Assembly: GCA_036679645.1 (NCBI GenBank)
Contig: JAZDCY010000026.1
Coordinates: 8,818-72,817 of the forward strand
Reading direction: 5' to 3'
From: Gemmatimonadota bacterium
GTDB lineage: Bacteria; Gemmatimonadota; Gemmatimonadetes; Gemmatimonadales; GWC2-71-9
DNA length: 64,000 nucleotides
The notes under the pieces were generated by a model that was not told where the DNA came from, ran no database searches, and worked only from the letters and a program-made list of their open reading frames with translations. Shown here one piece after another: positions 1-64,000 of the stretch. The position numbers and the translations under genes are program-made. The stretch's first letter is position 1. Every line of letters begins with the position of its first letter.

Positions 1-247
1 ACTCGTAGACCGGGACGATGTACGGATGGGGGAGGTTGGCTGCGAGACGGGCTTCCTGGGAGAACCGCCCGAGTTCCTGGGACTGCTCCTCAGCTGGAAC
101 GGGCAGCACCTTGATGGCAATGCGAGAGCCGAGCGCCCGGTGCCGTCCAAGGAAGACAGCCCCCATGCCACCCTGTCCAAACAGGGTTTCGACTTCGTAG
201 CGATCGCCGACCGCAGCGCGGACGCGGTCAATGGCTGGTGCGTCCAT
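1..247 (-). CDS. Hanks-type Ser/Thr protein kinase, N-terminal part (runs off the window edge)
   Basis: Hand translation from ATG 247: MDAPAIDRVRAAVGDRYEVETLFGQGGMGAVFLGRHRALGSRIAIKVL...FSQEARLAANLPHPYIVPVYE. Gly-rich loop, AIK lysine and helix-C Glu are present. Not in the ORF track. Confidence 0.9.
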   Translation of the reverse strand, partial: MDAPAIDRVRAAVGDRYEVETLFGQGGMGAVFLGRHRALGSRIAIKVLPVPAEEQSQELGRFSQEARLAANLPHPYIVPVYE

Positions 248-470
248 CCGCCTCACGCCTTCCTTGGAACAGCATCAAATGTACGGCCCGGGTCTCAGAC
301 CACTAGGGTAGGATCACATCGGGGGCCCGCGTCCATCGATGAAAGGGCGTGTACGGTGTCGCGGCCGGCCGCGGCTGCCTTGCTCGTCGCGAACGTGGTA
401 CGCGATCTCGTCTTCTAGGTGGAGATACCGGGGGTCGTTTACCTTGGCGCGGGCCGTTAGGCCCTAGGCC

Positions 471-497
471 CCCCCTCTCGTCGACGGCGAGAGGGGG
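471..497 (-). terminator. GC-rich hairpin directly after the small basic ORF
   Basis: CCCCCTCTCG (471-480) pairs with CGAGAGGGGG (488-497), next to the stop codon at 499-501. No clear U-tract. Confidence 0.55.
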
Positions 498-498
498 C

Positions 499-600
499 TT
501 ACTTCTTACGAAGCCGCTGTCCTTTGCGGCGCTTCCGCATCAGGCGGCGGCGCTTACTTCCCTGTTTGCGCCGTCCCCGGTGCTTCTTGGGGTATCCCAT
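499..600 (-). CDS. 33-aa Lys/Arg-rich small protein, possibly bS22/AURKAIP1-COX24-like ribosome-associated
   Basis: MGYPKKHRGRRKQGSKRRRLMRKRRKGQRLRKK*; GGA just upstream of ATG and a hairpin right after TAA. Confidence 0.6.
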   Translation of the reverse strand: MGYPKKHRGRRKQGSKRRRLMRKRRKGQRLRKK

Positions 601-693
601 GACATTCCGATCTCGCTGGTGAGTGAGTTGGTTGCCGGGTCGGAAGGTCGCTCTTTTCTCTGCAGAGGACAAGCGATGGATTCGCTCATCGAG

Positions 694-1347
694 CTACTCT
701 TCGGAGCGAGACGTGAATCCGATCTTCTTGTGGGTGCCGTCGCAAAACGGCTTGTTCTGCGACGCACCGCACCGGCAGATCGCACCCTTTGTTTTGGTGA
801 CCCGCGTGCCGTCCTCACCCACGATCTCCACGGCGCCCTCGAACAGCAGTGGGCCATTCAGGGCGACCGTGAACACGACGTCACCACGCGCCTCGTCGTC
901 GACCACCGTTCCCGGGTCTCCGATGGCTCCCGGGTCGGTGAACTTGCCAAAGTGGGCGTCGTCGCAGAGCGGTTTGTTGGCTGACAATCCGCACCGGCAA
1001 AACCCTATCCTATAGTCGCGGAGCAGGACGGTGCCGTCATGGTCGCGCACCTCGATCTTCCCCGTAGCGTACGCCGGCCCGTCCGGGCCGATACGAATCG
1101 TGTTCGTGCGGGGCTCCGGCTCGACGGATTGTCCGTTCCGCAGCAGCTTCAGTGCGCCTGTCGGGCACTGGTGCACGACTGAGGCAATATCGTCGGCCAA
1201 ACCCTGCGACGGGTCGATCCACGGGCGGCGGTCGCGGTCGAAGACCTTGCCATTGCCGCGGATGCACGCTTCCGCGTGAATGCAACGCCTGACATCAAAG
1301 GTCACTTCGAATCCGTCGCCCTCGTACGTCTTCACAGTGGCTCTCAT
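694..1347 (-). CDS. Divergent 4Fe-4S (YjdI-like) domain plus two CDGSH iron-sulfur domains
   Basis: CIHAEAC...RRPWIDP...CPTGAL; FCRCGLSANKPLCDDAH and ICRCGASQNKPFCDGTH; GAGGAG before ATG 1347. Confidence 0.88.
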   Translation of the reverse strand: MRATVKTYEGDGFEVTFDVRRCIHAEACIRGNGKVFDRDRRPWIDPSQGLADDIASVVHQCPTGALKLLRNGQSVEPEPRTNTIRIGPDGPAYATGKIEVRDHDGTVLLRDYRIGFCRCGLSANKPLCDDAHFGKFTDPGAIGDPGTVVDDEARGDVVFTVALNGPLLFEGAVEIVGEDGTRVTKTKGAICRCGASQNKPFCDGTHKKIGFTSRSEE

Positions 1348-1435
1348 CGCTCCTCGCAACGCCGGTGACCAAGCAAAATAAGGGAAATGGGGATCAGGGG
1401 TGAGGTAATCCCTAGCAGAGAGTAGTTTCTCTCCA

Positions 1436-3358
1436 ATGCTCTCGCTGATCCAGGAAGTCGCTCACGAAGCCGGGCGCGGACTCGACAGCCCCGCGCTGGC
1501 CTTCGCGCTCGCCATGGGAGCCGGTGTCATCGCGCAAACCGCCGCGCATCATCTTCGCTTGCCGGGCATTGTCCTCTTTCTCGCCATCGGCGTGCTGTTG
1601 GGTCCGGACGCCATGAACGTGGTCCGGCCCGACACTCTGGGAGCTGGCCTCAACACGCTGGTGGGCCTCGCGGTCGCTGTGATCCTGTTCGAGGGCGGCT
1701 TGAATCTCAACATCGAACGCCTTCGCCGGCAGGCAGTGACCATCCGACGCCTGGTCACCGTGGGCGCATTGATCACCGCGGTGGGCGGCACGCTCGCCGC
1801 CAAGGCGTTCATGGGCTGGCCGTGGCGCATCGCGATCATCTTCGGCACGCTTGTGATCGTGACGGGTCCCACCGTGGTGGCACCGCTGATCCGTCGGATT
1901 CGGGTCAAGCAGAGGCTGCAGACCATCCTCGAGGGCGAAGGGGTCCTGATCGACCCGATCGGCGCGATCATCGCGGTCGTGACACTCCAGGTGCTCCTTG
2001 CACAGACGGCGGAGTCCGCCGCCTTGAGCCTGCTCGGGATTCCGAGCCGGCTCCTGGTGGGCGCGTTGATCGGCGTCGGGGCGGGGTTCGCGTTGGGATT
2101 CCTGCTGCGCCACGAGCACATCGTGCCCGACGAGTTCAAGAACATGTTCACGCTCGCGCTCGTGCTGGCGTTCTACGCGATCAGCGAGGCGATCGTGCCC
2201 GAGAGCGGGATCATGATGGCGCCCGTGGCGGGGCTTGTGGTCGGCAACATGGACGTGCCAGTGCACGACGAATTGAAGGAGTTCAAGGAACAGCTCACTA
2301 CGATGTTCGTCGGCATGCTCTTCGTGCTGCTCGCCGCCGACGTGCGGCTGGCCGAGATCGCAGGCCTCGGCACGGGAGCCGTTTGGACGATCCTCTTGCT
2401 GATGTTCATCGTGCGTCCCGTCAACGTGGCTGTCAGCACACGCGGCTCCAACCTCTCCTTCAAGGAACGCGCGTTCGTCGCGTGGATCGGGCCGCGCGGC
2501 ATCGTGGCGGCGGCGGTCGCATCGCTCTTTGCGCAGCTCCTGGCCGAGGCAGGCGTGAGCGGCGGGCTGGAACTCCGTGCACTCGTCTTCCTCGTCATCT
2601 CTGTCACGGTCGTGCTGCAGGGGCTGTCCGGCGCACCGCTGGCGTCGGCGCTCGACCTCCGGCGTCCCATGAACAACGGATTTGCCATAGTAGGTGCGAA
2701 CGCGCTGGGCCGGCTCCTCGCGGGCGAGCTTGCCGCGGGCGGACACGAGATCGTCCTGATTGACACGAACGCGCAGGAAACGCGCGTGGCCCAGGAAGCC
2801 GGGTTCACCGTCATCTTCGGGAATGCGCATGAAGAACGGACGCTGTTGCGCGCCGATGTCGAAGGCCGTCGCGGGTTCATTGCCGCCACCGCAAACGAGG
2901 GCGCCAACTTGCTCATCGCAGAGCGCGCGCGGGATCAGTCGAGTACGGGGACGTACGTCGCGGTCGAGCGGGGCAAGGCAGGCGTTACCCCATCGCACGT
3001 AGTCCAGCGCGGGCACCGCATTCTCTTTGGGCACCCAATCGGTATCACGCGCTGGATTCGCGCGGCGGCGGGGGACGATGTCGCCGTCCGTCGGTGGCAG
3101 TTCGCAAGAGAATCGGACGACGCTGGCGCCGGGACGGCGCTGATCACCGGAAAGCGGCCCGCCGAGGCACAACTCCTCCCCCTCGTGCTCGCCCGCAAGA
3201 ACCGGCTCGCGCTCGTCGACGACCGCACGACGGTCGCGGAGGGAGATGTGGTTGCCTTCGTATTTCGGAAAGATCAGGTACGTGCCGTGACGGATCGGCT
3301 TACGAGTGAGGGATGGGTGGCGGTCGGCGACCCACCATCTGGATCACCGACCTCCTGA
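1436..3358 (+). CDS. CPA1-family cation:proton antiporter with C-terminal TrkA-N/RCK domain
   Basis: Many TM helices, ILFEGGL, TGPTVV, EGVLIDP, GPRGIVAA; Rossmann-like IVGANALG near the C-terminus. Confidence 0.9.
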   Translation: MLSLIQEVAHEAGRGLDSPALAFALAMGAGVIAQTAAHHLRLPGIVLFLAIGVLLGPDAMNVVRPDTLGAGLNTLVGLAVAVILFEGGLNLNIERLRRQAVTIRRLVTVGALITAVGGTLAAKAFMGWPWRIAIIFGTLVIVTGPTVVAPLIRRIRVKQRLQTILEGEGVLIDPIGAIIAVVTLQVLLAQTAESAALSLLGIPSRLLVGALIGVGAGFALGFLLRHEHIVPDEFKNMFTLALVLAFYAISEAIVPESGIMMAPVAGLVVGNMDVPVHDELKEFKEQLTTMFVGMLFVLLAADVRLAEIAGLGTGAVWTILLLMFIVRPVNVAVSTRGSNLSFKERAFVAWIGPRGIVAAAVASLFAQLLAEAGVSGGLELRALVFLVISVTVVLQGLSGAPLASALDLRRPMNNGFAIVGANALGRLLAGELAAGGHEIVLIDTNAQETRVAQEAGFTVIFGNAHEERTLLRADVEGRRGFIAATANEGANLLIAERARDQSSTGTYVAVERGKAGVTPSHVVQRGHRILFGHPIGITRWIRAAAGDDVAVRRWQFARESDDAGAGTALITGKRPAEAQLLPLVLARKNRLALVDDRTTVAEGDVVAFVFRKDQVRAVTDRLTSEGWVAVGDPPSGSPTS

Positions 3359-3455
3359 GCGAATGGCCGGGGATCTCTTGCCTGATACAGTGCCCGGTCC
3401 CATATGAGAGACAAGCGCCACGCCTCAAAGTGTTAGGAATCCGGGGGACGCAACG

Positions 3456-5015
3456 ATGCCCGACGCAACCACGCAGCTTTCCGCCGATCGGCGTCCACCC
3501 GTCGCGTGGATGATTGTCGGAGGGCTCCTGGCCGTCAAGCTAGGCCTGCATCTGGCCACCAACGCCCTGGGTCCCTACGAGTTCCACCGCGACGAATTCC
3601 TCTATATGGCGATGGGCGAGCACCTTCATCTCTTCACGATGGATTTTCCGCCGTTCATCGCGATGCTCTCGGAGACCACGCGAGGGCTGCTGGGTGACTC
3701 GGTATTTGCCCTCCGGCTTCCACCCGCCCTGCTCAGCACGGCGCTGCTCCTGATCGCGGCCCTCACGGCGCGCGAACTGGGAGGCGGTCGTTTCGCGCAG
3801 GGGTTGGCCGGATTGTGTGTGCTTGGCAGCGGCCTCTATCTCCGGACGGGTGGGCTCTTCATGCCGGTGGTGATCGATCAACTCTGGTGGACGTTGGGGC
3901 TCTTCTCGTTGGTTAAGCTCGCAAAGACCGAAGATCCGCGCTGGTGGCTGTGGTTCGGTGTGGCCTGTGGGTTCGGCCTGCTTTCGAAATTCAGCATGCT
4001 CGTGTTCGGGTTCGCGGTGTTCGTGGCGCTCCTCGTGACGCCGGCCCGCCAACACCTCCGCACGCGCTGGCCCTGGCTCGGCGCCCTCACGGCATTCGTG
4101 ATCGGCGGCCCGTCGTTCATCGGCCAGATGCGTTTGGGGTGGCCGGTGGTCGACTACATGGGGGACCTCAGAAGCGCGCAACTCGCCCGCGTATCACCGG
4201 TCGAGTTTCTCCTGGACCAGCCGCTCATGGGACTGGGCTTCTTCGTGGCGGTGGTCGGCATGGCGGCGCTCTCCTTCTCGCCGAAATGGAAACCCTACCG
4301 ACTCGTCGGCTGGTCGGCTCTCATGGCGCTCATCACACTGATGGTCCTGAAGGGCAAGAGTTACTACATCGGACCGATCTACCCCGTGCTGTACGGGGCG
4401 GGCGCCGTCGTACTCGAGCGGTTCCGTCTGCCGCGTTGGGGCGCCATCGCGCGGCGGGTAGCGGTCGGGTCCGTCGCCGCCCAAGGACTGATCTCGCTCC
4501 CAATCGGTCTTCCCATCCTCGAACCCACAACGATGGAAGCGTACCTCGTAGCGATTGGGATGCAGGAGCTGCTCGCGGAGACGAACGTGGGCGCGCAGGA
4601 GCGGATACCGCAGGATTTTGCCGACATGTTGAATTGGAGGGAACAGGTCGAGGAGGTCGCACGCGTCTACGAGGCGCTACCGCCAGCGGACCGTGCCCGC
4701 GCCGTGATACTCGCGTCCAATTACGGTGAGGCAGGAGCCATCGACTTCTACGGTTCTCGCTACGACCTCCCACCGGCCCGCGCCTTCGTGGGCACGTACT
4801 GGCACTACGGACCCGGCGATCTCCCGGGAGACGTGTTGATCCTCCACGGGTTTGGCACGGACGACTTTGCCAACTTCTGCGACTCCCACACCGCGGCTGG
4901 CTCCGTGGGCCACGAGTTCGCTGTAGCCGGGGAGCGCAACGTCACGATCTTCATCTGTCGGGGGCCGTTCCGATCGTTGCAGGCTCAATGGCCGCTCTGG
5001 CAGGGCGAGCAGTGA
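3456..5015 (+). CDS. GT-C membrane glycosyltransferase (GT39/PMT_2/ArnT-like)
   Basis: FHRDEFLY, D-x-PP, multiple TM helices, GLLSK, GKSYY, NYGEAGA. Confidence 0.82.
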   Translation: MPDATTQLSADRRPPVAWMIVGGLLAVKLGLHLATNALGPYEFHRDEFLYMAMGEHLHLFTMDFPPFIAMLSETTRGLLGDSVFALRLPPALLSTALLLIAALTARELGGGRFAQGLAGLCVLGSGLYLRTGGLFMPVVIDQLWWTLGLFSLVKLAKTEDPRWWLWFGVACGFGLLSKFSMLVFGFAVFVALLVTPARQHLRTRWPWLGALTAFVIGGPSFIGQMRLGWPVVDYMGDLRSAQLARVSPVEFLLDQPLMGLGFFVAVVGMAALSFSPKWKPYRLVGWSALMALITLMVLKGKSYYIGPIYPVLYGAGAVVLERFRLPRWGAIARRVAVGSVAAQGLISLPIGLPILEPTTMEAYLVAIGMQELLAETNVGAQERIPQDFADMLNWREQVEEVARVYEALPPADRARAVILASNYGEAGAIDFYGSRYDLPPARAFVGTYWHYGPGDLPGDVLILHGFGTDDFANFCDSHTAAGSVGHEFAVAGERNVTIFICRGPFRSLQAQWPLWQGEQ

Positions 5016-5028
5016 TACCTGGATGGGA

Positions 5029-6939
5029 TCAGTCGGGGAGCGGGTCCGTTCTGGTCAGGTACCGCCGCACGTCACCCACATCGACGAACCCATTCCGGTT
5101 GCCGTCGTTGTCCAGCACCGCTCGTTGCGCGGCGGTGAGTTGGCCCGGTAGATCGTCGAACAACGCCATCAGCAACTCCGCCGTGGGGATCACTAGCGGG
5201 AACACGGTGAGGGGGATGATCGTCACCCCCGCGACGCCGCGCGCGTCCGCGACACGCACCTCCACATCGAACGGTCCCGTAGCAGCCGGCGCACCTTCGA
5301 ACGTCAGCAAATCGGCGGTGACCGACACAGTGACCCCATCGGGCGCCGTACCGGGGGCGATCGTCGCCCCATAAGGTTGCGCTCCCCCGCTCACGGGGAA
5401 CTCCACGCGGAGCGGAACAAGCGCCTCGGCGGGTCCCACTACGCCCGTGACGACGACGACTGGCGTATCGACCGTGGAAATGACCAGTCGCGCCACACCG
5501 CCAGACACCTCTATGGAATGGATCGTTACCGTCGACGGCTCACCGTCGGCGAGCCGCGTAGAAGGCGTGGTCACGTTGCTCAGCACAACCGTAGTGCCGT
5601 CCGTCACGAACATGTCGCTTGCTTCACCGCGGTTACCACCTTCTCCGTGCGTGCGCACGAGCGTGCTGTCGCCATCCGCCTCGAGCACACTGATCAGATA
5701 GCGCGGCGGGCCCGCAGGGTCAGGACGGAGCGCGCCCGCGCGATTGTACCGGTAGATCACGATACCGGATGCCGGCAACTCACCGTCGAACCCGAACTGG
5801 GGCCGGTACTCGATCAGCAGCGACTCCACGCTGTCTCGATCGAGCGGCACCTCGAGCACTTGGAGAGATGTCTGTACGGGCTCGAGCACGAACTCCTGCA
5901 ATACCACGTCGCCCACGATCCGCCGGTCGATCCACCCGAGTTGATCGCGTGACCACGCGGAGAAGTGTGTAGGGCCAAAGCTCGGGAACTGATCGGCGGG
6001 CCCGCAACCCCACGCCCCACCGGCCATCAACCCAAAGCAACCGACCACCCAACGCCGGTTGACCGACAGAATGGCACTAATGCCGCTTCCGATGGGGTGG
6101 TAGAGATCAGGGAGTCGCAGCTCATGTCCCAACTCGTGGGCAACGATACCTACAGTTCGCAACGGGGAGCCGTCACACTCGGACGCGCTGATGATGACGT
6201 ACCCGTCGACGACAATCGGTGAGCCGGCCGCGCCGCTATCGTTGGACGCCCACGGCTGTCCCCCGTTGTATCCCGAAACACCGGATTTGTGCGGCCAGAC
6301 GCCTGGTCCACCACACGAGCGCGCCGCTTCCCTGAAAAGGAACGTGACGGCATCTACAACGCCGTTGTCGTCGCCACTGTTCGGCACTCCGTCGGGGCCG
6401 TCGTTGTCGAACTGTGCGAAGTCGAGTGCCTGGTCGGCGGCGGCGAGCGCCTCGAGCAGGTATGCCCCGAACCCTGAGCCAACACCGAACACCGAGCTGG
6501 GCCCGCCCGTGGCGGAATCGGTCGATACCGACGTTCGTGACCACGGCGCGGCCGCCCCCGCGGCCTGGAGCACGCCGCCCGACGCTTCGGCAAAGAACTC
6601 CCGCAACGTGCCGGTTGGCGACGGGCCATCGAAGAACAACTGCTGCAGGAAACCGGGCGCCGACTGTGGTTCGTCCGAGTCGGAGAAGAGCGCCGGGATC
6701 AACAGCACTGTCAGGGTACCGGTCACGGCGGTCCGCGTCGTGATTGCGCTCTCGGCGCGCGACGCCCAGCCGGCATCGGAGAAACCAACCGACGCTGCGC
6801 GCACCGCCGCGACGGGGAATCCCGCGCGTGCGCGCAACGTGTCGAGATCTTCCACGTGCTGCGCCGGCAGCGGCCGTTGCGGGAAAGTCAGCGCCAGCAG
6901 CCCGGCGATCACGCTACGGAGGATGGCACGGCCTATCAT
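5029..6939 (-). CDS. Secreted M6 (immune inhibitor A-like) metalloprotease with Ig-like and dockerin-like tail
   Basis: Signal peptide, DNDGPDGVPNSGDDNGVVD, HELGHELRLPDLY, GLMAGG Met-turn, C-terminal DNDGNRNGFVDVGD. Confidence 0.88.
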   Translation of the reverse strand: MIGRAILRSVIAGLLALTFPQRPLPAQHVEDLDTLRARAGFPVAAVRAASVGFSDAGWASRAESAITTRTAVTGTLTVLLIPALFSDSDEPQSAPGFLQQLFFDGPSPTGTLREFFAEASGGVLQAAGAAAPWSRTSVSTDSATGGPSSVFGVGSGFGAYLLEALAAADQALDFAQFDNDGPDGVPNSGDDNGVVDAVTFLFREAARSCGGPGVWPHKSGVSGYNGGQPWASNDSGAAGSPIVVDGYVIISASECDGSPLRTVGIVAHELGHELRLPDLYHPIGSGISAILSVNRRWVVGCFGLMAGGAWGCGPADQFPSFGPTHFSAWSRDQLGWIDRRIVGDVVLQEFVLEPVQTSLQVLEVPLDRDSVESLLIEYRPQFGFDGELPASGIVIYRYNRAGALRPDPAGPPRYLISVLEADGDSTLVRTHGEGGNRGEASDMFVTDGTTVVLSNVTTPSTRLADGEPSTVTIHSIEVSGGVARLVISTVDTPVVVVTGVVGPAEALVPLRVEFPVSGGAQPYGATIAPGTAPDGVTVSVTADLLTFEGAPAATGPFDVEVRVADARGVAGVTIIPLTVFPLVIPTAELLMALFDDLPGQLTAAQRAVLDNDGNRNGFVDVGDVRRYLTRTDPLPD

Positions 6940-7370
6940 TGCCGCATCTCCAGCTCATACCCATCGAGCGAGCGCAGGTGGTCGCCGCCGCCGGCAACCT
7001 GGAGCAGGCGGGCTGCCGGTGTTCCGCTCGACGAGATCAGGGAGAAGGACAGTTCTCCGGGTGAGCGCAACGCAACGAACACCCAAGTGGTGTCCGCCGA
7101 CGTTCTGGCCAGCGTCCACCCCGACTTGGGGCCGGTCACCGTCGCTGCGTCGATGCGCCCGACGACCTCGACCAGCGCCGCGCCTTCTGGCCCGTTGGGC
7201 GAGACGACGCGGAGTACAATCCCGTTCTGGGGGCCCGGACCATCGTCGCATGCGCCCACGGCCGGCACCAGCGCAACCAGCACCGCGACGCATACCCAGC
7301 GGCGCCGCCGGATCGGGTCCTCGCTAGCGGATGCGCCCGCGCGTATGGGGCCCAATAATGAACATCTCAT
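6936..7370 (-). CDS. Putative lipoprotein coupled to the M6 protease (start uncertain)
   Basis: RRRRWVCVAVLVALVPAVGA-C lipobox-like; stop overlaps the protease ATG (ATGA). Confidence 0.6.
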   Translation of the reverse strand: MRCSLLGPIRAGASASEDPIRRRRWVCVAVLVALVPAVGACDDGPGPQNGIVLRVVSPNGPEGAALVEVVGRIDAATVTGPKSGWTLARTSADTTWVFVALRSPGELSFSLISSSGTPAARLLQVAGGGDHLRSLDGYELEMRQ

Positions 7371-7470
7371 CTTGGTCTTCGTGACATCGTTCGGCAAACC
7401 ACGCAAGGAAATTGAGATCGGCGGCGAACGGAGACGCCAGAACGAGTCCTAGCACGATTCGTCGTAACAT
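7324..7470 (-). CDS. 48-aa ORF with signal-peptide-like start; possibly a truncated gene
   Basis: GGAGGGAG SD then MLRRIVLGLVLASPFAADLNFLAWFAERCHEDQDEMFIIGPHTRGRIR*. Confidence 0.35.
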   Translation of the reverse strand: MLRRIVLGLVLASPFAADLNFLAWFAERCHEDQDEMFIIGPHTRGRIR

Positions 7471-7509
7471 GCTCCCTCCAGGTCACTGGTGTTTCGAACA
7501 CGAAGGGTT

Positions 7510-9933
7510 TCACCGCACTACCGCCGGCCGCCGCACCCGGTTCCAGATTCCCGCCGTGAGCTGGTCCAGCCGGCTGGCCTGGGCGCGCACGTCGCGCAGC
7601 TTGTCAAACATCTCGGATTCCAAGATCCGTCGTTCGATCCCTAACGGCGAGCGCTCGAAGGCGTACTCGATCCACTCGAAGGCGCGGGTGGCGTCGCCAA
7701 TCCACGCATAGAACGACGCGAGGCCGTCGGCACGAAGCACGTCCGTATACACTGTATCCCCTAACAGCCCCGACCGCACGGCATTGGCAATCGAGTCGAC
7801 GATGCGCCGCGCCGAGTCGGTCGCTCCGGCCGCATATAGACAGGCAGCATGGATCGCGGCGTGAGGACCGAACGAAAGCGATAGGCACTCGTCAGCCCTA
7901 CCGCTCATGAGCAAAGCCCGTCCCTCGAGCGCTCGCGACTCCACCAGCTGGGGCTCGAGGTTCGTGGCGTGGCGCGCTTCGTCCACGGCGAGGTCGAACT
8001 GCCCGAGCCCGAAAGCCCCGTACGCCAACGCCAGATGTGGTGCGGGCTCGAACGGGCGTAGCTCGACGCCCATGCGCATCGCCTGCAGTGCCTCGTCGGC
8101 TTTTCCCTGCTGCGCCAGGACCGCGCCCGACCAGACAAGTCCCTGCCCTTCGCTCGGGGAGAGCTCGAGCGCACGCGCATAGTCGGCAGCAGATTCGTCG
8201 GTCGGACCATAGGTGCGGCTGATCACGTAGCCGCGCGCCGCAAACCCGTCCGCGTACAGGGGATCGAGCTCAATTGCACGGTTGGCGGCAGCGAGCGCCC
8301 GGCCGGCCACCTCATACTCGGGCACGCCAACATCATATCGGTAGAACAGCGCAAGCGAGTAGGAGGTGGAAAGTCCCGTATAGGCTCGCGCGTAGGTCGA
8401 GTCGAGACCGATGGCCTCACGATAGTAGAACAGCGCCCGGCGGATGCCTTCCGGCGTGCGGCGACCCCACCACGTCCTCCCCAAGCGGTAGGCCTCGTAT
8501 GCGGGTCCCTCAACGGCCGCGGCCTGCCGTGGCTCCGCATCGAGACCTGTCCCCACCGTCACCAACTCGACGAGCCGCCGCACCAGGCGAGCCTCGAGCC
8601 CGTTGCCGGCTGCGAGGTCGATACGCCATGTTTGAGAGTTCAGCCAGACATCGCGTACACCGTCGATCAGCTCCGCGTCGAGACGCACGCTCCCTTCCAC
8701 CTCACGCAATTGCGCAGCGACGATCAACCGTACACGCAACGAGTCAGCGATCTGCCCCGGACTCAGCTGCAACGACCCCAGCCGGCGCACCGAGATGTAG
8801 GAGGGAGTCTTCAATCCAGGGACATCGTGGAGTCGGTCGATGACCCCGTAGGTAATCGCATCGGCAAGGCCATCAAGCTCGGCCCGCCCCGTCAGGTTCT
8901 CGATGGGCATCACCGCCAGCGAGTCCCCGTAGGGAGCGGGGAGCACCACAAGGGGAAATGCGATCGCGCGCGATCGCATGTTGAGCGCGATGACCGCGAG
9001 CAGGACGACCGCGCTCACGCCGAGCAACACGAGTAGCGAGAACCGTCGTCTCGCGCCCTCACCCGTCGCGCGAATGTCGTACCCGGAACTGAGGCGCCCA
9101 CGGAGTTGGTCCAACGCGTGCGCAAACTCGCCGGCGGAGGCAAAGCGTTTCTCGCGGTCCTTTGCAAGCGCGGGCATGAGGACAGCATCGACTTCCAACG
9201 GAATTGATGGCTCCACCTCGCGTGCGCTTCGTGGCTCCTCTGATATCTGCCTGGCGAGTACCCGATCGGCCGGGCCTTTGCCGAAGGGGGGTCGGCCTGT
9301 CAGCATCTCGTACAGCAAACACCCAACGCCGTAGATGTCGGAACGCGCATCGATATCCGCGGCCCCGGCCGCCTGCTCCGGGCTCATGTACGCCGGCGTG
9401 CCGACCGTGAGGCCTGACTGCGTAATGGTCTCGCTCCCAGCCGCCCGAATGGCCCTGGCGACGCCAAAATCGGAGACCAACGCGAAGCTCTCGAGCAGCA
9501 AGATGTTCTCGGGCTTGATGTCGCGGTGCACGATGTTGCGATTGTGCGCATACGCCAGTGCCAGCGCAATGTGGTGCGCTATGCGTAACGCCGTACTCGG
9601 GGACAGGGACTTGGTCTGTCGCAGGAGATCTGCGAGCGTCTCGCCCTCGACATACGGCATGACGAAATACAGAAGACCGTCGGCCTCGCCGGCGGCGTAG
9701 ATCGGCACGATGTGGGGATGCGTGAGGTTGGAGACGAAGTCTATCTCGCGCAGGAATCGCTCCCGCCCGATGCGAACGGTGAGCTCCGGATGGAGTACCT
9801 TGATCGCGACCAGCCGGTTGGGATGGCGCTCGCGCGCCAGGTACACAGTGGACATGCCACCGCGCCCAATCTCCCGCTCCATCGTATAGCGCTCCGGGAG
9901 CGCCGCCTGAATCCGCTCGATTAGACTGGTCAT
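7510..9933 (-). CDS. Membrane Ser/Thr kinase with TolB-N-like and TPR sensor region
   Basis: GRGGMS, VAIK, HRDIKPEN, DFG, YMSPEQ; one TM; LAVMPIENLTG; TPR-like repeats. Confidence 0.93.
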   Translation of the reverse strand: MTSLIERIQAALPERYTMEREIGRGGMSTVYLARERHPNRLVAIKVLHPELTVRIGRERFLREIDFVSNLTHPHIVPIYAAGEADGLLYFVMPYVEGETLADLLRQTKSLSPSTALRIAHHIALALAYAHNRNIVHRDIKPENILLLESFALVSDFGVARAIRAAGSETITQSGLTVGTPAYMSPEQAAGAADIDARSDIYGVGCLLYEMLTGRPPFGKGPADRVLARQISEEPRSAREVEPSIPLEVDAVLMPALAKDREKRFASAGEFAHALDQLRGRLSSGYDIRATGEGARRRFSLLVLLGVSAVVLLAVIALNMRSRAIAFPLVVLPAPYGDSLAVMPIENLTGRAELDGLADAITYGVIDRLHDVPGLKTPSYISVRRLGSLQLSPGQIADSLRVRLIVAAQLREVEGSVRLDAELIDGVRDVWLNSQTWRIDLAAGNGLEARLVRRLVELVTVGTGLDAEPRQAAAVEGPAYEAYRLGRTWWGRRTPEGIRRALFYYREAIGLDSTYARAYTGLSTSYSLALFYRYDVGVPEYEVAGRALAAANRAIELDPLYADGFAARGYVISRTYGPTDESAADYARALELSPSEGQGLVWSGAVLAQQGKADEALQAMRMGVELRPFEPAPHLALAYGAFGLGQFDLAVDEARHATNLEPQLVESRALEGRALLMSGRADECLSLSFGPHAAIHAACLYAAGATDSARRIVDSIANAVRSGLLGDTVYTDVLRADGLASFYAWIGDATRAFEWIEYAFERSPLGIERRILESEMFDKLRDVRAQASRLDQLTAGIWNRVRRPAVVR

Positions 9934-10078
9934 CTCGTTCGCAAGTATGGACTTCGGTGCAGCGGGCCACAAGGAAACCGCTACCCGTCAGCCAACCGTG
10001 GTGTGCGGCGGTCAAGAACCGGTCAATTCGCGTCGCTGACCCGCGCGCCCGTGGCGGGCCGGCGATAGGTTTGGAGCC

Positions 10079-10324
10079 ATGCAATGGATGATCCTGCTGA
10101 TCCTGGTGCTCACGGTCGCCTGGTGGCTCATGCGACACAGCGCAACGCCGGCCATTCCCCCCAAGCCCAAGATCGATCCCAGGAGGCTGCTCGCCGCCCA
10201 GTTGATCGAGGCGGCCAAAGTGGCGCGGAGAACGCGGCCCCCACGAGGGCTCCACCGAGCGCACCGTAGCCCAGGCCGCGCCATGCGTTCGTGGAACGGC
10301 CCCGCGAGATCTCCAACCGGTTGA
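10079..10324 (+). CDS. Small N-anchored membrane protein, apparently truncated
   Basis: GGAG SD; MQWMILLILVLTVAWWL TM; the 3' part lies antisense to the convergent gene. Confidence 0.4.
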   Translation: MQWMILLILVLTVAWWLMRHSATPAIPPKPKIDPRRLLAAQLIEAAKVARRTRPPRGLHRAHRSPGRAMRSWNGPARSPTG

Positions 10325-10544
10325 CCGCGGACCACGGGATGCTCACAGCCCGAGCTCTCGCGGGCTCCACGACGATTGTGGAGTCGGTGACGGAGCCCGT
10401 GGCGCCGATCACGGTCCCACGCGCCGAATGCACACGAACACGCGACCCCGGCGGGATCGTGGGATAGGGTGACGTCTGTGCTGCCAGCGGAGCCGCGACG
10501 AACATGACGACGATCAACGAGCTGATAATAGAAGTCGGTCGCAT
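10128..10544 (-). CDS. Secreted protein with Sm-like and glycine-zipper segments, C-terminus apparently lost
   Basis: GAGAGG SD, signal peptide (AAPLAA-Q), PGSRVRV...IPWSAVNRLEISRG, GLGYGALGGALVGAA; then reads antisense through the convergent ORF. Confidence 0.6.
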   Translation of the reverse strand: MRPTSIISSLIVVMFVAAPLAAQTSPYPTIPPGSRVRVHSARGTVIGATGSVTDSTIVVEPARARAVSIPWSAVNRLEISRGRSTNAWRGLGYGALGGALVGAAFSAPLWPPRSTGRRAASWDRSWAWGEWPALRCVA

Positions 10545-10647
10545 ATGACCCTCTCAAACGAGTACACCCGAGAGGGTCGGCGCCCCGCGTCAAGCGAGCG
10601 TCAAGCAGCTAGCGCAAAGTCAGCACCCCCAGCTCAGCGCTAGATGT

Positions 10648-12057
10648 TCAACACCACCTCACCCTCACGGTATATCCCACCCGCGTCTCCCCGCGCGCCG
10701 CCACGTCCACGCGGAACCGAAAGGTCATTGCGTCGATCCGCTCCCAATCGTGGCTGCTCTCCACGATCGTCCAATCGCCGGCCACGGGTTCCATCACGTC
10801 TACCTCGACGGCTTCGTCTTTGTGGTTGCGGAGATCGATCTCCCACCGGCTCTCCGACGTGCACCGGCCGAGAGCCCGCCACTCCATCTGCCGCCGGTCT
10901 GCGACCACGTCGAAGGACTCGCCCACCTTGATGCGCACCAACTCGTCACGCGGTGTGTGGTCGATCCGGTCCTCGCCGACGAACTGCTGCGCGCCGGAGC
11001 GGTCGGCCTTGTATACGCGCACTATGCCGCGGGGCAACGGCATGCCCAGTCCGTTGGCGGACCGGTTCTCGAACTCGAGGAAGACGCCCACTTTCTGACG
11101 GGTCGGCAGCTGACCGGTTTGCGTGCGATACCACTGCCACTGACCGGGCAGCACGAGGCGGCGAGTGATGCCAATGCCGTCTGCCTCGAGCAGCGTGACC
11201 TGTTTCTGTTCGTTGTTCAACATGGTGGTGGGTCGCTGCAGCGTGTAGAGGTGATACTCGAGCAATCCCTCCTCGACGAATCGATCGGCGGCCTCGGCCA
11301 CCGCCATCTGAGCACGCAACCGGCGGTACTCATCAACCCGTTCCTGCACGCGCTGGACGTCGCCCGCCACCAACTTGAGCTGCGCGTTCTCGAACGAGGC
11401 GCCCGACGTGTTGTTGAGCGTCACCCATCCAGTGATGTCACCCGCCGTATCATCATCGTTCAGGACTAGCACGTAGTCCGTACGCCAGCTCATACCGCGC
11501 GTGAGATACGATACCTCCACCTCTCGCCTGCCCGCCTCCCCGGCGAGCGTCCACATCAGTGTGGGCTCGGCAATCAGGTTCTCGGGAATCTCCGGGAAGG
11601 CCATGCGCCCGGGGAACCCGAAGGTGATCTCCCCGCCGATCCTGAGCACCACGCCGTTATTGGCTGAGAGCACCTCGGCCTCGTACGCCTCGTCGCGTCC
11701 CGCGCGCTCGTTCCAGCGATACACGGTGATCGTCCGGCCCACGTATTTCTGAACGAGCTGCTCGGGACTCAGGAGATCGTATCGATAGTTCTGTTCCAGC
11801 ACCCGCAACGGGCGACCGTCACGCGCCCGAACACTGAGCGTGTAAGGCTCGATCTGCGCGGTCACGTCGCGGTATTCCACGGTGGATGGACCGCCGACGA
11901 GGTCGATGTTCCGCACCTCGCGCACCAGACCGAAGTCCTGATTGTATACAGTGATCGTAACGGCCAGGCGCTGATCGGCCGTGGAGCGGCTCGGCGCCTG
12001 GGCGGCGGCCGCGCCGGCCGCGCAGACCAGCATCGCCAGTATGGACAGCACTCTCAT
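10648..12057 (-). CDS. DUF4139-domain secreted protein
   Basis: Signal peptide, ITVYNQDFGLVREVR, EQNYRYDL, SYLTRGMSW, YHLYTL, LGMPLPRG, GEDRIDHTP. Confidence 0.85.
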   Translation of the reverse strand: MRVLSILAMLVCAAGAAAAQAPSRSTADQRLAVTITVYNQDFGLVREVRNIDLVGGPSTVEYRDVTAQIEPYTLSVRARDGRPLRVLEQNYRYDLLSPEQLVQKYVGRTITVYRWNERAGRDEAYEAEVLSANNGVVLRIGGEITFGFPGRMAFPEIPENLIAEPTLMWTLAGEAGRREVEVSYLTRGMSWRTDYVLVLNDDDTAGDITGWVTLNNTSGASFENAQLKLVAGDVQRVQERVDEYRRLRAQMAVAEAADRFVEEGLLEYHLYTLQRPTTMLNNEQKQVTLLEADGIGITRRLVLPGQWQWYRTQTGQLPTRQKVGVFLEFENRSANGLGMPLPRGIVRVYKADRSGAQQFVGEDRIDHTPRDELVRIKVGESFDVVADRRQMEWRALGRCTSESRWEIDLRNHKDEAVEVDVMEPVAGDWTIVESSHDWERIDAMTFRFRVDVAARGETRVGYTVRVRWC

Positions 12058-12194
12058 GGTGTCTCCCGTTTGGGGTTCAGTGTGGGAGACGTCCCAGACC
12101 CGGAGAGTTACACACGCCGCCCGTAGGTGGCTCGCCTGGATCGCGTCGGAGGCGTATCTTGGCAGCTTCTCGGACCCCTGGCCGGAGGTGATAC

Positions 12195-12413
12195 ATGAGC
12201 GAGAAGCGCGAGCACGTATTCGTGGCGCCGGTGTTTTTGGCCACGGCGTTCCTGCTCTTCGGCACAGCTCTCGTAGAGAAGTTCTTGAACCTGTTGGGTG
12301 CAGACATCCCGTTCGTCAGCGTCTACCCCAACCAGCTACTCTCGTGGGCAGTGACGTTGCTGATCTTCGATATCGCGTTGCTGCTGCGGCAGATTCTCGA
12401 GAACCGACTCTAG
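12195..12413 (+). CDS. Small two-TM membrane protein
   Basis: GGAGGTG SD; two hydrophobic segments; GC hairpin after the stop. Confidence 0.7.
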   Translation: MSEKREHVFVAPVFLATAFLLFGTALVEKFLNLLGADIPFVSVYPNQLLSWAVTLLIFDIALLLRQILENRL

Positions 12414-12454
12414 GAGGGCGCTCACCCGCACGAGGCGCGGTGGGGCGCTCCACC

Positions 12455-12784
12455 TCATTCCTGCCACACGCCGTACCCAATGCCGCGCAGTTCGCCGGCG
12501 ACGTGGCGCTCGACGCTCTGTGCTTCCCGGTAGGTAAAGGGGCTGCCGTCGGGAAAGAGATCGGGGCGCAGATGCCAGCCGTAATCGCGCACTAAGCGGC
12601 TTGCCTTGTATCCGCGCTTGTGATTGTGGAAGCGCCGCTCGGGGGTGAGCCCGGTCATGCCGACGTACACGCACGGCTTGCCTTTGGCATACCGTGGGTT
12701 GCGCTCGCGGAATTTCTTGCGCTCGAGCACGGCCGGATCGAGCTCAACGACGTACACATGGTAGTGCTTATTCCGTCGCATCAT
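12455..12784 (-). CDS. Small GIY-YIG nuclease-like protein
   Basis: YHVYVVEL...CVYVGMT...ERRFHNHK...EAQSVE match the GIY-YIG strands plus Arg/His/Glu. Confidence 0.75.
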   Translation of the reverse strand: MMRRNKHYHVYVVELDPAVLERKKFRERNPRYAKGKPCVYVGMTGLTPERRFHNHKRGYKASRLVRDYGWHLRPDLFPDGSPFTYREAQSVERHVAGELRGIGYGVWQE

Positions 12785-12889
12785 CTCGATTGGTGATTGC
12801 GCGCTACATGCTGGAGGAAGCGACGATCGCCCTGGCGTCCCCGGGCCTCGACCCGGGGATGGTGACCGCTTGTGTGAATTGTAGGTGGG

Positions 12890-13081
12890 CTACGACCGCG
12901 GGCGGGACACCCGCTTGCGGCGCCGGGCGGCGGCGGCCTTCAGGCGCTTGGCAATGCTGGGCTTGGTGTAGAAGCGCTTCTTGCGCACGTCTTTCAGGAT
13001 TCCGGCCCGCTGGACCTTCTTTCGAAAGACCTTGAGGGCCCACTCCACTCCATCGCCCTCGGACAAGTTCACTCGTGGCAT
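12890..13081 (-). CDS. rpsU: 30S ribosomal protein bS21
   Basis: V...EWALKVFRKKVQRAGILKDVRKKRFYTKPS...[15 protein letters not shown]. Confidence 0.92.
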   Translation of the reverse strand: MPRVNLSEGDGVEWALKVFRKKVQRAGILKDVRKKRFYTKPSIAKRLKAAAARRRKRVSRPRS

Positions 13082-13166
13082 AAGATCCCTCCGGAACGGT
13101 TGGGAAACTGCAACGGGGCCACTCCGAGCGCGTCGGTGCGGCCCCGCGCAGTAGCAGCTGACGTAG

Positions 13167-13376
13167 TCAGCCTATTTTCGTGACGTTCGCCGCGGCGGGA
13201 CCCTTCTTGCCCTCGACGATGTCGAACTCCACCTGCTCACCTTCGCGCAGGGACTTGAAGCCATCACCCTCGATGGCGGTGTGGTGGACGAAGCAATCGG
13301 GCTCGCCGCCCTCCGGCGAGATGAAGCCAAAACCCTTGCTGTCGTTGAACCACTTGACGGTTCCCTTGGTCCGCAT
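13167..13376 (-). CDS. cspA: Cold-shock protein (CspA family)
   Basis: [15 protein letters not shown] (RNP1), CFVHHTAI (RNP2), [10 protein letters not shown]; start at ATG 13376. Confidence 0.96.
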
Positions 13377-13522
13377 TCTCCCGAACTCCTTGTGTGTGGT
13401 GTGCTGATGGCGTCGGAGTCCGGACTGGCCGTGCGATCCAACGTTCATCAAAACTTTCGCGGTCAAAGCCCCCGCGATGGGCCGCCGACGTCGCCAACAC
13501 ACGACGCGGAATCTCGTTAATA

Positions 13523-13556
13523 CAAAAACGGGGCCCCGCGTTGTGCCAGGTCCCCG
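13523..13556 (-). terminator. Intrinsic terminator/attenuator between the DEAD helicase and csp
   Basis: Minus strand CGGGGACCTG...CGGGGCCCCG followed by TTTTTG. Confidence 0.6.
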
Positions 13557-13652
13557 ATACACGCTTCACTGGTCTAGCGGTGCGCCGGCTGCGGCACGCC
13601 TCACGCTCAAGGAGAAGCTAGCCAATCGGGCCGGCAAACGGAAGGCCCTTAT

Positions 13653-14861
13653 CTAGCGCCGGCGGCTTCCTCCCCTGCGGGGCCGCAGCGACGGCCCTGT
13701 GGGTCGGGGCGCCTCCTCCCGTGGCTGGGCCGGAGCCACCTTGGGCTCGAAGCCAGGGACGACCTCACGGGTGAGCACGAACCCCATGAGCTTCTCGACG
13801 TCCCGCATGAGCAACCACTCATCTGGCGACATCAACGTCAACGCCACCCCGTGCCCGCCCGCACGAGCCGTGCGGCCGACGCGGTGCACGTAGATCTCGG
13901 GATCGTTGGGCACATCGAAGTTGACAACCATCACGATGTTGTCGACATCGATACCGCGCGCGGCCACGTCAGTCGCGACCAAGACACGGATCTTGCCGCT
14001 CTTGAACCCGTCGAGCGCCTTGGTTCGGACGCTCTGCGGTTTCCCTCCGTGCATGGCCGCCACGTCCTTTCGCACGTGCCGGAGCTTCCGGGCAAGCTTG
14101 TCGGCACCGAACTTGGTCCGCGTGAAGACGAGCGTGCGGCCCTGCTCGACCTCTTCCAGCATCCGCGCCAGCGCGTCCCCTTTCGTCGCCCGGTCCACCG
14201 CGACGAGGATGTGCTCCACGCCCTCGGCCGGTGCGGCGCGACGCCCGATTTCAACGGCCACATGGCCGTTGGTTGCACGGCGCGCCAGGCGATCGACATC
14301 GAACGAGATCGTGGCCGAGAAGAAGAGCGTCTGTCGCTCCTTGGGCAACGACGAGAGAATTCGATGCACGTCTGGAGCGAACCCCATATCGAGCATGCGG
14401 TCGGCCTCATCCAGCACCAACACCTCGAGCTTCGTACTATCGACGTGTCCGCGGTTCATGTGGTCCAGCAGTCGGCCGGGGGTCGCGATCACAATATCGA
14501 CGCCCTTGGCAAGAGCGCGCGTCTGCGGCTCCATGCCGACCCCGCCGTACACGGCAACGGATTTCAACTTCGTATAGCGCCCATAGGCCTTGGCGCTGTC
14601 CCACACCTGCTCAGCGAGTTCGCGTGTTGGCACGAGAATGAGTGCGCGCAGCACCCCATTGGGCCCGCCGGCGAGCCGCTGGAGAATAGGCAACAGAAAC
14701 GCCGCGGTCTTGCCGGTGCCCGTTTGCGCGGACCCGACAAGGTCGCGGCCTTCCAACCCCATCGGTATGGATTCTTGCTGAATGGGCGTGGGCACGGCGT
14801 ATCCACATTCGTCCACCGCCCGGACTAGTTCGGGGATCAACCCCAGTGACTGAAACGACAT
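13653..14861 (-). CDS. DEAD-box RNA helicase (RhlE-like)
   Basis: Q-motif PTPIQ, AQTGTGKT, PTRELA, TPGRL, DEAD, SAT, ARGID, HRVGRTAR. Confidence 0.95.
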   Translation of the reverse strand: MSFQSLGLIPELVRAVDECGYAVPTPIQQESIPMGLEGRDLVGSAQTGTGKTAAFLLPILQRLAGGPNGVLRALILVPTRELAEQVWDSAKAYGRYTKLKSVAVYGGVGMEPQTRALAKGVDIVIATPGRLLDHMNRGHVDSTKLEVLVLDEADRMLDMGFAPDVHRILSSLPKERQTLFFSATISFDVDRLARRATNGHVAVEIGRRAAPAEGVEHILVAVDRATKGDALARMLEEVEQGRTLVFTRTKFGADKLARKLRHVRKDVAAMHGGKPQSVRTKALDGFKSGKIRVLVATDVAARGIDVDNIVMVVNFDVPNDPEIYVHRVGRTARAGGHGVALTLMSPDEWLLMRDVEKLMGFVLTREVVPGFEPKVAPAQPREEAPRPTGPSLRPRRGGSRRR

Positions 14862-15126
14862 CTTCGTCAGACTATCTCCTCGTGCCGAGCTCACCAGCCC
14901 GCACATGTACGTCGCCCGCCCCGGTGGCCCGAAGCGTGCGCGTGTCCTGAACCTGAGGCGTGAGGCGGCGGGTGTGACGCGCCGGTACCCATCCTGAGCG
15001 GGTACCGTTCGTTCACAACTGTGAGAAGATGCCTGCTCGCGGTTCTACTATCAGTTTCGAAACTAATCATCTAGGTTGTTGGGCGCAACTCGTTGGGGGG
15101 AAGGAAGATGCGACCGCACCGCTGGC

Positions 15127-15155
15127 TTGAAGCTTCGTTGATGCACTTGTATACT
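15127..15155 (+). promoter_or_regulatory. Sigma70-type promoter for the 67-aa gene
   Basis: TTGAAG-17 bp-TATACT, about 78 bp upstream of ATG 15233. Confidence 0.6.
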
Positions 15156-15232
15156 TCATTATCGGCTGATCAGCACCGCCCGGCCAATCTGGGTGGCCGG
15201 CATCCAGAGACGAGGACCCCGGAGGGCAATGA

Positions 15233-15436
15233 ATGGCGAGACCAGGACCAGCGACGTTTGCCAAGCGACAACGCGAACTCTCGAAGAAGCGGAAACGGCA
15301 GGAGAAACTCGAGCGTCGCGCCATGCGGAAAGAGCAGAAAGCAGAGGATGTGGCCAACACGTCCGATGTTGGTGCTGACATCGATCCGGATATTGCCGGG
15401 ATCATTCCCGGCCCACAGCCACCGCTCGATTTCTGA
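15233..15436 (+). CDS. Small basic-N/acidic-C hypothetical protein
   Basis: GGAGGG SD; TFAKRQRELSKKRKRQEKLERR...DPDIAGIIPGPQP. Confidence 0.75.
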   Translation: MARPGPATFAKRQRELSKKRKRQEKLERRAMRKEQKAEDVANTSDVGADIDPDIAGIIPGPQPPLDF

Positions 15437-15479
15437 CCCAACCCCTTATTGCTGAGGGAAGAAGAGATGGTCCCGTAGC

Positions 15480-16358
15480 GTGATCCTCCTTGCGCTACTC
15501 GCTGTCGCCGACACGGCCATCACTGTGGCGGTTCCCGTCGCCCCTGCTGAGACACTCTCCGTTTCCATCCAAGGCGTAGGGCAGCCCGTCGTTTTCATTC
15601 CGGGGTTATTTGGAGCGGCATTCGGTTTTCGCCACGTCACACCGCCGCTCGTCGCCGACGGGTATCAGACACTCATCGTCGAGCCGCTTGGCATTGGCAA
15701 ATCGGCACGCACGCGCGGCGCCGAGGCCCATCGGGTGGTTGCCGCACTGGACAGCCTGGCGGTCGAGCGGGCAATCCTCGTCTCCCATTCGGTCGGTAGC
15801 GGGATCGCGTTTCGCGTAGCACTGCTGCGTCCCGACCTCGTGGCCGGAATCGTGTCGATCGAGGGCGGACCGACCGAGCAGGCTACGACCCCGGGGTTCC
15901 GCTTCCTCATGCGGTTCTCGGGTCTGATTCGCCGGTTCGGGGGTACGCGTCTCCTGCGGCGTCAGGTCTACTCCGCGATGCGGGAGTCATCGGCCAGAAC
16001 GGACTGGATTACCGATGAGGTCGTGGATGGGTATACGGCCGACGCGGCCCGCGACCTCGATGCCACGCTGCACGCCTATCGTGGGATCGCGCGGTCGCAC
16101 GAGCCGTGGCCCCTCGCCCCACGACTGCCGCTGATTCATTGCCCCGTGCTGTTGCTCGTGGGTGGCGCCGACCACGGACACAGCGTGCCGGAGGATGAGA
16201 TCCAACTCCTGCAGGACTCGCTCCTCACCTTCGCGATCCAGACGGTACCAGATGTCGGGCACTTCGTTTTCGAGGAGGGTCCGGACGCGGTCGTGACCGC
16301 GGTGGGCAGGATGCATCGAGAGGTCGTGGCGGGACGCACCGACCGACAGGAACCGTAG
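15480..16358 (+). CDS. Alpha/beta-fold hydrolase, possibly with a short in-frame deletion
   Basis: VFIPG, EPLGIGKS, SHSVG nucleophile elbow, catalytic D and GHF. Confidence 0.85.
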   Translation: MILLALLAVADTAITVAVPVAPAETLSVSIQGVGQPVVFIPGLFGAAFGFRHVTPPLVADGYQTLIVEPLGIGKSARTRGAEAHRVVAALDSLAVERAILVSHSVGSGIAFRVALLRPDLVAGIVSIEGGPTEQATTPGFRFLMRFSGLIRRFGGTRLLRRQVYSAMRESSARTDWITDEVVDGYTADAARDLDATLHAYRGIARSHEPWPLAPRLPLIHCPVLLLVGGADHGHSVPEDEIQLLQDSLLTFAIQTVPDVGHFVFEEGPDAVVTAVGRMHREVVAGRTDRQEP

Positions 16359-16478
16359 CCGAACGTTCCCGCCGGGCCCCTTTCTCTATTAGGTGCCCAT
16401 CTACCGGTTGTCCCATCGCTGCAAACCCGCATACTTCCTCCCGCACGACCCACACCGGTGATTAACGGGGAGGACACG

Positions 16479-18755
16479 ATGCGCTCCTGCGACCTCTCGC
16501 TCACACTCCTGTTCGCTGTCGCGACGCCGCTCACCGCCCAGGGCACTGCCGCGGACTACGCGCGGGCGGAGCGGTTCCTCCCCTGGCGCTCGGACAGCCT
16601 GGTTCTGAACGACGCGGTGATCCCACAGTGGATTGAGGAAACCGACCGCTTCTGGTATCGTCGCGAGTTAGCCGACGGCAAGACGTTCATGCTCGTGGAC
16701 CCCGCGGCGGGCACCCGAGCCCCCGCGTTCGACCACACACGGCTCGCGGCGGCGCTCGACACCCTCCTTGAAGGTGACATCGAAGCCAACGGCCTCCCCT
16801 TCGACCGTTTCACGTTCGTCGATGACGGGAGTGCCATAACGTTTAGCGCGCGCCGGGACAACTGGCGCTGCACGATCACCGAGTATGTCTGTGTGAAACA
16901 CGAAGAGCCTGAGCACCCTGACGGCCTGTCACCAGACGGGAAGTGGGTTGCCTTCGTGCGCGACTACGACCTGTGGGTGCGCTCGACCGAAAGCGGCCGC
17001 GAGGTCCAGCTAACCGACGGCGGCACGCGCGAGTGGCCCTGGGCGACGCGCATTCCATCACCGATCCAGATACGGCGCGAGCAGACTGAAGAGCCCGAGC
17101 AGAGTCCGGCTGTCACCTGGTCGTCCGATTCGCGGCGCCTCTCGACGGTGCGCATCGACCGGCGCGGTGCCGGCACGTTGAGCCTGGTGCAGCACGCACC
17201 GCCAGACCGGATCCGACCGCGGCACTACACGTACTACTATCCGCTGCCACAAGATTCCGTCCTGCCGACGGTTGAGTACTACCACGTGACCGTAGACGAA
17301 TGGCAGCCGCACCGCGTCCCGTTGTCCCCCATCCCGATGCAGTACTACGGTGGCCCGCGCGGCGCCCGGTGGCACGACGACAATCGACACATGACGGTCA
17401 TCGCCACCGACCGCGGGTACACCACGCGGCGGGTCTACGTGGTCGACGCGGTGACGAACACGGCACGGGTAGTCATCGAGGAGGTCGGCGAGCCGTACGT
17501 GGACATCTACGGCGGCACCACACTCCGGTTTCTCGAAGGCGGCACCGATGTGTTGTGGGCATCCGAGCGTGACGGATGGATGCATCTGTACCTCTACGAC
17601 GGTACTACCGGACAGGTGAAGCGGCAGGTCACACGAGGCGAGTGGGTCGTGCGCTCCGCGGAGCATCTCGACGAAGAGAACCGCACCGTCTTCTTCACGG
17701 CCGGGGGACGCGAGCCCGGCCGGGACCCGTATCTCCGGCACATCTATCGTGTGGGACTCGACGGGGGAACCCCGCGTCTGCTCACGCCCGAGGACGCCGA
17801 TCACGCCGCGTCGTTCTCCCCCACGGGCGCGTACTTCGTCGACACCTATTCCCGGCCGCATATCGAGCCCGTCTCGGTCCTGCGCCGCGCGTCGAATGGC
17901 CGGGTGATCATGGAGTTGGAACACGCCGACGCGTCACGCCTGCTCGAGACAGGCTGGCGGCGACCGGAGCCATTTCAGGCCGCAGCACGTGACGACAGCA
18001 CCGCCATCTACGGACTCGTCTGGTGGCCGTCGACCTTCGACTCGACGAAGTCCTATCCGGTCGTGGAACAGATTTACACCGGCCCCCATTCATCCTTCGT
18101 CCCCAAGACTTTCTCCGCGTATCGCAGCACCGCGCAGACGATTGCCGAGCTGGGGTTCATCGTGGTACAGGTCGACGGACTCGGCACGTCACGACGCGGT
18201 CGCGCGTTCCATATGTACTCGTGGCACAACCTGGGAGACGGCGGGATCGCCGATCACACCATTGCCATACGCCAGCTTGCCCGGCGCTATCCTGCTATGG
18301 ATCTCGAGCGAGTCGGGATCTACGGTCATTCGGCTGGTGGCTACGACGCAGCGCACGCGATGTTGACCCACCCCGAGTTCTACGACGTGGCGGTCTCGTC
18401 GTCCGGCAACCACGATCATCGCATGGACAAAGCCGTGTGGAACGTGCAATGGATGGGCTGGCCCATCGGCGAGCACTATGAAGCGCAATCAAACATCACC
18501 ATGGCCGACCAGCTTCAGGGTAAGCTCTTTCTCGTCCACGGCGACGTCGACGAGAACGTACCCGTCTCGGCGACGCTCCAGTTCGCGAACGCATTGATCG
18601 CCGCCAACAAGGACTTCGACCTACTGATCCTGCCCAACCGCACACATAACCTCGGACGCGACCCCTATTTTCTGCGGCGGCGGTGGGACTACTTCGTACG
18701 CCACCTGCTCAGCGTCGAGCCACCCGCCGGGTACGAGATCACCGGGCCCGGGTAA
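16479..18755 (+). CDS. S9B (DPP IV-like) peptidase
   Basis: Signal peptide, propeller repeats (SPDGKW, SERDGW), GHSAGG, HGDVDENV, His in NRTHN. Confidence 0.93.
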   Translation: MRSCDLSLTLLFAVATPLTAQGTAADYARAERFLPWRSDSLVLNDAVIPQWIEETDRFWYRRELADGKTFMLVDPAAGTRAPAFDHTRLAAALDTLLEGDIEANGLPFDRFTFVDDGSAITFSARRDNWRCTITEYVCVKHEEPEHPDGLSPDGKWVAFVRDYDLWVRSTESGREVQLTDGGTREWPWATRIPSPIQIRREQTEEPEQSPAVTWSSDSRRLSTVRIDRRGAGTLSLVQHAPPDRIRPRHYTYYYPLPQDSVLPTVEYYHVTVDEWQPHRVPLSPIPMQYYGGPRGARWHDDNRHMTVIATDRGYTTRRVYVVDAVTNTARVVIEEVGEPYVDIYGGTTLRFLEGGTDVLWASERDGWMHLYLYDGTTGQVKRQVTRGEWVVRSAEHLDEENRTVFFTAGGREPGRDPYLRHIYRVGLDGGTPRLLTPEDADHAASFSPTGAYFVDTYSRPHIEPVSVLRRASNGRVIMELEHADASRLLETGWRRPEPFQAAARDDSTAIYGLVWWPSTFDSTKSYPVVEQIYTGPHSSFVPKTFSAYRSTAQTIAELGFIVVQVDGLGTSRRGRAFHMYSWHNLGDGGIADHTIAIRQLARRYPAMDLERVGIYGHSAGGYDAAHAMLTHPEFYDVAVSSSGNHDHRMDKAVWNVQWMGWPIGEHYEAQSNITMADQLQGKLFLVHGDVDENVPVSATLQFANALIAANKDFDLLILPNRTHNLGRDPYFLRRRWDYFVRHLLSVEPPAGYEITGPG

Positions 18756-18759
18756 CGGG

Positions 18760-19026
18760 CACGAGTGAGGTGCTCGTGTGTCTGGAGAGCACTCTCAGGA
18801 GCACGCCGAGCGACCCCGACAGTCTGCTCGCACGCGCCGACCGGGTCCGCGAGCGCCTCACCATGGCTCCCCTCCCCGAGAAGGCCTTGCGAGCGGCGCG
18901 GACCAAGATCTCGAATTCATCGCCTTGGCAATGGATCTGGGCATTTCGCTGGTGACGTCTGATCGGGCAATCCTAAAGGCGTTTCCGCGAATCGCGAAAC
19001 CCCTTAGCGAGTTCGGACAGAGCTAG
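18760..19026 (+). pseudogene. Decayed VapBC-like toxin-antitoxin remnant
   Basis: One frame reads SEVLVCLESTL...LLARADRVRERL...ALRAARTK (antitoxin C-half). It abuts, in another frame, DLEFIALAMDLGISLVTSDRAILKAFP (PIN C-terminal D/E and T-x-D). Both N-termini are absent. Confidence 0.65.
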
Positions 19027-19175
19027 CATCGTCCGCGCGCCTGCATGACGCGCCGCGAAGGATCGAGGGCATCCTCAGCGCCCACCCGTCCCCGCACGTA
19101 CTATTGAATAGCCTCGCTCGGCCCGGCCGAGCTTCCCGCACAATCCATGACCCAACCCACGAGGCCGGAACGCTC

Positions 19176-22100
19176 ATGTCTTCCCGTCGAGTCGTCTTCG
19201 CCACGATCCTTGCCACCCTCGCTATGGCCCTCACGACACTCACCCCGTCGCCCGTCGAGGCCCAACGCGGCCGGCGTGGCGAGGGAGGGGACGATGCCGA
19301 CTCTACGAGCCGCAGTCCGCTCGAGCGCGCCGTGCGCGGGCTAAGCCTCCGCTCGATCGGCCCCGCAGTCGTATCCGGACGCATCAGCGACATCGCCATC
19401 CATCCGAGTGATCCCTTCACGTGGTACCTTGCAACCGCGTCCGGCGGTGTGTGGAAGACCACCAACGCCGGTACCACGTTCTCGCCCATCATGGACCGCG
19501 AGGGGTCGTATTCTTTTGGCGCGGTGGTGATCGACCCGAACAATCCCAACGTGGTATGGGCGGGGAGCGGTGAGAATAACCCACAACGGTCGGTCTCCTA
19601 CGGCGACGGCATCTACAAGTCCGTTGACGGCGGGCGCACTTGGCGGAACGTCGGGCTGCCGAATTCCGAACACATCGCCAGAATCTTGATCGATCCCCGC
19701 AACTCCGACGTCGTGTACGTCGCATCCCAGGGACCAGTCTACAACAGCGGCGGGGACCGCGGTCTTTACAAGACGGAGGACGGCGGCGCGACATGGACCA
19801 AGATCCTCGATGCCGGTGAGTGGGCCGGCGTGACCGACGTCGTGATGGATCCGCGTAACCCCGACGTCCTGATTGCGGCCACCTGGCAGCGCGCGCGCCG
19901 GCAGTGGACGCTCATCGCCGGTGGACCGGAATCCGGCATCCATCGCTCCACCGACGGCGGTACCACCTGGACCCGGTCGCAACGTGGTCTCACGAGCGAG
20001 GAGCTTGGTCGCATTGGGCTCGCCATCTCGCCGGTGAACCCGGATATCGTCTACGCCATCGTCGAAGCGGCCAACGACGGGAGCGGATTCTACCGCTCTT
20101 CCAATAACGGCATCAGCTGGCAACGCATGGGCGACCAGAGCTCGAGCGGCAACTATTACCAGGAGATCTTCACCGACCCGGCAAACGTCGACCGCGTGTA
20201 TCTCATGAATACGCGGCTCGTTGTCACCGATGACGGCGGACGCAACTGGCGCAGGCTGAGCCAGTCGCACAAGCACGTGGACAACCACGCCATCTGGATC
20301 GATCCCAATGATACCGACCACTTCCTGATCGGCACCGACGGCGGTCTCTACGAGACGCACGATCTGGGCGAGCACTACGCCTGGTTCAACAACCTGCCCC
20401 TGGGTCAGTTCTACCGCGTGGAGGTAGACAGCACGCGGCCGTTCTACCGCGTGTTCGGCGGAACGCAGGACAACAGTTCGGTCGGAGGCCCATCGCAGAC
20501 GCGCACACGCCGCGGCGCCGACAACGGCGATTGGTTTCTGACACAGGGCGGCGACGGGTTCTATTCGCGCATCGATCCCACCGATCCCAACATCATGTAC
20601 GCGGAGTCGCAATACGCCGGCCTCACGCGATTCAACCTGGCAACAGGCGAACGCGTGTCGATCCGGCCCGAACCGGAGCCGGGCGCCCCTGCTCCGCGTT
20701 GGCACTGGGACGCACCGCTCGTCATCAGCCCGCACTCCGCCTCACGGCTCTACTTCGCGTCGCAACGCGTGTACCGCAGCGACGACCGCGGCAGTAGCTG
20801 GACGGTCGTGAGTCCCGATCTCACGGCACAAATCGACCGCAACCGGCTCCAGATGATGGGACGCGTGTGGAGCGTCGATGCCGTCGCGAAGAACCGGTCG
20901 ACCTCGACGTGGAACAGCATCGTGACAATGGCCGAGTCGTTCCTGCAGGAGGGATTGATTTGGGTAGGGTCGGACGACGGTGTCATTCAGGTCACCGAGG
21001 ACGGCGGAGAGAACTGGCGGCGTATCGAATCGATCCGCGGTATTCCTGACACGACATTCATCTCGCGTGTGACGCCGTCTGCGCATGACGCGAACACGGT
21101 GTACGTGTCGTTCGACAACCACAAGGCGGGCGACAACCACCCGTACATCGCGAAGAGCACCGATCTGGGCCGCTCCTGGGAGGTGATTCAGAACAACCTG
21201 CCCGAACGCGGCACCGTCTATACCGTGATCGAGGACTACAAGGACCCCAACCTGCTCTACGCTGGTACCGAGTTCGGGCTGTTCTTCTCGAACGACGGCG
21301 GCGAGCAGTGGACGCGGCTCCGCAGCGGGCTCCCGACGATCATGGTGCGAGACCTCGTGCTCCAGACGCAGCACGACGACCTGGTGCTCGCCACCTTCGG
21401 GCGCGGCTTCTACATCTTCGAACATCTCGAGACGCTGCGCGCGTTGACGCCTGAGTTTCTCGCCGGAGACGGCGGGCTGCTCCCGGTGAACCGGGCACCG
21501 ATGTTCGTCGCGTCCAACCCCGACCCGGGGTGGCAGGGTGCGACGTTCTGGACGGCGGACAATCCGAGCGCCGGCGCGACATTCTATTATTTCGTCCCAG
21601 AGACCATCCGTACCCAGCGCCAGCAACGGCAACGCGCCGAGCGCGCTGCGGCCAAACGGGGCGAGGACGTGTTCTACCCGTCGTGGGATCAGCTCCGCAC
21701 GGAGGACTTGGAAGATGATCCGACGATGCTGCTCACGATTACGGACCAGGAGGGCCGCGTCGTGCGGCGGCTCACCGGCTCGACCTCGGCCGGCCTAAAG
21801 CGTGAGACGTGGAACTTGCGCTACCCCGGCGCTGCGCCCATTCGTAGCCAGACAGGTGGTGGAGGCGGCGGGTTCGGTGGATTCGGGTTCGGTGGCGGGT
21901 CGGGCCCGTACGTCGTGCCGGGCACCTACACGGTGTCGCTCGCCAGCGTCGTGAACGGCGAGATCACGCAAGTCGGGGAGCCACAAAGTTTCGAGGTCGA
22001 TCAACTGGACGGTGCGGCGCACGCGCGTTCGCCCGAGGTCCTCGCGTTCCAACAGCGGGCTCTCGCACTCCAGCGCGCCATGCTCGGCGCCAACGCGGCG

Positions 22101-22502
22101 GCGGGCGAGGCGATGACCCGCATCGGCTTCCTGGAACGTGCGCTCATGAACACACCCGGAGCCGATCCGCAGCTCGCGGACGATCTGGGGGCGGTCGAGG
22201 ACAGCGTGCGTGCCATCCAGGAGACGATGAGCGGTGAACGCACGTTCCAGCGCCGTAACGAACCGTCACCGAGGTCGCTCATGAACCGACTCGGCCGGTT
22301 CACCGGTGGTGCGTGGTCGGGTTCACTCCAGGAAGTGACCGGCATGCAGCGACGCCAGTACGAGATCGTCGCCGCCGAATTGGGCGGCATCCTCGATCGG
22401 CTGAGCCGGGCGATCGACGTGGACCTCAAACGCATCGAGGATGCGGCGGAGGCCGCGGGTGCCCCGTGGACGAGCGGGCGCGTGCCTAGTTGGAGACCGT
22501 AG
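19176..22502 (+). CDS. Secreted VPS10/BNR-repeat glycosyl-hydrolase-like protein
   Basis: Signal peptide, IGPAVVSGRISD, many S/T-x-D-G-G-x-T/S-W Asp-boxes, GGTQDN, C-terminal PWTSGR. Confidence 0.88.
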   Translation: MSSRRVVFATILATLAMALTTLTPSPVEAQRGRRGEGGDDADSTSRSPLERAVRGLSLRSIGPAVVSGRISDIAIHPSDPFTWYLATASGGVWKTTNAGTTFSPIMDREGSYSFGAVVIDPNNPNVVWAGSGENNPQRSVSYGDGIYKSVDGGRTWRNVGLPNSEHIARILIDPRNSDVVYVASQGPVYNSGGDRGLYKTEDGGATWTKILDAGEWAGVTDVVMDPRNPDVLIAATWQRARRQWTLIAGGPESGIHRSTDGGTTWTRSQRGLTSEELGRIGLAISPVNPDIVYAIVEAANDGSGFYRSSNNGISWQRMGDQSSSGNYYQEIFTDPANVDRVYLMNTRLVVTDDGGRNWRRLSQSHKHVDNHAIWIDPNDTDHFLIGTDGGLYETHDLGEHYAWFNNLPLGQFYRVEVDSTRPFYRVFGGTQDNSSVGGPSQTRTRRGADNGDWFLTQGGDGFYSRIDPTDPNIMYAESQYAGLTRFNLATGERVSIRPEPEPGAPAPRWHWDAPLVISPHSASRLYFASQRVYRSDDRGSSWTVVSPDLTAQIDRNRLQMMGRVWSVDAVAKNRSTSTWNSIVTMAESFLQEGLIWVGSDDGVIQVTEDGGENWRRIESIRGIPDTTFISRVTPSAHDANTVYVSFDNHKAGDNHPYIAKSTDLGRSWEVIQNNLPERGTVYTVIEDYKDPNLLYAGTEFGLFFSNDGGEQWTRLRSGLPTIMVRDLVLQTQHDDLVLATFGRGFYIFEHLETLRALTPEFLAGDGGLLPVNRAPMFVASNPDPGWQGATFWTADNPSAGATFYYFVPETIRTQRQQRQRAERAAAKRGEDVFYPSWDQLRTEDLEDDPTMLLTITDQEGRVVRRLTGSTSAGLKRETWNLRYPGAAPIRSQTGGGGGGFGGFGFGGGSGPYVVPGTYTVSLASVVNGEITQVGEPQSFEVDQLDGAAHARSPEVLAFQQRALALQRAMLGANAAAGEAMTRIGFLERALMNTPGADPQLADDLGAVEDSVRAIQETMSGERTFQRRNEPSPRSLMNRLGRFTGGAWSGSLQEVTGMQRRQYEIVAAELGGILDRLSRAIDVDLKRIEDAAEAAGAPWTSGRVPSWRP

Positions 22503-22551
22503 CCCAGCACGCCGCCCTGCACTGGCGGGAAGGCGGGAAGGCGGGATGCGA

Positions 22552-22807
22552 TCAGAAGATCCCTTCCCGCACTTCAGGCCCTTGCGGAGTTCCACGACCG
22601 GCGTAGCCTCGACCGACGTGTTCTCCGGCAGGGGCACGTCTCCTTTTTCCTTCCCCAGCTGCACGATGGTCTTGAGTTTGTTCAGAACGCTCGAGCCCGA
22701 CACGGCGCTCTGCGCGTCGTAGTAGTAGTCGAACCACGGAAGACCGGCCCGCTCGTACTCCCTGGCCGTGGGCGGGGTGGCAGTTGGTCGTTCTCAAGCT
22801 CGATCAT
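22552..22807 (-). pseudogene. Internally deleted hypothetical gene downstream of the XRE regulator
   Basis: AGGAGG SD and MIELENDQL, then out of frame PPTAREYERAGLPWFDYY...PLPENTSV...ELRKGLK, then out of frame again VREGIF*. Confidence 0.6.
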
Positions 22808-22831
22808 TCTTGCCTCCTGCCTTCACGGGCG

Positions 22832-23185
22832 CTACCAGGTGCCGTCTCGCACCTCTCGTACAATCCGAAGAACCGCCCGGTCGGGTTGGTCCTTGAGCTG
22901 TCTGATTAGCTCGGCGAAGAGCGCGGGGCGTTTGCGGATGGCATCCTGCAGATCCGACGAGACCTTACCTCCCAGCGCGAGCAGAACGTCTGGGTCTTCG
23001 CCCAGCTCCCGAGCCAACCCCACGATCTTTGCCTCGCCCGGCGGGGCCACCTCGCCCCGCTCCACCTTGCTCAGGTAGGACGGCTCGACGCCAATCCGCT
23101 GAGCGACTTGCCGCACGGAGTAGGTGGGACTCTGGGCGCGAAGCCGTTCCCTGGCCTGGCGTACGTAGCGGCCGAACGTGCTCAT
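22832..23185 (-). CDS. XRE-family HTH transcriptional regulator
   Basis: FGRYVRQAR...SVRQVAQRIGVEPSYLSKVERGE. Confidence 0.92.
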   Translation of the reverse strand: MSTFGRYVRQARERLRAQSPTYSVRQVAQRIGVEPSYLSKVERGEVAPPGEAKIVGLARELGEDPDVLLALGGKVSSDLQDAIRKRPALFAELIRQLKDQPDRAVLRIVREVRDGTW

Positions 23186-23191
23186 AGACCA

Positions 23192-23225
23192 TGTAGTATA
23201 TAGTACACAGTACTCATCGAGTCAA
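23192..23225 (-). promoter_or_regulatory. Promoter plus palindromic operator of the XRE gene (near-leaderless)
   Basis: TTGACT-17-TATATA (or 19-TATACT); palindrome TGTAgTATATAgTACA at 23192-23207; no SD. Confidence 0.55.
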
Positions 23226-23288
23226 CCGGCCGCACGGACTCGCCACTTCTGACACAACGTCTTCCTTCTTGGAGTTATCGTTCGCCCC

Positions 23289-25089
23289 ATGAACACACGA
23301 CATCTGTTGACCGCCCTGACCATCTCGACCGCCGTCGCGCCGCCACTCACGCTCACAGCCGCGCAGACCATCACCTACGACGTCCGGTTCCCCAACGTCG
23401 TCCATCACGAGGCCGAGATCTCGTTCACCGTGCGCGACCTCGCCGCAGGCCCACTCGAAGTGCGAATGAGCCGTTCGTCACCGGGACGATACGCGCTGCA
23501 CGAGTTCGCCAAGAACGTCTCCAACGTTCGCGTCACGGACGCTGCCGGCAACGTCCTGCCGGTTACGCGATCGGATCCCTACTCCTGGCACGTTCCTGAA
23601 CATCCCGGCACCGTGCGCGTGACTTACACGCTCTTCGCCAACCGGGCGGGCGGAACGTACTCCCAGGTGGATGAGAGCCACGCGCACCTCAACATGCCGG
23701 CGGCATTCATGTGGGCGGCGGGGCTCGACGACCGGCCCATCGAGATCGCATTCCACCCACCCGCCGAGAGCGCATGGCGCATTGCGACCCAGCTGTTTCC
23801 CGGCGACGAGCCCAACAGGTTCACGGCACCCAGCCTTCAGTACTTCATGGACAGTCCCACCGAACTCTCGTCGTTCGCGCTGCGCGAATGGCCCGTGGAG
23901 CACGACGGGACAACGTACACCATACGACTCGCCATCCATCATCTGGGGACTGAGGCCGAGGTAGACGCGTACGCTGAGGTCGTGCGCAACGTCGTCCAAC
24001 AGGAGATCGCGGTGTTTGGCGAGCCGGCCCCCTATGACGGCGGCACCTACACGTTTATTGCGGATTACCTCCCGTGGGCTTCGGGCGACGGTATGGAGCA
24101 CCGCAACTCGACGATCCTGGCATCGCGTGCATCGCTCGCGCGGGCCGCACAACAACTCATCGGCACGGTGAGCCACGAGTTTTTCCACTCGTGGAACGTC
24201 GAGCGGATTCGGCCTGCATCGCTCGAGCCGTTCGATTTCACGCGCGCCAACATGTCACGCGCGTTGTGGTTCGCCGAAGGCTTCACGAGCTACTACACAT
24301 CGCTAATCCTGCGGCGGGCGGGCCTGAGGTCGGATAACGACTACGCACAGTCCATCTCGAGCGGACTCGATTTCGTGATTGAGCATGCAGGCTCCGTTCG
24401 TGGACGCGGCCACGGCCGTCGACCCCACGAACCGCGAGAACACGTTCATCTCCTACTACACGTGGGGCTCGGTGATCGGGCTGGCCCTCGACCTCACCCT
24501 CCGCAGCCGGTTCGACATCACGCTCGACGCGTACATGCGGCGCATGTGGCTCGACTACGGGAAACCCGAGCGGTTCTACACGGTGGACGATCTCGAGAAT
24601 GCGCTGGCCGGACTCACCGCAGACTCCGCCTTCGCCGCCGACTTCTTTGCCCGGTACATCCGCGGGCACGATGTCGCCGACTACGCCGCGCTCCTCGCGC
24701 ACGCCGCGTTCATAATGCGCCCCTCGCGCCCGGGGGGTGCGTTCCTGGGCTTCGTGCAACTCGAGTACCGTGAGGACGGAGCGCTGGTGAAGGGCAATAC
24801 ACGACGTGGCGCGCCGCTGTATGCGGCCGGGGTAGATGCCGGCGACCGGATCGTCTCGATCGGCGGAGACACTCTGCGCTCGAATTCCGATTGGCAGGCG
24901 ATCAAGGCCGCACACCGCCCCGGCGAAACTGTGGACATCGTCTACGAGTCGCGCGGGCGTCGTCGCCTCGCGAGGCTGACGTTCGCTGAAGATCCTCGAC
25001 TCGAGGTCGTGACGTACGAGGAGGCGGGACGCACCGTCACGGACGCGGCGCGCACGTTTCGGGAGGCGTGGCTGGGTCGCCAGCCGTAG
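23289..25089 (+). pseudogene. M61 glycyl aminopeptidase with PDZ domain, split by a frameshift near 24380
   Basis: SSPGRY, GMEHRNST, HEFFHSWN, WFAEGFTSYY in ORF 23289; continues in another frame as SMQAPFVDAA...SYYTWG...PDZ to 25089. Confidence 0.85.
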
Positions 25090-25424
25090 CGGGAGCGCGC
25101 CCATCATCGTGATCGACGCCGCCGCATTCGCGCCGTCTCCGTGGCCGCTGCTTGCGGAGCCTCCCCAGCTAGAGCCGGAGCCCCAGACCCAAGGTCACGG
25201 CCCCATGGCTGAGCCTGCCCGCGTCACCTCGGCCATGACGCCAAACAATGTCGCTCGGCGCCCTTCAGAAAACTGCGCCGCGACACGTGTGCGTGGTCTC
25301 TGGACACGCGGGATGACTACCCCATCTCCTGCGGGCCGTGCCGCCCGTGTGGACTCGTCAAGACGCCGAACGGGCGAAACCGTTATCGGTTCCGCCCGTT
25401 CAGTGTATTTGGAGTGGTCTGTGG

Positions 25425-26114
25425 CTAGTATGCAGCGCGCGCCGGGCGAGCCGCATTGTCTCCGGGGATCTGCGAATGCATCACCACGCGCAACACGCCG
25501 GTCTGCAGATCGACGTCCCAGAACGCCACACGCGGTCGCAGGAACTTGCTCACGTGCGTGGTCGTGAGCGTGTCGGGAGTCGTATCTAGAAACTCCAACA
25601 CCTCGAGACGCATTGCCGCATACGAACTGGCCGACGCCTTGGCGGAGAGCCGGAGCGTCATCTTGTCGATTAGCATGCGCTGTACCGCGCTTTGCGTGAT
25701 GTCGAGCAGACGCTGAACGTAACCGGCCAACTCGGCCCCGCCGCTCTTGGCGCGACGCTGCTCGAGTTTCTTTGCGGTAGCTGGCTCGCACAACTCGAAC
25801 AGTTGGCGCCGCACCGTAGGCTTAGGCCCCGCGACGCGCTTTGGCGCGGTGGCTTCCCGCTCAGTGCGCGCGCAATTGGCCAAGTCGTTTCGGCTGAGCC
25901 CGAGAAACGAAGTCATGCGATCGTAGATATCAGTCCGGCCGGGCCGCGGGGGCCGGCGGCGGCCGGCGATGAGATCATCGATGTATTCTTTCGGTACGTC
26001 GACGGTGTCGGCAAGTTCCTGTACCGTTTTTTCGGTCTCTTTCAGGCGTTGACGCAACAGCTTTGCTACCGTGGTGTCCTTACTGGGCGGCGACGGTTTC
26101 ACGCGCATGACCAT
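25425..26114 (-). CDS. Hypothetical protein with N-terminal XRE/Cro-like HTH
   Basis: AAAGGA SD; TVQELADTVDVPKEYIDDLIAGRRRPP. Confidence 0.72.
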   Translation of the reverse strand: MVMRVKPSPPSKDTTVAKLLRQRLKETEKTVQELADTVDVPKEYIDDLIAGRRRPPRPGRTDIYDRMTSFLGLSRNDLANCARTEREATAPKRVAGPKPTVRRQLFELCEPATAKKLEQRRAKSGGAELAGYVQRLLDITQSAVQRMLIDKMTLRLSAKASASSYAAMRLEVLEFLDTTPDTLTTTHVSKFLRPRVAFWDVDLQTGVLRVVMHSQIPGDNAARPARAAY

Positions 26115-26157
26115 CCTTTCGGTTCAGCGCACGGGACATCATATGGCGTTGGGCCGA

Positions 26158-26171
26158 GGGTATCGATACCC
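26158..26171. promoter_or_regulatory. Perfect 14-bp palindrome upstream of the HTH gene
   Basis: GGGTATCGATACCC, about 44 bp upstream of ATG 26114. Confidence 0.45.
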
Positions 26172-26345
26172 GAATTCGCAAACGGAGTTCATATGCAAGG
26201 TAACGAGATGGCGGTCGATTCTGCAGTGCTCGTCGTGCGTGCGAACGACAATTCGCATTGCTCCCACGCCCCCCCCCCCCCGCCCCCCAGTCCGGCGGAG
26301 ACGGGGGGCAAAGACCGGTGAGCCAGCACTAGCTTCGAGCGACGC

Positions 26346-27122
26346 CTACGACGGGACGGAGTGCAGTGCGAAGGCCACCCCCTGCGGGTCCTTGCATTGG
26401 GCTATCATGCCGCCGCCCGGCACCTCCATGGGCCCGTGCAGCACCTGACCGCCTTCTGCCTTGACGGTCACAACGGTTGCGTTCACGTCGGGCACCTCGA
26501 CGTAGTAGAGCCATGTCGGGGCCGGGACCGGCATCTTGGCACTCCAGTTGAACATGCCGCCCAGCGGCCATTTCCCAAACCCGTACATACGGTAGATGCC
26601 CATCTCCCCCATATCCATGTCGTCGGTCTTGGACCAGTCGAACAGCTTGGCATAGAAGTCGAACGCGGCCTCGTAGTCGGTGGTGGCCAGTTCGTGCCAC
26701 GAGAATTGCTTCACTTCCGCCGGCGCATCTTCCGGCATGCCGTGCGCCCCCTCGAATATGGCGAACACCATGCCCTGCGGATCGGCGAGCACGGCAAAGG
26801 TGCCGGTGTCCGGAACCTCGGTGGGTTCCTTGAGGACCTTCCCACCGAGTTCGACCGCCTTCTTCAGCGTCGCACCGCAATCCGGCGTCGAGACGTACGC
26901 GAGCCAATGCGCCGGTGCCCCCGCGGCTTTGGCCTCGTCGGGCAGCGCCATGAGCCCGCCGAGTGGGGCCTTGGGAGCGTGGGTCCACATGGTATACGGC
27001 ATGGGGCCATCCCACTGCATAGTGCCCCACCCGATCACCTTGGTGTAGAACGCCTGCGCGGCGTCCACGTCCGTTGTCATGAGGTCGTACCAGACGAATC
27101 GACCGAGTACGTTTTTGGCCAT
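26346..27122 (-). CDS. VOC/glyoxalase family protein (two domains, CFP32-like)
   Basis: FVWYDLMTTD...FY...GW...DPQG and FSWHELATTD...FY...DW...DPQG; AGGAGG SD. Confidence 0.92.
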   Translation of the reverse strand: MAKNVLGRFVWYDLMTTDVDAAQAFYTKVIGWGTMQWDGPMPYTMWTHAPKAPLGGLMALPDEAKAAGAPAHWLAYVSTPDCGATLKKAVELGGKVLKEPTEVPDTGTFAVLADPQGMVFAIFEGAHGMPEDAPAEVKQFSWHELATTDYEAAFDFYAKLFDWSKTDDMDMGEMGIYRMYGFGKWPLGGMFNWSAKMPVPAPTWLYYVEVPDVNATVVTVKAEGGQVLHGPMEVPGGGMIAQCKDPQGVAFALHSVPS

Positions 27123-27270
27123 GAGGCCCTCCTGGGCAGAGTTGTCCTGGCCGGCACCCTCATGGTTGCGGGCACTGGCGCGGGGCGAATATATACCGAA
27201 GATCGTATCGAGGCCAGTCCTCTGACGGGATCGGGTGGACTTGGAGCACGTCGATCGCCATGCTGTTTTC

Positions 27271-27370
27271 TGTGGAGGACGTGAACACCTGTCATCCACA
27301 AATCCACAGTGCGTGGGAAACGTTCGTGACTCACGCCTTCCCGTTGTTCTGCATCCACACCGGCTCCACA
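27271..27370. repeat. Cluster of DnaA-box-like TCCACA motifs
   Basis: TGTGGAGGA 27271, TCATCCACA 27292, AAATCCACA 27300, GCATCCACA 27351, GGCTCCACA 27362. Confidence 0.45.
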
Positions 27371-27558
27371 CACCAGAATTCGGCCGAAGAAAGAACGGCG
27401 CTTGCGGCGCGCTTGCGTTTCCCTAGCTTGGTGCCGTTCCAGGTACGGCCCGTCGTCGGTCGCCATCCTCCGACACCATCTGGCCCCGAGAGCAGACAAC
27501 GATCGAGTACTCCGAAATCGGCATCCAGAAGATCGGCCAGCAGGCCGCGACCGATCTC

Positions 27559-27792
27559 ATGTGCGTGCGTTGCCCCAGGGATAGCGCGGTGATGCGCATC
27601 CTCTCATGTCGTGTCGTGTCCGCCGCGGACCCCACCGCGCGATCCCAAACGAGAGACAGGATTCCAAAAGGCCGAGAGTGGGTCGTACGCCACATCGATT
27701 TTGAGTGCCCCGCATGTCGGCGCCGCGCAATGCGGATCGCCTATTCCCCAGAATCGCAACAACCTGAGACAGCAGTTACCACTAGCGCCTAG
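27559..27792 (+). CDS. Possible small Zn-ribbon protein (start uncertain)
   Basis: CVRCP...CPAC; fills an otherwise empty gap; no clear SD. Confidence 0.35.
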   Translation: MCVRCPRDSAVMRILSCRVVSAADPTARSQTRDRIPKGREWVVRHIDFECPACRRRAMRIAYSPESQQPETAVTTSA

Positions 27793-27882
27793 GCGCCGGC
27801 GGATGTCGCTGGAACGAGGTGGCGGGAAGGGTTGCGCGAAGGGATGAGCGGGCTTGTGAGACCCCAGTGCAAAGGGGCCGCT

Positions 27883-29115
27883 CTAGTGGAAGAACAGGTA
27901 CGCGATCAATATTCCCGCGATCACAGCAGCGAAATCCGCCGCCAACCCACAAGCCACCGCATATCGCGTCTTTCTCACTGAGACCGATCCAAAGTACACG
28001 GCGACGATGTAGAAAGTCGTGTCGGTTGCCCCTTGGAAGGTGCTGGCCAACCGGCCGACGAACGAATCGGCCCCGTGGGTCTGCATGGCGTCCACCATCA
28101 TCCCGCGCGCTCCGCTGCCGCTCAACGGTTTCATCAACGCGGTCGGGAGTGCCTCGATGAAATCGGTGTTGATGCCGATTCCGCCGAACACCGCGCCAAC
28201 ACCCGCCACCAGGTAGTCCATTGCTCCGGACGCGCGAAACACGCCGATCGCGACCAGGATGGCCACGAGATAGGGAATGATCTTGATGACGACGGGGAAC
28301 CCCTCTTTGGCCCCCTCAATGAACGCCTCGTATACGTTGACGCGTTTCAGCATCGCCATGGTGATGAAGGCGGTGATGACGCCAAACAGGATCACGTTGG
28401 CGGCCACAGTCGAGATCGTCTCGATCTGCTCCTGCGGGAGGCGGGAGAAATAGAAGATCGTCGCGCCCACGGCGCCGGTAACGCCAAGCAGGTAGGCCAT
28501 CACGACGCGATCGAACAGGTTGATGCGCTGCACGACCGCGACCGTCACCAGCCCGACCAGCGTCGAGAAGAACGTCGTCAGCAGGATGGGAATGAAGATG
28601 TCCGACGGGTTGGCAGCACCGAGTTGCGCGCGATAGACCATGATGCTGATCGGTATCAGCGTGAGCCCCGACGTGTTCAGCACGAGGAACATTATCTGCG
28701 CGTTGGTGGCCGTGTCCTTCTTTGGGTTCAGCTCCTGCAGTTCCTGCATTGCCTTGAGCCCCAACGGCGTCGCCGCATTGTCGAGCCCCAGCATGTTGGC
28801 GGCGAAGTTCATGATCATCGAGCCGTGCACCGGATGATCGCGCGGGATCTCCGGAAAGATCCGGTGAAAGAAGGGTCGCACCACCTTGGCTAGCACGTCG
28901 ATGACCCCACCCTTCTCGCCCACGCGCATGAGTCCCAGCCAGAGCGTGAGCACACCCGTAAGCCCCAGGGAGATCTCAAACCCCGTCTTGGCCATGTCGA
29001 ACGTGCTATTGACCATGGCCGAGAAGATCTCCGTATCGCCGAGGACGATCAGCTTGATCAACCCCACGACCATGGCGATCAGGAAAAACGCGATCCAAAT
29101 GTAGTTGAGGACCAT
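27883..29115 (-). CDS. spmAB: Fused SpmA/SpmB nucleoside-recognition (Gate) membrane protein
   Basis: MVLNYIW, LWLGLMRV, ANMLGLDNAATPLGLKAM, NVYEAFIEGAKEG, KPLSGSGA, TDTTFYIVAVYFG. Confidence 0.9.
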   Translation of the reverse strand: MVLNYIWIAFFLIAMVVGLIKLIVLGDTEIFSAMVNSTFDMAKTGFEISLGLTGVLTLWLGLMRVGEKGGVIDVLAKVVRPFFHRIFPEIPRDHPVHGSMIMNFAANMLGLDNAATPLGLKAMQELQELNPKKDTATNAQIMFLVLNTSGLTLIPISIMVYRAQLGAANPSDIFIPILLTTFFSTLVGLVTVAVVQRINLFDRVVMAYLLGVTGAVGATIFYFSRLPQEQIETISTVAANVILFGVITAFITMAMLKRVNVYEAFIEGAKEGFPVVIKIIPYLVAILVAIGVFRASGAMDYLVAGVGAVFGGIGINTDFIEALPTALMKPLSGSGARGMMVDAMQTHGADSFVGRLASTFQGATDTTFYIVAVYFGSVSVRKTRYAVACGLAADFAAVIAGILIAYLFFH

Positions 29116-29117
29116 GA

Positions 29118-29822
29118 CTAGGCGACGACCTTGCTGTCCGTGAGCAACTCCACCAGGACCGGTACGTGGTCGCGCACGATGTCGTCGTTCGTGGCGAGTG
29201 GGAATTCGTAGGTGACAACAGTGAGGCCGCGTTCTCCCCCCCACGTACCGAACGAGCCCGGTGTCGGATACCCCACATCCTGCACCAGCGGCAGACCGGT
29301 GCGTTTGGCTACCCACTGCCCCAACGGGCTGCTGTTGTCGTCGTCGATGCAGGCCAGCGGTGCATGCAACGCGATCGCGGCCTCCGGCTTCAACTCCTCA
29401 ATGAGTGCGATCAGCGCCCTGGTCTCCGGCTCGGATGCCGGTTCGGAACCCGGGCTCAACAGAACGTCGCTGGGATCGTCCAGCGTGGATCTGTGTGTCA
29501 CCGCCGCGGGCTGCCAGTCGACAGTTGGGAAGTTGCGGTTGAGATCGACACCCCGCGCGTTGCCGCGTGTCCCGCGCTGCAGACCGTCCGGGTTGGCAGC
29601 CAGTACCACCGCGCAGTGCGACGACGGCTCGGTGAGCTGGCGCAGTGCGCGAGACAACGCCAGCGTCGTCTCCGCTTCTTCCCCGTGTATGCCGGCGAAA
29701 ACGAGGAGCGTGCAATCACCCCTGGGTCGCCAGACCGCGAGTGGCACGCCCTGGTACGAGCGCCCGTAGTCCCCTGGCTCCATGGAGATTGTGCCCCACC
29801 GCTCCCGCGGGCGGAGGTTCAT
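29118..29822 (-). CDS. mpaA: Murein tripeptide amidase (M14, gamma-D-Glu-mDAP)
   Basis: YGRS, GIHGEE, NPDG, RGNARGVDLNRNFP, SEPET, LHAPL, GYPTPGSFG, TYEFP; no signal peptide. Confidence 0.85.
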   Translation of the reverse strand: MNLRPRERWGTISMEPGDYGRSYQGVPLAVWRPRGDCTLLVFAGIHGEEAETTLALSRALRQLTEPSSHCAVVLAANPDGLQRGTRGNARGVDLNRNFPTVDWQPAAVTHRSTLDDPSDVLLSPGSEPASEPETRALIALIEELKPEAAIALHAPLACIDDDNSSPLGQWVAKRTGLPLVQDVGYPTPGSFGTWGGERGLTVVTYEFPLATNDDIVRDHVPVLVELLTDSKVVA

Positions 29823-30517
29823 GTTACCGGCCGATTGATGTTGATCACAAACCGCTCGTAGATCTCATCCAGGTTTTCGAGCACCGTATCCTTCAACTGA
29901 ACGTCTGCCCGCTCGATCGTCGCGCGCAACACATCAGTCGTGAGTTGCTCCATATATGCCGCGGCGACGGGAGCATAACTCAGATGCCACCGCTCGGGTG
30001 CCACGCCATGCCGGTCCTCGTCGTACGGTCGAAAGAAACCGGACGCGCCGCCGGTGGCAATCCGCTCGTCGATCCAGGCGTGCAGCGGGCCGAACATCCC
30101 GCCGGGACCTACCTCTTCCGGGATCAACTCGACCTCGTATCCCTCGGGTGTGGCGTTCGCATCCCACACATCGACGTCGGTTCCCCAATGATGGCGCGAG
30201 GCACCGGATAACGCGGACCAGCGCAATATTGCAAAGACCAACTCACGCCGGCTCAACGTCTCGAGGTCCAATGGAACGGCGTGGGAATCGAGAACGGGGC
30301 GCTTGCCAGTCACCTTGTCGTTCCAGATCGCGAGCTGTCGTGCGAAGCTCCGGAATCCGGAGAGGATCTGGAGATCGAAGCCCGCCCCCTGCGCTTCGCG
30401 CTGAAGCTCATGGAAGGGCGCAACGACTTCCCAATGAACCGAAACGCCGAGCGATGTGGCGTCGGCGGGCAAGCACAGGTGCTCGTTCGTACGACCCGTC
30501 AGGATGGTCTCTATCAC
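29819..30517 (-). CDS. M15B (VanY-like) D-Ala-D-Ala carboxypeptidase
   Basis: SGFRSFARQ, SRHHWGTDVD, PERWH; stop overlaps the mpaA ATG; start uncertain. Confidence 0.88.
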   Translation of the reverse strand: MIETILTGRTNEHLCLPADATSLGVSVHWEVVAPFHELQREAQGAGFDLQILSGFRSFARQLAIWNDKVTGKRPVLDSHAVPLDLETLSRRELVFAILRWSALSGASRHHWGTDVDVWDANATPEGYEVELIPEEVGPGGMFGPLHAWIDERIATGGASGFFRPYDEDRHGVAPERWHLSYAPVAAAYMEQLTTDVLRATIERADVQLKDTVLENLDEIYERFVININRPVT

Positions 30518-30693
30518 GATGACGATGCTAGGCCGTAGCCGACGATGACGCAATCACCCCGCGTGGCTGGACTGGGCGCATGGGTCGCCGTGGCGGACCC
30601 CGTGGATTACAATGCAATGGTTCCGTCGAGAACGCGGAACGTCACAAGCGATAGCGAGGGCCCTTCACTCAGAACCCCTCCCAAGCGGAGCCC

Positions 30694-33600
30694 GTGAACC
30701 CGAACGACGCTGTTTTTGCCCCACTGTCTCGCGTAGAACTCCCGATCAGCGCCGAAGTATTCGGCATCGAACGACTCGAGCAGCACGCGGAGAGCCTGGC
30801 CGCGGCGCAGCCCACCGCCGATGACCCCTCCAAGGGACGCGCACTCCTCCCACGCGTACGTGAGAACGGGCAGGTGCTGCTCGCCGGATACCGGAACATC
30901 GTCGAGGCGGTTCGCGAAAAGAGCCAGATCACACAGGCCGAAGAGTGGATCCTCGACAACTTTCACGTCGTGGACGAGCAGGTCCGGGAGATCCGCGATC
31001 ACCTCCCGCGCAGCTACTACAAGCTCCTGCCAAAAATCACCGACGGCTACCATCTGGGGGGATATCCGCGCGTCTACGGGCTTGTGTGGGCCTACGTAGC
31101 GCATACCGACAGTCGGTTCGATGTCGAGACGCTGCAGGCATTCGTCCGGGCGTATCAGCGCGTCCAACCGCTCGGCATCGGTGAACTCTGGGCGGTCACG
31201 ATCCACCTGCGTGTGGCCCTCGTGGAGAATCTACGACGGCTGTCGGAACTGATCATCCGCGCCCGTCATGGACGCGCAATCGCGGATGCGGTTGCGGATC
31301 GTCTGCTGGGGCTCAGCGGTCGGCCGGCGGAGCGCTTGGACGACGTGCTGGGCAGTCTCGGCACCGCTCCACTGGCCAGCGCGTTTGCCGTGCAGTTGGT
31401 GCAGCGACTGCGTGACCAGGCACCATCGATCACACCCGCACTCCACTGGCTCTCCGAGAATCTAGCCGCGCAGGGGAAATCTCCCACGGACGTGGTTGCC
31501 CAGGAACATCAAGCACAGGCCGCGGCGAACATCACCGTCCGGAACATCGTCACCAGCATGCGATCGATGTCCTCGGTCAACTGGCCGGAGTTCTTCGAGA
31601 GCGTCAGCCTGGTGGACAAGGTCTTCCGCTCCATCCCAGGGTTCGCGTCCATGGACTTTGCCACCCGGGACAAGTACCGGGCGGCCGTCGAGGAGTTATC
31701 CCGGGGTTCGCGACAATCCGAACTCGAGGTGGCACGCGAGGCGGTGACGCTGGCCGGCGAGGCACGTGGCGAACGAGAGCGAGTCTCCACGAATGACCGC
31801 CAGGACGAGCAGACGATCGCACCCCAAGATCCAGCCGCCCAATTCATCGTTCCGGAATCCCGCGAGGAAGACCCGGGATATTATCTCGTCTCCCGTGGCA
31901 GGTGGGCGTTCGAGAAGCGAGTGGGTTATCGCGTTCCGCTGCGAGTTCGCATCCGCCGCGCGTGGCGCGCCCACGCGGTGGTAGGATACTTCGGCGCGAT
32001 CGCCGTGCTCACGGCACTCGTGCTCTCCGGCCCGTTGCTCGTGACGTCGAACGCGGGCGCGAGCACACCAATCCTCATCCTACTCACAATCCTCGCGCTC
32101 GTGCCCGCTTCCGAGATAGCGGTCGCTCTCGTCCATCGCCTGGTGACTTTTGTCGTTCCACCCCGGTTGCTTTCCAAGCTCGAGCTAGCTCGCGGCGTCC
32201 CGGCGGAGCTGCACACCATGGTTGTCGTGCCGACGCTGCTCACGAGCCGCGCGGACATCGAAGAGTCCATCGAACGGCTGCAGGTTCACTACTTGGCAAA
32301 TCCCATCGGCCATCTCCACTTCGCACTCCTGACCGACTGGAAGGACGCACGTCACGAGCACATGCCCGGCGACGACGATCTCGTGGCAGTGCTGGCCGAC
32401 GGGATCGCGCGCCTGAACGAGCGATACGGGGAGCCGCCTGGCGGCGGGCAACGATTCACGGCGTTGCATAGGCGGCGCGAGTGGAACCAGAAGGAAGGCA
32501 AGTGGATTGGCTGGGAACGCAAACGCGGGAAGTTGCACGAACTGAATCGGCTGTTGCGCGGTGCCACCGACACAACGTTCATCCCGATCGACGGTACACC
32601 GCCCACCGTACCCGATGGCGTTCGCTACGTCATCACACTCGATGCCGACACGCGGCTTCCGCGATCGGCTGCCTACCGGCTCATTGGAGCCATGGCGCAC
32701 CCGTTGAACCGACCGCAGTTCGATCCGGAGTCCGGACGGGTCATCGAGGGATACGCGATCCTCCAGCCACGCATCGCGCCGTCCCTCCCCACGGGCCCGG
32801 GCAGCACGATGTACCAGCGCATCGTCTCTGGACCCGGCGGCGTGGACCCCTATGCGGCCGCGGTCTCGGATGTCTATCAGGACCTGTTCGGAGAGGGATC
32901 GTATACGGGAAAAGGGATCTACGACGTCGATGCGTTCGAGGCGGCGCTCGCGGGACGCGTCCCGGAAAACGCGCTCCTCAGCCACGACCTCTTCGAGGGG
33001 CTCTTCGCGCGCGCCGGGCTCGTGACCGATGTCGATCTGTTCGAGGAGTTTCCCACCAACTACGAGGTCGCCGTCCGCCGCCATCACCGCTGGGTACGCG
33101 GTGACTGGCAGCTTCTCCCCTGGATCCTCGGCCACGAGCGCATCAAGCCCGCGGGGAAGCGAGCGCGCATTCCAGCGCACGGCCGGTGGAAGATGCTCGA
33201 CAACCTGCGCCGCAGCCTCTCTGCCCCCTCATCGCTCCTGCTCGGCATCGCCGCATGGACCGTTCCCACCGTCCCGCCGCTGCTGTGGACGAGCTTGTTC
33301 CTGATCGCTCTCGTGTTGCCCGCGTTCATGCCGGTGCTCGACGGTCTGATTCCCAAACGCCAGGGATTCTCGAAACGAAGCCACCTGAGCGCCACGGGTA
33401 GGGACGTGCAGGTCGCGTCGCTGCAGGCGCTGCTGGCTGTCACGACGCTGGCACACCAGGCCCGCTACATGACGGACGCGGTCGCGCGCACCGTCGGGCG
33501 ACTCTACCTCACCAAACGCCATCTCCTCGAGTGGGTCCCCGCCGCGCAGGCTGCGTATGGAGTCGACCTGCGGCTCCGCACCTTTTATGGGCACCTTCGC

Positions 33601-36600
33601 TGGAGCGTCGTCCTCGCCGCGAGCGCCGGCGTGCTGTCCGCCATTTCCAAGCCGGGGGCGTGGCCGGTCGCGGGACCGCTGGTGCTCCTCTGGATCCTGG
33701 CGCCGGTTCTCACGTGGCGGCTCAGTCTTCCGCGGAGGCCCGCCGAGCGCCAACGCCTGTCGCCCAATGAGACACGTGCGTTGCGGCTCGTCGCACGACG
33801 GTCTTGGCGTTTCTTCGAAACGTTCGTAAACGATGAAGAACGCGCGCTCCCGCCCGACAACTTCCAGGAAGACCCGGAACCGGTCGTTGCCCACCGCACC
33901 TCGCCCACCAACATGGGGCTGTACCTCCTGAGCACCATGGTGGCACACGACTTTGGCTGGATAGGAATCCTGGACATGGTCCAACGGCTCGAGGCCACGC
34001 TGCATACCATGACCGGCCTCCGCCGTTTCCACGGGCACTTCGTAAACTGGTACGACACGAGAGATCTGCGGCCGTTGGAGCCCCTGTATATCTCCACCGT
34101 GGACAGCGGCAATCTGGCGGGGCATCTCATCGCATTGGCACAAGGGTGCCGCCAGTTCACTCGTCAACCGCTGCTGGGCCCCCAGATACTCGAGGGGATC
34201 CGCGACGCGCTGCAGCCGGTACTCGACTCGGCCGAAAAGGCCGCGTTTCACCCGCGCGCGGAAACGGTCACGGGCCCGCAGGCTCGTGAGGCGTTGGAGG
34301 CAGTGGCTTCCCTGCTGGACGATCCCCCGACGTCGCAATCAGAATGGGTTCGCCGGTTCGATGAATTGGAGACCCGCGCGGAGAATCTCCTGGACATTGC
34401 TCACACGCTGTCGACCAGCATCGAGGGCAAGTCCGAATCGGAGATCCTCGTCTGGGCGACGGCCGTGCGCGACACCGTCCGCAGCCATGCGCGCGATCTC
34501 GCGATGCTTCGCTCGGAAACCGATGAGGCATCTGAGGCGACGACCGCCACGCTCGAACACCGTCTCTCCGCCCTCGCGCTCCAGGCGGGACAGATGGCCC
34601 GCGCGATGGACTTCCGATTCCTGTTCGACCCGTCGCGCAAGCTGTTCTCGATCGGTTTCCGTGTGGCCGACAACACGCACGACCCCAGCAGCTACGATCT
34701 GTTGGCCTCGGAGGCGAGACTGGCGAGTTTCGTGGCCATCGCCAAGGGGGATGTCTCGCCACGACACTGGTTTCTCTTGGGCCGCGCCCTCACACCGGTA
34801 GGACGCGGCGCAGCGCTGATCTCGTGGTCGGGATCGATGTTCGAGTACCTCATGCCGCTCCTCGTCATGGAGCAGCCCGCCAGTAGCCTGCTCGATCTGA
34901 CCTGTCGCCTTGTGGTTGAGCGACAGATTCGCTATGGCGCGGAACGGGGCGTCCCCTGGGGAGTATCCGAGTCGGCGTACAACGTGCGCGACGTCGAGCT
35001 TACGTATCAGTATTCCGACTTCGGCGTGCCTGGTCTGGGACTCAAGCGCGGGCTATTCGAGGACGTGGTAGTAGCACCCTACGCTACGGCACTCGCGGCC
35101 ATGGTAAACGCAAGAGCCGTCGTTGACAACATGGCTCGTCTGGAGGAAGCGGGAGCGCGCGGCAGCTACGGATTTTACGAGGCGTTGGATTTCACACCGT
35201 CGCGCTTGCCCGAGAAGCAAGAGGTGGCCGTCGTGCGCGCGTACATGGCCCACCATCAGGGAATGACGATCGTCGCGTTGGGGAATGTCGTTCATGGCGG
35301 TCTGACCCAAAGACGGTTCCACGCGAATCCCACGATCCAGGCGGCGGAGTTGTTGCTGCAGGAACGCACGCCACGTGCGGTGGCCGTGGCGCGGCCGCGC
35401 GGCGAGGAAGTGCAGGTGGCCGCCCACGTCCGTGAATTGGTGCCACCGACCTTGCGACGCTTCGAATCGCCGCACGACATATCGCCGCGTACCCATCTGC
35501 TCTCGAATGGCCGGTACGTGGTCATGGTAACCGCGGCTGGCTCCGGCTTCAGCCGGTGGCGTAACCTTGCCGTTACTCGATGGCGTGAGGACACGACACG
35601 CGACAGCTGGGGCACATTCATCTTCCTGCGGGATGTGAAGACCGGCGACGTCTGGTCTGCCGGATTCCACCCGAGCGGCACCGAAGTGGATCACTACAGC
35701 GTGGTCTATGCGGAAGATCGGGCCAAGATCATGCAGCGCGACCGATCGCTGTCGACGACGCTCGAGATCGTGGTCTCGCCCGAAGACGACGCCGAGTTGC
35801 GCCAGCTCACCGTGACCAACCTGGAAACCCGTGATCGAGAGATCGATGTCACCTCCTATCTCGAGGTGGCGCTTGCGCCGCAGGCGGCGGACGAGGCGCA
35901 TCCCGTCTTCTCGAATCTCTTCGTGGAAACCGAGTTCGTGCCCCGGTTCGACACGCTTCTGGCCACTCGTCGCCCGCGTTCGGCTGACGAGGTCACGCCG
36001 TGGCTGGCTCACCTCGCCGCGATCGAGGGGGAAACGGTGGGCGCCTGCCAGTACGAGAGCGATCGCGCCCGCTTTCTCGGTAGAGGTCGCGCGATCCGTG
36101 CACCGCTCTCGGTGATCGAGGGAGAGCCACTCACGAACAGTGAAGGAGCGGTGCTGGATCCGATCATGAGTCTCCGCTACCGGATCGCAATTCCGTCCGG
36201 CGGCACCGTCCGTATCGTGTTCACCACGCTGGTGGCACCCACCCGCGACGAAGCCCTCGATGTCGCGGAGAAGTACCGCCACGTCGGAACGTTCGAGCGT
36301 GAGAGCTCGCTGGCGTGGATGTACGCGCAGGTCCAGTTGCACCATCTCCGGATCACGCAGGACGAGGCGCATCTCTTCCAACGGCTCGCCAATCGCCTGC
36401 TGTACAGCGATCCCACCCTGCGCGCGACGCCACAGGACCTGGCTACCAACCGTCTCGGGCCGTCCGGGCTTTGGGCTCACGGCATCTCGGGCGATCTGCC
36501 AATCGCGGTCGTGCGCGTCGAGCGGGAGGAAGAGCGGGACGTCGCGCGACAGCTGCTGCGAGCCCACGAGTACTGGCGTCTGAAAGGGATCGCCGCCGAC

Positions 36601-39327
36601 CTGGTGATCCTCAACGCGAAAGGACCGTCCTACGCGCAGGGTTTTCAGGAAGCCTTTGAAGCGATGGTGCGTGCGAGCCAGTCGGCACTCGGCCACGAAG
36701 CGGACGGGAAACACGGGGACGTATACGTCCTGCGCGAGGACCTGCTGCCCCCACAGGACCTCGTGTTGCTACGGGCGGCGGCACGCGTGCTCATCTTGGC
36801 CAGCAACGGAACGCTGTCCGAGCACGTGATCCGGGTGCAGCGCGTGCGACCCGGACCGGTACCCCCTCGGCTCCGGGCGGCACGCGAGCAAGGGGAGTCC
36901 GTTGCTCCAACGACACCGGATCTCGCATTCTTCAACGGCCTGGGTGGATTCACCTCTGATGGCCGCGAGTACGTGACCGTGCTCGGCCAAGGACAGTGGA
37001 CGCCAGCTCCCTGGATCAACGTCGTGGCGAACTCGGCGTTCGGCTTCCAGGTTTCCGAGTCGGGATCGGGCTACAGCTGGTCGGTCAACAGCCGCGAGAA
37101 CAAGCTGACACCATGGTCGAATGACCCAGTTGGCGACCCGTCAGGCGAGGCCTTCTACGTGCGCGATCGGGACAGTGGCCTGCTCTGGGGCCCGACTTGT
37201 CTTCCCATTCGCGAACACGCTACGCCTTACGTGGTCCGGCACGGCCAGGGGTACAGTCGCTTCGAGCACACGTCCCACGGCATCGCCCTCGATCTGTTGC
37301 AACTCGTGCCGCCGCGCGACCCCGTCAAGATCTCGCGGCTCGTAATCGTGAACGAATCGAGTCGCACACGCCGTCTTTCGATCACGGCGTATGTGGAATG
37401 GGTGCTCGGGGTCACGCGCAGCCGCTCCGCACCACACGTGGTCACGGAGACCGATCCCGCGACAAGCGCAATCTTCGCCCGTAACGCCTGGAACGGTGAG
37501 TTCGCGCACCGGGTCGCATTTGCCGACCTCGGCGGGAGGCAGACGTCGTGGACCGGTGACCGGTTGGAGTTCCTGGGCCGCAACGCGACCCTCGACCACC
37601 CCACCTCACTCGAGCGGGGCACGGAGTTGTCGGGAAATACCGGCGCCGGCCTCGATCCGTGTGCCGCGTTGCAGACGACGGTGGAGCTCGAGCCCGGCGA
37701 ACGCACGGAGGTGCTGTTCCTGCTGGGACAAGGGGAGAGCGCCGCGCAGGCACGAACGCTGGTCGAACGGTATCGCGGGACGCAATGCGAAGCCCTGCTG
37801 CGCGAAGTCGAGGAACAATGGGACGGGGTGCTCGGGACGGTAGAAGTGCGGACACCGGACCCGTCAATGGACCTGCTGCTCAATCGTTGGCTCGTCTACC
37901 AGACACTCTCGTGTCGTCTCTGGTCGCGCTCCGCGTTCTATCAGGCAGGTGGCGCATACGGGTTTCGCGATCAGCTACAGGATGTTATGGCGTTGCTGGT
38001 GGCGCGGCCCGATCTTGCGCGTGCGCAGATCGTGCGCGCAGCCGCACAACAGTTCCCCGAGGGCGACGTCCAGCACTGGTGGCATCCCCCCACCGGACGC
38101 GGTGTCCGCACGCGCATCTCCGACGACCGCCTCTGGCTCGTGTATGCGGTCATGCAGTACTTGCGCGTCACCGAGGACTGGGACGTGCTCGACGAACTCG
38201 TCCCCTGGCTGGAAGGACCGCTCCTGCAAGAGCACCAGCAGGAATCCTACTTCGAGCCCACCGTTTCAGACGAACGAGAGACACTCTACGAGCATTGTGC
38301 CCGGGCGTTGGACAGGAGTCTCGACGTGGGGAGCCACGGCCTCCCATTGATTGGCGCGGGCGACTGGAACGACGGCATGAACCGTGTCGGTAAAGAGGGA
38401 CGCGGAGAGAGCGTGTGGTTGGGGTGGTTTCTCCATATGAATTTGCGCGAGTTTGCGCGGGTTGCCGACCGCCGCACAGAGAAGAAACGGGCGGCGCGGT
38501 GGGAAAAGGCAGCCAACTCGCTGGCGCGCGCTCTGGACACGCACGCATGGGACGGGGAATGGTACACGCGCGCGTTTTTCGACGACGGGACGCCACTTGG
38601 ATCGACGCGCAACGACGAGTGCCAGATCGACTCGATTGCCCAATCGTGGGCGGTCCTCTCCGGTGCCGGCAATCAGGAGCGCGCACGCAAGGCAATGGAT
38701 TCGGTAGACCGGCGCCTGGTCCGCCGGGAGGACGGGCTGGTACTCCTGTTTACACCGCCGTTCGACAAGACGGCGCTGGATCCCGGTTACATCAAGGGAT
38801 ACGTCCCCGGCATCCGTGAGAACGGCGGGCAGTATACCCACGCGGCAGTCTGGTCGGTCATGGCATTCGCCAAGCTAGGTAACGGAGACAAGAGCTTCGA
38901 GTTGTTCAGCCTGCTCAACCCAATTCACCACGCGAGCCGTCGCGCGAGCGCACAACGGTACAAGGTGGAACCCTATGTAGTCGCCGCGGATATCTACTCT
39001 TCTCCCTCTCACAGTGGGCGAGGAGGCTGGACGTGGTACACCGGGGCAGCGGCCTGGCTCTACCGTGCCGGCCTCGAGTCGATCCTCGGGTTCCGTAAAC
39101 ACGGGTCGTCGCTTCGTATCGACCCGTGCATTCCGCGGGAGTGGAAGAGCTTCGAGATCACCTACCGTCACGGCGGCACGCGCTACCACATTGCCGTGGA
39201 GAATCCAGACGGCGTCTGCCGCGGCGTGGTGCGCGTCACCTTGGACGGTACGCTCCTGGGCGGAGACGCACGCATTCCGTTATCCGACGACGGTGGCGAG
39301 CACCGTGTGGTGGTCGTTCTGGGTTAG
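30694..39327 (+). CDS. ndvB: Cyclic beta-1,2-glucan synthase (GT84 with GH94 phosphorylase C-terminus)
   Basis: 2877 aa; WERKRGKL, ITLDADT, SHDLFEG, RWVRGDWQL, PPDNFQE, YDLLASEARL, QAGGAYGFRDQLQD, GDWNDG, ENGGQYTH. Confidence 0.93.
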   Translation: MNPNDAVFAPLSRVELPISAEVFGIERLEQHAESLAAAQPTADDPSKGRALLPRVRENGQVLLAGYRNIVEAVREKSQITQAEEWILDNFHVVDEQVREIRDHLPRSYYKLLPKITDGYHLGGYPRVYGLVWAYVAHTDSRFDVETLQAFVRAYQRVQPLGIGELWAVTIHLRVALVENLRRLSELIIRARHGRAIADAVADRLLGLSGRPAERLDDVLGSLGTAPLASAFAVQLVQRLRDQAPSITPALHWLSENLAAQGKSPTDVVAQEHQAQAAANITVRNIVTSMRSMSSVNWPEFFESVSLVDKVFRSIPGFASMDFATRDKYRAAVEELSRGSRQSELEVAREAVTLAGEARGERERVSTNDRQDEQTIAPQDPAAQFIVPESREEDPGYYLVSRGRWAFEKRVGYRVPLRVRIRRAWRAHAVVGYFGAIAVLTALVLSGPLLVTSNAGASTPILILLTILALVPASEIAVALVHRLVTFVVPPRLLSKLELARGVPAELHTMVVVPTLLTSRADIEESIERLQVHYLANPIGHLHFALLTDWKDARHEHMPGDDDLVAVLADGIARLNERYGEPPGGGQRFTALHRRREWNQKEGKWIGWERKRGKLHELNRLLRGATDTTFIPIDGTPPTVPDGVRYVITLDADTRLPRSAAYRLIGAMAHPLNRPQFDPESGRVIEGYAILQPRIAPSLPTGPGSTMYQRIVSGPGGVDPYAAAVSDVYQDLFGEGSYTGKGIYDVDAFEAALAGRVPENALLSHDLFEGLFARAGLVTDVDLFEEFPTNYEVAVRRHHRWVRGDWQLLPWILGHERIKPAGKRARIPAHGRWKMLDNLRRSLSAPSSLLLGIAAWTVPTVPPLLWTSLFLIALVLPAFMPVLDGLIPKRQGFSKRSHLSATGRDVQVASLQALLAVTTLAHQARYMTDAVARTVGRLYLTKRHLLEWVPAAQAAYGVDLRLRTFYGHLRWSVVLAASAGVLSAISKPGAWPVAGPLVLLWILAPVLTWRLSLPRRPAERQRLSPNETRALRLVARRSWRFFETFVNDEERALPPDNFQEDPEPVVAHRTSPTNMGLYLLSTMVAHDFGWIGILDMVQRLEATLHTMTGLRRFHGHFVNWYDTRDLRPLEPLYISTVDSGNLAGHLIALAQGCRQFTRQPLLGPQILEGIRDALQPVLDSAEKAAFHPRAETVTGPQAREALEAVASLLDDPPTSQSEWVRRFDELETRAENLLDIAHTLSTSIEGKSESEILVWATAVRDTVRSHARDLAMLRSETDEASEATTATLEHRLSALALQAGQMARAMDFRFLFDPSRKLFSIGFRVADNTHDPSSYDLLASEARLASFVAIAKGDVSPRHWFLLGRALTPVGRGAALISWSGSMFEYLMPLLVMEQPASSLLDLTCRLVVERQIRYGAERGVPWGVSESAYNVRDVELTYQYSDFGVPGLGLKRGLFEDVVVAPYATALAAMVNARAVVDNMARLEEAGARGSYGFYEALDFTPSRLPEKQEVAVVRAYMAHHQGMTIVALGNVVHGGLTQRRFHANPTIQAAELLLQERTPRAVAVARPRGEEVQVAAHVRELVPPTLRRFESPHDISPRTHLLSNGRYVVMVTAAGSGFSRWRNLAVTRWREDTTRDSWGTFIFLRDVKTGDVWSAGFHPSGTEVDHYSVVYAEDRAKIMQRDRSLSTTLEIVVSPEDDAELRQLTVTNLETRDREIDVTSYLEVALAPQAADEAHPVFSNLFVETEFVPRFDTLLATRRPRSADEVTPWLAHLAAIEGETVGACQYESDRARFLGRGRAIRAPLSVIEGEPLTNSEGAVLDPIMSLRYRIAIPSGGTVRIVFTTLVAPTRDEALDVAEKYRHVGTFERESSLAWMYAQVQLHHLRITQDEAHLFQRLANRLLYSDPTLRATPQDLATNRLGPSGLWAHGISGDLPIAVVRVEREEERDVARQLLRAHEYWRLKGIAADLVILNAKGPSYAQGFQEAFEAMVRASQSALGHEADGKHGDVYVLREDLLPPQDLVLLRAAARVLILASNGTLSEHVIRVQRVRPGPVPPRLRAAREQGESVAPTTPDLAFFNGLGGFTSDGREYVTVLGQGQWTPAPWINVVANSAFGFQVSESGSGYSWSVNSRENKLTPWSNDPVGDPSGEAFYVRDRDSGLLWGPTCLPIREHATPYVVRHGQGYSRFEHTSHGIALDLLQLVPPRDPVKISRLVIVNESSRTRRLSITAYVEWVLGVTRSRSAPHVVTETDPATSAIFARNAWNGEFAHRVAFADLGGRQTSWTGDRLEFLGRNATLDHPTSLERGTELSGNTGAGLDPCAALQTTVELEPGERTEVLFLLGQGESAAQARTLVERYRGTQCEALLREVEEQWDGVLGTVEVRTPDPSMDLLLNRWLVYQTLSCRLWSRSAFYQAGGAYGFRDQLQDVMALLVARPDLARAQIVRAAAQQFPEGDVQHWWHPPTGRGVRTRISDDRLWLVYAVMQYLRVTEDWDVLDELVPWLEGPLLQEHQQESYFEPTVSDERETLYEHCARALDRSLDVGSHGLPLIGAGDWNDGMNRVGKEGRGESVWLGWFLHMNLREFARVADRRTEKKRAARWEKAANSLARALDTHAWDGEWYTRAFFDDGTPLGSTRNDECQIDSIAQSWAVLSGAGNQERARKAMDSVDRRLVRREDGLVLLFTPPFDKTALDPGYIKGYVPGIRENGGQYTHAAVWSVMAFAKLGNGDKSFELFSLLNPIHHASRRASAQRYKVEPYVVAADIYSSPSHSGRGGWTWYTGAAAWLYRAGLESILGFRKHGSSLRIDPCIPREWKSFEITYRHGGTRYHIAVENPDGVCRGVVRVTLDGTLLGGDARIPLSDDGGEHRVVVVLG

Positions 39328-39333
39328 CCCACG

Positions 39334-40359
39334 TTACTTGTAGGCAACCGCCGCGCTGGTCGGGCCGGCGAGCTGGATGATCTCGAACCTGGTGAAGCCC
39401 GCCTCGCTACACCACGCGCGGAAATCAGCGCCCGTGTAATCGAAGGCGTCGCCAAACTCGATAAGCATGTTCAGCGACATCAGCAGGCCGAAAGCGTTCT
39501 CGCGTCGCGCGTCGTCAATCAAGTTCTCAATCGCAATGAAGGCCCCGCCCTGGGGAAGCGCTTCGTAGGCCTTCCCAATCAGGATCTTCTTCTTCTCCAA
39601 GTTCCAGTCGTGCAGGATGTTGCCCATCGTCACCACATCGGCCTTGGGTAGATCGTCCGCGAAAAAATCACCCGCTACAACGGTGATGCGATCGGTCATG
39701 CCGGCCGCGTCGATCTCGCGTTGCGCATGAGGGGACACCGGCGGGAGGTCAAAGCTCGTGAAGGTGAGGTGCTCGTGACGGGCGCCTACGAGTCGGGACA
39801 ACAGCGCCAGGGCACCGCCGACGTCGCTCACGGTCTTGTAGCGGGAAAAATCGAACCCCTCCGCCAACGCCACGAAGTTTCCGACCTGAAGCCCGGTCAT
39901 CGCATTGAGGAATGCGCCGAGCTTGGCCTCACTGGCGTACAACTCCTCGAAGACGGACTTGCCGCTGATCTTCACCTCGTTCTGCGGTTGTCCCGTCTTC
40001 AGCGCCGTGCCTAGATCGTTCCAGAAGCCGAACAGGCGGGCATTGAGCATCTCCGGCATTCCGCCGATGTACGCGGGACTCTTCTTGTCCAGGAATGCGG
40101 CGGTCTCCGGCGAGTTCTTGTACCGTCCATCCGGTCCGTCGCCGTCGCGGTCGAGAAATCTCAGCGCCACCAACGCATCGAAGAAATCGTACGTCCCCCG
40201 CTGGTGCAGCTCCAGGGCCTCGCCAAGCTGTGGTGCGGTCATCGACCCGTCGCCGAGCGCTGAGAAGAGATCCAGTTCCACCGCGGTGAGCAGCACCTTC
40301 GAGGTCCAGAACGCGGTGGCGGTCTGCATGATACGGGTTGGATCGGGTGGGTTGCTCAT
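39334..40359 (-). CDS. SAM-dependent O-methyltransferase (Methyltransf_2 with dimerisation domain)
   Basis: SKVLLTAVELDLF, DVGGA, FDLP, GDFF, NILHDW; GAGGGAGG SD. Confidence 0.92.
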   Translation of the reverse strand: MSNPPDPTRIMQTATAFWTSKVLLTAVELDLFSALGDGSMTAPQLGEALELHQRGTYDFFDALVALRFLDRDGDGPDGRYKNSPETAAFLDKKSPAYIGGMPEMLNARLFGFWNDLGTALKTGQPQNEVKISGKSVFEELYASEAKLGAFLNAMTGLQVGNFVALAEGFDFSRYKTVSDVGGALALLSRLVGARHEHLTFTSFDLPPVSPHAQREIDAAGMTDRITVVAGDFFADDLPKADVVTMGNILHDWNLEKKKILIGKAYEALPQGGAFIAIENLIDDARRENAFGLLMSLNMLIEFGDAFDYTGADFRAWCSEAGFTRFEIIQLAGPTSAAVAYK

Positions 40360-40528
40360 CATCCTCCCTCGCGCGGTGGTGGTTCGGACTGGCCTACACA
40401 CATACGATGCGGCAAGATCCGCGGTGGGCGATCCAACGTCAAGGTGGAGTTGCATCGCACACGCGGGCGCGCATCTTTCTGGTGGGTTACCCTACAGTTT
40501 CTCCCTGAGTCTCGAGGACGCTGGCAAA

Positions 40529-41367
40529 ATGCGCCGCACTGAAGGCACGGCCGTCGGCAAGCTCGACCAGTTCGAAAGCGTATTCCGCGCCGCCGCAAAA
40601 GCTATATTCGAGTACACGCCCGTGCAGGTGAACTCGGTCCTCGTGGTGACGGACCTCGGAAAGAGCGAAGCACGGGCGCTCGGCAATCAGATCGAGGGAT
40701 TCCTCGGCGTCTTGGGCGGCAGCGACGTGGCGTGGCGACTCGTGGCGGGAGATGAGTTCGCCACCGTACCGGACCTGCTCGGACTCGTCGAATCCGAACG
40801 TCCCGATCTCATCTGTACGTATCGCCATCTCCACAGCCAGAGACCCAGGTGACCTCCACACCCGTTGTCGTCCTTCCTCACCCAAGCGCGCAGCGAGCTT
40901 CCGACCACGCACTGAAGGGTACCTCGGTGGTCATGGCGGTTACTGACCACCTCGTGGGCGATCACCGGCATGTGAACTGGGCCGCGCGGTTCACCGAGCC
41001 CAACGGGCGCATGATCCTCGCGAACGTGCAGGACAGTGCGACGTTCGAGCGTTTCATAGACGTGATTTCCAGGATCCCCTCGATCGAGACGGAGCGCGCC
41101 CGCGAGGAGATTCACGAACGGCTGATGCGGGAGGCCGCTGACTACATCGACTCGTGTCGCGAGGTGCTCGAGCGGGAACGCGTGCCGATTGCCGTCGAGA
41201 GCATCGTGACCGTAGGGCACCGACTACGGGAGTACGAGAGGCTCATTGCAGAACACTCGGTCGATCTCCTCGTCTTCAACACGAAAGACGACGACCAACT
41301 CGCGATGCACGGCCTCGCGTATCCGCTGGCAATCGAGTTGCGTCAGATTCCCCTACTCCTGCTCTAG
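40529..41367 (+). pseudogene. Tandem universal-stress-protein-like gene split near 40841
   Basis: DQFESVFR...VLVVTDL...PDLICTYRHLHS, then in another frame TQVTSTPVVVLPHP...VMAVTDH...DLLVFNT...IPLLLL. Confidence 0.7.
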
Positions 41368-41406
41368 CTCACTTCGTCTTTGATCCACGGGGCGCTCGAC
41401 GAGTCA

Positions 41407-42819
41407 ATGATCAACCTACCGATCCAGGAGACGCACGCCGCGGCTCCCGACGTCTCGCTCGGCGTGACACTCCTTTTCACCGGGATCCTCGTCGCTCTAA
41501 TCGTCTCGCTCGCTCTCGAAGAAAAGCTGCACGCCAAGAAGTCGCTGATCGTCGGTCTCTTCGCGGCCGCCTGTCTCTTCCTTGGTGCGGTGCTCCTGCC
41601 GCTACCGTACGGTCCCTACGCGATCGCCGGGCATAATATCGATCTCCCCATCTACATCCCCGCAATCGACTGGGGCGTGATCACGATCATCCTCGGCGCG
41701 AGCCTCTTCGTGGATGTCACGTCGCGGTCGGGTTTGTTCACGTGGATTGCGATCAAGCTCACCAAGCTGTCCAAAGGAGATCCGCTCAAGCTGCTGTGGT
41801 TCTACGGCCTCATGACGGTCGTGTTCTCCGCCGTGCTCAACAACGTGACGGCGATGATCATCGTCGGGTCGTTGAGCGCCGTGTCGCTCGGCAAACTCGG
41901 CAGAACGAACAAGCTCCTTGGGTTTCTACTCATAGAAGGGTTGCTTACCAACGTCGGTGGGTTGCTCACCCTCATCAGCTCGGTACCCAACATCATCGTC
42001 GGCACCGCTGCCAACATCAGCTTCGCCGATTTCTTCATCAAGTCCAGCCCGTACGTCGTCGTCGCCACCGTGCTGACCATCTGGCTCGGTGCAAGGCTCT
42101 TCGCGATCAGAGGGCTGCAGAGCGATGAGGAGCGCGAGGCGGCCGTGCACTTGATCGAGGGATTCGATGAGCGCGATGGTATCGAGAGCCGGGCGTTTTT
42201 CTGGTTCGGCGCCGCGATGTTCGTGGCGTTCATTCTCGCCATTGCCACCGCGTCGGCGACGCCCTACGTCAGCGACCTCGGCATGGGATTCATCGCGCTC
42301 AGCTTTGCGCTCGTCATGCTGATCCGCTACAAGGACGAGGTCGACGAGTTCTATCGAGGGGTAGACTGGGATCTGCTCGCCTTCTTCGCGGCGCTGTTCA
42401 TTGTGATCAACGTGATGGAGCACGCGCAGGTGCTCGCGCTGATCGGCAAGGGACTCGAGCACATGATCGATCTTGGCGCGACGCTGGGCACGGGCGCCGT
42501 GCTCGTCGCGGCCGCCGGATTCAGTTCGGTCACCGACAACATCCCGCTGTCAGCGATGCTGGCGAAGATCGTAGCCGAGCTGCCCGCGGCGGACGGGGCG
42601 CTGCGCGGGCCGAGCGACCCTTTGTGGTGGTCGGTGATCTTCGGCACGAACCTGGGTGGTAATCTCACACCTATCGGGTCGGCATCGACGCTTGTGGCCG
42701 TGACCATCATTCACAAGCACAAGATCTCGCTCAGCTTCAGCGGGTTCGTGCGTGTTGCGCTGCCTTTTGCCGTGGGGCAGGTGGCGCTGGCGTTGGTGTA
42801 TGTTTTGTTTGTTATCTGA
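41407..42819 (+). CDS. ArsB/NhaD/SLC13 (IT superfamily) transporter
   Basis: IDWGVI, SAVLNNVT, TNVGGLLT, PNII, VDWDLL, SSVTDNIP, NLGGNLTPIGS. Confidence 0.9.
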   Translation: MINLPIQETHAAAPDVSLGVTLLFTGILVALIVSLALEEKLHAKKSLIVGLFAAACLFLGAVLLPLPYGPYAIAGHNIDLPIYIPAIDWGVITIILGASLFVDVTSRSGLFTWIAIKLTKLSKGDPLKLLWFYGLMTVVFSAVLNNVTAMIIVGSLSAVSLGKLGRTNKLLGFLLIEGLLTNVGGLLTLISSVPNIIVGTAANISFADFFIKSSPYVVVATVLTIWLGARLFAIRGLQSDEEREAAVHLIEGFDERDGIESRAFFWFGAAMFVAFILAIATASATPYVSDLGMGFIALSFALVMLIRYKDEVDEFYRGVDWDLLAFFAALFIVINVMEHAQVLALIGKGLEHMIDLGATLGTGAVLVAAAGFSSVTDNIPLSAMLAKIVAELPAADGALRGPSDPLWWSVIFGTNLGGNLTPIGSASTLVAVTIIHKHKISLSFSGFVRVALPFAVGQVALALVYVLFVI

Positions 42820-42920
42820 TGAGAGTAGAGCGGCTAGAGCCGCTACTCGGCTGGTGTCGCTAAAGCGACGACGAGGGGATCCAATGCAACATCCGCGCTT
42901 CTCGACGGCTACCGCGACGC

Positions 42921-43295
42921 CTACCGTAGTAAGACGATAAGCGTTACAGAAAGCCCAACGAGCGGAACGAACGTCGCCGTCCAGAAGCCGAACATCCACC
43001 GGAGCAATCGTTTCTCCGACTGACCAAGCGCGGTACGGACGTCCACGCGGAGATCCGCCATGTGCACCAACAGCTCCGCTCGAAGCTCGGCTATTCCTTT
43101 CGCCAAGTCCGCTCTCAGTTCCGCCATCCGCTGCTCGAGCTTGGCATCGAACCGCTGAAAATTCAGCTCATTCAGCTCTCGCAAATCGGCTTTGTACGTA
43201 GCGTCCACGGCGTTGAACCACTCCACGAGTTCATTCGCGATATCATCACCGAACTTCTCGTAAAACTTGCGAGACAGTTTGGCAGTAACCGGCAT
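42921..43295 (-). CDS. Coiled-coil protein with C-terminal TM (DUF1640/CCDC90-like)
   Basis: Heptad AELRA repeats and a hydrophobic tail (LLRWMFGFW...). Confidence 0.75.
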   Translation of the reverse strand: MPVTAKLSRKFYEKFGDDIANELVEWFNAVDATYKADLRELNELNFQRFDAKLEQRMAELRADLAKGIAELRAELLVHMADLRVDVRTALGQSEKRLLRWMFGFWTATFVPLVGLSVTLIVLLR

Positions 43296-43440
43296 CGGTG
43301 GACGCTCCACTGGCTGGACCACCGACACCATACAACATACGCTCGGCCCGACGAGTACCGAAAGAGCGCTTGGGAGGGGTGTCTTCCCGCGTGGGGTGGC
43401 GGACCTCTAGCGTCACGCGAGGCTCTCACCTAGCCGTGCA

Positions 43441-46068
<2,628 letters not shown>

Positions 46069-46215
46069 CTGGAGGCAAAGATAGGACGGCGGCTAGGGGT
46101 TGGGAACGGGAGGGGTAGAGGAGGTGATCGGGAAGGCGTTACTCTGGCGGTTGCCCCGTATCACACTCAGATTCCCCACCAATCGAGACCTGAGATCACT
46201 GGGGGGGGGACTACA

Positions 46216-46857
46216 ATGCGTAAGTCACTGCTGGTGCTGGCCGGAACGCTGTTCGTGGGAACGGGAGCGCAACCGCCACAAGCGTCCATGACCTTCTTCC
46301 TCACGAGTGTGGGCTCCGGGAACGGCGCCGACCTCGGCGGGCTGGAGGGGGCGGACAGGCACTGCCACGCCCTCGCGGAGGCGGTGGACGCCGGTGACGT
46401 CGAGTGGCGTGCATACCTCAGCACGATTGCGGCCGACGGCGAGCCGGCCGTGCACGCGCGGGATCGGATCGGGAGCGGGCCCTGGTACAACGCACGGAGC
46501 GTGATGGTGGCCCGGAACGTCGACGACCTGCACAGCGAGCGCAACAACCTGACCAAGGAGACACAGCTCACCGAGACGGGCGACATGGTGAACGGCCGGG
46601 GCGACCGGCCCAACATGCACGACATCCTGACGGGCTCGCAGCTCGACGGGACGGCGTTCACCGGTGACGAGTACTCCAACTGCGACAACTGGACCAGTAG
46701 CGGCGAGGGGACCACCCGTGTGGGACATCACGACCGGATGGGTAGAGGCGAGAGCGGGGCGTCGTGGAATTCGGCGCACAACTCGCGCGGCTGCAGCCAG
46801 CAGAACCTGATAAGTACCGGTGGCAACGGCCTGTTCTACTGCTTCGCGATCAACTGA
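46216..46857 (+). CDS. Secreted endostatin/C-type-lectin-like protein
   Basis: Signal peptide, GADLGGLEGADRHC, WRAYLS, RIGSGPW, CDNWTS, FYCF. Confidence 0.78.
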   Translation: MRKSLLVLAGTLFVGTGAQPPQASMTFFLTSVGSGNGADLGGLEGADRHCHALAEAVDAGDVEWRAYLSTIAADGEPAVHARDRIGSGPWYNARSVMVARNVDDLHSERNNLTKETQLTETGDMVNGRGDRPNMHDILTGSQLDGTAFTGDEYSNCDNWTSSGEGTTRVGHHDRMGRGESGASWNSAHNSRGCSQQNLISTGGNGLFYCFAIN

Positions 46858-46872
46858 CCCAAGCCCGCGACC

Positions 46873-47577
46873 TCACCTTTCCGCGCTCAGCGCGGTGGTG
46901 GAACGCGGCTGGTTGAGGTAGCTCACCAGCGCCGAGATCTCCCGGTCGTCGAGGCCCAGGTCGGGCATCGTCATCCCGTCGTTGCTCGCGGCGCGGAAGC
47001 GCGCCGGATCGGCCAGCTTCGTGGCGAGCCACTCGGCGGGATACTGCCGCCCGGTCAACTCTGGACCCACGCGCAGCTCGTTCCGCTCGCTCGCTGCGGG
47101 GTCGTCACGTTTCATGTGGCAGGTGACGCATCCCGTCGCGACGAATAGCTGGCGGCCTCGGTCGACCGACCCGAGCGCCTGCCGCGTCCCTCCCGTGGGA
47201 ATCACCCGGACCGGGAGTAACGTGATTCGGGACCCGCGAAAATCAGCGTCGATGGTGATCGACACGGCTCCGGCTTCGACGGCCGTGATGGTTACCTGGT
47301 AGACACCGGGACCGGCACCGGGACTTGGGCTGGCGCTGACGCGCCGGCGCTGCCAGGGCCAGCGGGAGCCCTCCCGCCGCACGGTAACCGTGGGGGAGCG
47401 GCCGCTCAGGAGTTGCTGGCCGTGCTGGCGAATGGTGAAGGTCAGGGGGGTTGGCCGACCCACCTCGAGGTATTCCGGCAGGTCGCGCACGGTGATGACG
47501 GTCCAGCCGCCGAACTCAGCCGGGCTAGCGGCCGTCAGCAGCAGGCCTAGCCCTATGGTCCCGATGGCACGTCGCAT
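46873..47577 (-). CDS. Exported c-type cytochrome with N-terminal Ig-like domain
   Basis: Signal peptide, GRQLF..GCVTCH, GPEL, distal Met in MPDL. Confidence 0.85.
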   Translation of the reverse strand: MRRAIGTIGLGLLLTAASPAEFGGWTVITVRDLPEYLEVGRPTPLTFTIRQHGQQLLSGRSPTVTVRREGSRWPWQRRRVSASPSPGAGPGVYQVTITAVEAGAVSITIDADFRGSRITLLPVRVIPTGGTRQALGSVDRGRQLFVATGCVTCHMKRDDPAASERNELRVGPELTGRQYPAEWLATKLADPARFRAASNDGMTMPDLGLDDREISALVSYLNQPRSTTALSAER

Positions 47578-47596
47578 GGTGCACCTCGCTCTCTCG

Positions 47597-48664
47597 TCAA
47601 CGAATGGCCCAGTTCCAGATCCGGCGACCGATGCGCGTCAACCACGGTTGCGCCTCTTCCGACCACATGGGGTACAGATCGGCCCGCCAGCGTTTGAGCA
47701 TTCGACGGTCGAGCGCCAGGATTCCTTCCATCGTCACGCCGGAGGGCGGTGCGGAGAGGCTCACGAGGCGCGGGTACACCCGTCGGCGGTCATCCGGGTC
47801 CACCCGCTGCAACAGGTGCCACAGCGTGATCCAGCTGCGGTGCCGGAGCGTGATATTGTGCGACGCCGTGTACATGGCGGCGAGGACGACGTCGAGATCG
47901 GTCGCGGACCCCTCCCCCGTGTCCAGCCGATGCAGGGCCGCGCGCGCGTCCTCGGCCAGTTCCACCGCGTATGGCGTGCCCGGCCGGTGCCCTAGCTGCA
48001 CCTCTGCAATGAACCCGGTCGGTACGAGTGATATGTCGTCGCCCTGCTTCAACTCCACCCAACCGGAGGTTACGTGCAGCCAACTCGTTCCGGCACTGTC
48101 TACCTCCAGGGTGTACGCGCAGCCGAGGTCGGTTGCCAGCACGGAGGGCGTCTCCACGAAGAAGAGCCGCGGCGGGGCGCTGATCACGGCGTGGAGCGAC
48201 CCGCGCTCGACGGTCAGCCGGTGCGCCGTGAGACCGGCCCGGTCGAGGCGAACGCGACTGCCGGGCCCCACCTCCACCGTCCCGATCCGGCCGACGCTGA
48301 GGCGGGCGCTGGAGACGGCGTCGGTCACGAGCCATTGCCCGGTGGTGAGGGCGCCGGCCTCGGTCAGTGGGTCGCCGGCCACCGCGGGAGCGCCGGCCAG
48401 CGGCACCACCTTCCAGGCAGACGGCGCACGGTACGCGCGCAGGAGCCCCGCGGTGCCACCACCCACGATGGCGAGCAGCACGGCGGCCGCCGCGAGCCAC
48501 GGCGATCTTACCTGGCGTCGGACGAACCGGACCGCGCGACCGTCGACCGGAGCATGCACCTCGGTCTGGATCCTCTCCCAGAGCGCGTCAGGCTCCGGTG
48601 GGGAGTTGAGCGGGAGGTGCCGCAGCAACTCCTCCAACTCCCGGGGCTCAGGCGTCTGTGACAT
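47597..48664 (-). CDS. FecR-like transmembrane anti-sigma factor
   Basis: LWERI, TM WLAAAAVLLAIV, FecR-like beta region (ERG, VETPS, DLGCAY, VTSGWV); overlaps the sigma gene. Confidence 0.8.
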   Translation of the reverse strand: MSQTPEPRELEELLRHLPLNSPPEPDALWERIQTEVHAPVDGRAVRFVRRQVRSPWLAAAAVLLAIVGGGTAGLLRAYRAPSAWKVVPLAGAPAVAGDPLTEAGALTTGQWLVTDAVSSARLSVGRIGTVEVGPGSRVRLDRAGLTAHRLTVERGSLHAVISAPPRLFFVETPSVLATDLGCAYTLEVDSAGTSWLHVTSGWVELKQGDDISLVPTGFIAEVQLGHRPGTPYAVELAEDARAALHRLDTGEGSATDLDVVLAAMYTASHNITLRHRSWITLWHLLQRVDPDDRRRVYPRLVSLSAPPSGVTMEGILALDRRMLKRWRADLYPMWSEEAQPWLTRIGRRIWNWAIR

Positions 48665-49241
48665 CGAGAGGCTCCTCTGGCGGCGGGTGGCCTGGGTGAA
48701 GGTGCGCGAGCTGGCGCGCCAGGATCGCGTGCGCGCGACTCAACCGCGAGGCGATGGTGCCGACCGAGCAATCGAGCGCCGTCGCGATCTCATCGTATGA
48801 CAGATCGTCGAGGTAGCGGAGCAGCACCGCGAGCCGCAGCTTGGGCGAGAGGCGGGAGACCGCCACGGCCACCTCGCCGCTCAGGTCGGTCGGGTCCGCC
48901 GGTTCCACCGCGGGATGGATTGCCGAGGGGATGTCCCCGAACAGCACCACGCGCCGACGGCGACGCAGCTCGTCGATGCATGCGTTGGCCGCGATCCGGT
49001 ACAACCAGGTCGAGAACCGGGCGTCGGTCCGGAACCCATGCGCGGCCCGGAAGGCCTTCACGAATACCTCCTGCGTGACGTCCAGCGCAGCGGCGTGGTC
49101 GCCGCGCAGGTAATGCAGGGCGACGGAATACACGCGGTCCCGATACCGCTCGTAGACCCGGCGCTGTGCTTCGGGATCGCCCCGGCGGCAGCCTTCGAGG
49201 ATGTCGGCGTCGAGTTCCGGCTCCGCCACGAGGGTCTCCAT
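48648..49241 (-). CDS. ECF sigma-70 factor
   Basis: DVTQEVF, FSTWLYRIAANACID, LSYDEIA...GTIASRLSRA. Confidence 0.94.
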   Translation of the reverse strand: METLVAEPELDADILEGCRRGDPEAQRRVYERYRDRVYSVALHYLRGDHAAALDVTQEVFVKAFRAAHGFRTDARFSTWLYRIAANACIDELRRRRRVVLFGDIPSAIHPAVEPADPTDLSGEVAVAVSRLSPKLRLAVLLRYLDDLSYDEIATALDCSVGTIASRLSRAHAILARQLAHLHPGHPPPEEPLDVTDA

Positions 49242-49299
49242 CTATCGAGTTGGACGGAGCGAGGCTCCGCTTTCTTCCCTCGACATCTCCTTCAAGCGG

Positions 49300-52200
49300 C
49301 TACGGTGGCAGTAGCCGGCGGCCCGGCGTCCACGGCGCGCCTGCCGCTTCGAGTGCCTGCTCCAATTGCGAGAGGTCGCGGTCCAGAGCCGACAGTTCCT
49401 GAAGCAGGGCGCCGAAATCGCTACTGGCGATCTCGAGATTCCGCCGCTGCGTCGCAGTGGGCGCCTGCCGCGTGTTCCAGTGCCCATCAATCACCCGCGC
49501 TACTCGGCCACGAATCGACGGCACGCTCGGCTCGTTCAACTGCCCGCGGATGCGGTCTCCCGAAAGCGCCGTCCGCAATTCCGTCAGCGCCGCGCCGAGC
49601 GTATCGATGCGTGCAAAGAGCACGGGATCAGCAGCGGGCGTCTCGACGAGCGCCGCGCGCATGTGACGTAGCCTGTCCCGCGCCCGGCTAATCTCCTCGC
49701 CTGCGCCGGCCACGCGCCGCATCAACTCGCTCGTCTCCTGTTGGAATACGGCCACCGCACGGAAGTCCGTGCCCGGCGGCGCTGAGGGTACGGGTTTCAC
49801 CTCGAACGACTGCGCGCTGCCGAGTGATTGCACGCCGGCGCTCGAGAACAGCATCAATTCGACACTGTACCGACCGGGTGGGACGAGCGGTCCTTGTGGG
49901 GGCGTCACCCAGGGTGGCGAGAAGTCCGGCGTCTCGAACTCGACCGGGTTCGGCGCCGGCCGACGCAGATCCCAGCTCACGCGGTGGAGCCCGACCTTTA
50001 CCGGTCCCTCGACCCAGCGTATCGGCTGACCCTGCGCGTCGCGCACCATGAGCAACACACGCGGTTCACCCTCGATGGCTTCACGCAGGAGGCGATCGTA
50101 GCCGGGAAACGGCACGTCGTCTCCGCCGTCGCGCAGGTCGCCTTCGGCAGCGCGACGTGCTTCGCGCTGGGTCGGTGGCACCTCGTCGAGGTAGTACGAG
50201 AACACCGCACCGAACGGCGGGTTGGCGGCACGATAACTGTCACTTCCCAATGTGGGCATGCCCCGCGCCTGCATCGGCTCGTTCGGGATGTACCACCACG
50301 TATCCCGTACCGGAAAGAGTGTGCTGCCGGCCAGCGCGCCGGCCGCCATCTCACGGAGCGGCGCATAGTCGTCCAGCACGTAGAACCCTCTTCCGAACGT
50401 GACACCCACGACGTCCCCGTCGCGCCGCTGAATCTTGATGTCCCGGAATGCGATCGTGGGAGCCCCGTCGAGCCTGATCCAATTGGTGCCATGGTTCAGC
50501 GTGACGTACAGCCCGAATTCCGTGCCGAGAAAGATGAGGTTGGGGTTCACGTGATCCTGCTGCAGCGCCCAGACGATGGTGCCGGCTGGAAGGTCCCCGG
50601 CAATCGAGCGCCAGCTGCGCCCGCGGTCGGTGCTCTCGAACACGTACGGCGTCTGGTCGCCGGTCTTGTGCGCGTCCGCGACGGCGAACACCGTCGCCAC
50701 ATCCATCTGCGATGCCTCAACATCATTGATGAAGGAAAAGTCCGGAACGTTCGGGAGGTCGGCCGCAACACGCCAGCTCTGTCCACCGTCCTCGCTCACC
50801 TGAATCAATCCGTCGTCGGATCCGGTATAGATCACGCCCTCCTCGACGGGTGACTCCGAGATCGCGGTGAGCGTGGCGTACCACGACATCGCACTGTTGC
50901 CGTAGAGCGCATCCACGCTCCACACCCGTCCCATCGACTCCAATTCGTACCGATTCTGGTTACGGGTGAGGTCGCCGCTCAACACCGTCCACGAGTTGCC
51001 ACGATCCTCGCTACGCCACAGGCGCTGCGAACCAAAGTAGAGTCGGTTGGCCGCGTGTGGGCTGACGAGAATGGGCGCGTCCCAATTCCAGCGCTCGGGA
51101 GCGTCGCTGGGCGCAGGCTGTGGCTTGATGTCGAGCGCCTCATTGCTGCGACGATCCACCCGAACGAGGTTACCTCGCTGCCACTCCATGTACATGACGT
51201 GGGGATCGCCAGGATCAAAAGCCACGCCGTACCCGTCCGCTCCCAACGGGACATACCAATCCTGGTTGCGTACGCCATCTGTGTGCATCGTCCGTGACGG
51301 GCCGAACAGCGTACCAAGGTCCTGCGCCCCGCCCAGCACGTTGTAGAATGGTTCCGCGTTGTCGAGCGCAAGCTTGTAGAACTGAGATACCGGCAGGTTC
51401 GGGAAGTGACGCCACGTGGCACCCTCGTCGAAGGTCTCATAGAGGCCGGCATCGGTACCCACGATCAGGTGCAATCGATCGTGCGGGTCGATCCACAGTG
51501 CGTGGTTATCGCTATGCTTCGCGTGCCCCGTTTCCAGGTAGTCGAACGTCGCGCCACCGTCCCGCGTGACGTGCACGAATACGTCCATCTGATAGACGAG
51601 ATCTGGATCGTGCGGTGACGCCTCGATCTCCTGATAGTAGTGCGGGCCGGTGCCACCGGAGAGGTAGGCGTTGCGCCGCTCCCAGCTCTCACCCTTGTCC
51701 AGCGACCGGTAGAAACCGCGCTCTTCTTCTTCGTTCGCTTCGACCGTGGCATACACGATCTCCGGACTGGCCGCGGACACCGCGAGACCAATCTTCCCCA
51801 TGTCGCCCTCTGGGAGCCCGACCTCGAGCCGTCGCCACGTCTCGCCGCCGTCGGTCGACTTGTAGATCCCGGACTCGGGGCCGCCCGCCAGCAGCGACCA
51901 GATGTGACGACGGCGCTGATAGGCGGCCGCGTACATCACGTCCGGGTTCGACGGATCGAACTCCACGTCCGTGACGCCCGTGTTCTCGGAGATCGTGAGC
52001 ACCGCGGTCCACGTCTCGCCACCATCCGTCGTCCTGTACAGACCGCGCTCGCCACCCGCTGCCCACAGCGGGCCCTCCGCTGCGACGAACACCACGTTAC
52101 CGTCTCTGGGATCGACGAGGATCTTGCCGATGTGCTCCGATGTTTCGAGCCCCATCCCATCCCAGGAGCGTCCGCCGTCGCGACTGCGATAGACACCACT

Positions 52201-52578
52201 CCCCCAGCCCACGTGCCGGCCGCTAACGTTCTCGCCGGTGCCGACCCACACGACGTCGGGATTGCTCGGGTCGAGCGCCACGTCGCCAATGGAATACGAC
52301 GGTTGGTCGTCGAAGACGGGCGTCCAGGTAACGCCGGCATTGGTAGTCTTCCACAACCCGCCGGATCCCACGGCCACATACCATGTGCTGCGCTTGTCAG
52401 GGTGCACGGCGATATCGGCGATCCGGCCGCCCATGAAGGCTGGTCCGATGCCCCGCAGCGTCAGGCCTGACACTGCCCGTGAAACCATCTCCGGGGTTTG
52501 AGAGGTCACACTCGCTACGGGAGCGAGAGCGAACACGATCAGGAAGGCTAGTGCTGCCTGACGGGCGCGATTACTCAT
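49300..52578 (-). CDS. Secreted VPS10/BNR-repeat glycosyl-hydrolase-like protein (paralogue of 19176..22502)
   Basis: Signal peptide, IGPAFMGGRIAD, Asp-boxes, GGAQD, C-terminal GAPWTPGR. Confidence 0.88.
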   Translation of the reverse strand: MSNRARQAALAFLIVFALAPVASVTSQTPEMVSRAVSGLTLRGIGPAFMGGRIADIAVHPDKRSTWYVAVGSGGLWKTTNAGVTWTPVFDDQPSYSIGDVALDPSNPDVVWVGTGENVSGRHVGWGSGVYRSRDGGRSWDGMGLETSEHIGKILVDPRDGNVVFVAAEGPLWAAGGERGLYRTTDGGETWTAVLTISENTGVTDVEFDPSNPDVMYAAAYQRRRHIWSLLAGGPESGIYKSTDGGETWRRLEVGLPEGDMGKIGLAVSAASPEIVYATVEANEEEERGFYRSLDKGESWERRNAYLSGGTGPHYYQEIEASPHDPDLVYQMDVFVHVTRDGGATFDYLETGHAKHSDNHALWIDPHDRLHLIVGTDAGLYETFDEGATWRHFPNLPVSQFYKLALDNAEPFYNVLGGAQDLGTLFGPSRTMHTDGVRNQDWYVPLGADGYGVAFDPGDPHVMYMEWQRGNLVRVDRRSNEALDIKPQPAPSDAPERWNWDAPILVSPHAANRLYFGSQRLWRSEDRGNSWTVLSGDLTRNQNRYELESMGRVWSVDALYGNSAMSWYATLTAISESPVEEGVIYTGSDDGLIQVSEDGGQSWRVAADLPNVPDFSFINDVEASQMDVATVFAVADAHKTGDQTPYVFESTDRGRSWRSIAGDLPAGTIVWALQQDHVNPNLIFLGTEFGLYVTLNHGTNWIRLDGAPTIAFRDIKIQRRDGDVVGVTFGRGFYVLDDYAPLREMAAGALAGSTLFPVRDTWWYIPNEPMQARGMPTLGSDSYRAANPPFGAVFSYYLDEVPPTQREARRAAEGDLRDGGDDVPFPGYDRLLREAIEGEPRVLLMVRDAQGQPIRWVEGPVKVGLHRVSWDLRRPAPNPVEFETPDFSPPWVTPPQGPLVPPGRYSVELMLFSSAGVQSLGSAQSFEVKPVPSAPPGTDFRAVAVFQQETSELMRRVAGAGEEISRARDRLRHMRAALVETPAADPVLFARIDTLGAALTELRTALSGDRIRGQLNEPSVPSIRGRVARVIDGHWNTRQAPTATQRRNLEIASSDFGALLQELSALDRDLSQLEQALEAAGAPWTPGRRLLPP

Positions 52579-52603
52579 CGGAGTTCCTCGTTGTTGCGTG
52601 ACT

Positions 52604-54535
52604 CTATCCGATCTGGCCGAGCCGCTTCACGAGCTCGCCGGCGGTCTGTACACGGTCCTCGGGCGCCTTCGCCAGCAAGGTCATGATCACCGTGGAGAGG
52701 GCGGGCGGGATCTCGGGATTGACCTCGGTGGGCGGGACCGCGTGCTCCTGCAGAACCTTGGTGATAAGGGAGACCGGAGTGCGCCCCTCGAACGGCAACT
52801 TCTGCGTTGTGCATTCGTACAGCACCACGCCGACCGCGTAGAGATCGCTGCGTGCGTCAACACTTTCCGAAAGCAGTTGCTCCGGCGACATGTAGCTTGG
52901 CGTACCAACGATGAGTCCGGTTTCAGTCAGCGTGCTGGATCGCTCGGCGAGCCGGGCGATCCCGAAGTCCATCACCTTGAGCACGCCATCGTCGTCCAGC
53001 AGCAGGTTCTGCGGTTTGATATCACGATGGATCACGCCGTTCTCATGTGCGACGACCAGTGACTCGGCGAGCTGCGTGCCGATCGCCAACGTCGATTGTG
53101 GCGTCAGCGGACCCCGGAGATCCACGAGCTGCCGGACCGTAATCCCCTCGACGTACTCCATCGTCAGGTAATACACGCCACGCCATTCCCCAAAATCGTG
53201 TGTGCGCACGACATTCCGATGAGAGATACGGCGCGCCAGGCGGATCTCGCTCTTGAATCGCTCAATGAGCGCGTCACCCACCGCAAGCAACTCCGGTCGC
53301 AGCGTCTTGATGGCCACGTCCTCGTCCAGTTCCAGATCGCGCGCGCGGTACACGGTACCCATGCCCCCCGTGCCGATCACCGACACGATCTCATAGCGCT
53401 CGCCGAATCCCTGCCCCTCCTCGAGGCTGCCACCGTCGAGCAACGCGACTTTCTCCTGCGAGGTCCGCGCAATCCCGATATCCATACGCAATTCGTTCAG
53501 CCGGTCCTGTAACCGGGCCTCGCGCGTGCGTACCTCTGCTGCCATCCCGTCGAACACGCGCGCCAGGTGTCCCAACTCGTCGCCCCGTTGCGCCACGTCC
53601 GCAAGCATCCCGGTTTCGTACCGGCCCGCTTCCACCGCCGACGCCGCCTCGACGAGGCGCGTCACCTGCTGGAGGTCATTCAACTCCTTGTCACGGTGGC
53701 GCTTCTTGTCGAGTGACGCGCTGATCCGCGCACGCAACAGGACGACGTCGAACGGTTTCGGCAGAAAATCCTCCGCCCCCGCCTCGATACATCGCACGAC
53801 ACTCGGCATATCGTCGAGCGCCGAGATCATGATGACCGGGATGTCACGCGTCGCCGCAGCCCCCTTGAGTTGCGCCAGCACTTCATAGCCATCGATGTCG
53901 GGCATCATGACGTCGAGCAACACCAAGTCGTACCGACCGGTGGCGGCCATCTCCAGGGCCCTCCGCCCGCCCTCGGCACATGCCACCGCGTAGCCCTCGC
54001 GCTCGAGCCGGCGGCGCAGCACCTCACGGTTGTCCTCGACGTCATCCACCACGAGCATCGTCGGGGCCTGCTCGCCGCCGCCCGCGTCCGTGGATCGTGT
54101 CTCGCAATCGGGCTGCACCGGATCTGCCAGCATGCCCGCAGGAATCAACTTTGCCGCGGCGCCGAGAATCCGGTGGAGATCGGACGTGAATTCCCGGTCG
54201 GCGGCGGGCTCGGTGAGTCGGAGCAATCCTTCAACCGAGCGGACGATGCGCTGCTGTGGGTCGCGCAGCGAACGGTACAGTTCCGCCACCTCTTCGGCCC
54301 TGATCCCGTCACTGCGCCCGCCGAGCAGGCGATCGATCAGGGCAAGCAGGTCGCGCGCGGCGGCGAGTGTCTCTTCGAGCGCCGCCCGGCGCGGCGCAAG
54401 CGACGGCTCCGCCGCGTCTTCGAGCAGCATCTCGGCGTAACCGACAATGTGATTGATGGGGGTACGGAGGTCGTGCCGCAGCTCGGCGGTGGATTCCGGC
54501 GTCAGCGGCGCATGGGGTTCGGCAAACGAGGTCAT
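52604..54535 (-). CDS. HisKA (no ATPase) - REC - HAMP-like - Ser/Thr kinase fusion
   Basis: [20 protein letters not shown]...LLDVMMP...ISA...[41 protein letters not shown]. Confidence 0.9.
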
Positions 54536-54902
54536 TGTGTGCGTTGCAGCAGCGCCTCGATCTTCGACAACAACCGCGGCAACTCGATCGGCTTGGTGTC
54601 GTAGTCGTCGCACCCCGCCTCGATCGCTCTCTCGCGGTCTCCCGCCATCGCGTGCGCTGTGAGCGAATGATCGGCACGGCGGCGGTCTCCGCGGACGCAC
54701 GCAGCTGCCGCGTGGCGTCCCATCCATCGATCTCCGGCAAACTCATGTCCATCAAGATCACGTCATACCCACCTTCGCGGGCCTTGTCGATTCCTTCTTG
54801 CCCATCGACCGCCATCACAACATCGTAGCCCTTCCGCTGCAAGCGGCGCGACAGCATGTCACGGTTCATCTCGTTGTCCTCGACCAGCAGAATACGCGGC
54901 AT
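54532..54902 (-). pseudogene. Single-domain response regulator (DivK-like) with a 1-nt deletion near 54665
   Basis: ILLVEDN...LMDMSLP...VPII, then in another frame [11 protein letters not shown]...GCDDYDTKP; one added G restores VPIIALTA. Confidence 0.88.
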
Positions 54903-57029
54903 CTAATCCGTCTCCCCATTTTGCGTGTCCGTCAGGCGTAGTTCCGCCGGGAGGCGGATTGTGAAGATCGACCCGTGGCCGGGCTCGCTCTCCACGAGCA
55001 CGTCGCCGCCCATCATATGGCAAAAACGACGGGTGATGGCTAGCCCCAACCCCGTTCCGCCGTAGCGGCTCGTGGTCGATGCCTCCGCCTGGGAGAAAGC
55101 CTCAAAGAGCCGGTCCATCTGCTCCGCCGTCATGCCGATCCCGGTATCGCCCACCGCGAACGTGACCACCTCGCGCTCGTCCGTCGTAGCCCGCGCGACC
55201 GACAGCGTGATGGTCCCGTGGTCGGTGAACTTGGCCGCGTTGGAAAGCAGATTGAGCAACATTTGCCGAACCTTGGTGAGGTCCGTATGCATGGTTCCCA
55301 GGTCATCAGGAATGCGTACCTCGAACCGGTTCTCGTTCTTGTGCACCAGGGGCTCCACCGTCGCGGCGACCTCCCGCACCATCGCTCCCGCCTGGAAGGT
55401 CTCTGCGAACAGCTCCATCTTCCCTGCCTCGATCTTGGACAGATCGAGCACGTCGTTGATGAGTGACAGTAGATGTCGGCCAGCCGTGTGGATCTTCGCG
55501 AGATCGGACGAAAGGCTCTCGTGGCCCAGGTCCTCGACATCCTCCTGCAACATCTCGCTGTACCCGATGATGGCATTGAGCGGCGTGCGCAACTCATGGC
55601 TCATGCTGGCAAGGAACTGGCTCTTGGCACTGTTGGCGGCTTCGGCATCACGCCGCGCACGCAGTAACTCGGTGATATCATGGTACAGCCCCATCAGGCC
55701 CACGCGCTCGCCGTCGACAATCACCGGCACCCCCAAGATCTCGACGTCGACCATCGTGCCGTCCTTGCGGCGGCGCCGTCCCATGCCTCGCACCGCGTGA
55801 TCGAGCGCCTCGCGGGTGTACCCCATCGCCTCCGCGCGCGTTGCTTGGGTCGTAATCAGGTCGTCGAGGTTGCGGTCCACTGCTTCCGCCTGCGAGTATC
55901 CGAAGAGCTGCTCAAAGGCAGGATTGCACTCGACGACCATGTACTCGCGATTCAGCGTCACGATAGCGACCGGACTGTTCCGTACGAGTTCGCCGAAGTA
56001 CTGCTGCTGCCGTTTCGACGTCGTGTAGAGCCGTGCGTTCTCGATCGCGATGGCGGCCTGCGGGGCGAAGAGGTTGAGCAGTCGCAGATCCTCTTCATTG
56101 AAGACGTGATCGGGATCGGCGTGGACGGTCGCGATGGCGCCCACGAGCCGGCGCCCGATCAGCAACGGGGCCGCCATGACCGAATGCACCATCACGTCGG
56201 CGTATTGGGCCGATTGTCCCAACCACTCGTGATACGAAGGGATTATGAGCGGCTCGAGACTCTGTGCGACCGCGCCCATCGCGCCTTCACCGGGCTTGAT
56301 GCGGGTACCGGTCGAGTCCTTCCCGATACGGTCGCTCGCGACGACCACGAGTTCCTCGGCTTCCTCTTCATAGATCGCGACCTCCCCTCCCGTCACCCCG
56401 AGCAGGGCCACCGCGCGCGCAATCACCGCCTGGAGCACCTTCGAGAGTTCCAGTTCCGACGACAGGTCGGCCATCGTGTCGAGCAATGCCTTGTGCTCGT
56501 CCGCGCGCCGCCGCTCTGCCATGAGGAGACGAGCGCGCTCGATTGCGATGCCGGCATGGTTGGTAGCGGCTTCGAAGATCTCGAAGTCCTCCTCGCCGAA
56601 CGCGTTGGTTTCGGCGCTCTCTACCACGAGCACGCCGATCGTCGTACCGTTCACGCGTACCGGGATGTCGACCTCGGATCCGCTGGCGAGGCTCGGCAGG
56701 TATTGCGATTCGCGCGTTACATCCGGTGTATAGCGCAGTTGGCCGTCGATGACCGCTTGCGCACTCAATCCTTCCCCGCGGTGCACCCGCATGTCAGGCG
56801 GCACGTCCGGCCACCCCACACTAGCCCGGAGCACGCGGTCGCCGGTCTCCTCATCGACCAGGAACAGGCCGAGAAAATCGTATCCCAACGCCGTGTCGTG
56901 CAGTCCGCTTACCACGCTCTGGTAGACCTCATCCTCGTTATGCGTCGCGGCGATTGCAGCGCTCAACCGGAACATGGCCGTCTGGCGGCGGGCGACGACG
57001 GTCTTATCCGAAGGCGACACGCTCGTCAC
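54903..57029 (-). CDS. Soluble histidine kinase GAF-GAF-PAS-HisKA-HATPase
   Basis: [33 protein letters not shown] and PAS (NPAFE) motifs; no TM. Confidence 0.94.
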
Positions 57030-59947
57030 GACGCCGCGCCCGCGGCCGGACGGTCGGTATGGGCTGAGACGAGGCCTCGGATGCGCTGCAGCAATTCCTC
57101 GCGCTTGTAGACGCCCTTGCGCAGGATATGCTGCACGGCGCCGTTCAGCCGCCGATGATCGTCGGCGCTGAGGTCTTTCGCGGTGATAACGACGACCGGG
57201 ACCGACGACGACGGACCTTTGCGCAACGATTCGAGAAACTCGAATCCGTCCATCTCGGGCATCATGAGATCGAGCAGCACCACCTCCGGCGGCGCCTCGG
57301 CGACGCGCTCGAGTCCGATCCGCCCGTTCTCTGCCTCGACCACCGTCCAGCCGTCGCGCTCGAGGACGCGACGAGAAATGTCGCGTACCGACGGATCGTC
57401 TTCGATCACGAGCACCGTCCCTTTCCCCGCCCCCGCCCGCTGGCTGTACTTCGCGACGACCGCCGACAGGCGATCGCGATCGATGGGTTTGGTGAGATAC
57501 TCCGCGGCGCCGAGTGTCATGCCGAGCCGTTCGTCATCCTGAATCGACAACATGACGACGGGGATCTCCGCTAGAGACCGATCGGCTTTGAGCGCGCTCA
57601 ACGTGCCCCAGCCGTCCATCTCCGGCATCAGCACGTCGAGCGTGATCACGTCCGGCTGCAGCGTGCGGGCGCGTTCCAGCCCCTCCCTCCCGTCGGCGGC
57701 CTGCTCCACGCGATACCCTTCTTTGCGGAGATGTCGGGTGATGAGGTCTCGGGCCGACGCGTCGTCGTCGACCACCAGCACGAGACCGCGCGCGTCGGCC
57801 ACGGGAGCCGGTTCCTCCCCTGCGGTCGTGAGGGTCGTCTCCACCCGCTCAGGTGCCGTGGCCGGCAGCCGAACGGTGAACGCCGAGCCCTCGCCCGCCA
57901 CGCTCTCGACCGTCACGGTGCCGCCCAGCATGCGACACAACAGCCGGCTGATCGCGAGTCCCAGCCCCGACCCGCCAAATCGGCTCGCCGTCGATGCTTC
58001 GGCCTGGGCAAAAGCCTCGAACAGCTTGTCGAGCTGTTCGGGCGTCATCCCAATACCCGTGTCTGACACGCGGAACGTGAGCCAGTCGCCCGTCGCGTTG
58101 GTGGTACGGTTCACCGCTAGCGTGATGGCGCCCGCGTCGGTGAACTTCGCCGCATTGGAGAGCAAGTTCAGCAGCACCTGGCGCAGCCGCGTCGCGTCGG
58201 AGCGCATGACCCCGAGCGCATCCGCAAGCTCCACCGCGAGGCGATTGCCGTTTTTGTCGATCAGCGGTTGCACCGTGGTCACGACCGATTCGATGGTGGG
58301 GGCCACCTCGAACGTCTCGACGTGCAGCTCCATCTTGCCCGCTTCGATCTTCGACAGATCGAGTACGTCGTTGATCAGCGTCAACAGATGTTTGCCCGCC
58401 GAGTGGATGCGTGTGAGATCCGACGCCGACTCCGCCTGTCCGCCGTCTTCAGCATCCTCGATCAGCATCTCGCTGTACCCGATGATGGCGTTCAGCGGCG
58501 TGCGCAGCTCGTGACTCATGTTGGCGAGAAACGTGCTCTTGGCTGCGCTGGCGCGTTCCGCGGCCTTGCGGGCCTGGAGCAGCTCGGTGACATCGTGATA
58601 CAGCCCCATGATGCCGACCCGTACCCCGTCGATCATCACTGGGACGGCAAGGATCTCGACATCGACAAGTGACCCGTCCTTGCGGCGCCGTCGCCCGATG
58701 CCCTGAACGGGTCGCGTCACAGCTTCCTGGGTGTAGCTGCGCGCCTCGGAGCGGGTCGCCTCGGTCGTGATGAGGCCGTCGAGGTTCTTGCCCACGATCT
58801 CGTCTTCGGCATACGCGAAGAGCGTCTCGAACGCCGGATTGCAACCCAATACGTTGTGGTCGGCGTCCAGCGTCACGACGGCGACGGGACTGTTGCGCAC
58901 CAGCTCCTCGAAATATCGCTGCTGGCGCCGCCCCTCGGTGAACAGGCGCGCGTTCTCGATCGCCACCCCGGCCTGCGGGGTGAACATGTTCATGAGACGG
59001 AGATCCTCGTCGCCAAAGCGCCGGGTGGCATCGGCCGTCCACGCGCTGAACGCCCCCACGAGTCGACCACCAACCAATAGGGGGGCGACGATCACGGCGT
59101 GCGCCTCGACGTCAGCGTACTTGTCGGAGGCCCCGGTCCACGCTTTGTAGTCGTCGATCAGCAGCGGCTCGCGGGTGCGGGCAACCTCCCCCATTGCACC
59201 CTCGCCCAGTGCGAGTCGCGTCCCGACCGAGACCCGGCCCGAGCGTGAGTTGGCCACGATCTCCAGTTCCTGTTTTTGTTCGTCGAAGATTGCCAACTCG
59301 CCCGCGGAAGCATCGAGTAGAGAGATGGCGCGCTCGAGCACGGCCTCGAGGAGCTTGGGCAATTCCAGCTCGCGGGAGAGGGCGCCCAGCGTATCGAGCA
59401 TCGCTTGATGCTCGTCGGCACGGCGTCGCTCCGTCTGCACGGCGTGTTCGTGTTGTGCAATGAGCCGCGCCCGGCTGATCGCGATGCTCACCTGAGTCGC
59501 GGCCGCGGTCAGGATGCCGAGATCGTCGGAGCTGAACGCGTCGGGCTGGCCGCTTTCGACCACCAGCACACCGACCGGCCGGCTGTCGATCACCAGCGGC
59601 ACATCCACCTCGGAACCGGTCTCGAGACCGGGGATGTAGCCGGGTTCGTTGGCCACCTCGGGACTGTAGTGCAGCTTCCCGTCGCGCAACGGCCGGTCGC
59701 TCAAGCCCTCGCCTTTGGGCAGACGCAGTCCGTCGGGGATGTCCGTCCAGCCCACACCGGCCTGCATGATGCGGTCGCCGGTCTCTTCCTCTACCAGGAA
59801 AATGCCGACGAAGTTGTAGCCCAGGGATTCGTCACGCAGTCCCGCCACCACGCGCCGGCAGATCTCCTGCTCGTCGGTAGCGGCGGCAAGGTCGGCGCTG
59901 AGTCGCAAGAGCGCCGACTGGCGGCGGGCAGCTCCGTCGTGTGGCAC
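57026..59947 (-). CDS. Soluble hybrid histidine kinase GAF-GAF-PAS-HisKA-HATPase-REC-REC
   Basis: Same N-terminal architecture; SHELRTPLN; two receivers ([16 protein letters not shown]); GGAG before GTG 59947. Confidence 0.94.
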
Positions 59948-60322
59948 AGTTCTCCGAGTGAAAGAGTCGGGAAGATACCCTGGGACGGCGGCACCTTCCA
60001 GCAAGAAGCGGCCGGAGACGGTGTAGTGCGCCGAAACGAGCCCGAGGTCTTGGTTTCCAAGTGTAGATACCGCAGCGAGTTAGGGGACTTCGCGACGACG
60101 TCGCGGGTGGGGAGGCAACGACCTGTTCCACTGCTTCGCGGTCAACTGACCCGATCCTATTCACTTCTGCCCAGCGCCACGTGTCCTTAGGCGGCATCTA
60201 CACTGATGGGCCGGCAACAGGGATCGATTGGCCCATGCCGCGAGTTATAGTACTATCCGGTCGAGGAATTGGTCGGAGGTCGTACAATCCGGCAAACGAA
60301 CGGGGCCCGTACGGAGGCATCT

Positions 60323-61471
60323 GTGGACGAGTATCACGACGACATCATATATCCGGCGCGCATCCCGTTCCTGCTCGTCCACCTCGTCTGTTTCACCGCC
60401 ATCTGGACCGGTATCACGGCCGAAGCGCTGGTCATCTGCGCCGTGCTCTACCTGGGCCGCATGTTTGCCGTCACGGCGGGTTACCATCGCTATTTCTCGC
60501 ACCGGTCGTTTCAGACCAGCCGCCTGGGCCAATACGTGCTCGCGTTTGTGGCGCAGAGCTCAGCACAGCGCGGCATTCTCTGGTGGGCCGGTAAGCACCG
60601 GCACCACCACAAGCATTCCGATTCCGTGCTGGACGTTCACTCACCCAGACAGCGTGGCTTCTGGTACGCGCACATGGGGTGGATCTTCGTTCGCGGGCAG
60701 ACCAAGACGGACGTCAGCGTAGTTCCCGATCTCGCCAAGTTTCCGGAACTCATGCGGCTCGACAGGCACCCGTATGTGCCCGCGACGGCGCTCGGCGTGC
60801 TGGTCTGGCTGTTGGCGGGATGGCCCGGACTGATCGTCGGATTCTTCTGGAGCACCGTCCTGCTGTACCACGGCACGTTCGCCATCAACTCGCTGGCCCA
60901 CGTGCATGGCAACCAGCGCTACGTCACGGGCGACGATTCCCGCAACAACTGGTGGCTAGCGTTGATCACGCTGGGCGAGGGGTGGCACAACAACCATCAC
61001 GCCTATCAATCGTCCACACGGCAAGGCTTCCGTTGGTGGGAGATCGACATCACCTACTACGGGCTCAAGCTGCTCTCCTGGGTTGGTATGGTCTCGCACC
61101 TGATCGAACCGCCCAGGGCGCTGGTCCACAACGAGGCGAAGCTGGGTCGACGCGTGGTAGAGAAGGTGGCGCGGCAGCTCGCCGGCACGCTCGCGGTGGA
61201 GGGGATTGGTGCGCGAGTGCGCGAGGCATGGGCCAACACGCCCACGTTGGCTGAGCTGCGCGTCCGTGCGCAACAGGCGCGGTCGGACGCGGTGGCGATG
61301 TTGCAGGACATGCACCTGCCGGATGTGCCCAGTCTCGACGAACTCAGTGCCCGGGCGCACGAGATGTTCAGCGCGACACCGTCGATGGACGAGATCGTCG
61401 CGCGGGCTCGGGAGTTGATCCTCGAGGCACTGACGACAGAACTGCTGCTGCCGGAAGCCGCACAAGCCTAG
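60323..61471 (+). CDS. Delta-9-type membrane fatty-acid desaturase with helical C-terminal tail
   Basis: His boxes HRYFSH, HRHHH, HNNHH; GGAGG before GTG. Confidence 0.92.
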   Translation: MDEYHDDIIYPARIPFLLVHLVCFTAIWTGITAEALVICAVLYLGRMFAVTAGYHRYFSHRSFQTSRLGQYVLAFVAQSSAQRGILWWAGKHRHHHKHSDSVLDVHSPRQRGFWYAHMGWIFVRGQTKTDVSVVPDLAKFPELMRLDRHPYVPATALGVLVWLLAGWPGLIVGFFWSTVLLYHGTFAINSLAHVHGNQRYVTGDDSRNNWWLALITLGEGWHNNHHAYQSSTRQGFRWWEIDITYYGLKLLSWVGMVSHLIEPPRALVHNEAKLGRRVVEKVARQLAGTLAVEGIGARVREAWANTPTLAELRVRAQQARSDAVAMLQDMHLPDVPSLDELSARAHEMFSATPSMDEIVARARELILEALTTELLLPEAAQA

Positions 61472-61476
61472 CGATG

Positions 61477-61525
61477 TTCACCGCAGAGTTCGCAGAGAGT
61501 CTGTTCCACGGATCTCTGCGGTGAA
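61477..61525. repeat. REP/MITE-like inverted repeat
   Basis: TTCACCGCAGAG (61477-61488) and CTCTGCGGTGAA (61514-61525): perfect 12 bp, 25-bp spacer. Confidence 0.7.
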
Positions 61526-61536
61526 TCTCGAGGCCA

Positions 61537-62994
61537 GTGCTCAGTAAATCCCGCTTCACGGCCGGCTGGCAGTGCCACAAACTCCTCTGGTGGAAGGTCC
61601 ACGAGCCCGACGCCGAGGAACTCCAACCGGACAAGGTGCTGCAAGACCTCTTCGACCAGGGCCACCACGTGGGCGAGGTCGCGCAGGACCGGTTCCCCGG
61701 CGGCGTGCTGATCGATCTGCCGTACTACGAACGAGAGAAGCGCGTCACCCGGACCAGGGAGGTCATCGACGCCGGGGCGCCCGCTGTATTCGAGGCGACC
61801 TTCGTTGCCGACGACACGTTCGTCGCGGTCGATGTCCTCGAGCGGCTGGATGAAGACGGCTTCCGCCTCATCGAGGTGAAATCTTCAACCTCACAGAAGG
61901 ACGAGCACATCGCGGACGTGGCGATTCAGGTGCACGTCGTACGAGCGAGTGGTGAAGCGGTGCACGGTGCACGGGTGATGCACCTGAACAAAGAGCATCG
62001 CCATCCCGACACAAACGATCTCTTCGCGCAGACTGACGTGACGGAAGAGGTCGAGGCGTTGCTCCCAAGTCTTCCGGCGGAGATAGCGCGGCAGCTCGAG
62101 ATGTTAGGTGGCCCGCTGCCCGAGGTCTCGATCGGTCTCAACTGCTACGAGCCACGCAAGTGTCCCTTCTTCGAACGCTGCTGGCCCCAGGACCGCGACC
62201 ATATCTCGAAGCTCGTGGGTTATGGACCCAAGAAGACCGGCCGTGCCGTGCAGAAAGGCGTCCACAAGATTGGCGATCTCCCCGAACGGACCAAGTTCAA
62301 CTTCACGCAACAGCGTCAGCTGAAGGCGTTGGCGGAGAACCGTATTGTCGTCGAACCGACCCTTTCCGAAGAGCTGAAAGCCTTCGACTGCCGTCTTGGA
62401 TTCTTGGATTTCGAGACGATCATGCGTGCCATCCCAGTGTGGCCCAACATGAGGCCGTGGCAACAGGCGGCGGCGCAGTTCAGCTATCACGAGTTACAAC
62501 CGGACGGCACGTACGCGCACGCGGAGCATCTCGCCGAGGGACCGCAAGACGCCCAGCCACCCCTCGTCGAGGCAATGGTGCGGGCGACTGCGCACGCCGA
62601 GCGCGTGGTGATGTACACGTCGTTCGAGAAGACGCGGATACGCGAGCTGCAGAAGGCGGTACCGGATCTCGCCGAGGAACTAAAGGAGCTGGAACACAAG
62701 CTCATCGACCTTCATCCGGTCATCAAGAACACGGTCTACCATCCCGACTTTCGCGGGAGTTTCAGCCTCAAGTACATCCTGACGCCGCTCGTGCCCGATC
62801 TCACATACGACGATCTGATCATCGTGGACGGCATGATCGCCAGTGTCGAGATCGCGCGGCTGCTGTTCGTGGCGGACAGGATTCCGCAACACGAGAAGGA
62901 TAGGGTGCGGCAGGATCTTCTCGACTACTGCGAGCGGGATACGTGGGCGATGGTGAAACTGTTGGAGCGATTGCGGGAGTTGGCGGCGGCCTAG
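61537..62994 (+). CDS. DUF2779-type protein: RecB/Cas4-like nuclease plus RNase H-like domain
   Basis: LSKSRF..GWQC, VDVL...IEVKSST, D..IQ, C-x5-C-x5-C, LDFET, SFSLK, YCERDT. Confidence 0.85.
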   Translation: MLSKSRFTAGWQCHKLLWWKVHEPDAEELQPDKVLQDLFDQGHHVGEVAQDRFPGGVLIDLPYYEREKRVTRTREVIDAGAPAVFEATFVADDTFVAVDVLERLDEDGFRLIEVKSSTSQKDEHIADVAIQVHVVRASGEAVHGARVMHLNKEHRHPDTNDLFAQTDVTEEVEALLPSLPAEIARQLEMLGGPLPEVSIGLNCYEPRKCPFFERCWPQDRDHISKLVGYGPKKTGRAVQKGVHKIGDLPERTKFNFTQQRQLKALAENRIVVEPTLSEELKAFDCRLGFLDFETIMRAIPVWPNMRPWQQAAAQFSYHELQPDGTYAHAEHLAEGPQDAQPPLVEAMVRATAHAERVVMYTSFEKTRIRELQKAVPDLAEELKELEHKLIDLHPVIKNTVYHPDFRGSFSLKYILTPLVPDLTYDDLIIVDGMIASVEIARLLFVADRIPQHEKDRVRQDLLDYCERDTWAMVKLLERLRELAAA

Positions 62995-63003
62995 GTTTCG
63001 AGG

Positions 63004-63726
63004 CTATCGCAGCTTCTTGATCTCCGCTTGTTGCGCTCGGATGGCCTCCATCGCTCGATCCGTGATCGCTTGTGCCAATTCGGCGGATGCCGGCTGGTCG
63101 AGCAGGTCGCCAAAATCAACTGGTGGGCCGTAGCTAAAAACGAGGCGCTGAAATATTCGCGGTACGCGACGCCCTATCGGAAGCACGTCTTGCATACCAT
63201 CGATGGCAACGGGGATGACTTTGGGCCTGGCTTTGAGAATGACCATGCCGGCTCCCGCACGCCCGGCGCCAACTTCGCCGGTGCGAGTCCGTCCGGCTTC
63301 CGGAAACAATGTCAGCACCCCATCGGGAAGCACCTGGATCATGCGATGTAAGGCACGAAGATCACGCCGACCCTCTTTGACTGGTATGCAGCGCCAGCAA
63401 TCGGCAAGCCAGGCGAGTATACGACTGCCATAGAAATTCTCCGAAGCGGCCGGATTCCAGGGCAGCAAGTGCGGCTTGAGCCACGATCGCGGGTAGAAGG
63501 CAAATAATCCCACTGGGAAGCTGTCGATCATGGATTGATGATTGCAGAGTAACAACGTGTTGCGTTCGAAGCCGACGTTTTCCCGGCCAATGACTGTCGT
63601 ATGGTTGAGGAGCCGAAAAAACAGCCAGAAGAACGTGACGGTCACGTTGGTGACGAACCAGCTCGTGGCTTCGCGAAGAAGGGATCGCGACGTGTTTTGC
63701 CGCTTCGTGCGGCGGCGCTCGTTCAT
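63004..63726 (-). CDS. Lysophospholipid (PlsC-like) acyltransferase
   Basis: NHQSMID (HX4D), FPEAGR, VIPVAI; probable start ATG 63726. Confidence 0.88.
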   Translation of the reverse strand: MNERRRTKRQNTSRSLLREATSWFVTNVTVTFFWLFFRLLNHTTVIGRENVGFERNTLLLCNHQSMIDSFPVGLFAFYPRSWLKPHLLPWNPAASENFYGSRILAWLADCWRCIPVKEGRRDLRALHRMIQVLPDGVLTLFPEAGRTRTGEVGAGRAGAGMVILKARPKVIPVAIDGMQDVLPIGRRVPRIFQRLVFSYGPPVDFGDLLDQPASAELAQAITDRAMEAIRAQQAEIKKLR

Positions 63727-63737
63727 ATCTACATCGA

Positions 63738-64000
63738 TTACCCAATCACCTCGTTCAATCCTTCGACGGCGGCCGCAAGCTCTTCCGACGCCACCCGCCC
63801 CAACTTCCTGCCGAGTCGGTCGGTGCTCAACGTGCGCAGCTGTGAGATCTTGAGCCACGAGCGTTTGGGCAACTTCACGGACCGCAGCTCGAGGGTAAGC
63901 GGGAATCCGGCGCGTTGCGGCTGCGACGTGATGGCCATAGCGATCACGGTGCCCGACCGGTGATTGAAGACGTCGTGGCTCACGACGAGCACCGGACGCC
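63738..64000 (-). CDS. MazF/PemK-family toxin (5' end outside the window)
   Basis: RPVLVVSHDVFN...IAMAITS...SWLKISQLRTLSTDRL. Confidence 0.92.
   Translation of the reverse strand, partial: RPVLVVSHDVFNHRSGTVIAMAITSQPQRAGFPLTLELRSVKLPKRSWLKISQLRTLSTDRLGRKLGRVASEELAAAVEGLNEVIG

Follow-up and report, generated by a model that had tools for sequence, protein, structure and literature searches.

We find that a gene cluster conserved in Gemmatimonadota sets soluble histidine-kinase sensors and a small receiver before a fusion protein that joins a histidine-bearing helical bundle, a second receiver and a Hanks-type Ser/Thr kinase in one chain. We give about even chances to a four-step relay through this cassette, in which phosphate would pass from a kinase His to the Asp of the lone receiver (REC), to His21 of the bundle and to Asp208 of the fused receiver, followed by control of the Ser/Thr kinase through a HAMP-like region and coiled coil. 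Within the window, the whole 64,000-nucleotide stretch of DNA that was analysed, the cluster occupies 52604..59947 as four minus-strand genes, read from the sequence in the order HK1, HK2, lone REC and fusion. The genes and the parts of the fusion are as follows.

57026..59947, minus strand: HK1, soluble hybrid histidine kinase, GAF-GAF-PAS-HisKA-HATPase-REC-REC, 973 aa, with a GTG start and GGAG upstream
54903..57029, minus strand: HK2, paralog of HK1, soluble histidine kinase, GAF-GAF-PAS-HisKA-HATPase, 708 aa
54532..54902, minus strand: single-domain receiver gene (lone REC), frameshifted, with one base missing between 54666 and 54665
52604..54535, minus strand: fusion of tandem DHp bundle, flexible linker, REC, HAMP-like region/coiled coil and Hanks Ser/Thr kinase, 643 aa
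54149..54499, minus strand: tandem-duplicated DHp hairpins of the fusion, aa 13-129 (helices 13-40, 44-71, 80-107 and 114-129)
53702..54061, minus strand: output receiver domain of the fusion, aa 159-278 (D164, D165, phospho-acceptor D208, S238 and K260, all invariant)
53468..53692, minus strand: HAMP-like helices and coiled coil of the fusion, aa 282-356, predicted to be continuous with REC helix 5
52610..53395, minus strand: Hanks-type Ser/Thr kinase of the fusion, aa 381-642 (GxGxxG, K410, E430, HRD 503-505, DFG 523-525), with a PknB-like fold

The tight coupling of the four genes described in an earlier, sequence-only reading is borne out: HK1 and HK2 overlap by GTGA at 57026-57029, the TAG of HK2 abuts the ATG of the lone REC at 54903/54902, and the lone REC and fusion overlap by ATGA at 54532-54535. 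The absence of membrane segments and of a DNA-binding effector also holds, as the best 19-residue hydropathy of the cluster proteins is 1.4-1.8, compared with 2.6 in a membrane-anchored relative, giving no convincing transmembrane segment, and a Pfam profile search of these proteins returns no DNA-binding domain. The earlier reading had passed over the GAF-GAF-PAS sensor arrays of HK1 and HK2, whose solved relatives are only distant (best E 4e-11; DosP, NifL, DevS and cyclase GAF types), and therefore no ligand is assigned. No sigma-70-type promoter or terminator was matched at the cassette, no RNA data are listed for it, and a plasmid search gave no match at 1e-40. A chimeric join between receiver and kinase, raised earlier as a possible artefact, is ruled out: a 7161-base Logan contig at depth 101, from a run that may be the source sample, matches 52300-54891 throughout, without a single difference or gap, and all 119 of the best homologs of the fusion carry both REC and kinase.

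The N-terminus of the fusion is a tandem-duplicated DHp hairpin, predicted to fold into one single-chain four-helix bundle. The bundle alone gives a confident single-chain model (pLDDT 95.0, pTM 0.88), its profile matches solved DHp domains, and the linker that joins it to the receiver (aa 133-154) is of low confidence in the predicted structure. As in the ChpT/Spo0B class, a conserved His lies in a DHp-type helix: Pfam HisKA matches aa 16-71 with 35.8 bits, and H21 (codon 54473-54475), T25, P26 and N28 are each invariant in 117/117 aligned homologs. Only this first His is kept; the second H-box has none (Arg88 here), while the His of the first-repeat H-box is retained in nearly all representatives that our pattern detected. 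Pfam finds no HATPase_c in the fusion, which separates it from histidine kinases, where that domain follows HisKA, and PF02518 is absent from all 119 best homologs. The earlier claim of an H-box without HATPase thus stands for the missing ATPase, and what had been read as a lone H-box makes up one half of a module of two duplicated hairpins. We rejected two other identities for this region. By profile it is not an Hpt domain, as PF01627 gives no match at E <= 0.001 and the region matches HisKA, and it is not ChpT-like, as the first hairpin leads into another one, also helical, and then a REC, with no CA-like domain. A Foldseek search with the bundle returns no match at E <= 0.001. VIA-align returns generic bundles only (best TTYH3, Z 14.1, rmsd 2.8, 118 aligned; designed bundles follow), and the 50 entries shown include neither Hpt nor DHp, a result that does not make the fold new.

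The remainder of the fusion is a receiver coupled to an apparently complete kinase. Pfam places REC at aa 161-271, D208, S238 and K260 are kept in 117/117 aligned homologs, and the nearest solved relative is PleD. The HAMP match (aa 290-336; 24.7 bits, E 2.9e-5) falls just below the cut-off of 25, PF00672 is listed in 7 of the 119 best homologs, and there is little or no variation in the REC active site and at the REC-to-HAMP junction. By its motifs (Gly loop, Lys-Glu pair, HRDxKxxN, DFG and xPE) the C-terminus is a Hanks-type Ser/Thr kinase, with G388, G390, G393, K410, E430, H503-D505, K507, N510, D523-G525, P551 and E552 kept in 117/117 homologs and activation-segment threonines at T537 and T545. 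Pfam Pkinase matches aa 381-630 with 172 bits, and Foldseek aligns the domain with Mycobacterium tuberculosis PknB (E 6.5e-25, 39% identity). Among the roughly 112 frames with a Ser/Thr kinase and 60 with a receiver in this genome, no protein but the fusion combines both.

The architecture search and the gene-order comparison that the earlier reading proposed both support a genuine HisKA-REC-HAMP-like-kinase fusion in a fixed setting. Sensor kinase(s), lone REC and fusion follow in this order in 18/18 relatives examined. The lone REC is found immediately upstream of the fusion, intact, in 18/18 relative genomes fetched, in 40/45 kinase-fusion loci from genome contigs and in 22/22 bundle-bearing metagenome loci, sets that overlap and are kin. 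The five misses among the 45 comprise three loci cut by a contig start, one REC beside a frameshifted fusion, and one locus without bundle and REC. In 4 of the 18 cassettes no kinase carries a REC, so that the lone REC, rather than the hybrid receivers, is the constant partner. Autokinase, intermediate REC, second His and terminal REC are thus all present and linked in the 18 relatives, with the intermediate REC frameshifted here. The bundle-REC chassis is also found elsewhere with a cyclase, histidine kinase, PP2C, HD, sigma-54 or ParA output, or with none. A kinase tree, made by a quick method only and with P0306 and P0334 on long branches, suggests that the fusions of Hanks kinases to this chassis may have separate origins. 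Among 48 downstream regions we found no conserved substrate gene; a single large group (about 8) is shared, at a place occupied by unrelated kinases.

The lone REC gene is where it was first placed, and it is not intact. Compared with the same-genus genome G201, the window lacks one base between 54666 and 54665; frame 1 gives residues 1-79, and the T and K active-site residues and helices 4-5 lie in another frame. The gene is intact in both G201 and G172, also of this genus, the other three cassette genes are intact here, and among the 60 listed REC-bearing frames this is the only one split into two pieces in different frames. A sequencing slip is unlikely, as the second assembly, at depth 101, has the same frameshift and no alternative allele was seen in it, although it may share reads and contigs drop rare variants. 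The site shows no obvious slippery sequence. This copy is, judging by its reading frames, probably crippled, and the relay in this genome is probably interrupted at this receiver, where input could then come only by a bypass, if at all; with the gene frameshifted, this genome's cassette is a poor model of the relay.

Where the cassette is whole, we propose that the GAF-PAS histidine kinases phosphorylate the small receiver, which would pass the phosphate to His21 of the predicted bundle, from where it would be handed to Asp208 of the tethered receiver. That receiver likely switches the fused kinase via the HAMP-like region and coiled coil. The kinase may then be driven by dimerisation to trans-autophosphorylate on T537/T545, and the relay could act on it with either sign. 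Bacterial Hanks kinases are described as activated by dimerisation (PMC6213207), and a route from a kinase through a single-domain REC and a DHp-type His to a regulator has precedents in Pak-SdrG-PhyT-PhyR (PMC5898713) and MrrA-PhyK (PMC5964349).

A receiver that accepts from the kinases and donates to the bundle would need a docking code shared across the cassette, and the likenesses that we find are consistent with one. When the bundle H-box is compared with 30 HATPase-bearing frames of the genome, the two cassette kinases are best, with 14/20 identical (next 11/20). Helix 1 of the output REC best matches that of the lone REC, with a score of 38 against 29 for the next (53 other RECs scored, 8 unparsed). 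These likenesses speak for the relay along with the invariant residues, the loss of the second-repeat His, the linkage of the lone REC and the single-chain predicted bundle. The earlier proposal of a His-Asp relay that reaches a Ser/Thr kinase through a built-in phosphotransfer domain fits the invariant His21, Asp208 and kinase residues and the fixed gene order; its likeness to ChpT fails for want of an ATPase-like domain and by the predicted single-chain tandem bundle. Against the relay we count the broken lone REC here, the missing downstream substrate gene and the fact that a shared docking code would equally permit direct phosphorylation of Asp208 by the kinases; scored at six docking positions, the lone REC does no better than tie with an unrelated REC (11 and 11). 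Relatives without the bundle count against it as well, and show the His step to be dispensable there: in L084, L111 and L118 a kinase and a lone REC accompany a REC-HAMP output, and in P0190 and P0205 the domain order is REC-REC-HAMP-kinase. A final such point is the invariant H+4 Thr (T25), a residue that HisKA needs for its phosphatase activity (PMC3510030).

This last feature belongs to a branched wiring, which we consider possible but rather unlikely. Here the kinases would phosphorylate the lone REC and Asp208 directly, much as DivJ/PleC act directly on DivK and PleD; the bundle would be a built-in phosphatase or reversible sink that resets Asp208, the lone REC a competing sink or allosteric partner, and the output still REC-controlled Ser/Thr phosphorylation. 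The nearest solved relatives are in keeping with it (PleD for both RECs, DivK for the lone REC), as are the retention of the lone REC in bundle-less cassettes and the tolerance that such wiring would have for a broken lone REC. The H-(D/E)-x-x-T motif, invariant here, is the one that marks HisKA phosphatases (PMC3510030), and phosphatase or phosphotransfer roles have been proposed for HATPase-less HisKA proteins (PMC5847659). The conservation of His21 across all aligned homologs, and of the His in nearly all first-repeat H-boxes that the pattern detected, argues the other way, as does L086, the sole orphan kinase fusion without a bundle, which lacks the lone REC too. In addition, a REC-tethered bundle would tend to cover the kinase-docking face, as PhyT sequesters PhyR (PMC5898713).

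It is improbable that Asp208 leaves the Ser/Thr kinase ungated, with constitutive HAMP/coiled-coil dimerisation and a kinase acting back on the bundle, the RECs or the sensor kinases, which would make the fusion a scaffold or a device for feedback and not the output of a relay. Kinase-less chassis proteins that end in a conserved coiled-coil tail imply that the chassis works without the enzyme, no conserved substrate gene lies nearby, and two-component proteins are commonly Ser/Thr-phosphorylated (PMC12189002); yet the REC active site and REC-to-HAMP junction are invariant or almost invariant, and the variety of outputs held at the same position (cyclase, PP2C, HD, sigma-54 and histidine kinase) follows the usual pattern of REC-gated effectors. 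A path from the kinase His through REC1 or REC2 of HK1 to His21 and Asp208, with the lone REC as a side branch, would survive the frameshift, and both HK1 receivers have intact D, S/T and K. We regard it as very improbable, since the four cassettes noted above do without a hybrid REC and helix 1 of REC1 and REC2 is less like that of the output REC (19 and 24) than is the lone REC.

The proposed relay has counterparts in known systems, none of which has the same layout. Spo0F-Spo0B-Spo0A of Bacillus sets a DHp-type His without autokinase activity between two receivers, and Spo0B and ChpT are homodimers, whereas the bundle is predicted to form its four helices from one chain with one His. HsbR has a GHKL-type kinase; the fusion here has a Hanks-type kinase, with no SpoIIE or HATPase domain by Pfam, no phosphatase domain and no linked substrate gene. 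As described, HsbR is a REC-PP2C-kinase/anti-sigma factor with a separate Hpt, and HptB-HsbR-HsbA of Pseudomonas is like the proposed relay in that several His-Asp steps lead to a final receiver controlling Ser phosphorylation of another protein (10.1101/2024.11.25.625174). ChpT (CckA-ChpT-CtrA/CpdR) likewise sets a DHp-type His without autokinase activity between two receivers, and is described with DHp-like and CA-like domains, the latter missing from the bundle (PMC9981736). In Pak-SdrG-PhyT-PhyR of Sphingomonas melonis (PMC5898713) and MrrA-PhyK/LovK of Caulobacter (PMC5964349), several kinases converge, as proposed for the cassette, on a single-domain receiver, a kinase-like His protein and a terminal regulator; there the phosphotransferase is described as separate and the regulator as PhyR of the general stress response, whereas here a tandem duplication of HisKA shares one chain with the REC that is its target, and a Hanks kinase is the output. 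The lone REC also lacks the FATGUY-like beta4 motif that marks SdrG/MrrA/CpdR-type intermediary receivers (PMC9981736), its consensus there being IALTAHA in 39 sequences. Caulobacter DivJ/PleC-DivK-PleD shares a single-domain REC and a REC-gated enzyme, with PleD REC1 and DivK the nearest solved relatives of the two receivers; the cassette has no GGDEF, its soluble GAF-PAS kinases fall well short of the cut-off set for the DivJ model (161.6 against 1000), and the bundle has no counterpart there. With PknB/Stk1 the fusion shares the kinase fold, motifs and likely activation by dimerisation, but it has no membrane anchor and no Pfam match to PASTA repeats, its regulatory module is N-terminal and cytoplasmic, and it scores below the NF033483 cut-off (333.9 against 450 bits).

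The searches made found no literature description of this cassette or layout. Response-regulator censuses reportedly list REC-Pkinase fusions as a rare class. At a little under even chances, the bundle may be a third structural class of histidine phosphotransferase beside Hpt and the dimeric pseudo-kinases, a DHp dimer made one chain by duplication of the cassette kinase hairpin; with the small receiver it would form a portable relay plugged into cyclases, histidine kinases, PP2C, HD, sigma-54 activators, ParA ATPases and Hanks kinases, the last probably on more than one occasion. If so, the bundle would be an overlooked phosphotransfer/phosphatase module, labelled just 'HisKA' in databases, the reading would change for the many bundle-REC proteins whose outputs are cyclases, phosphatases and kinases, and mechanistic work would gain a natural asymmetric DHp. 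The fusion would be a direct His-Asp to Ser/Thr signal converter within one bacterial polypeptide. Bacterial crosstalk as described runs mostly from Ser/Thr kinases to two-component proteins (PMC12189002), and a His-Asp relay gating a Hanks kinase would run in the reverse direction, in a small, soluble and easily reconstituted system.

The four minus-strand genes of the cassette are arranged as the sequence-only reading had described, with overlaps at 57026–57029 and 54532–54535 and an abutting junction at 54902/54903, and their Pfam content is as follows.

57026–59947, minus strand: HK1, GAF-GAF-PAS-HisKA-HATPase-REC-REC
54903–57029, minus strand: HK2, GAF-GAF-PAS-HisKA-HATPase
54532–54902, minus strand: lone receiver (REC), a single domain
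52604–54535, minus strand: fusion P0001, 643 aa, HisKA (16–71), REC (161–271), HAMP (290–336), Pkinase (381–630)

The HAMP match scores 24.7 bits against a cut-off of 25, and structure comparison assigns the kinase domain a PknB-like fold. Pfam finds no HATPase in P0001 and hydropathy gives no convincing membrane helix, in keeping with the soluble protein first proposed.

The cassette is real and conserved. In a search with residues 10–370 of P0001, the proposed architecture recurs among the best 119 non-self matches of 6308, with REC and Pkinase in all 119, HisKA in 118 and HATPase in none; the named homologs are mostly Gemmatimonadota, very likely the phylum of the window itself. All 117 sequences of an alignment that excludes three partial or over-long matches keep H21, T25, P26, N28, D164, D165, D208, S238 and K260, along with the kinase Gly loop, K410, E430, HRD, DFG, T537 and T545. 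Matches occur in 26 of 201 same-class genomes at 1e-40, and 20 of these, the window genome included, reach 1e-78 or better. We fetched 18 of the 19 strong loci from other genomes, along with two of six weaker loci. The gene order, whose conservation had been posed as a check, is kept at 18/18 strong loci: one or more GAFn-PAS histidine kinases (up to three within the fetched stretches), an intact lone REC, and the fusion. The two weaker loci instead encode membrane-anchored HisKA-HisKA'-REC-cyclase proteins with similar kinases adjoining. Among 80 loci from named genome contigs, 45 encode a REC-HAMP-kinase (42 titled Gemmatimonadota, 3 Acidobacteriota), and a lone REC lies directly upstream in 40; of the exceptions, three are cut off where the contig begins, L079 carries the REC and a fusion with a frameshift, and L086 differs in having no bundle, lone REC or sensor kinase. 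The bundle is present at 22 of 28 metagenome loci, all 22 with a full-length lone REC upstream, and the other six are ordinary kinases. These locus sets overlap and are kin, so their counts are not independent.

HK1, HK2 and the fusion gene are intact in the window genome, but the lone REC, listed with no defect in the sequence-only reading, is frameshifted: residues 1–79 (Pfam positions 1–74) are followed by positions 76–111 in a different frame. Comparison with its same-genus relative G201 (84% DNA identity) places a single gap between 54666 and 54665. The same sequence recurs with 0 differences and 0 gaps in a 7161-base Logan contig of depth 101, from a run that may be the source sample itself, and the Logan data list no other allele at this site at a 1% threshold. 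Of the 60 frames with a REC that are listed for the genome, no other shows a domain split between frames, and the product of this one would be without the conserved active-site Thr and Lys. Frameshifted fusion or sensor kinase genes are also seen in cassettes L079, L108 and L122, through decay or assembly error. Because this intermediate receiver is broken, an intact relative is better suited to experiments.

The N-terminus of P0001 had been described as an H-box with no HATPase; the second part stands, while the module itself is a duplicated DHp hairpin. AlphaFold2 predicts helices at 13–40, 44–71, 80–107 and 114–129 followed by a low-confidence linker, and residues 11–133 folded alone give a pLDDT of 95.0 and a pTM of 0.88. 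The duplication is read from the in-register alignment of the two hairpins (hhalign E 8.2e-5, probability 61%), from the recognisable H-boxes that many kinase-less relatives retain in both repeats, and from P0245, a cyclase with three tandem modules (six hairpins) ahead of its REC, in which the second hairpin of each module retains its His. In the kinase family, the position opposite His21, position 88, never has a conserved His. A single chain is thus predicted to build the four-helix bundle that histidine kinases form as a dimer. The bundle matches solved DHp domains in sequence over about the first hairpin, and fold searches returned only generic bundles. Among 30 HATPase frames in the genome, the H-boxes most similar to that of the bundle belong to the kinases of the same cassette (14/20 identical, next 11/20), suggesting that the module arose from a kinase of this type.

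The bundle-REC chassis also carries other outputs. In a domain scan of 77 of the best 150 cluster representatives, taken up to a residue limit from sequences at least about 400 aa long, we find class III cyclase (33), HATPase (26, a few being ordinary kinases), SpoIIE (4), Pkinase (3), and HD, AAA_35 and sigma-54 (1 each), with no further domain at 1e-9 in 8. Named loci add coiled-coil tails without an output (several phyla) and cyanobacterial ParA/MinD outputs; in the latter, a ParA/MinD-type ATPase is joined to a tandem-HisKA-REC-HAMP part (L100:7131–9347, L102:6324–8867, L110:450–2699), and a REC-HisKA-HisKA-REC-REC protein follows each. A Pseudomonas protein (L105:7662–9227) joins a REC and part of the HAMP-like linker to EamA transporter domains. 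A quick kinase-domain tree separates 14 HAMP-type fusions, grouped together with support 100, from 92 other kinase domains of the window genome. P0306 and P0334, bundle-REC-kinase proteins with no HAMP, fall outside this group on long branches, suggesting separate fusion events.

In the four-step relay that we infer, a sensor kinase His would pass phosphate to the lone REC Asp, from which it would move to His21 and then to the tethered Asp208 of the output REC; the change at Asp208 would travel via REC helix 5, the HAMP and the coiled coil to a pair of kinases, whose activation segments would be trans-autophosphorylated. We give this wiring, the likeliest of those considered, an even chance. 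It is favored by the invariant His21, by the constancy of the lone REC as a partner, and by a shared docking code, as helix 1 of the output REC is nearest that of the lone REC among 53 others (38 vs 29). PhyT (PMC5898713) and PhyK (PMC5964349) offer precedents. However, the same docking code would allow direct transfer too, and at six docking positions the lone REC only ties with another REC.

Both receivers, moreover, resemble PleD and DivK, whose wiring is branched. A branched route with the bundle as phosphatase or sink is the main rival, less likely than the relay. The invariant phosphatase Thr at H+4 (PMC3510030) counts against the relay, as does the lone REC being without the FATGUY motif of known intermediary RECs (PMC9981736). 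Bundle-less cassettes also occur (L084, L111, L118, P0190, P0205) and argue against the relay. A scaffold with an ungated kinase seems improbable. Least probable is a route through the hybrid RECs, and in 4 of the 18 strong cassettes no kinase bears a REC.

The cassette kinase lies outside the Hanks kinase expansion of this 4.05-Mb genome, where about 112 frames have such a domain, many of them paralogs of recent origin that sit side by side in tandem (contigs C7, C8, C9, C66 and C68). Other genes in the window are listed below.

7510–9972, minus strand: Ser/Thr kinase with TPR, typical of the expanded family
30694–39327, plus strand: glucoamylase-like and GH94 protein, 2877 aa, a layout known from cyclic beta-1,2-glucan synthases
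43441–46068, minus strand: Ser/Thr kinase with PD40 beta-propeller, also typical of that family
46873–47577, minus strand: cytochrome c protein
47597–48664, minus strand: 355-aa protein, no Pfam match, anti-sigma partner by its look
48648–49241, minus strand: ECF sigma factor
49300–52578, minus strand: BNR/VPS10 repeat protein, 1092 aa, 26 bases downstream of the fusion
60269–61471, plus strand: fatty acid desaturase, divergent, upstream of the cassette
61537–62994, plus strand: DUF2779 protein, upstream of the cassette

The BNR/VPS10 gene, which has a paralog at 19104–22502, is not kept downstream of the fusion in relatives (sequence shared in 1/47 regions).

Neither tandem HisKA bundles nor HisKA-REC-Hanks kinase proteins are the subject of any paper that came up in a full-text literature search, with subscription journals mostly outside its coverage, and the words "tandem" and "Pkinase" are absent from 10.64898/2026.02.27.708494. 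PMC5847659 describes archaeal HisKA proteins without HATPase, for which phosphoacceptor or phosphatase roles are only proposed; further comparison literature comprises PMC12189002, PMC1183210, PMC4618731 and PMC6213207. His-Asp control of Ser phosphorylation is not new as a concept, since it is known through HsbR (10.1101/2024.11.25.625174), from which the P0001 cassette differs by its Hanks-type output and single-chain His bundle. As far as this search reached, the cassette is uncharacterised, and it is a variant of multistep phosphorelays whose His module may be new.
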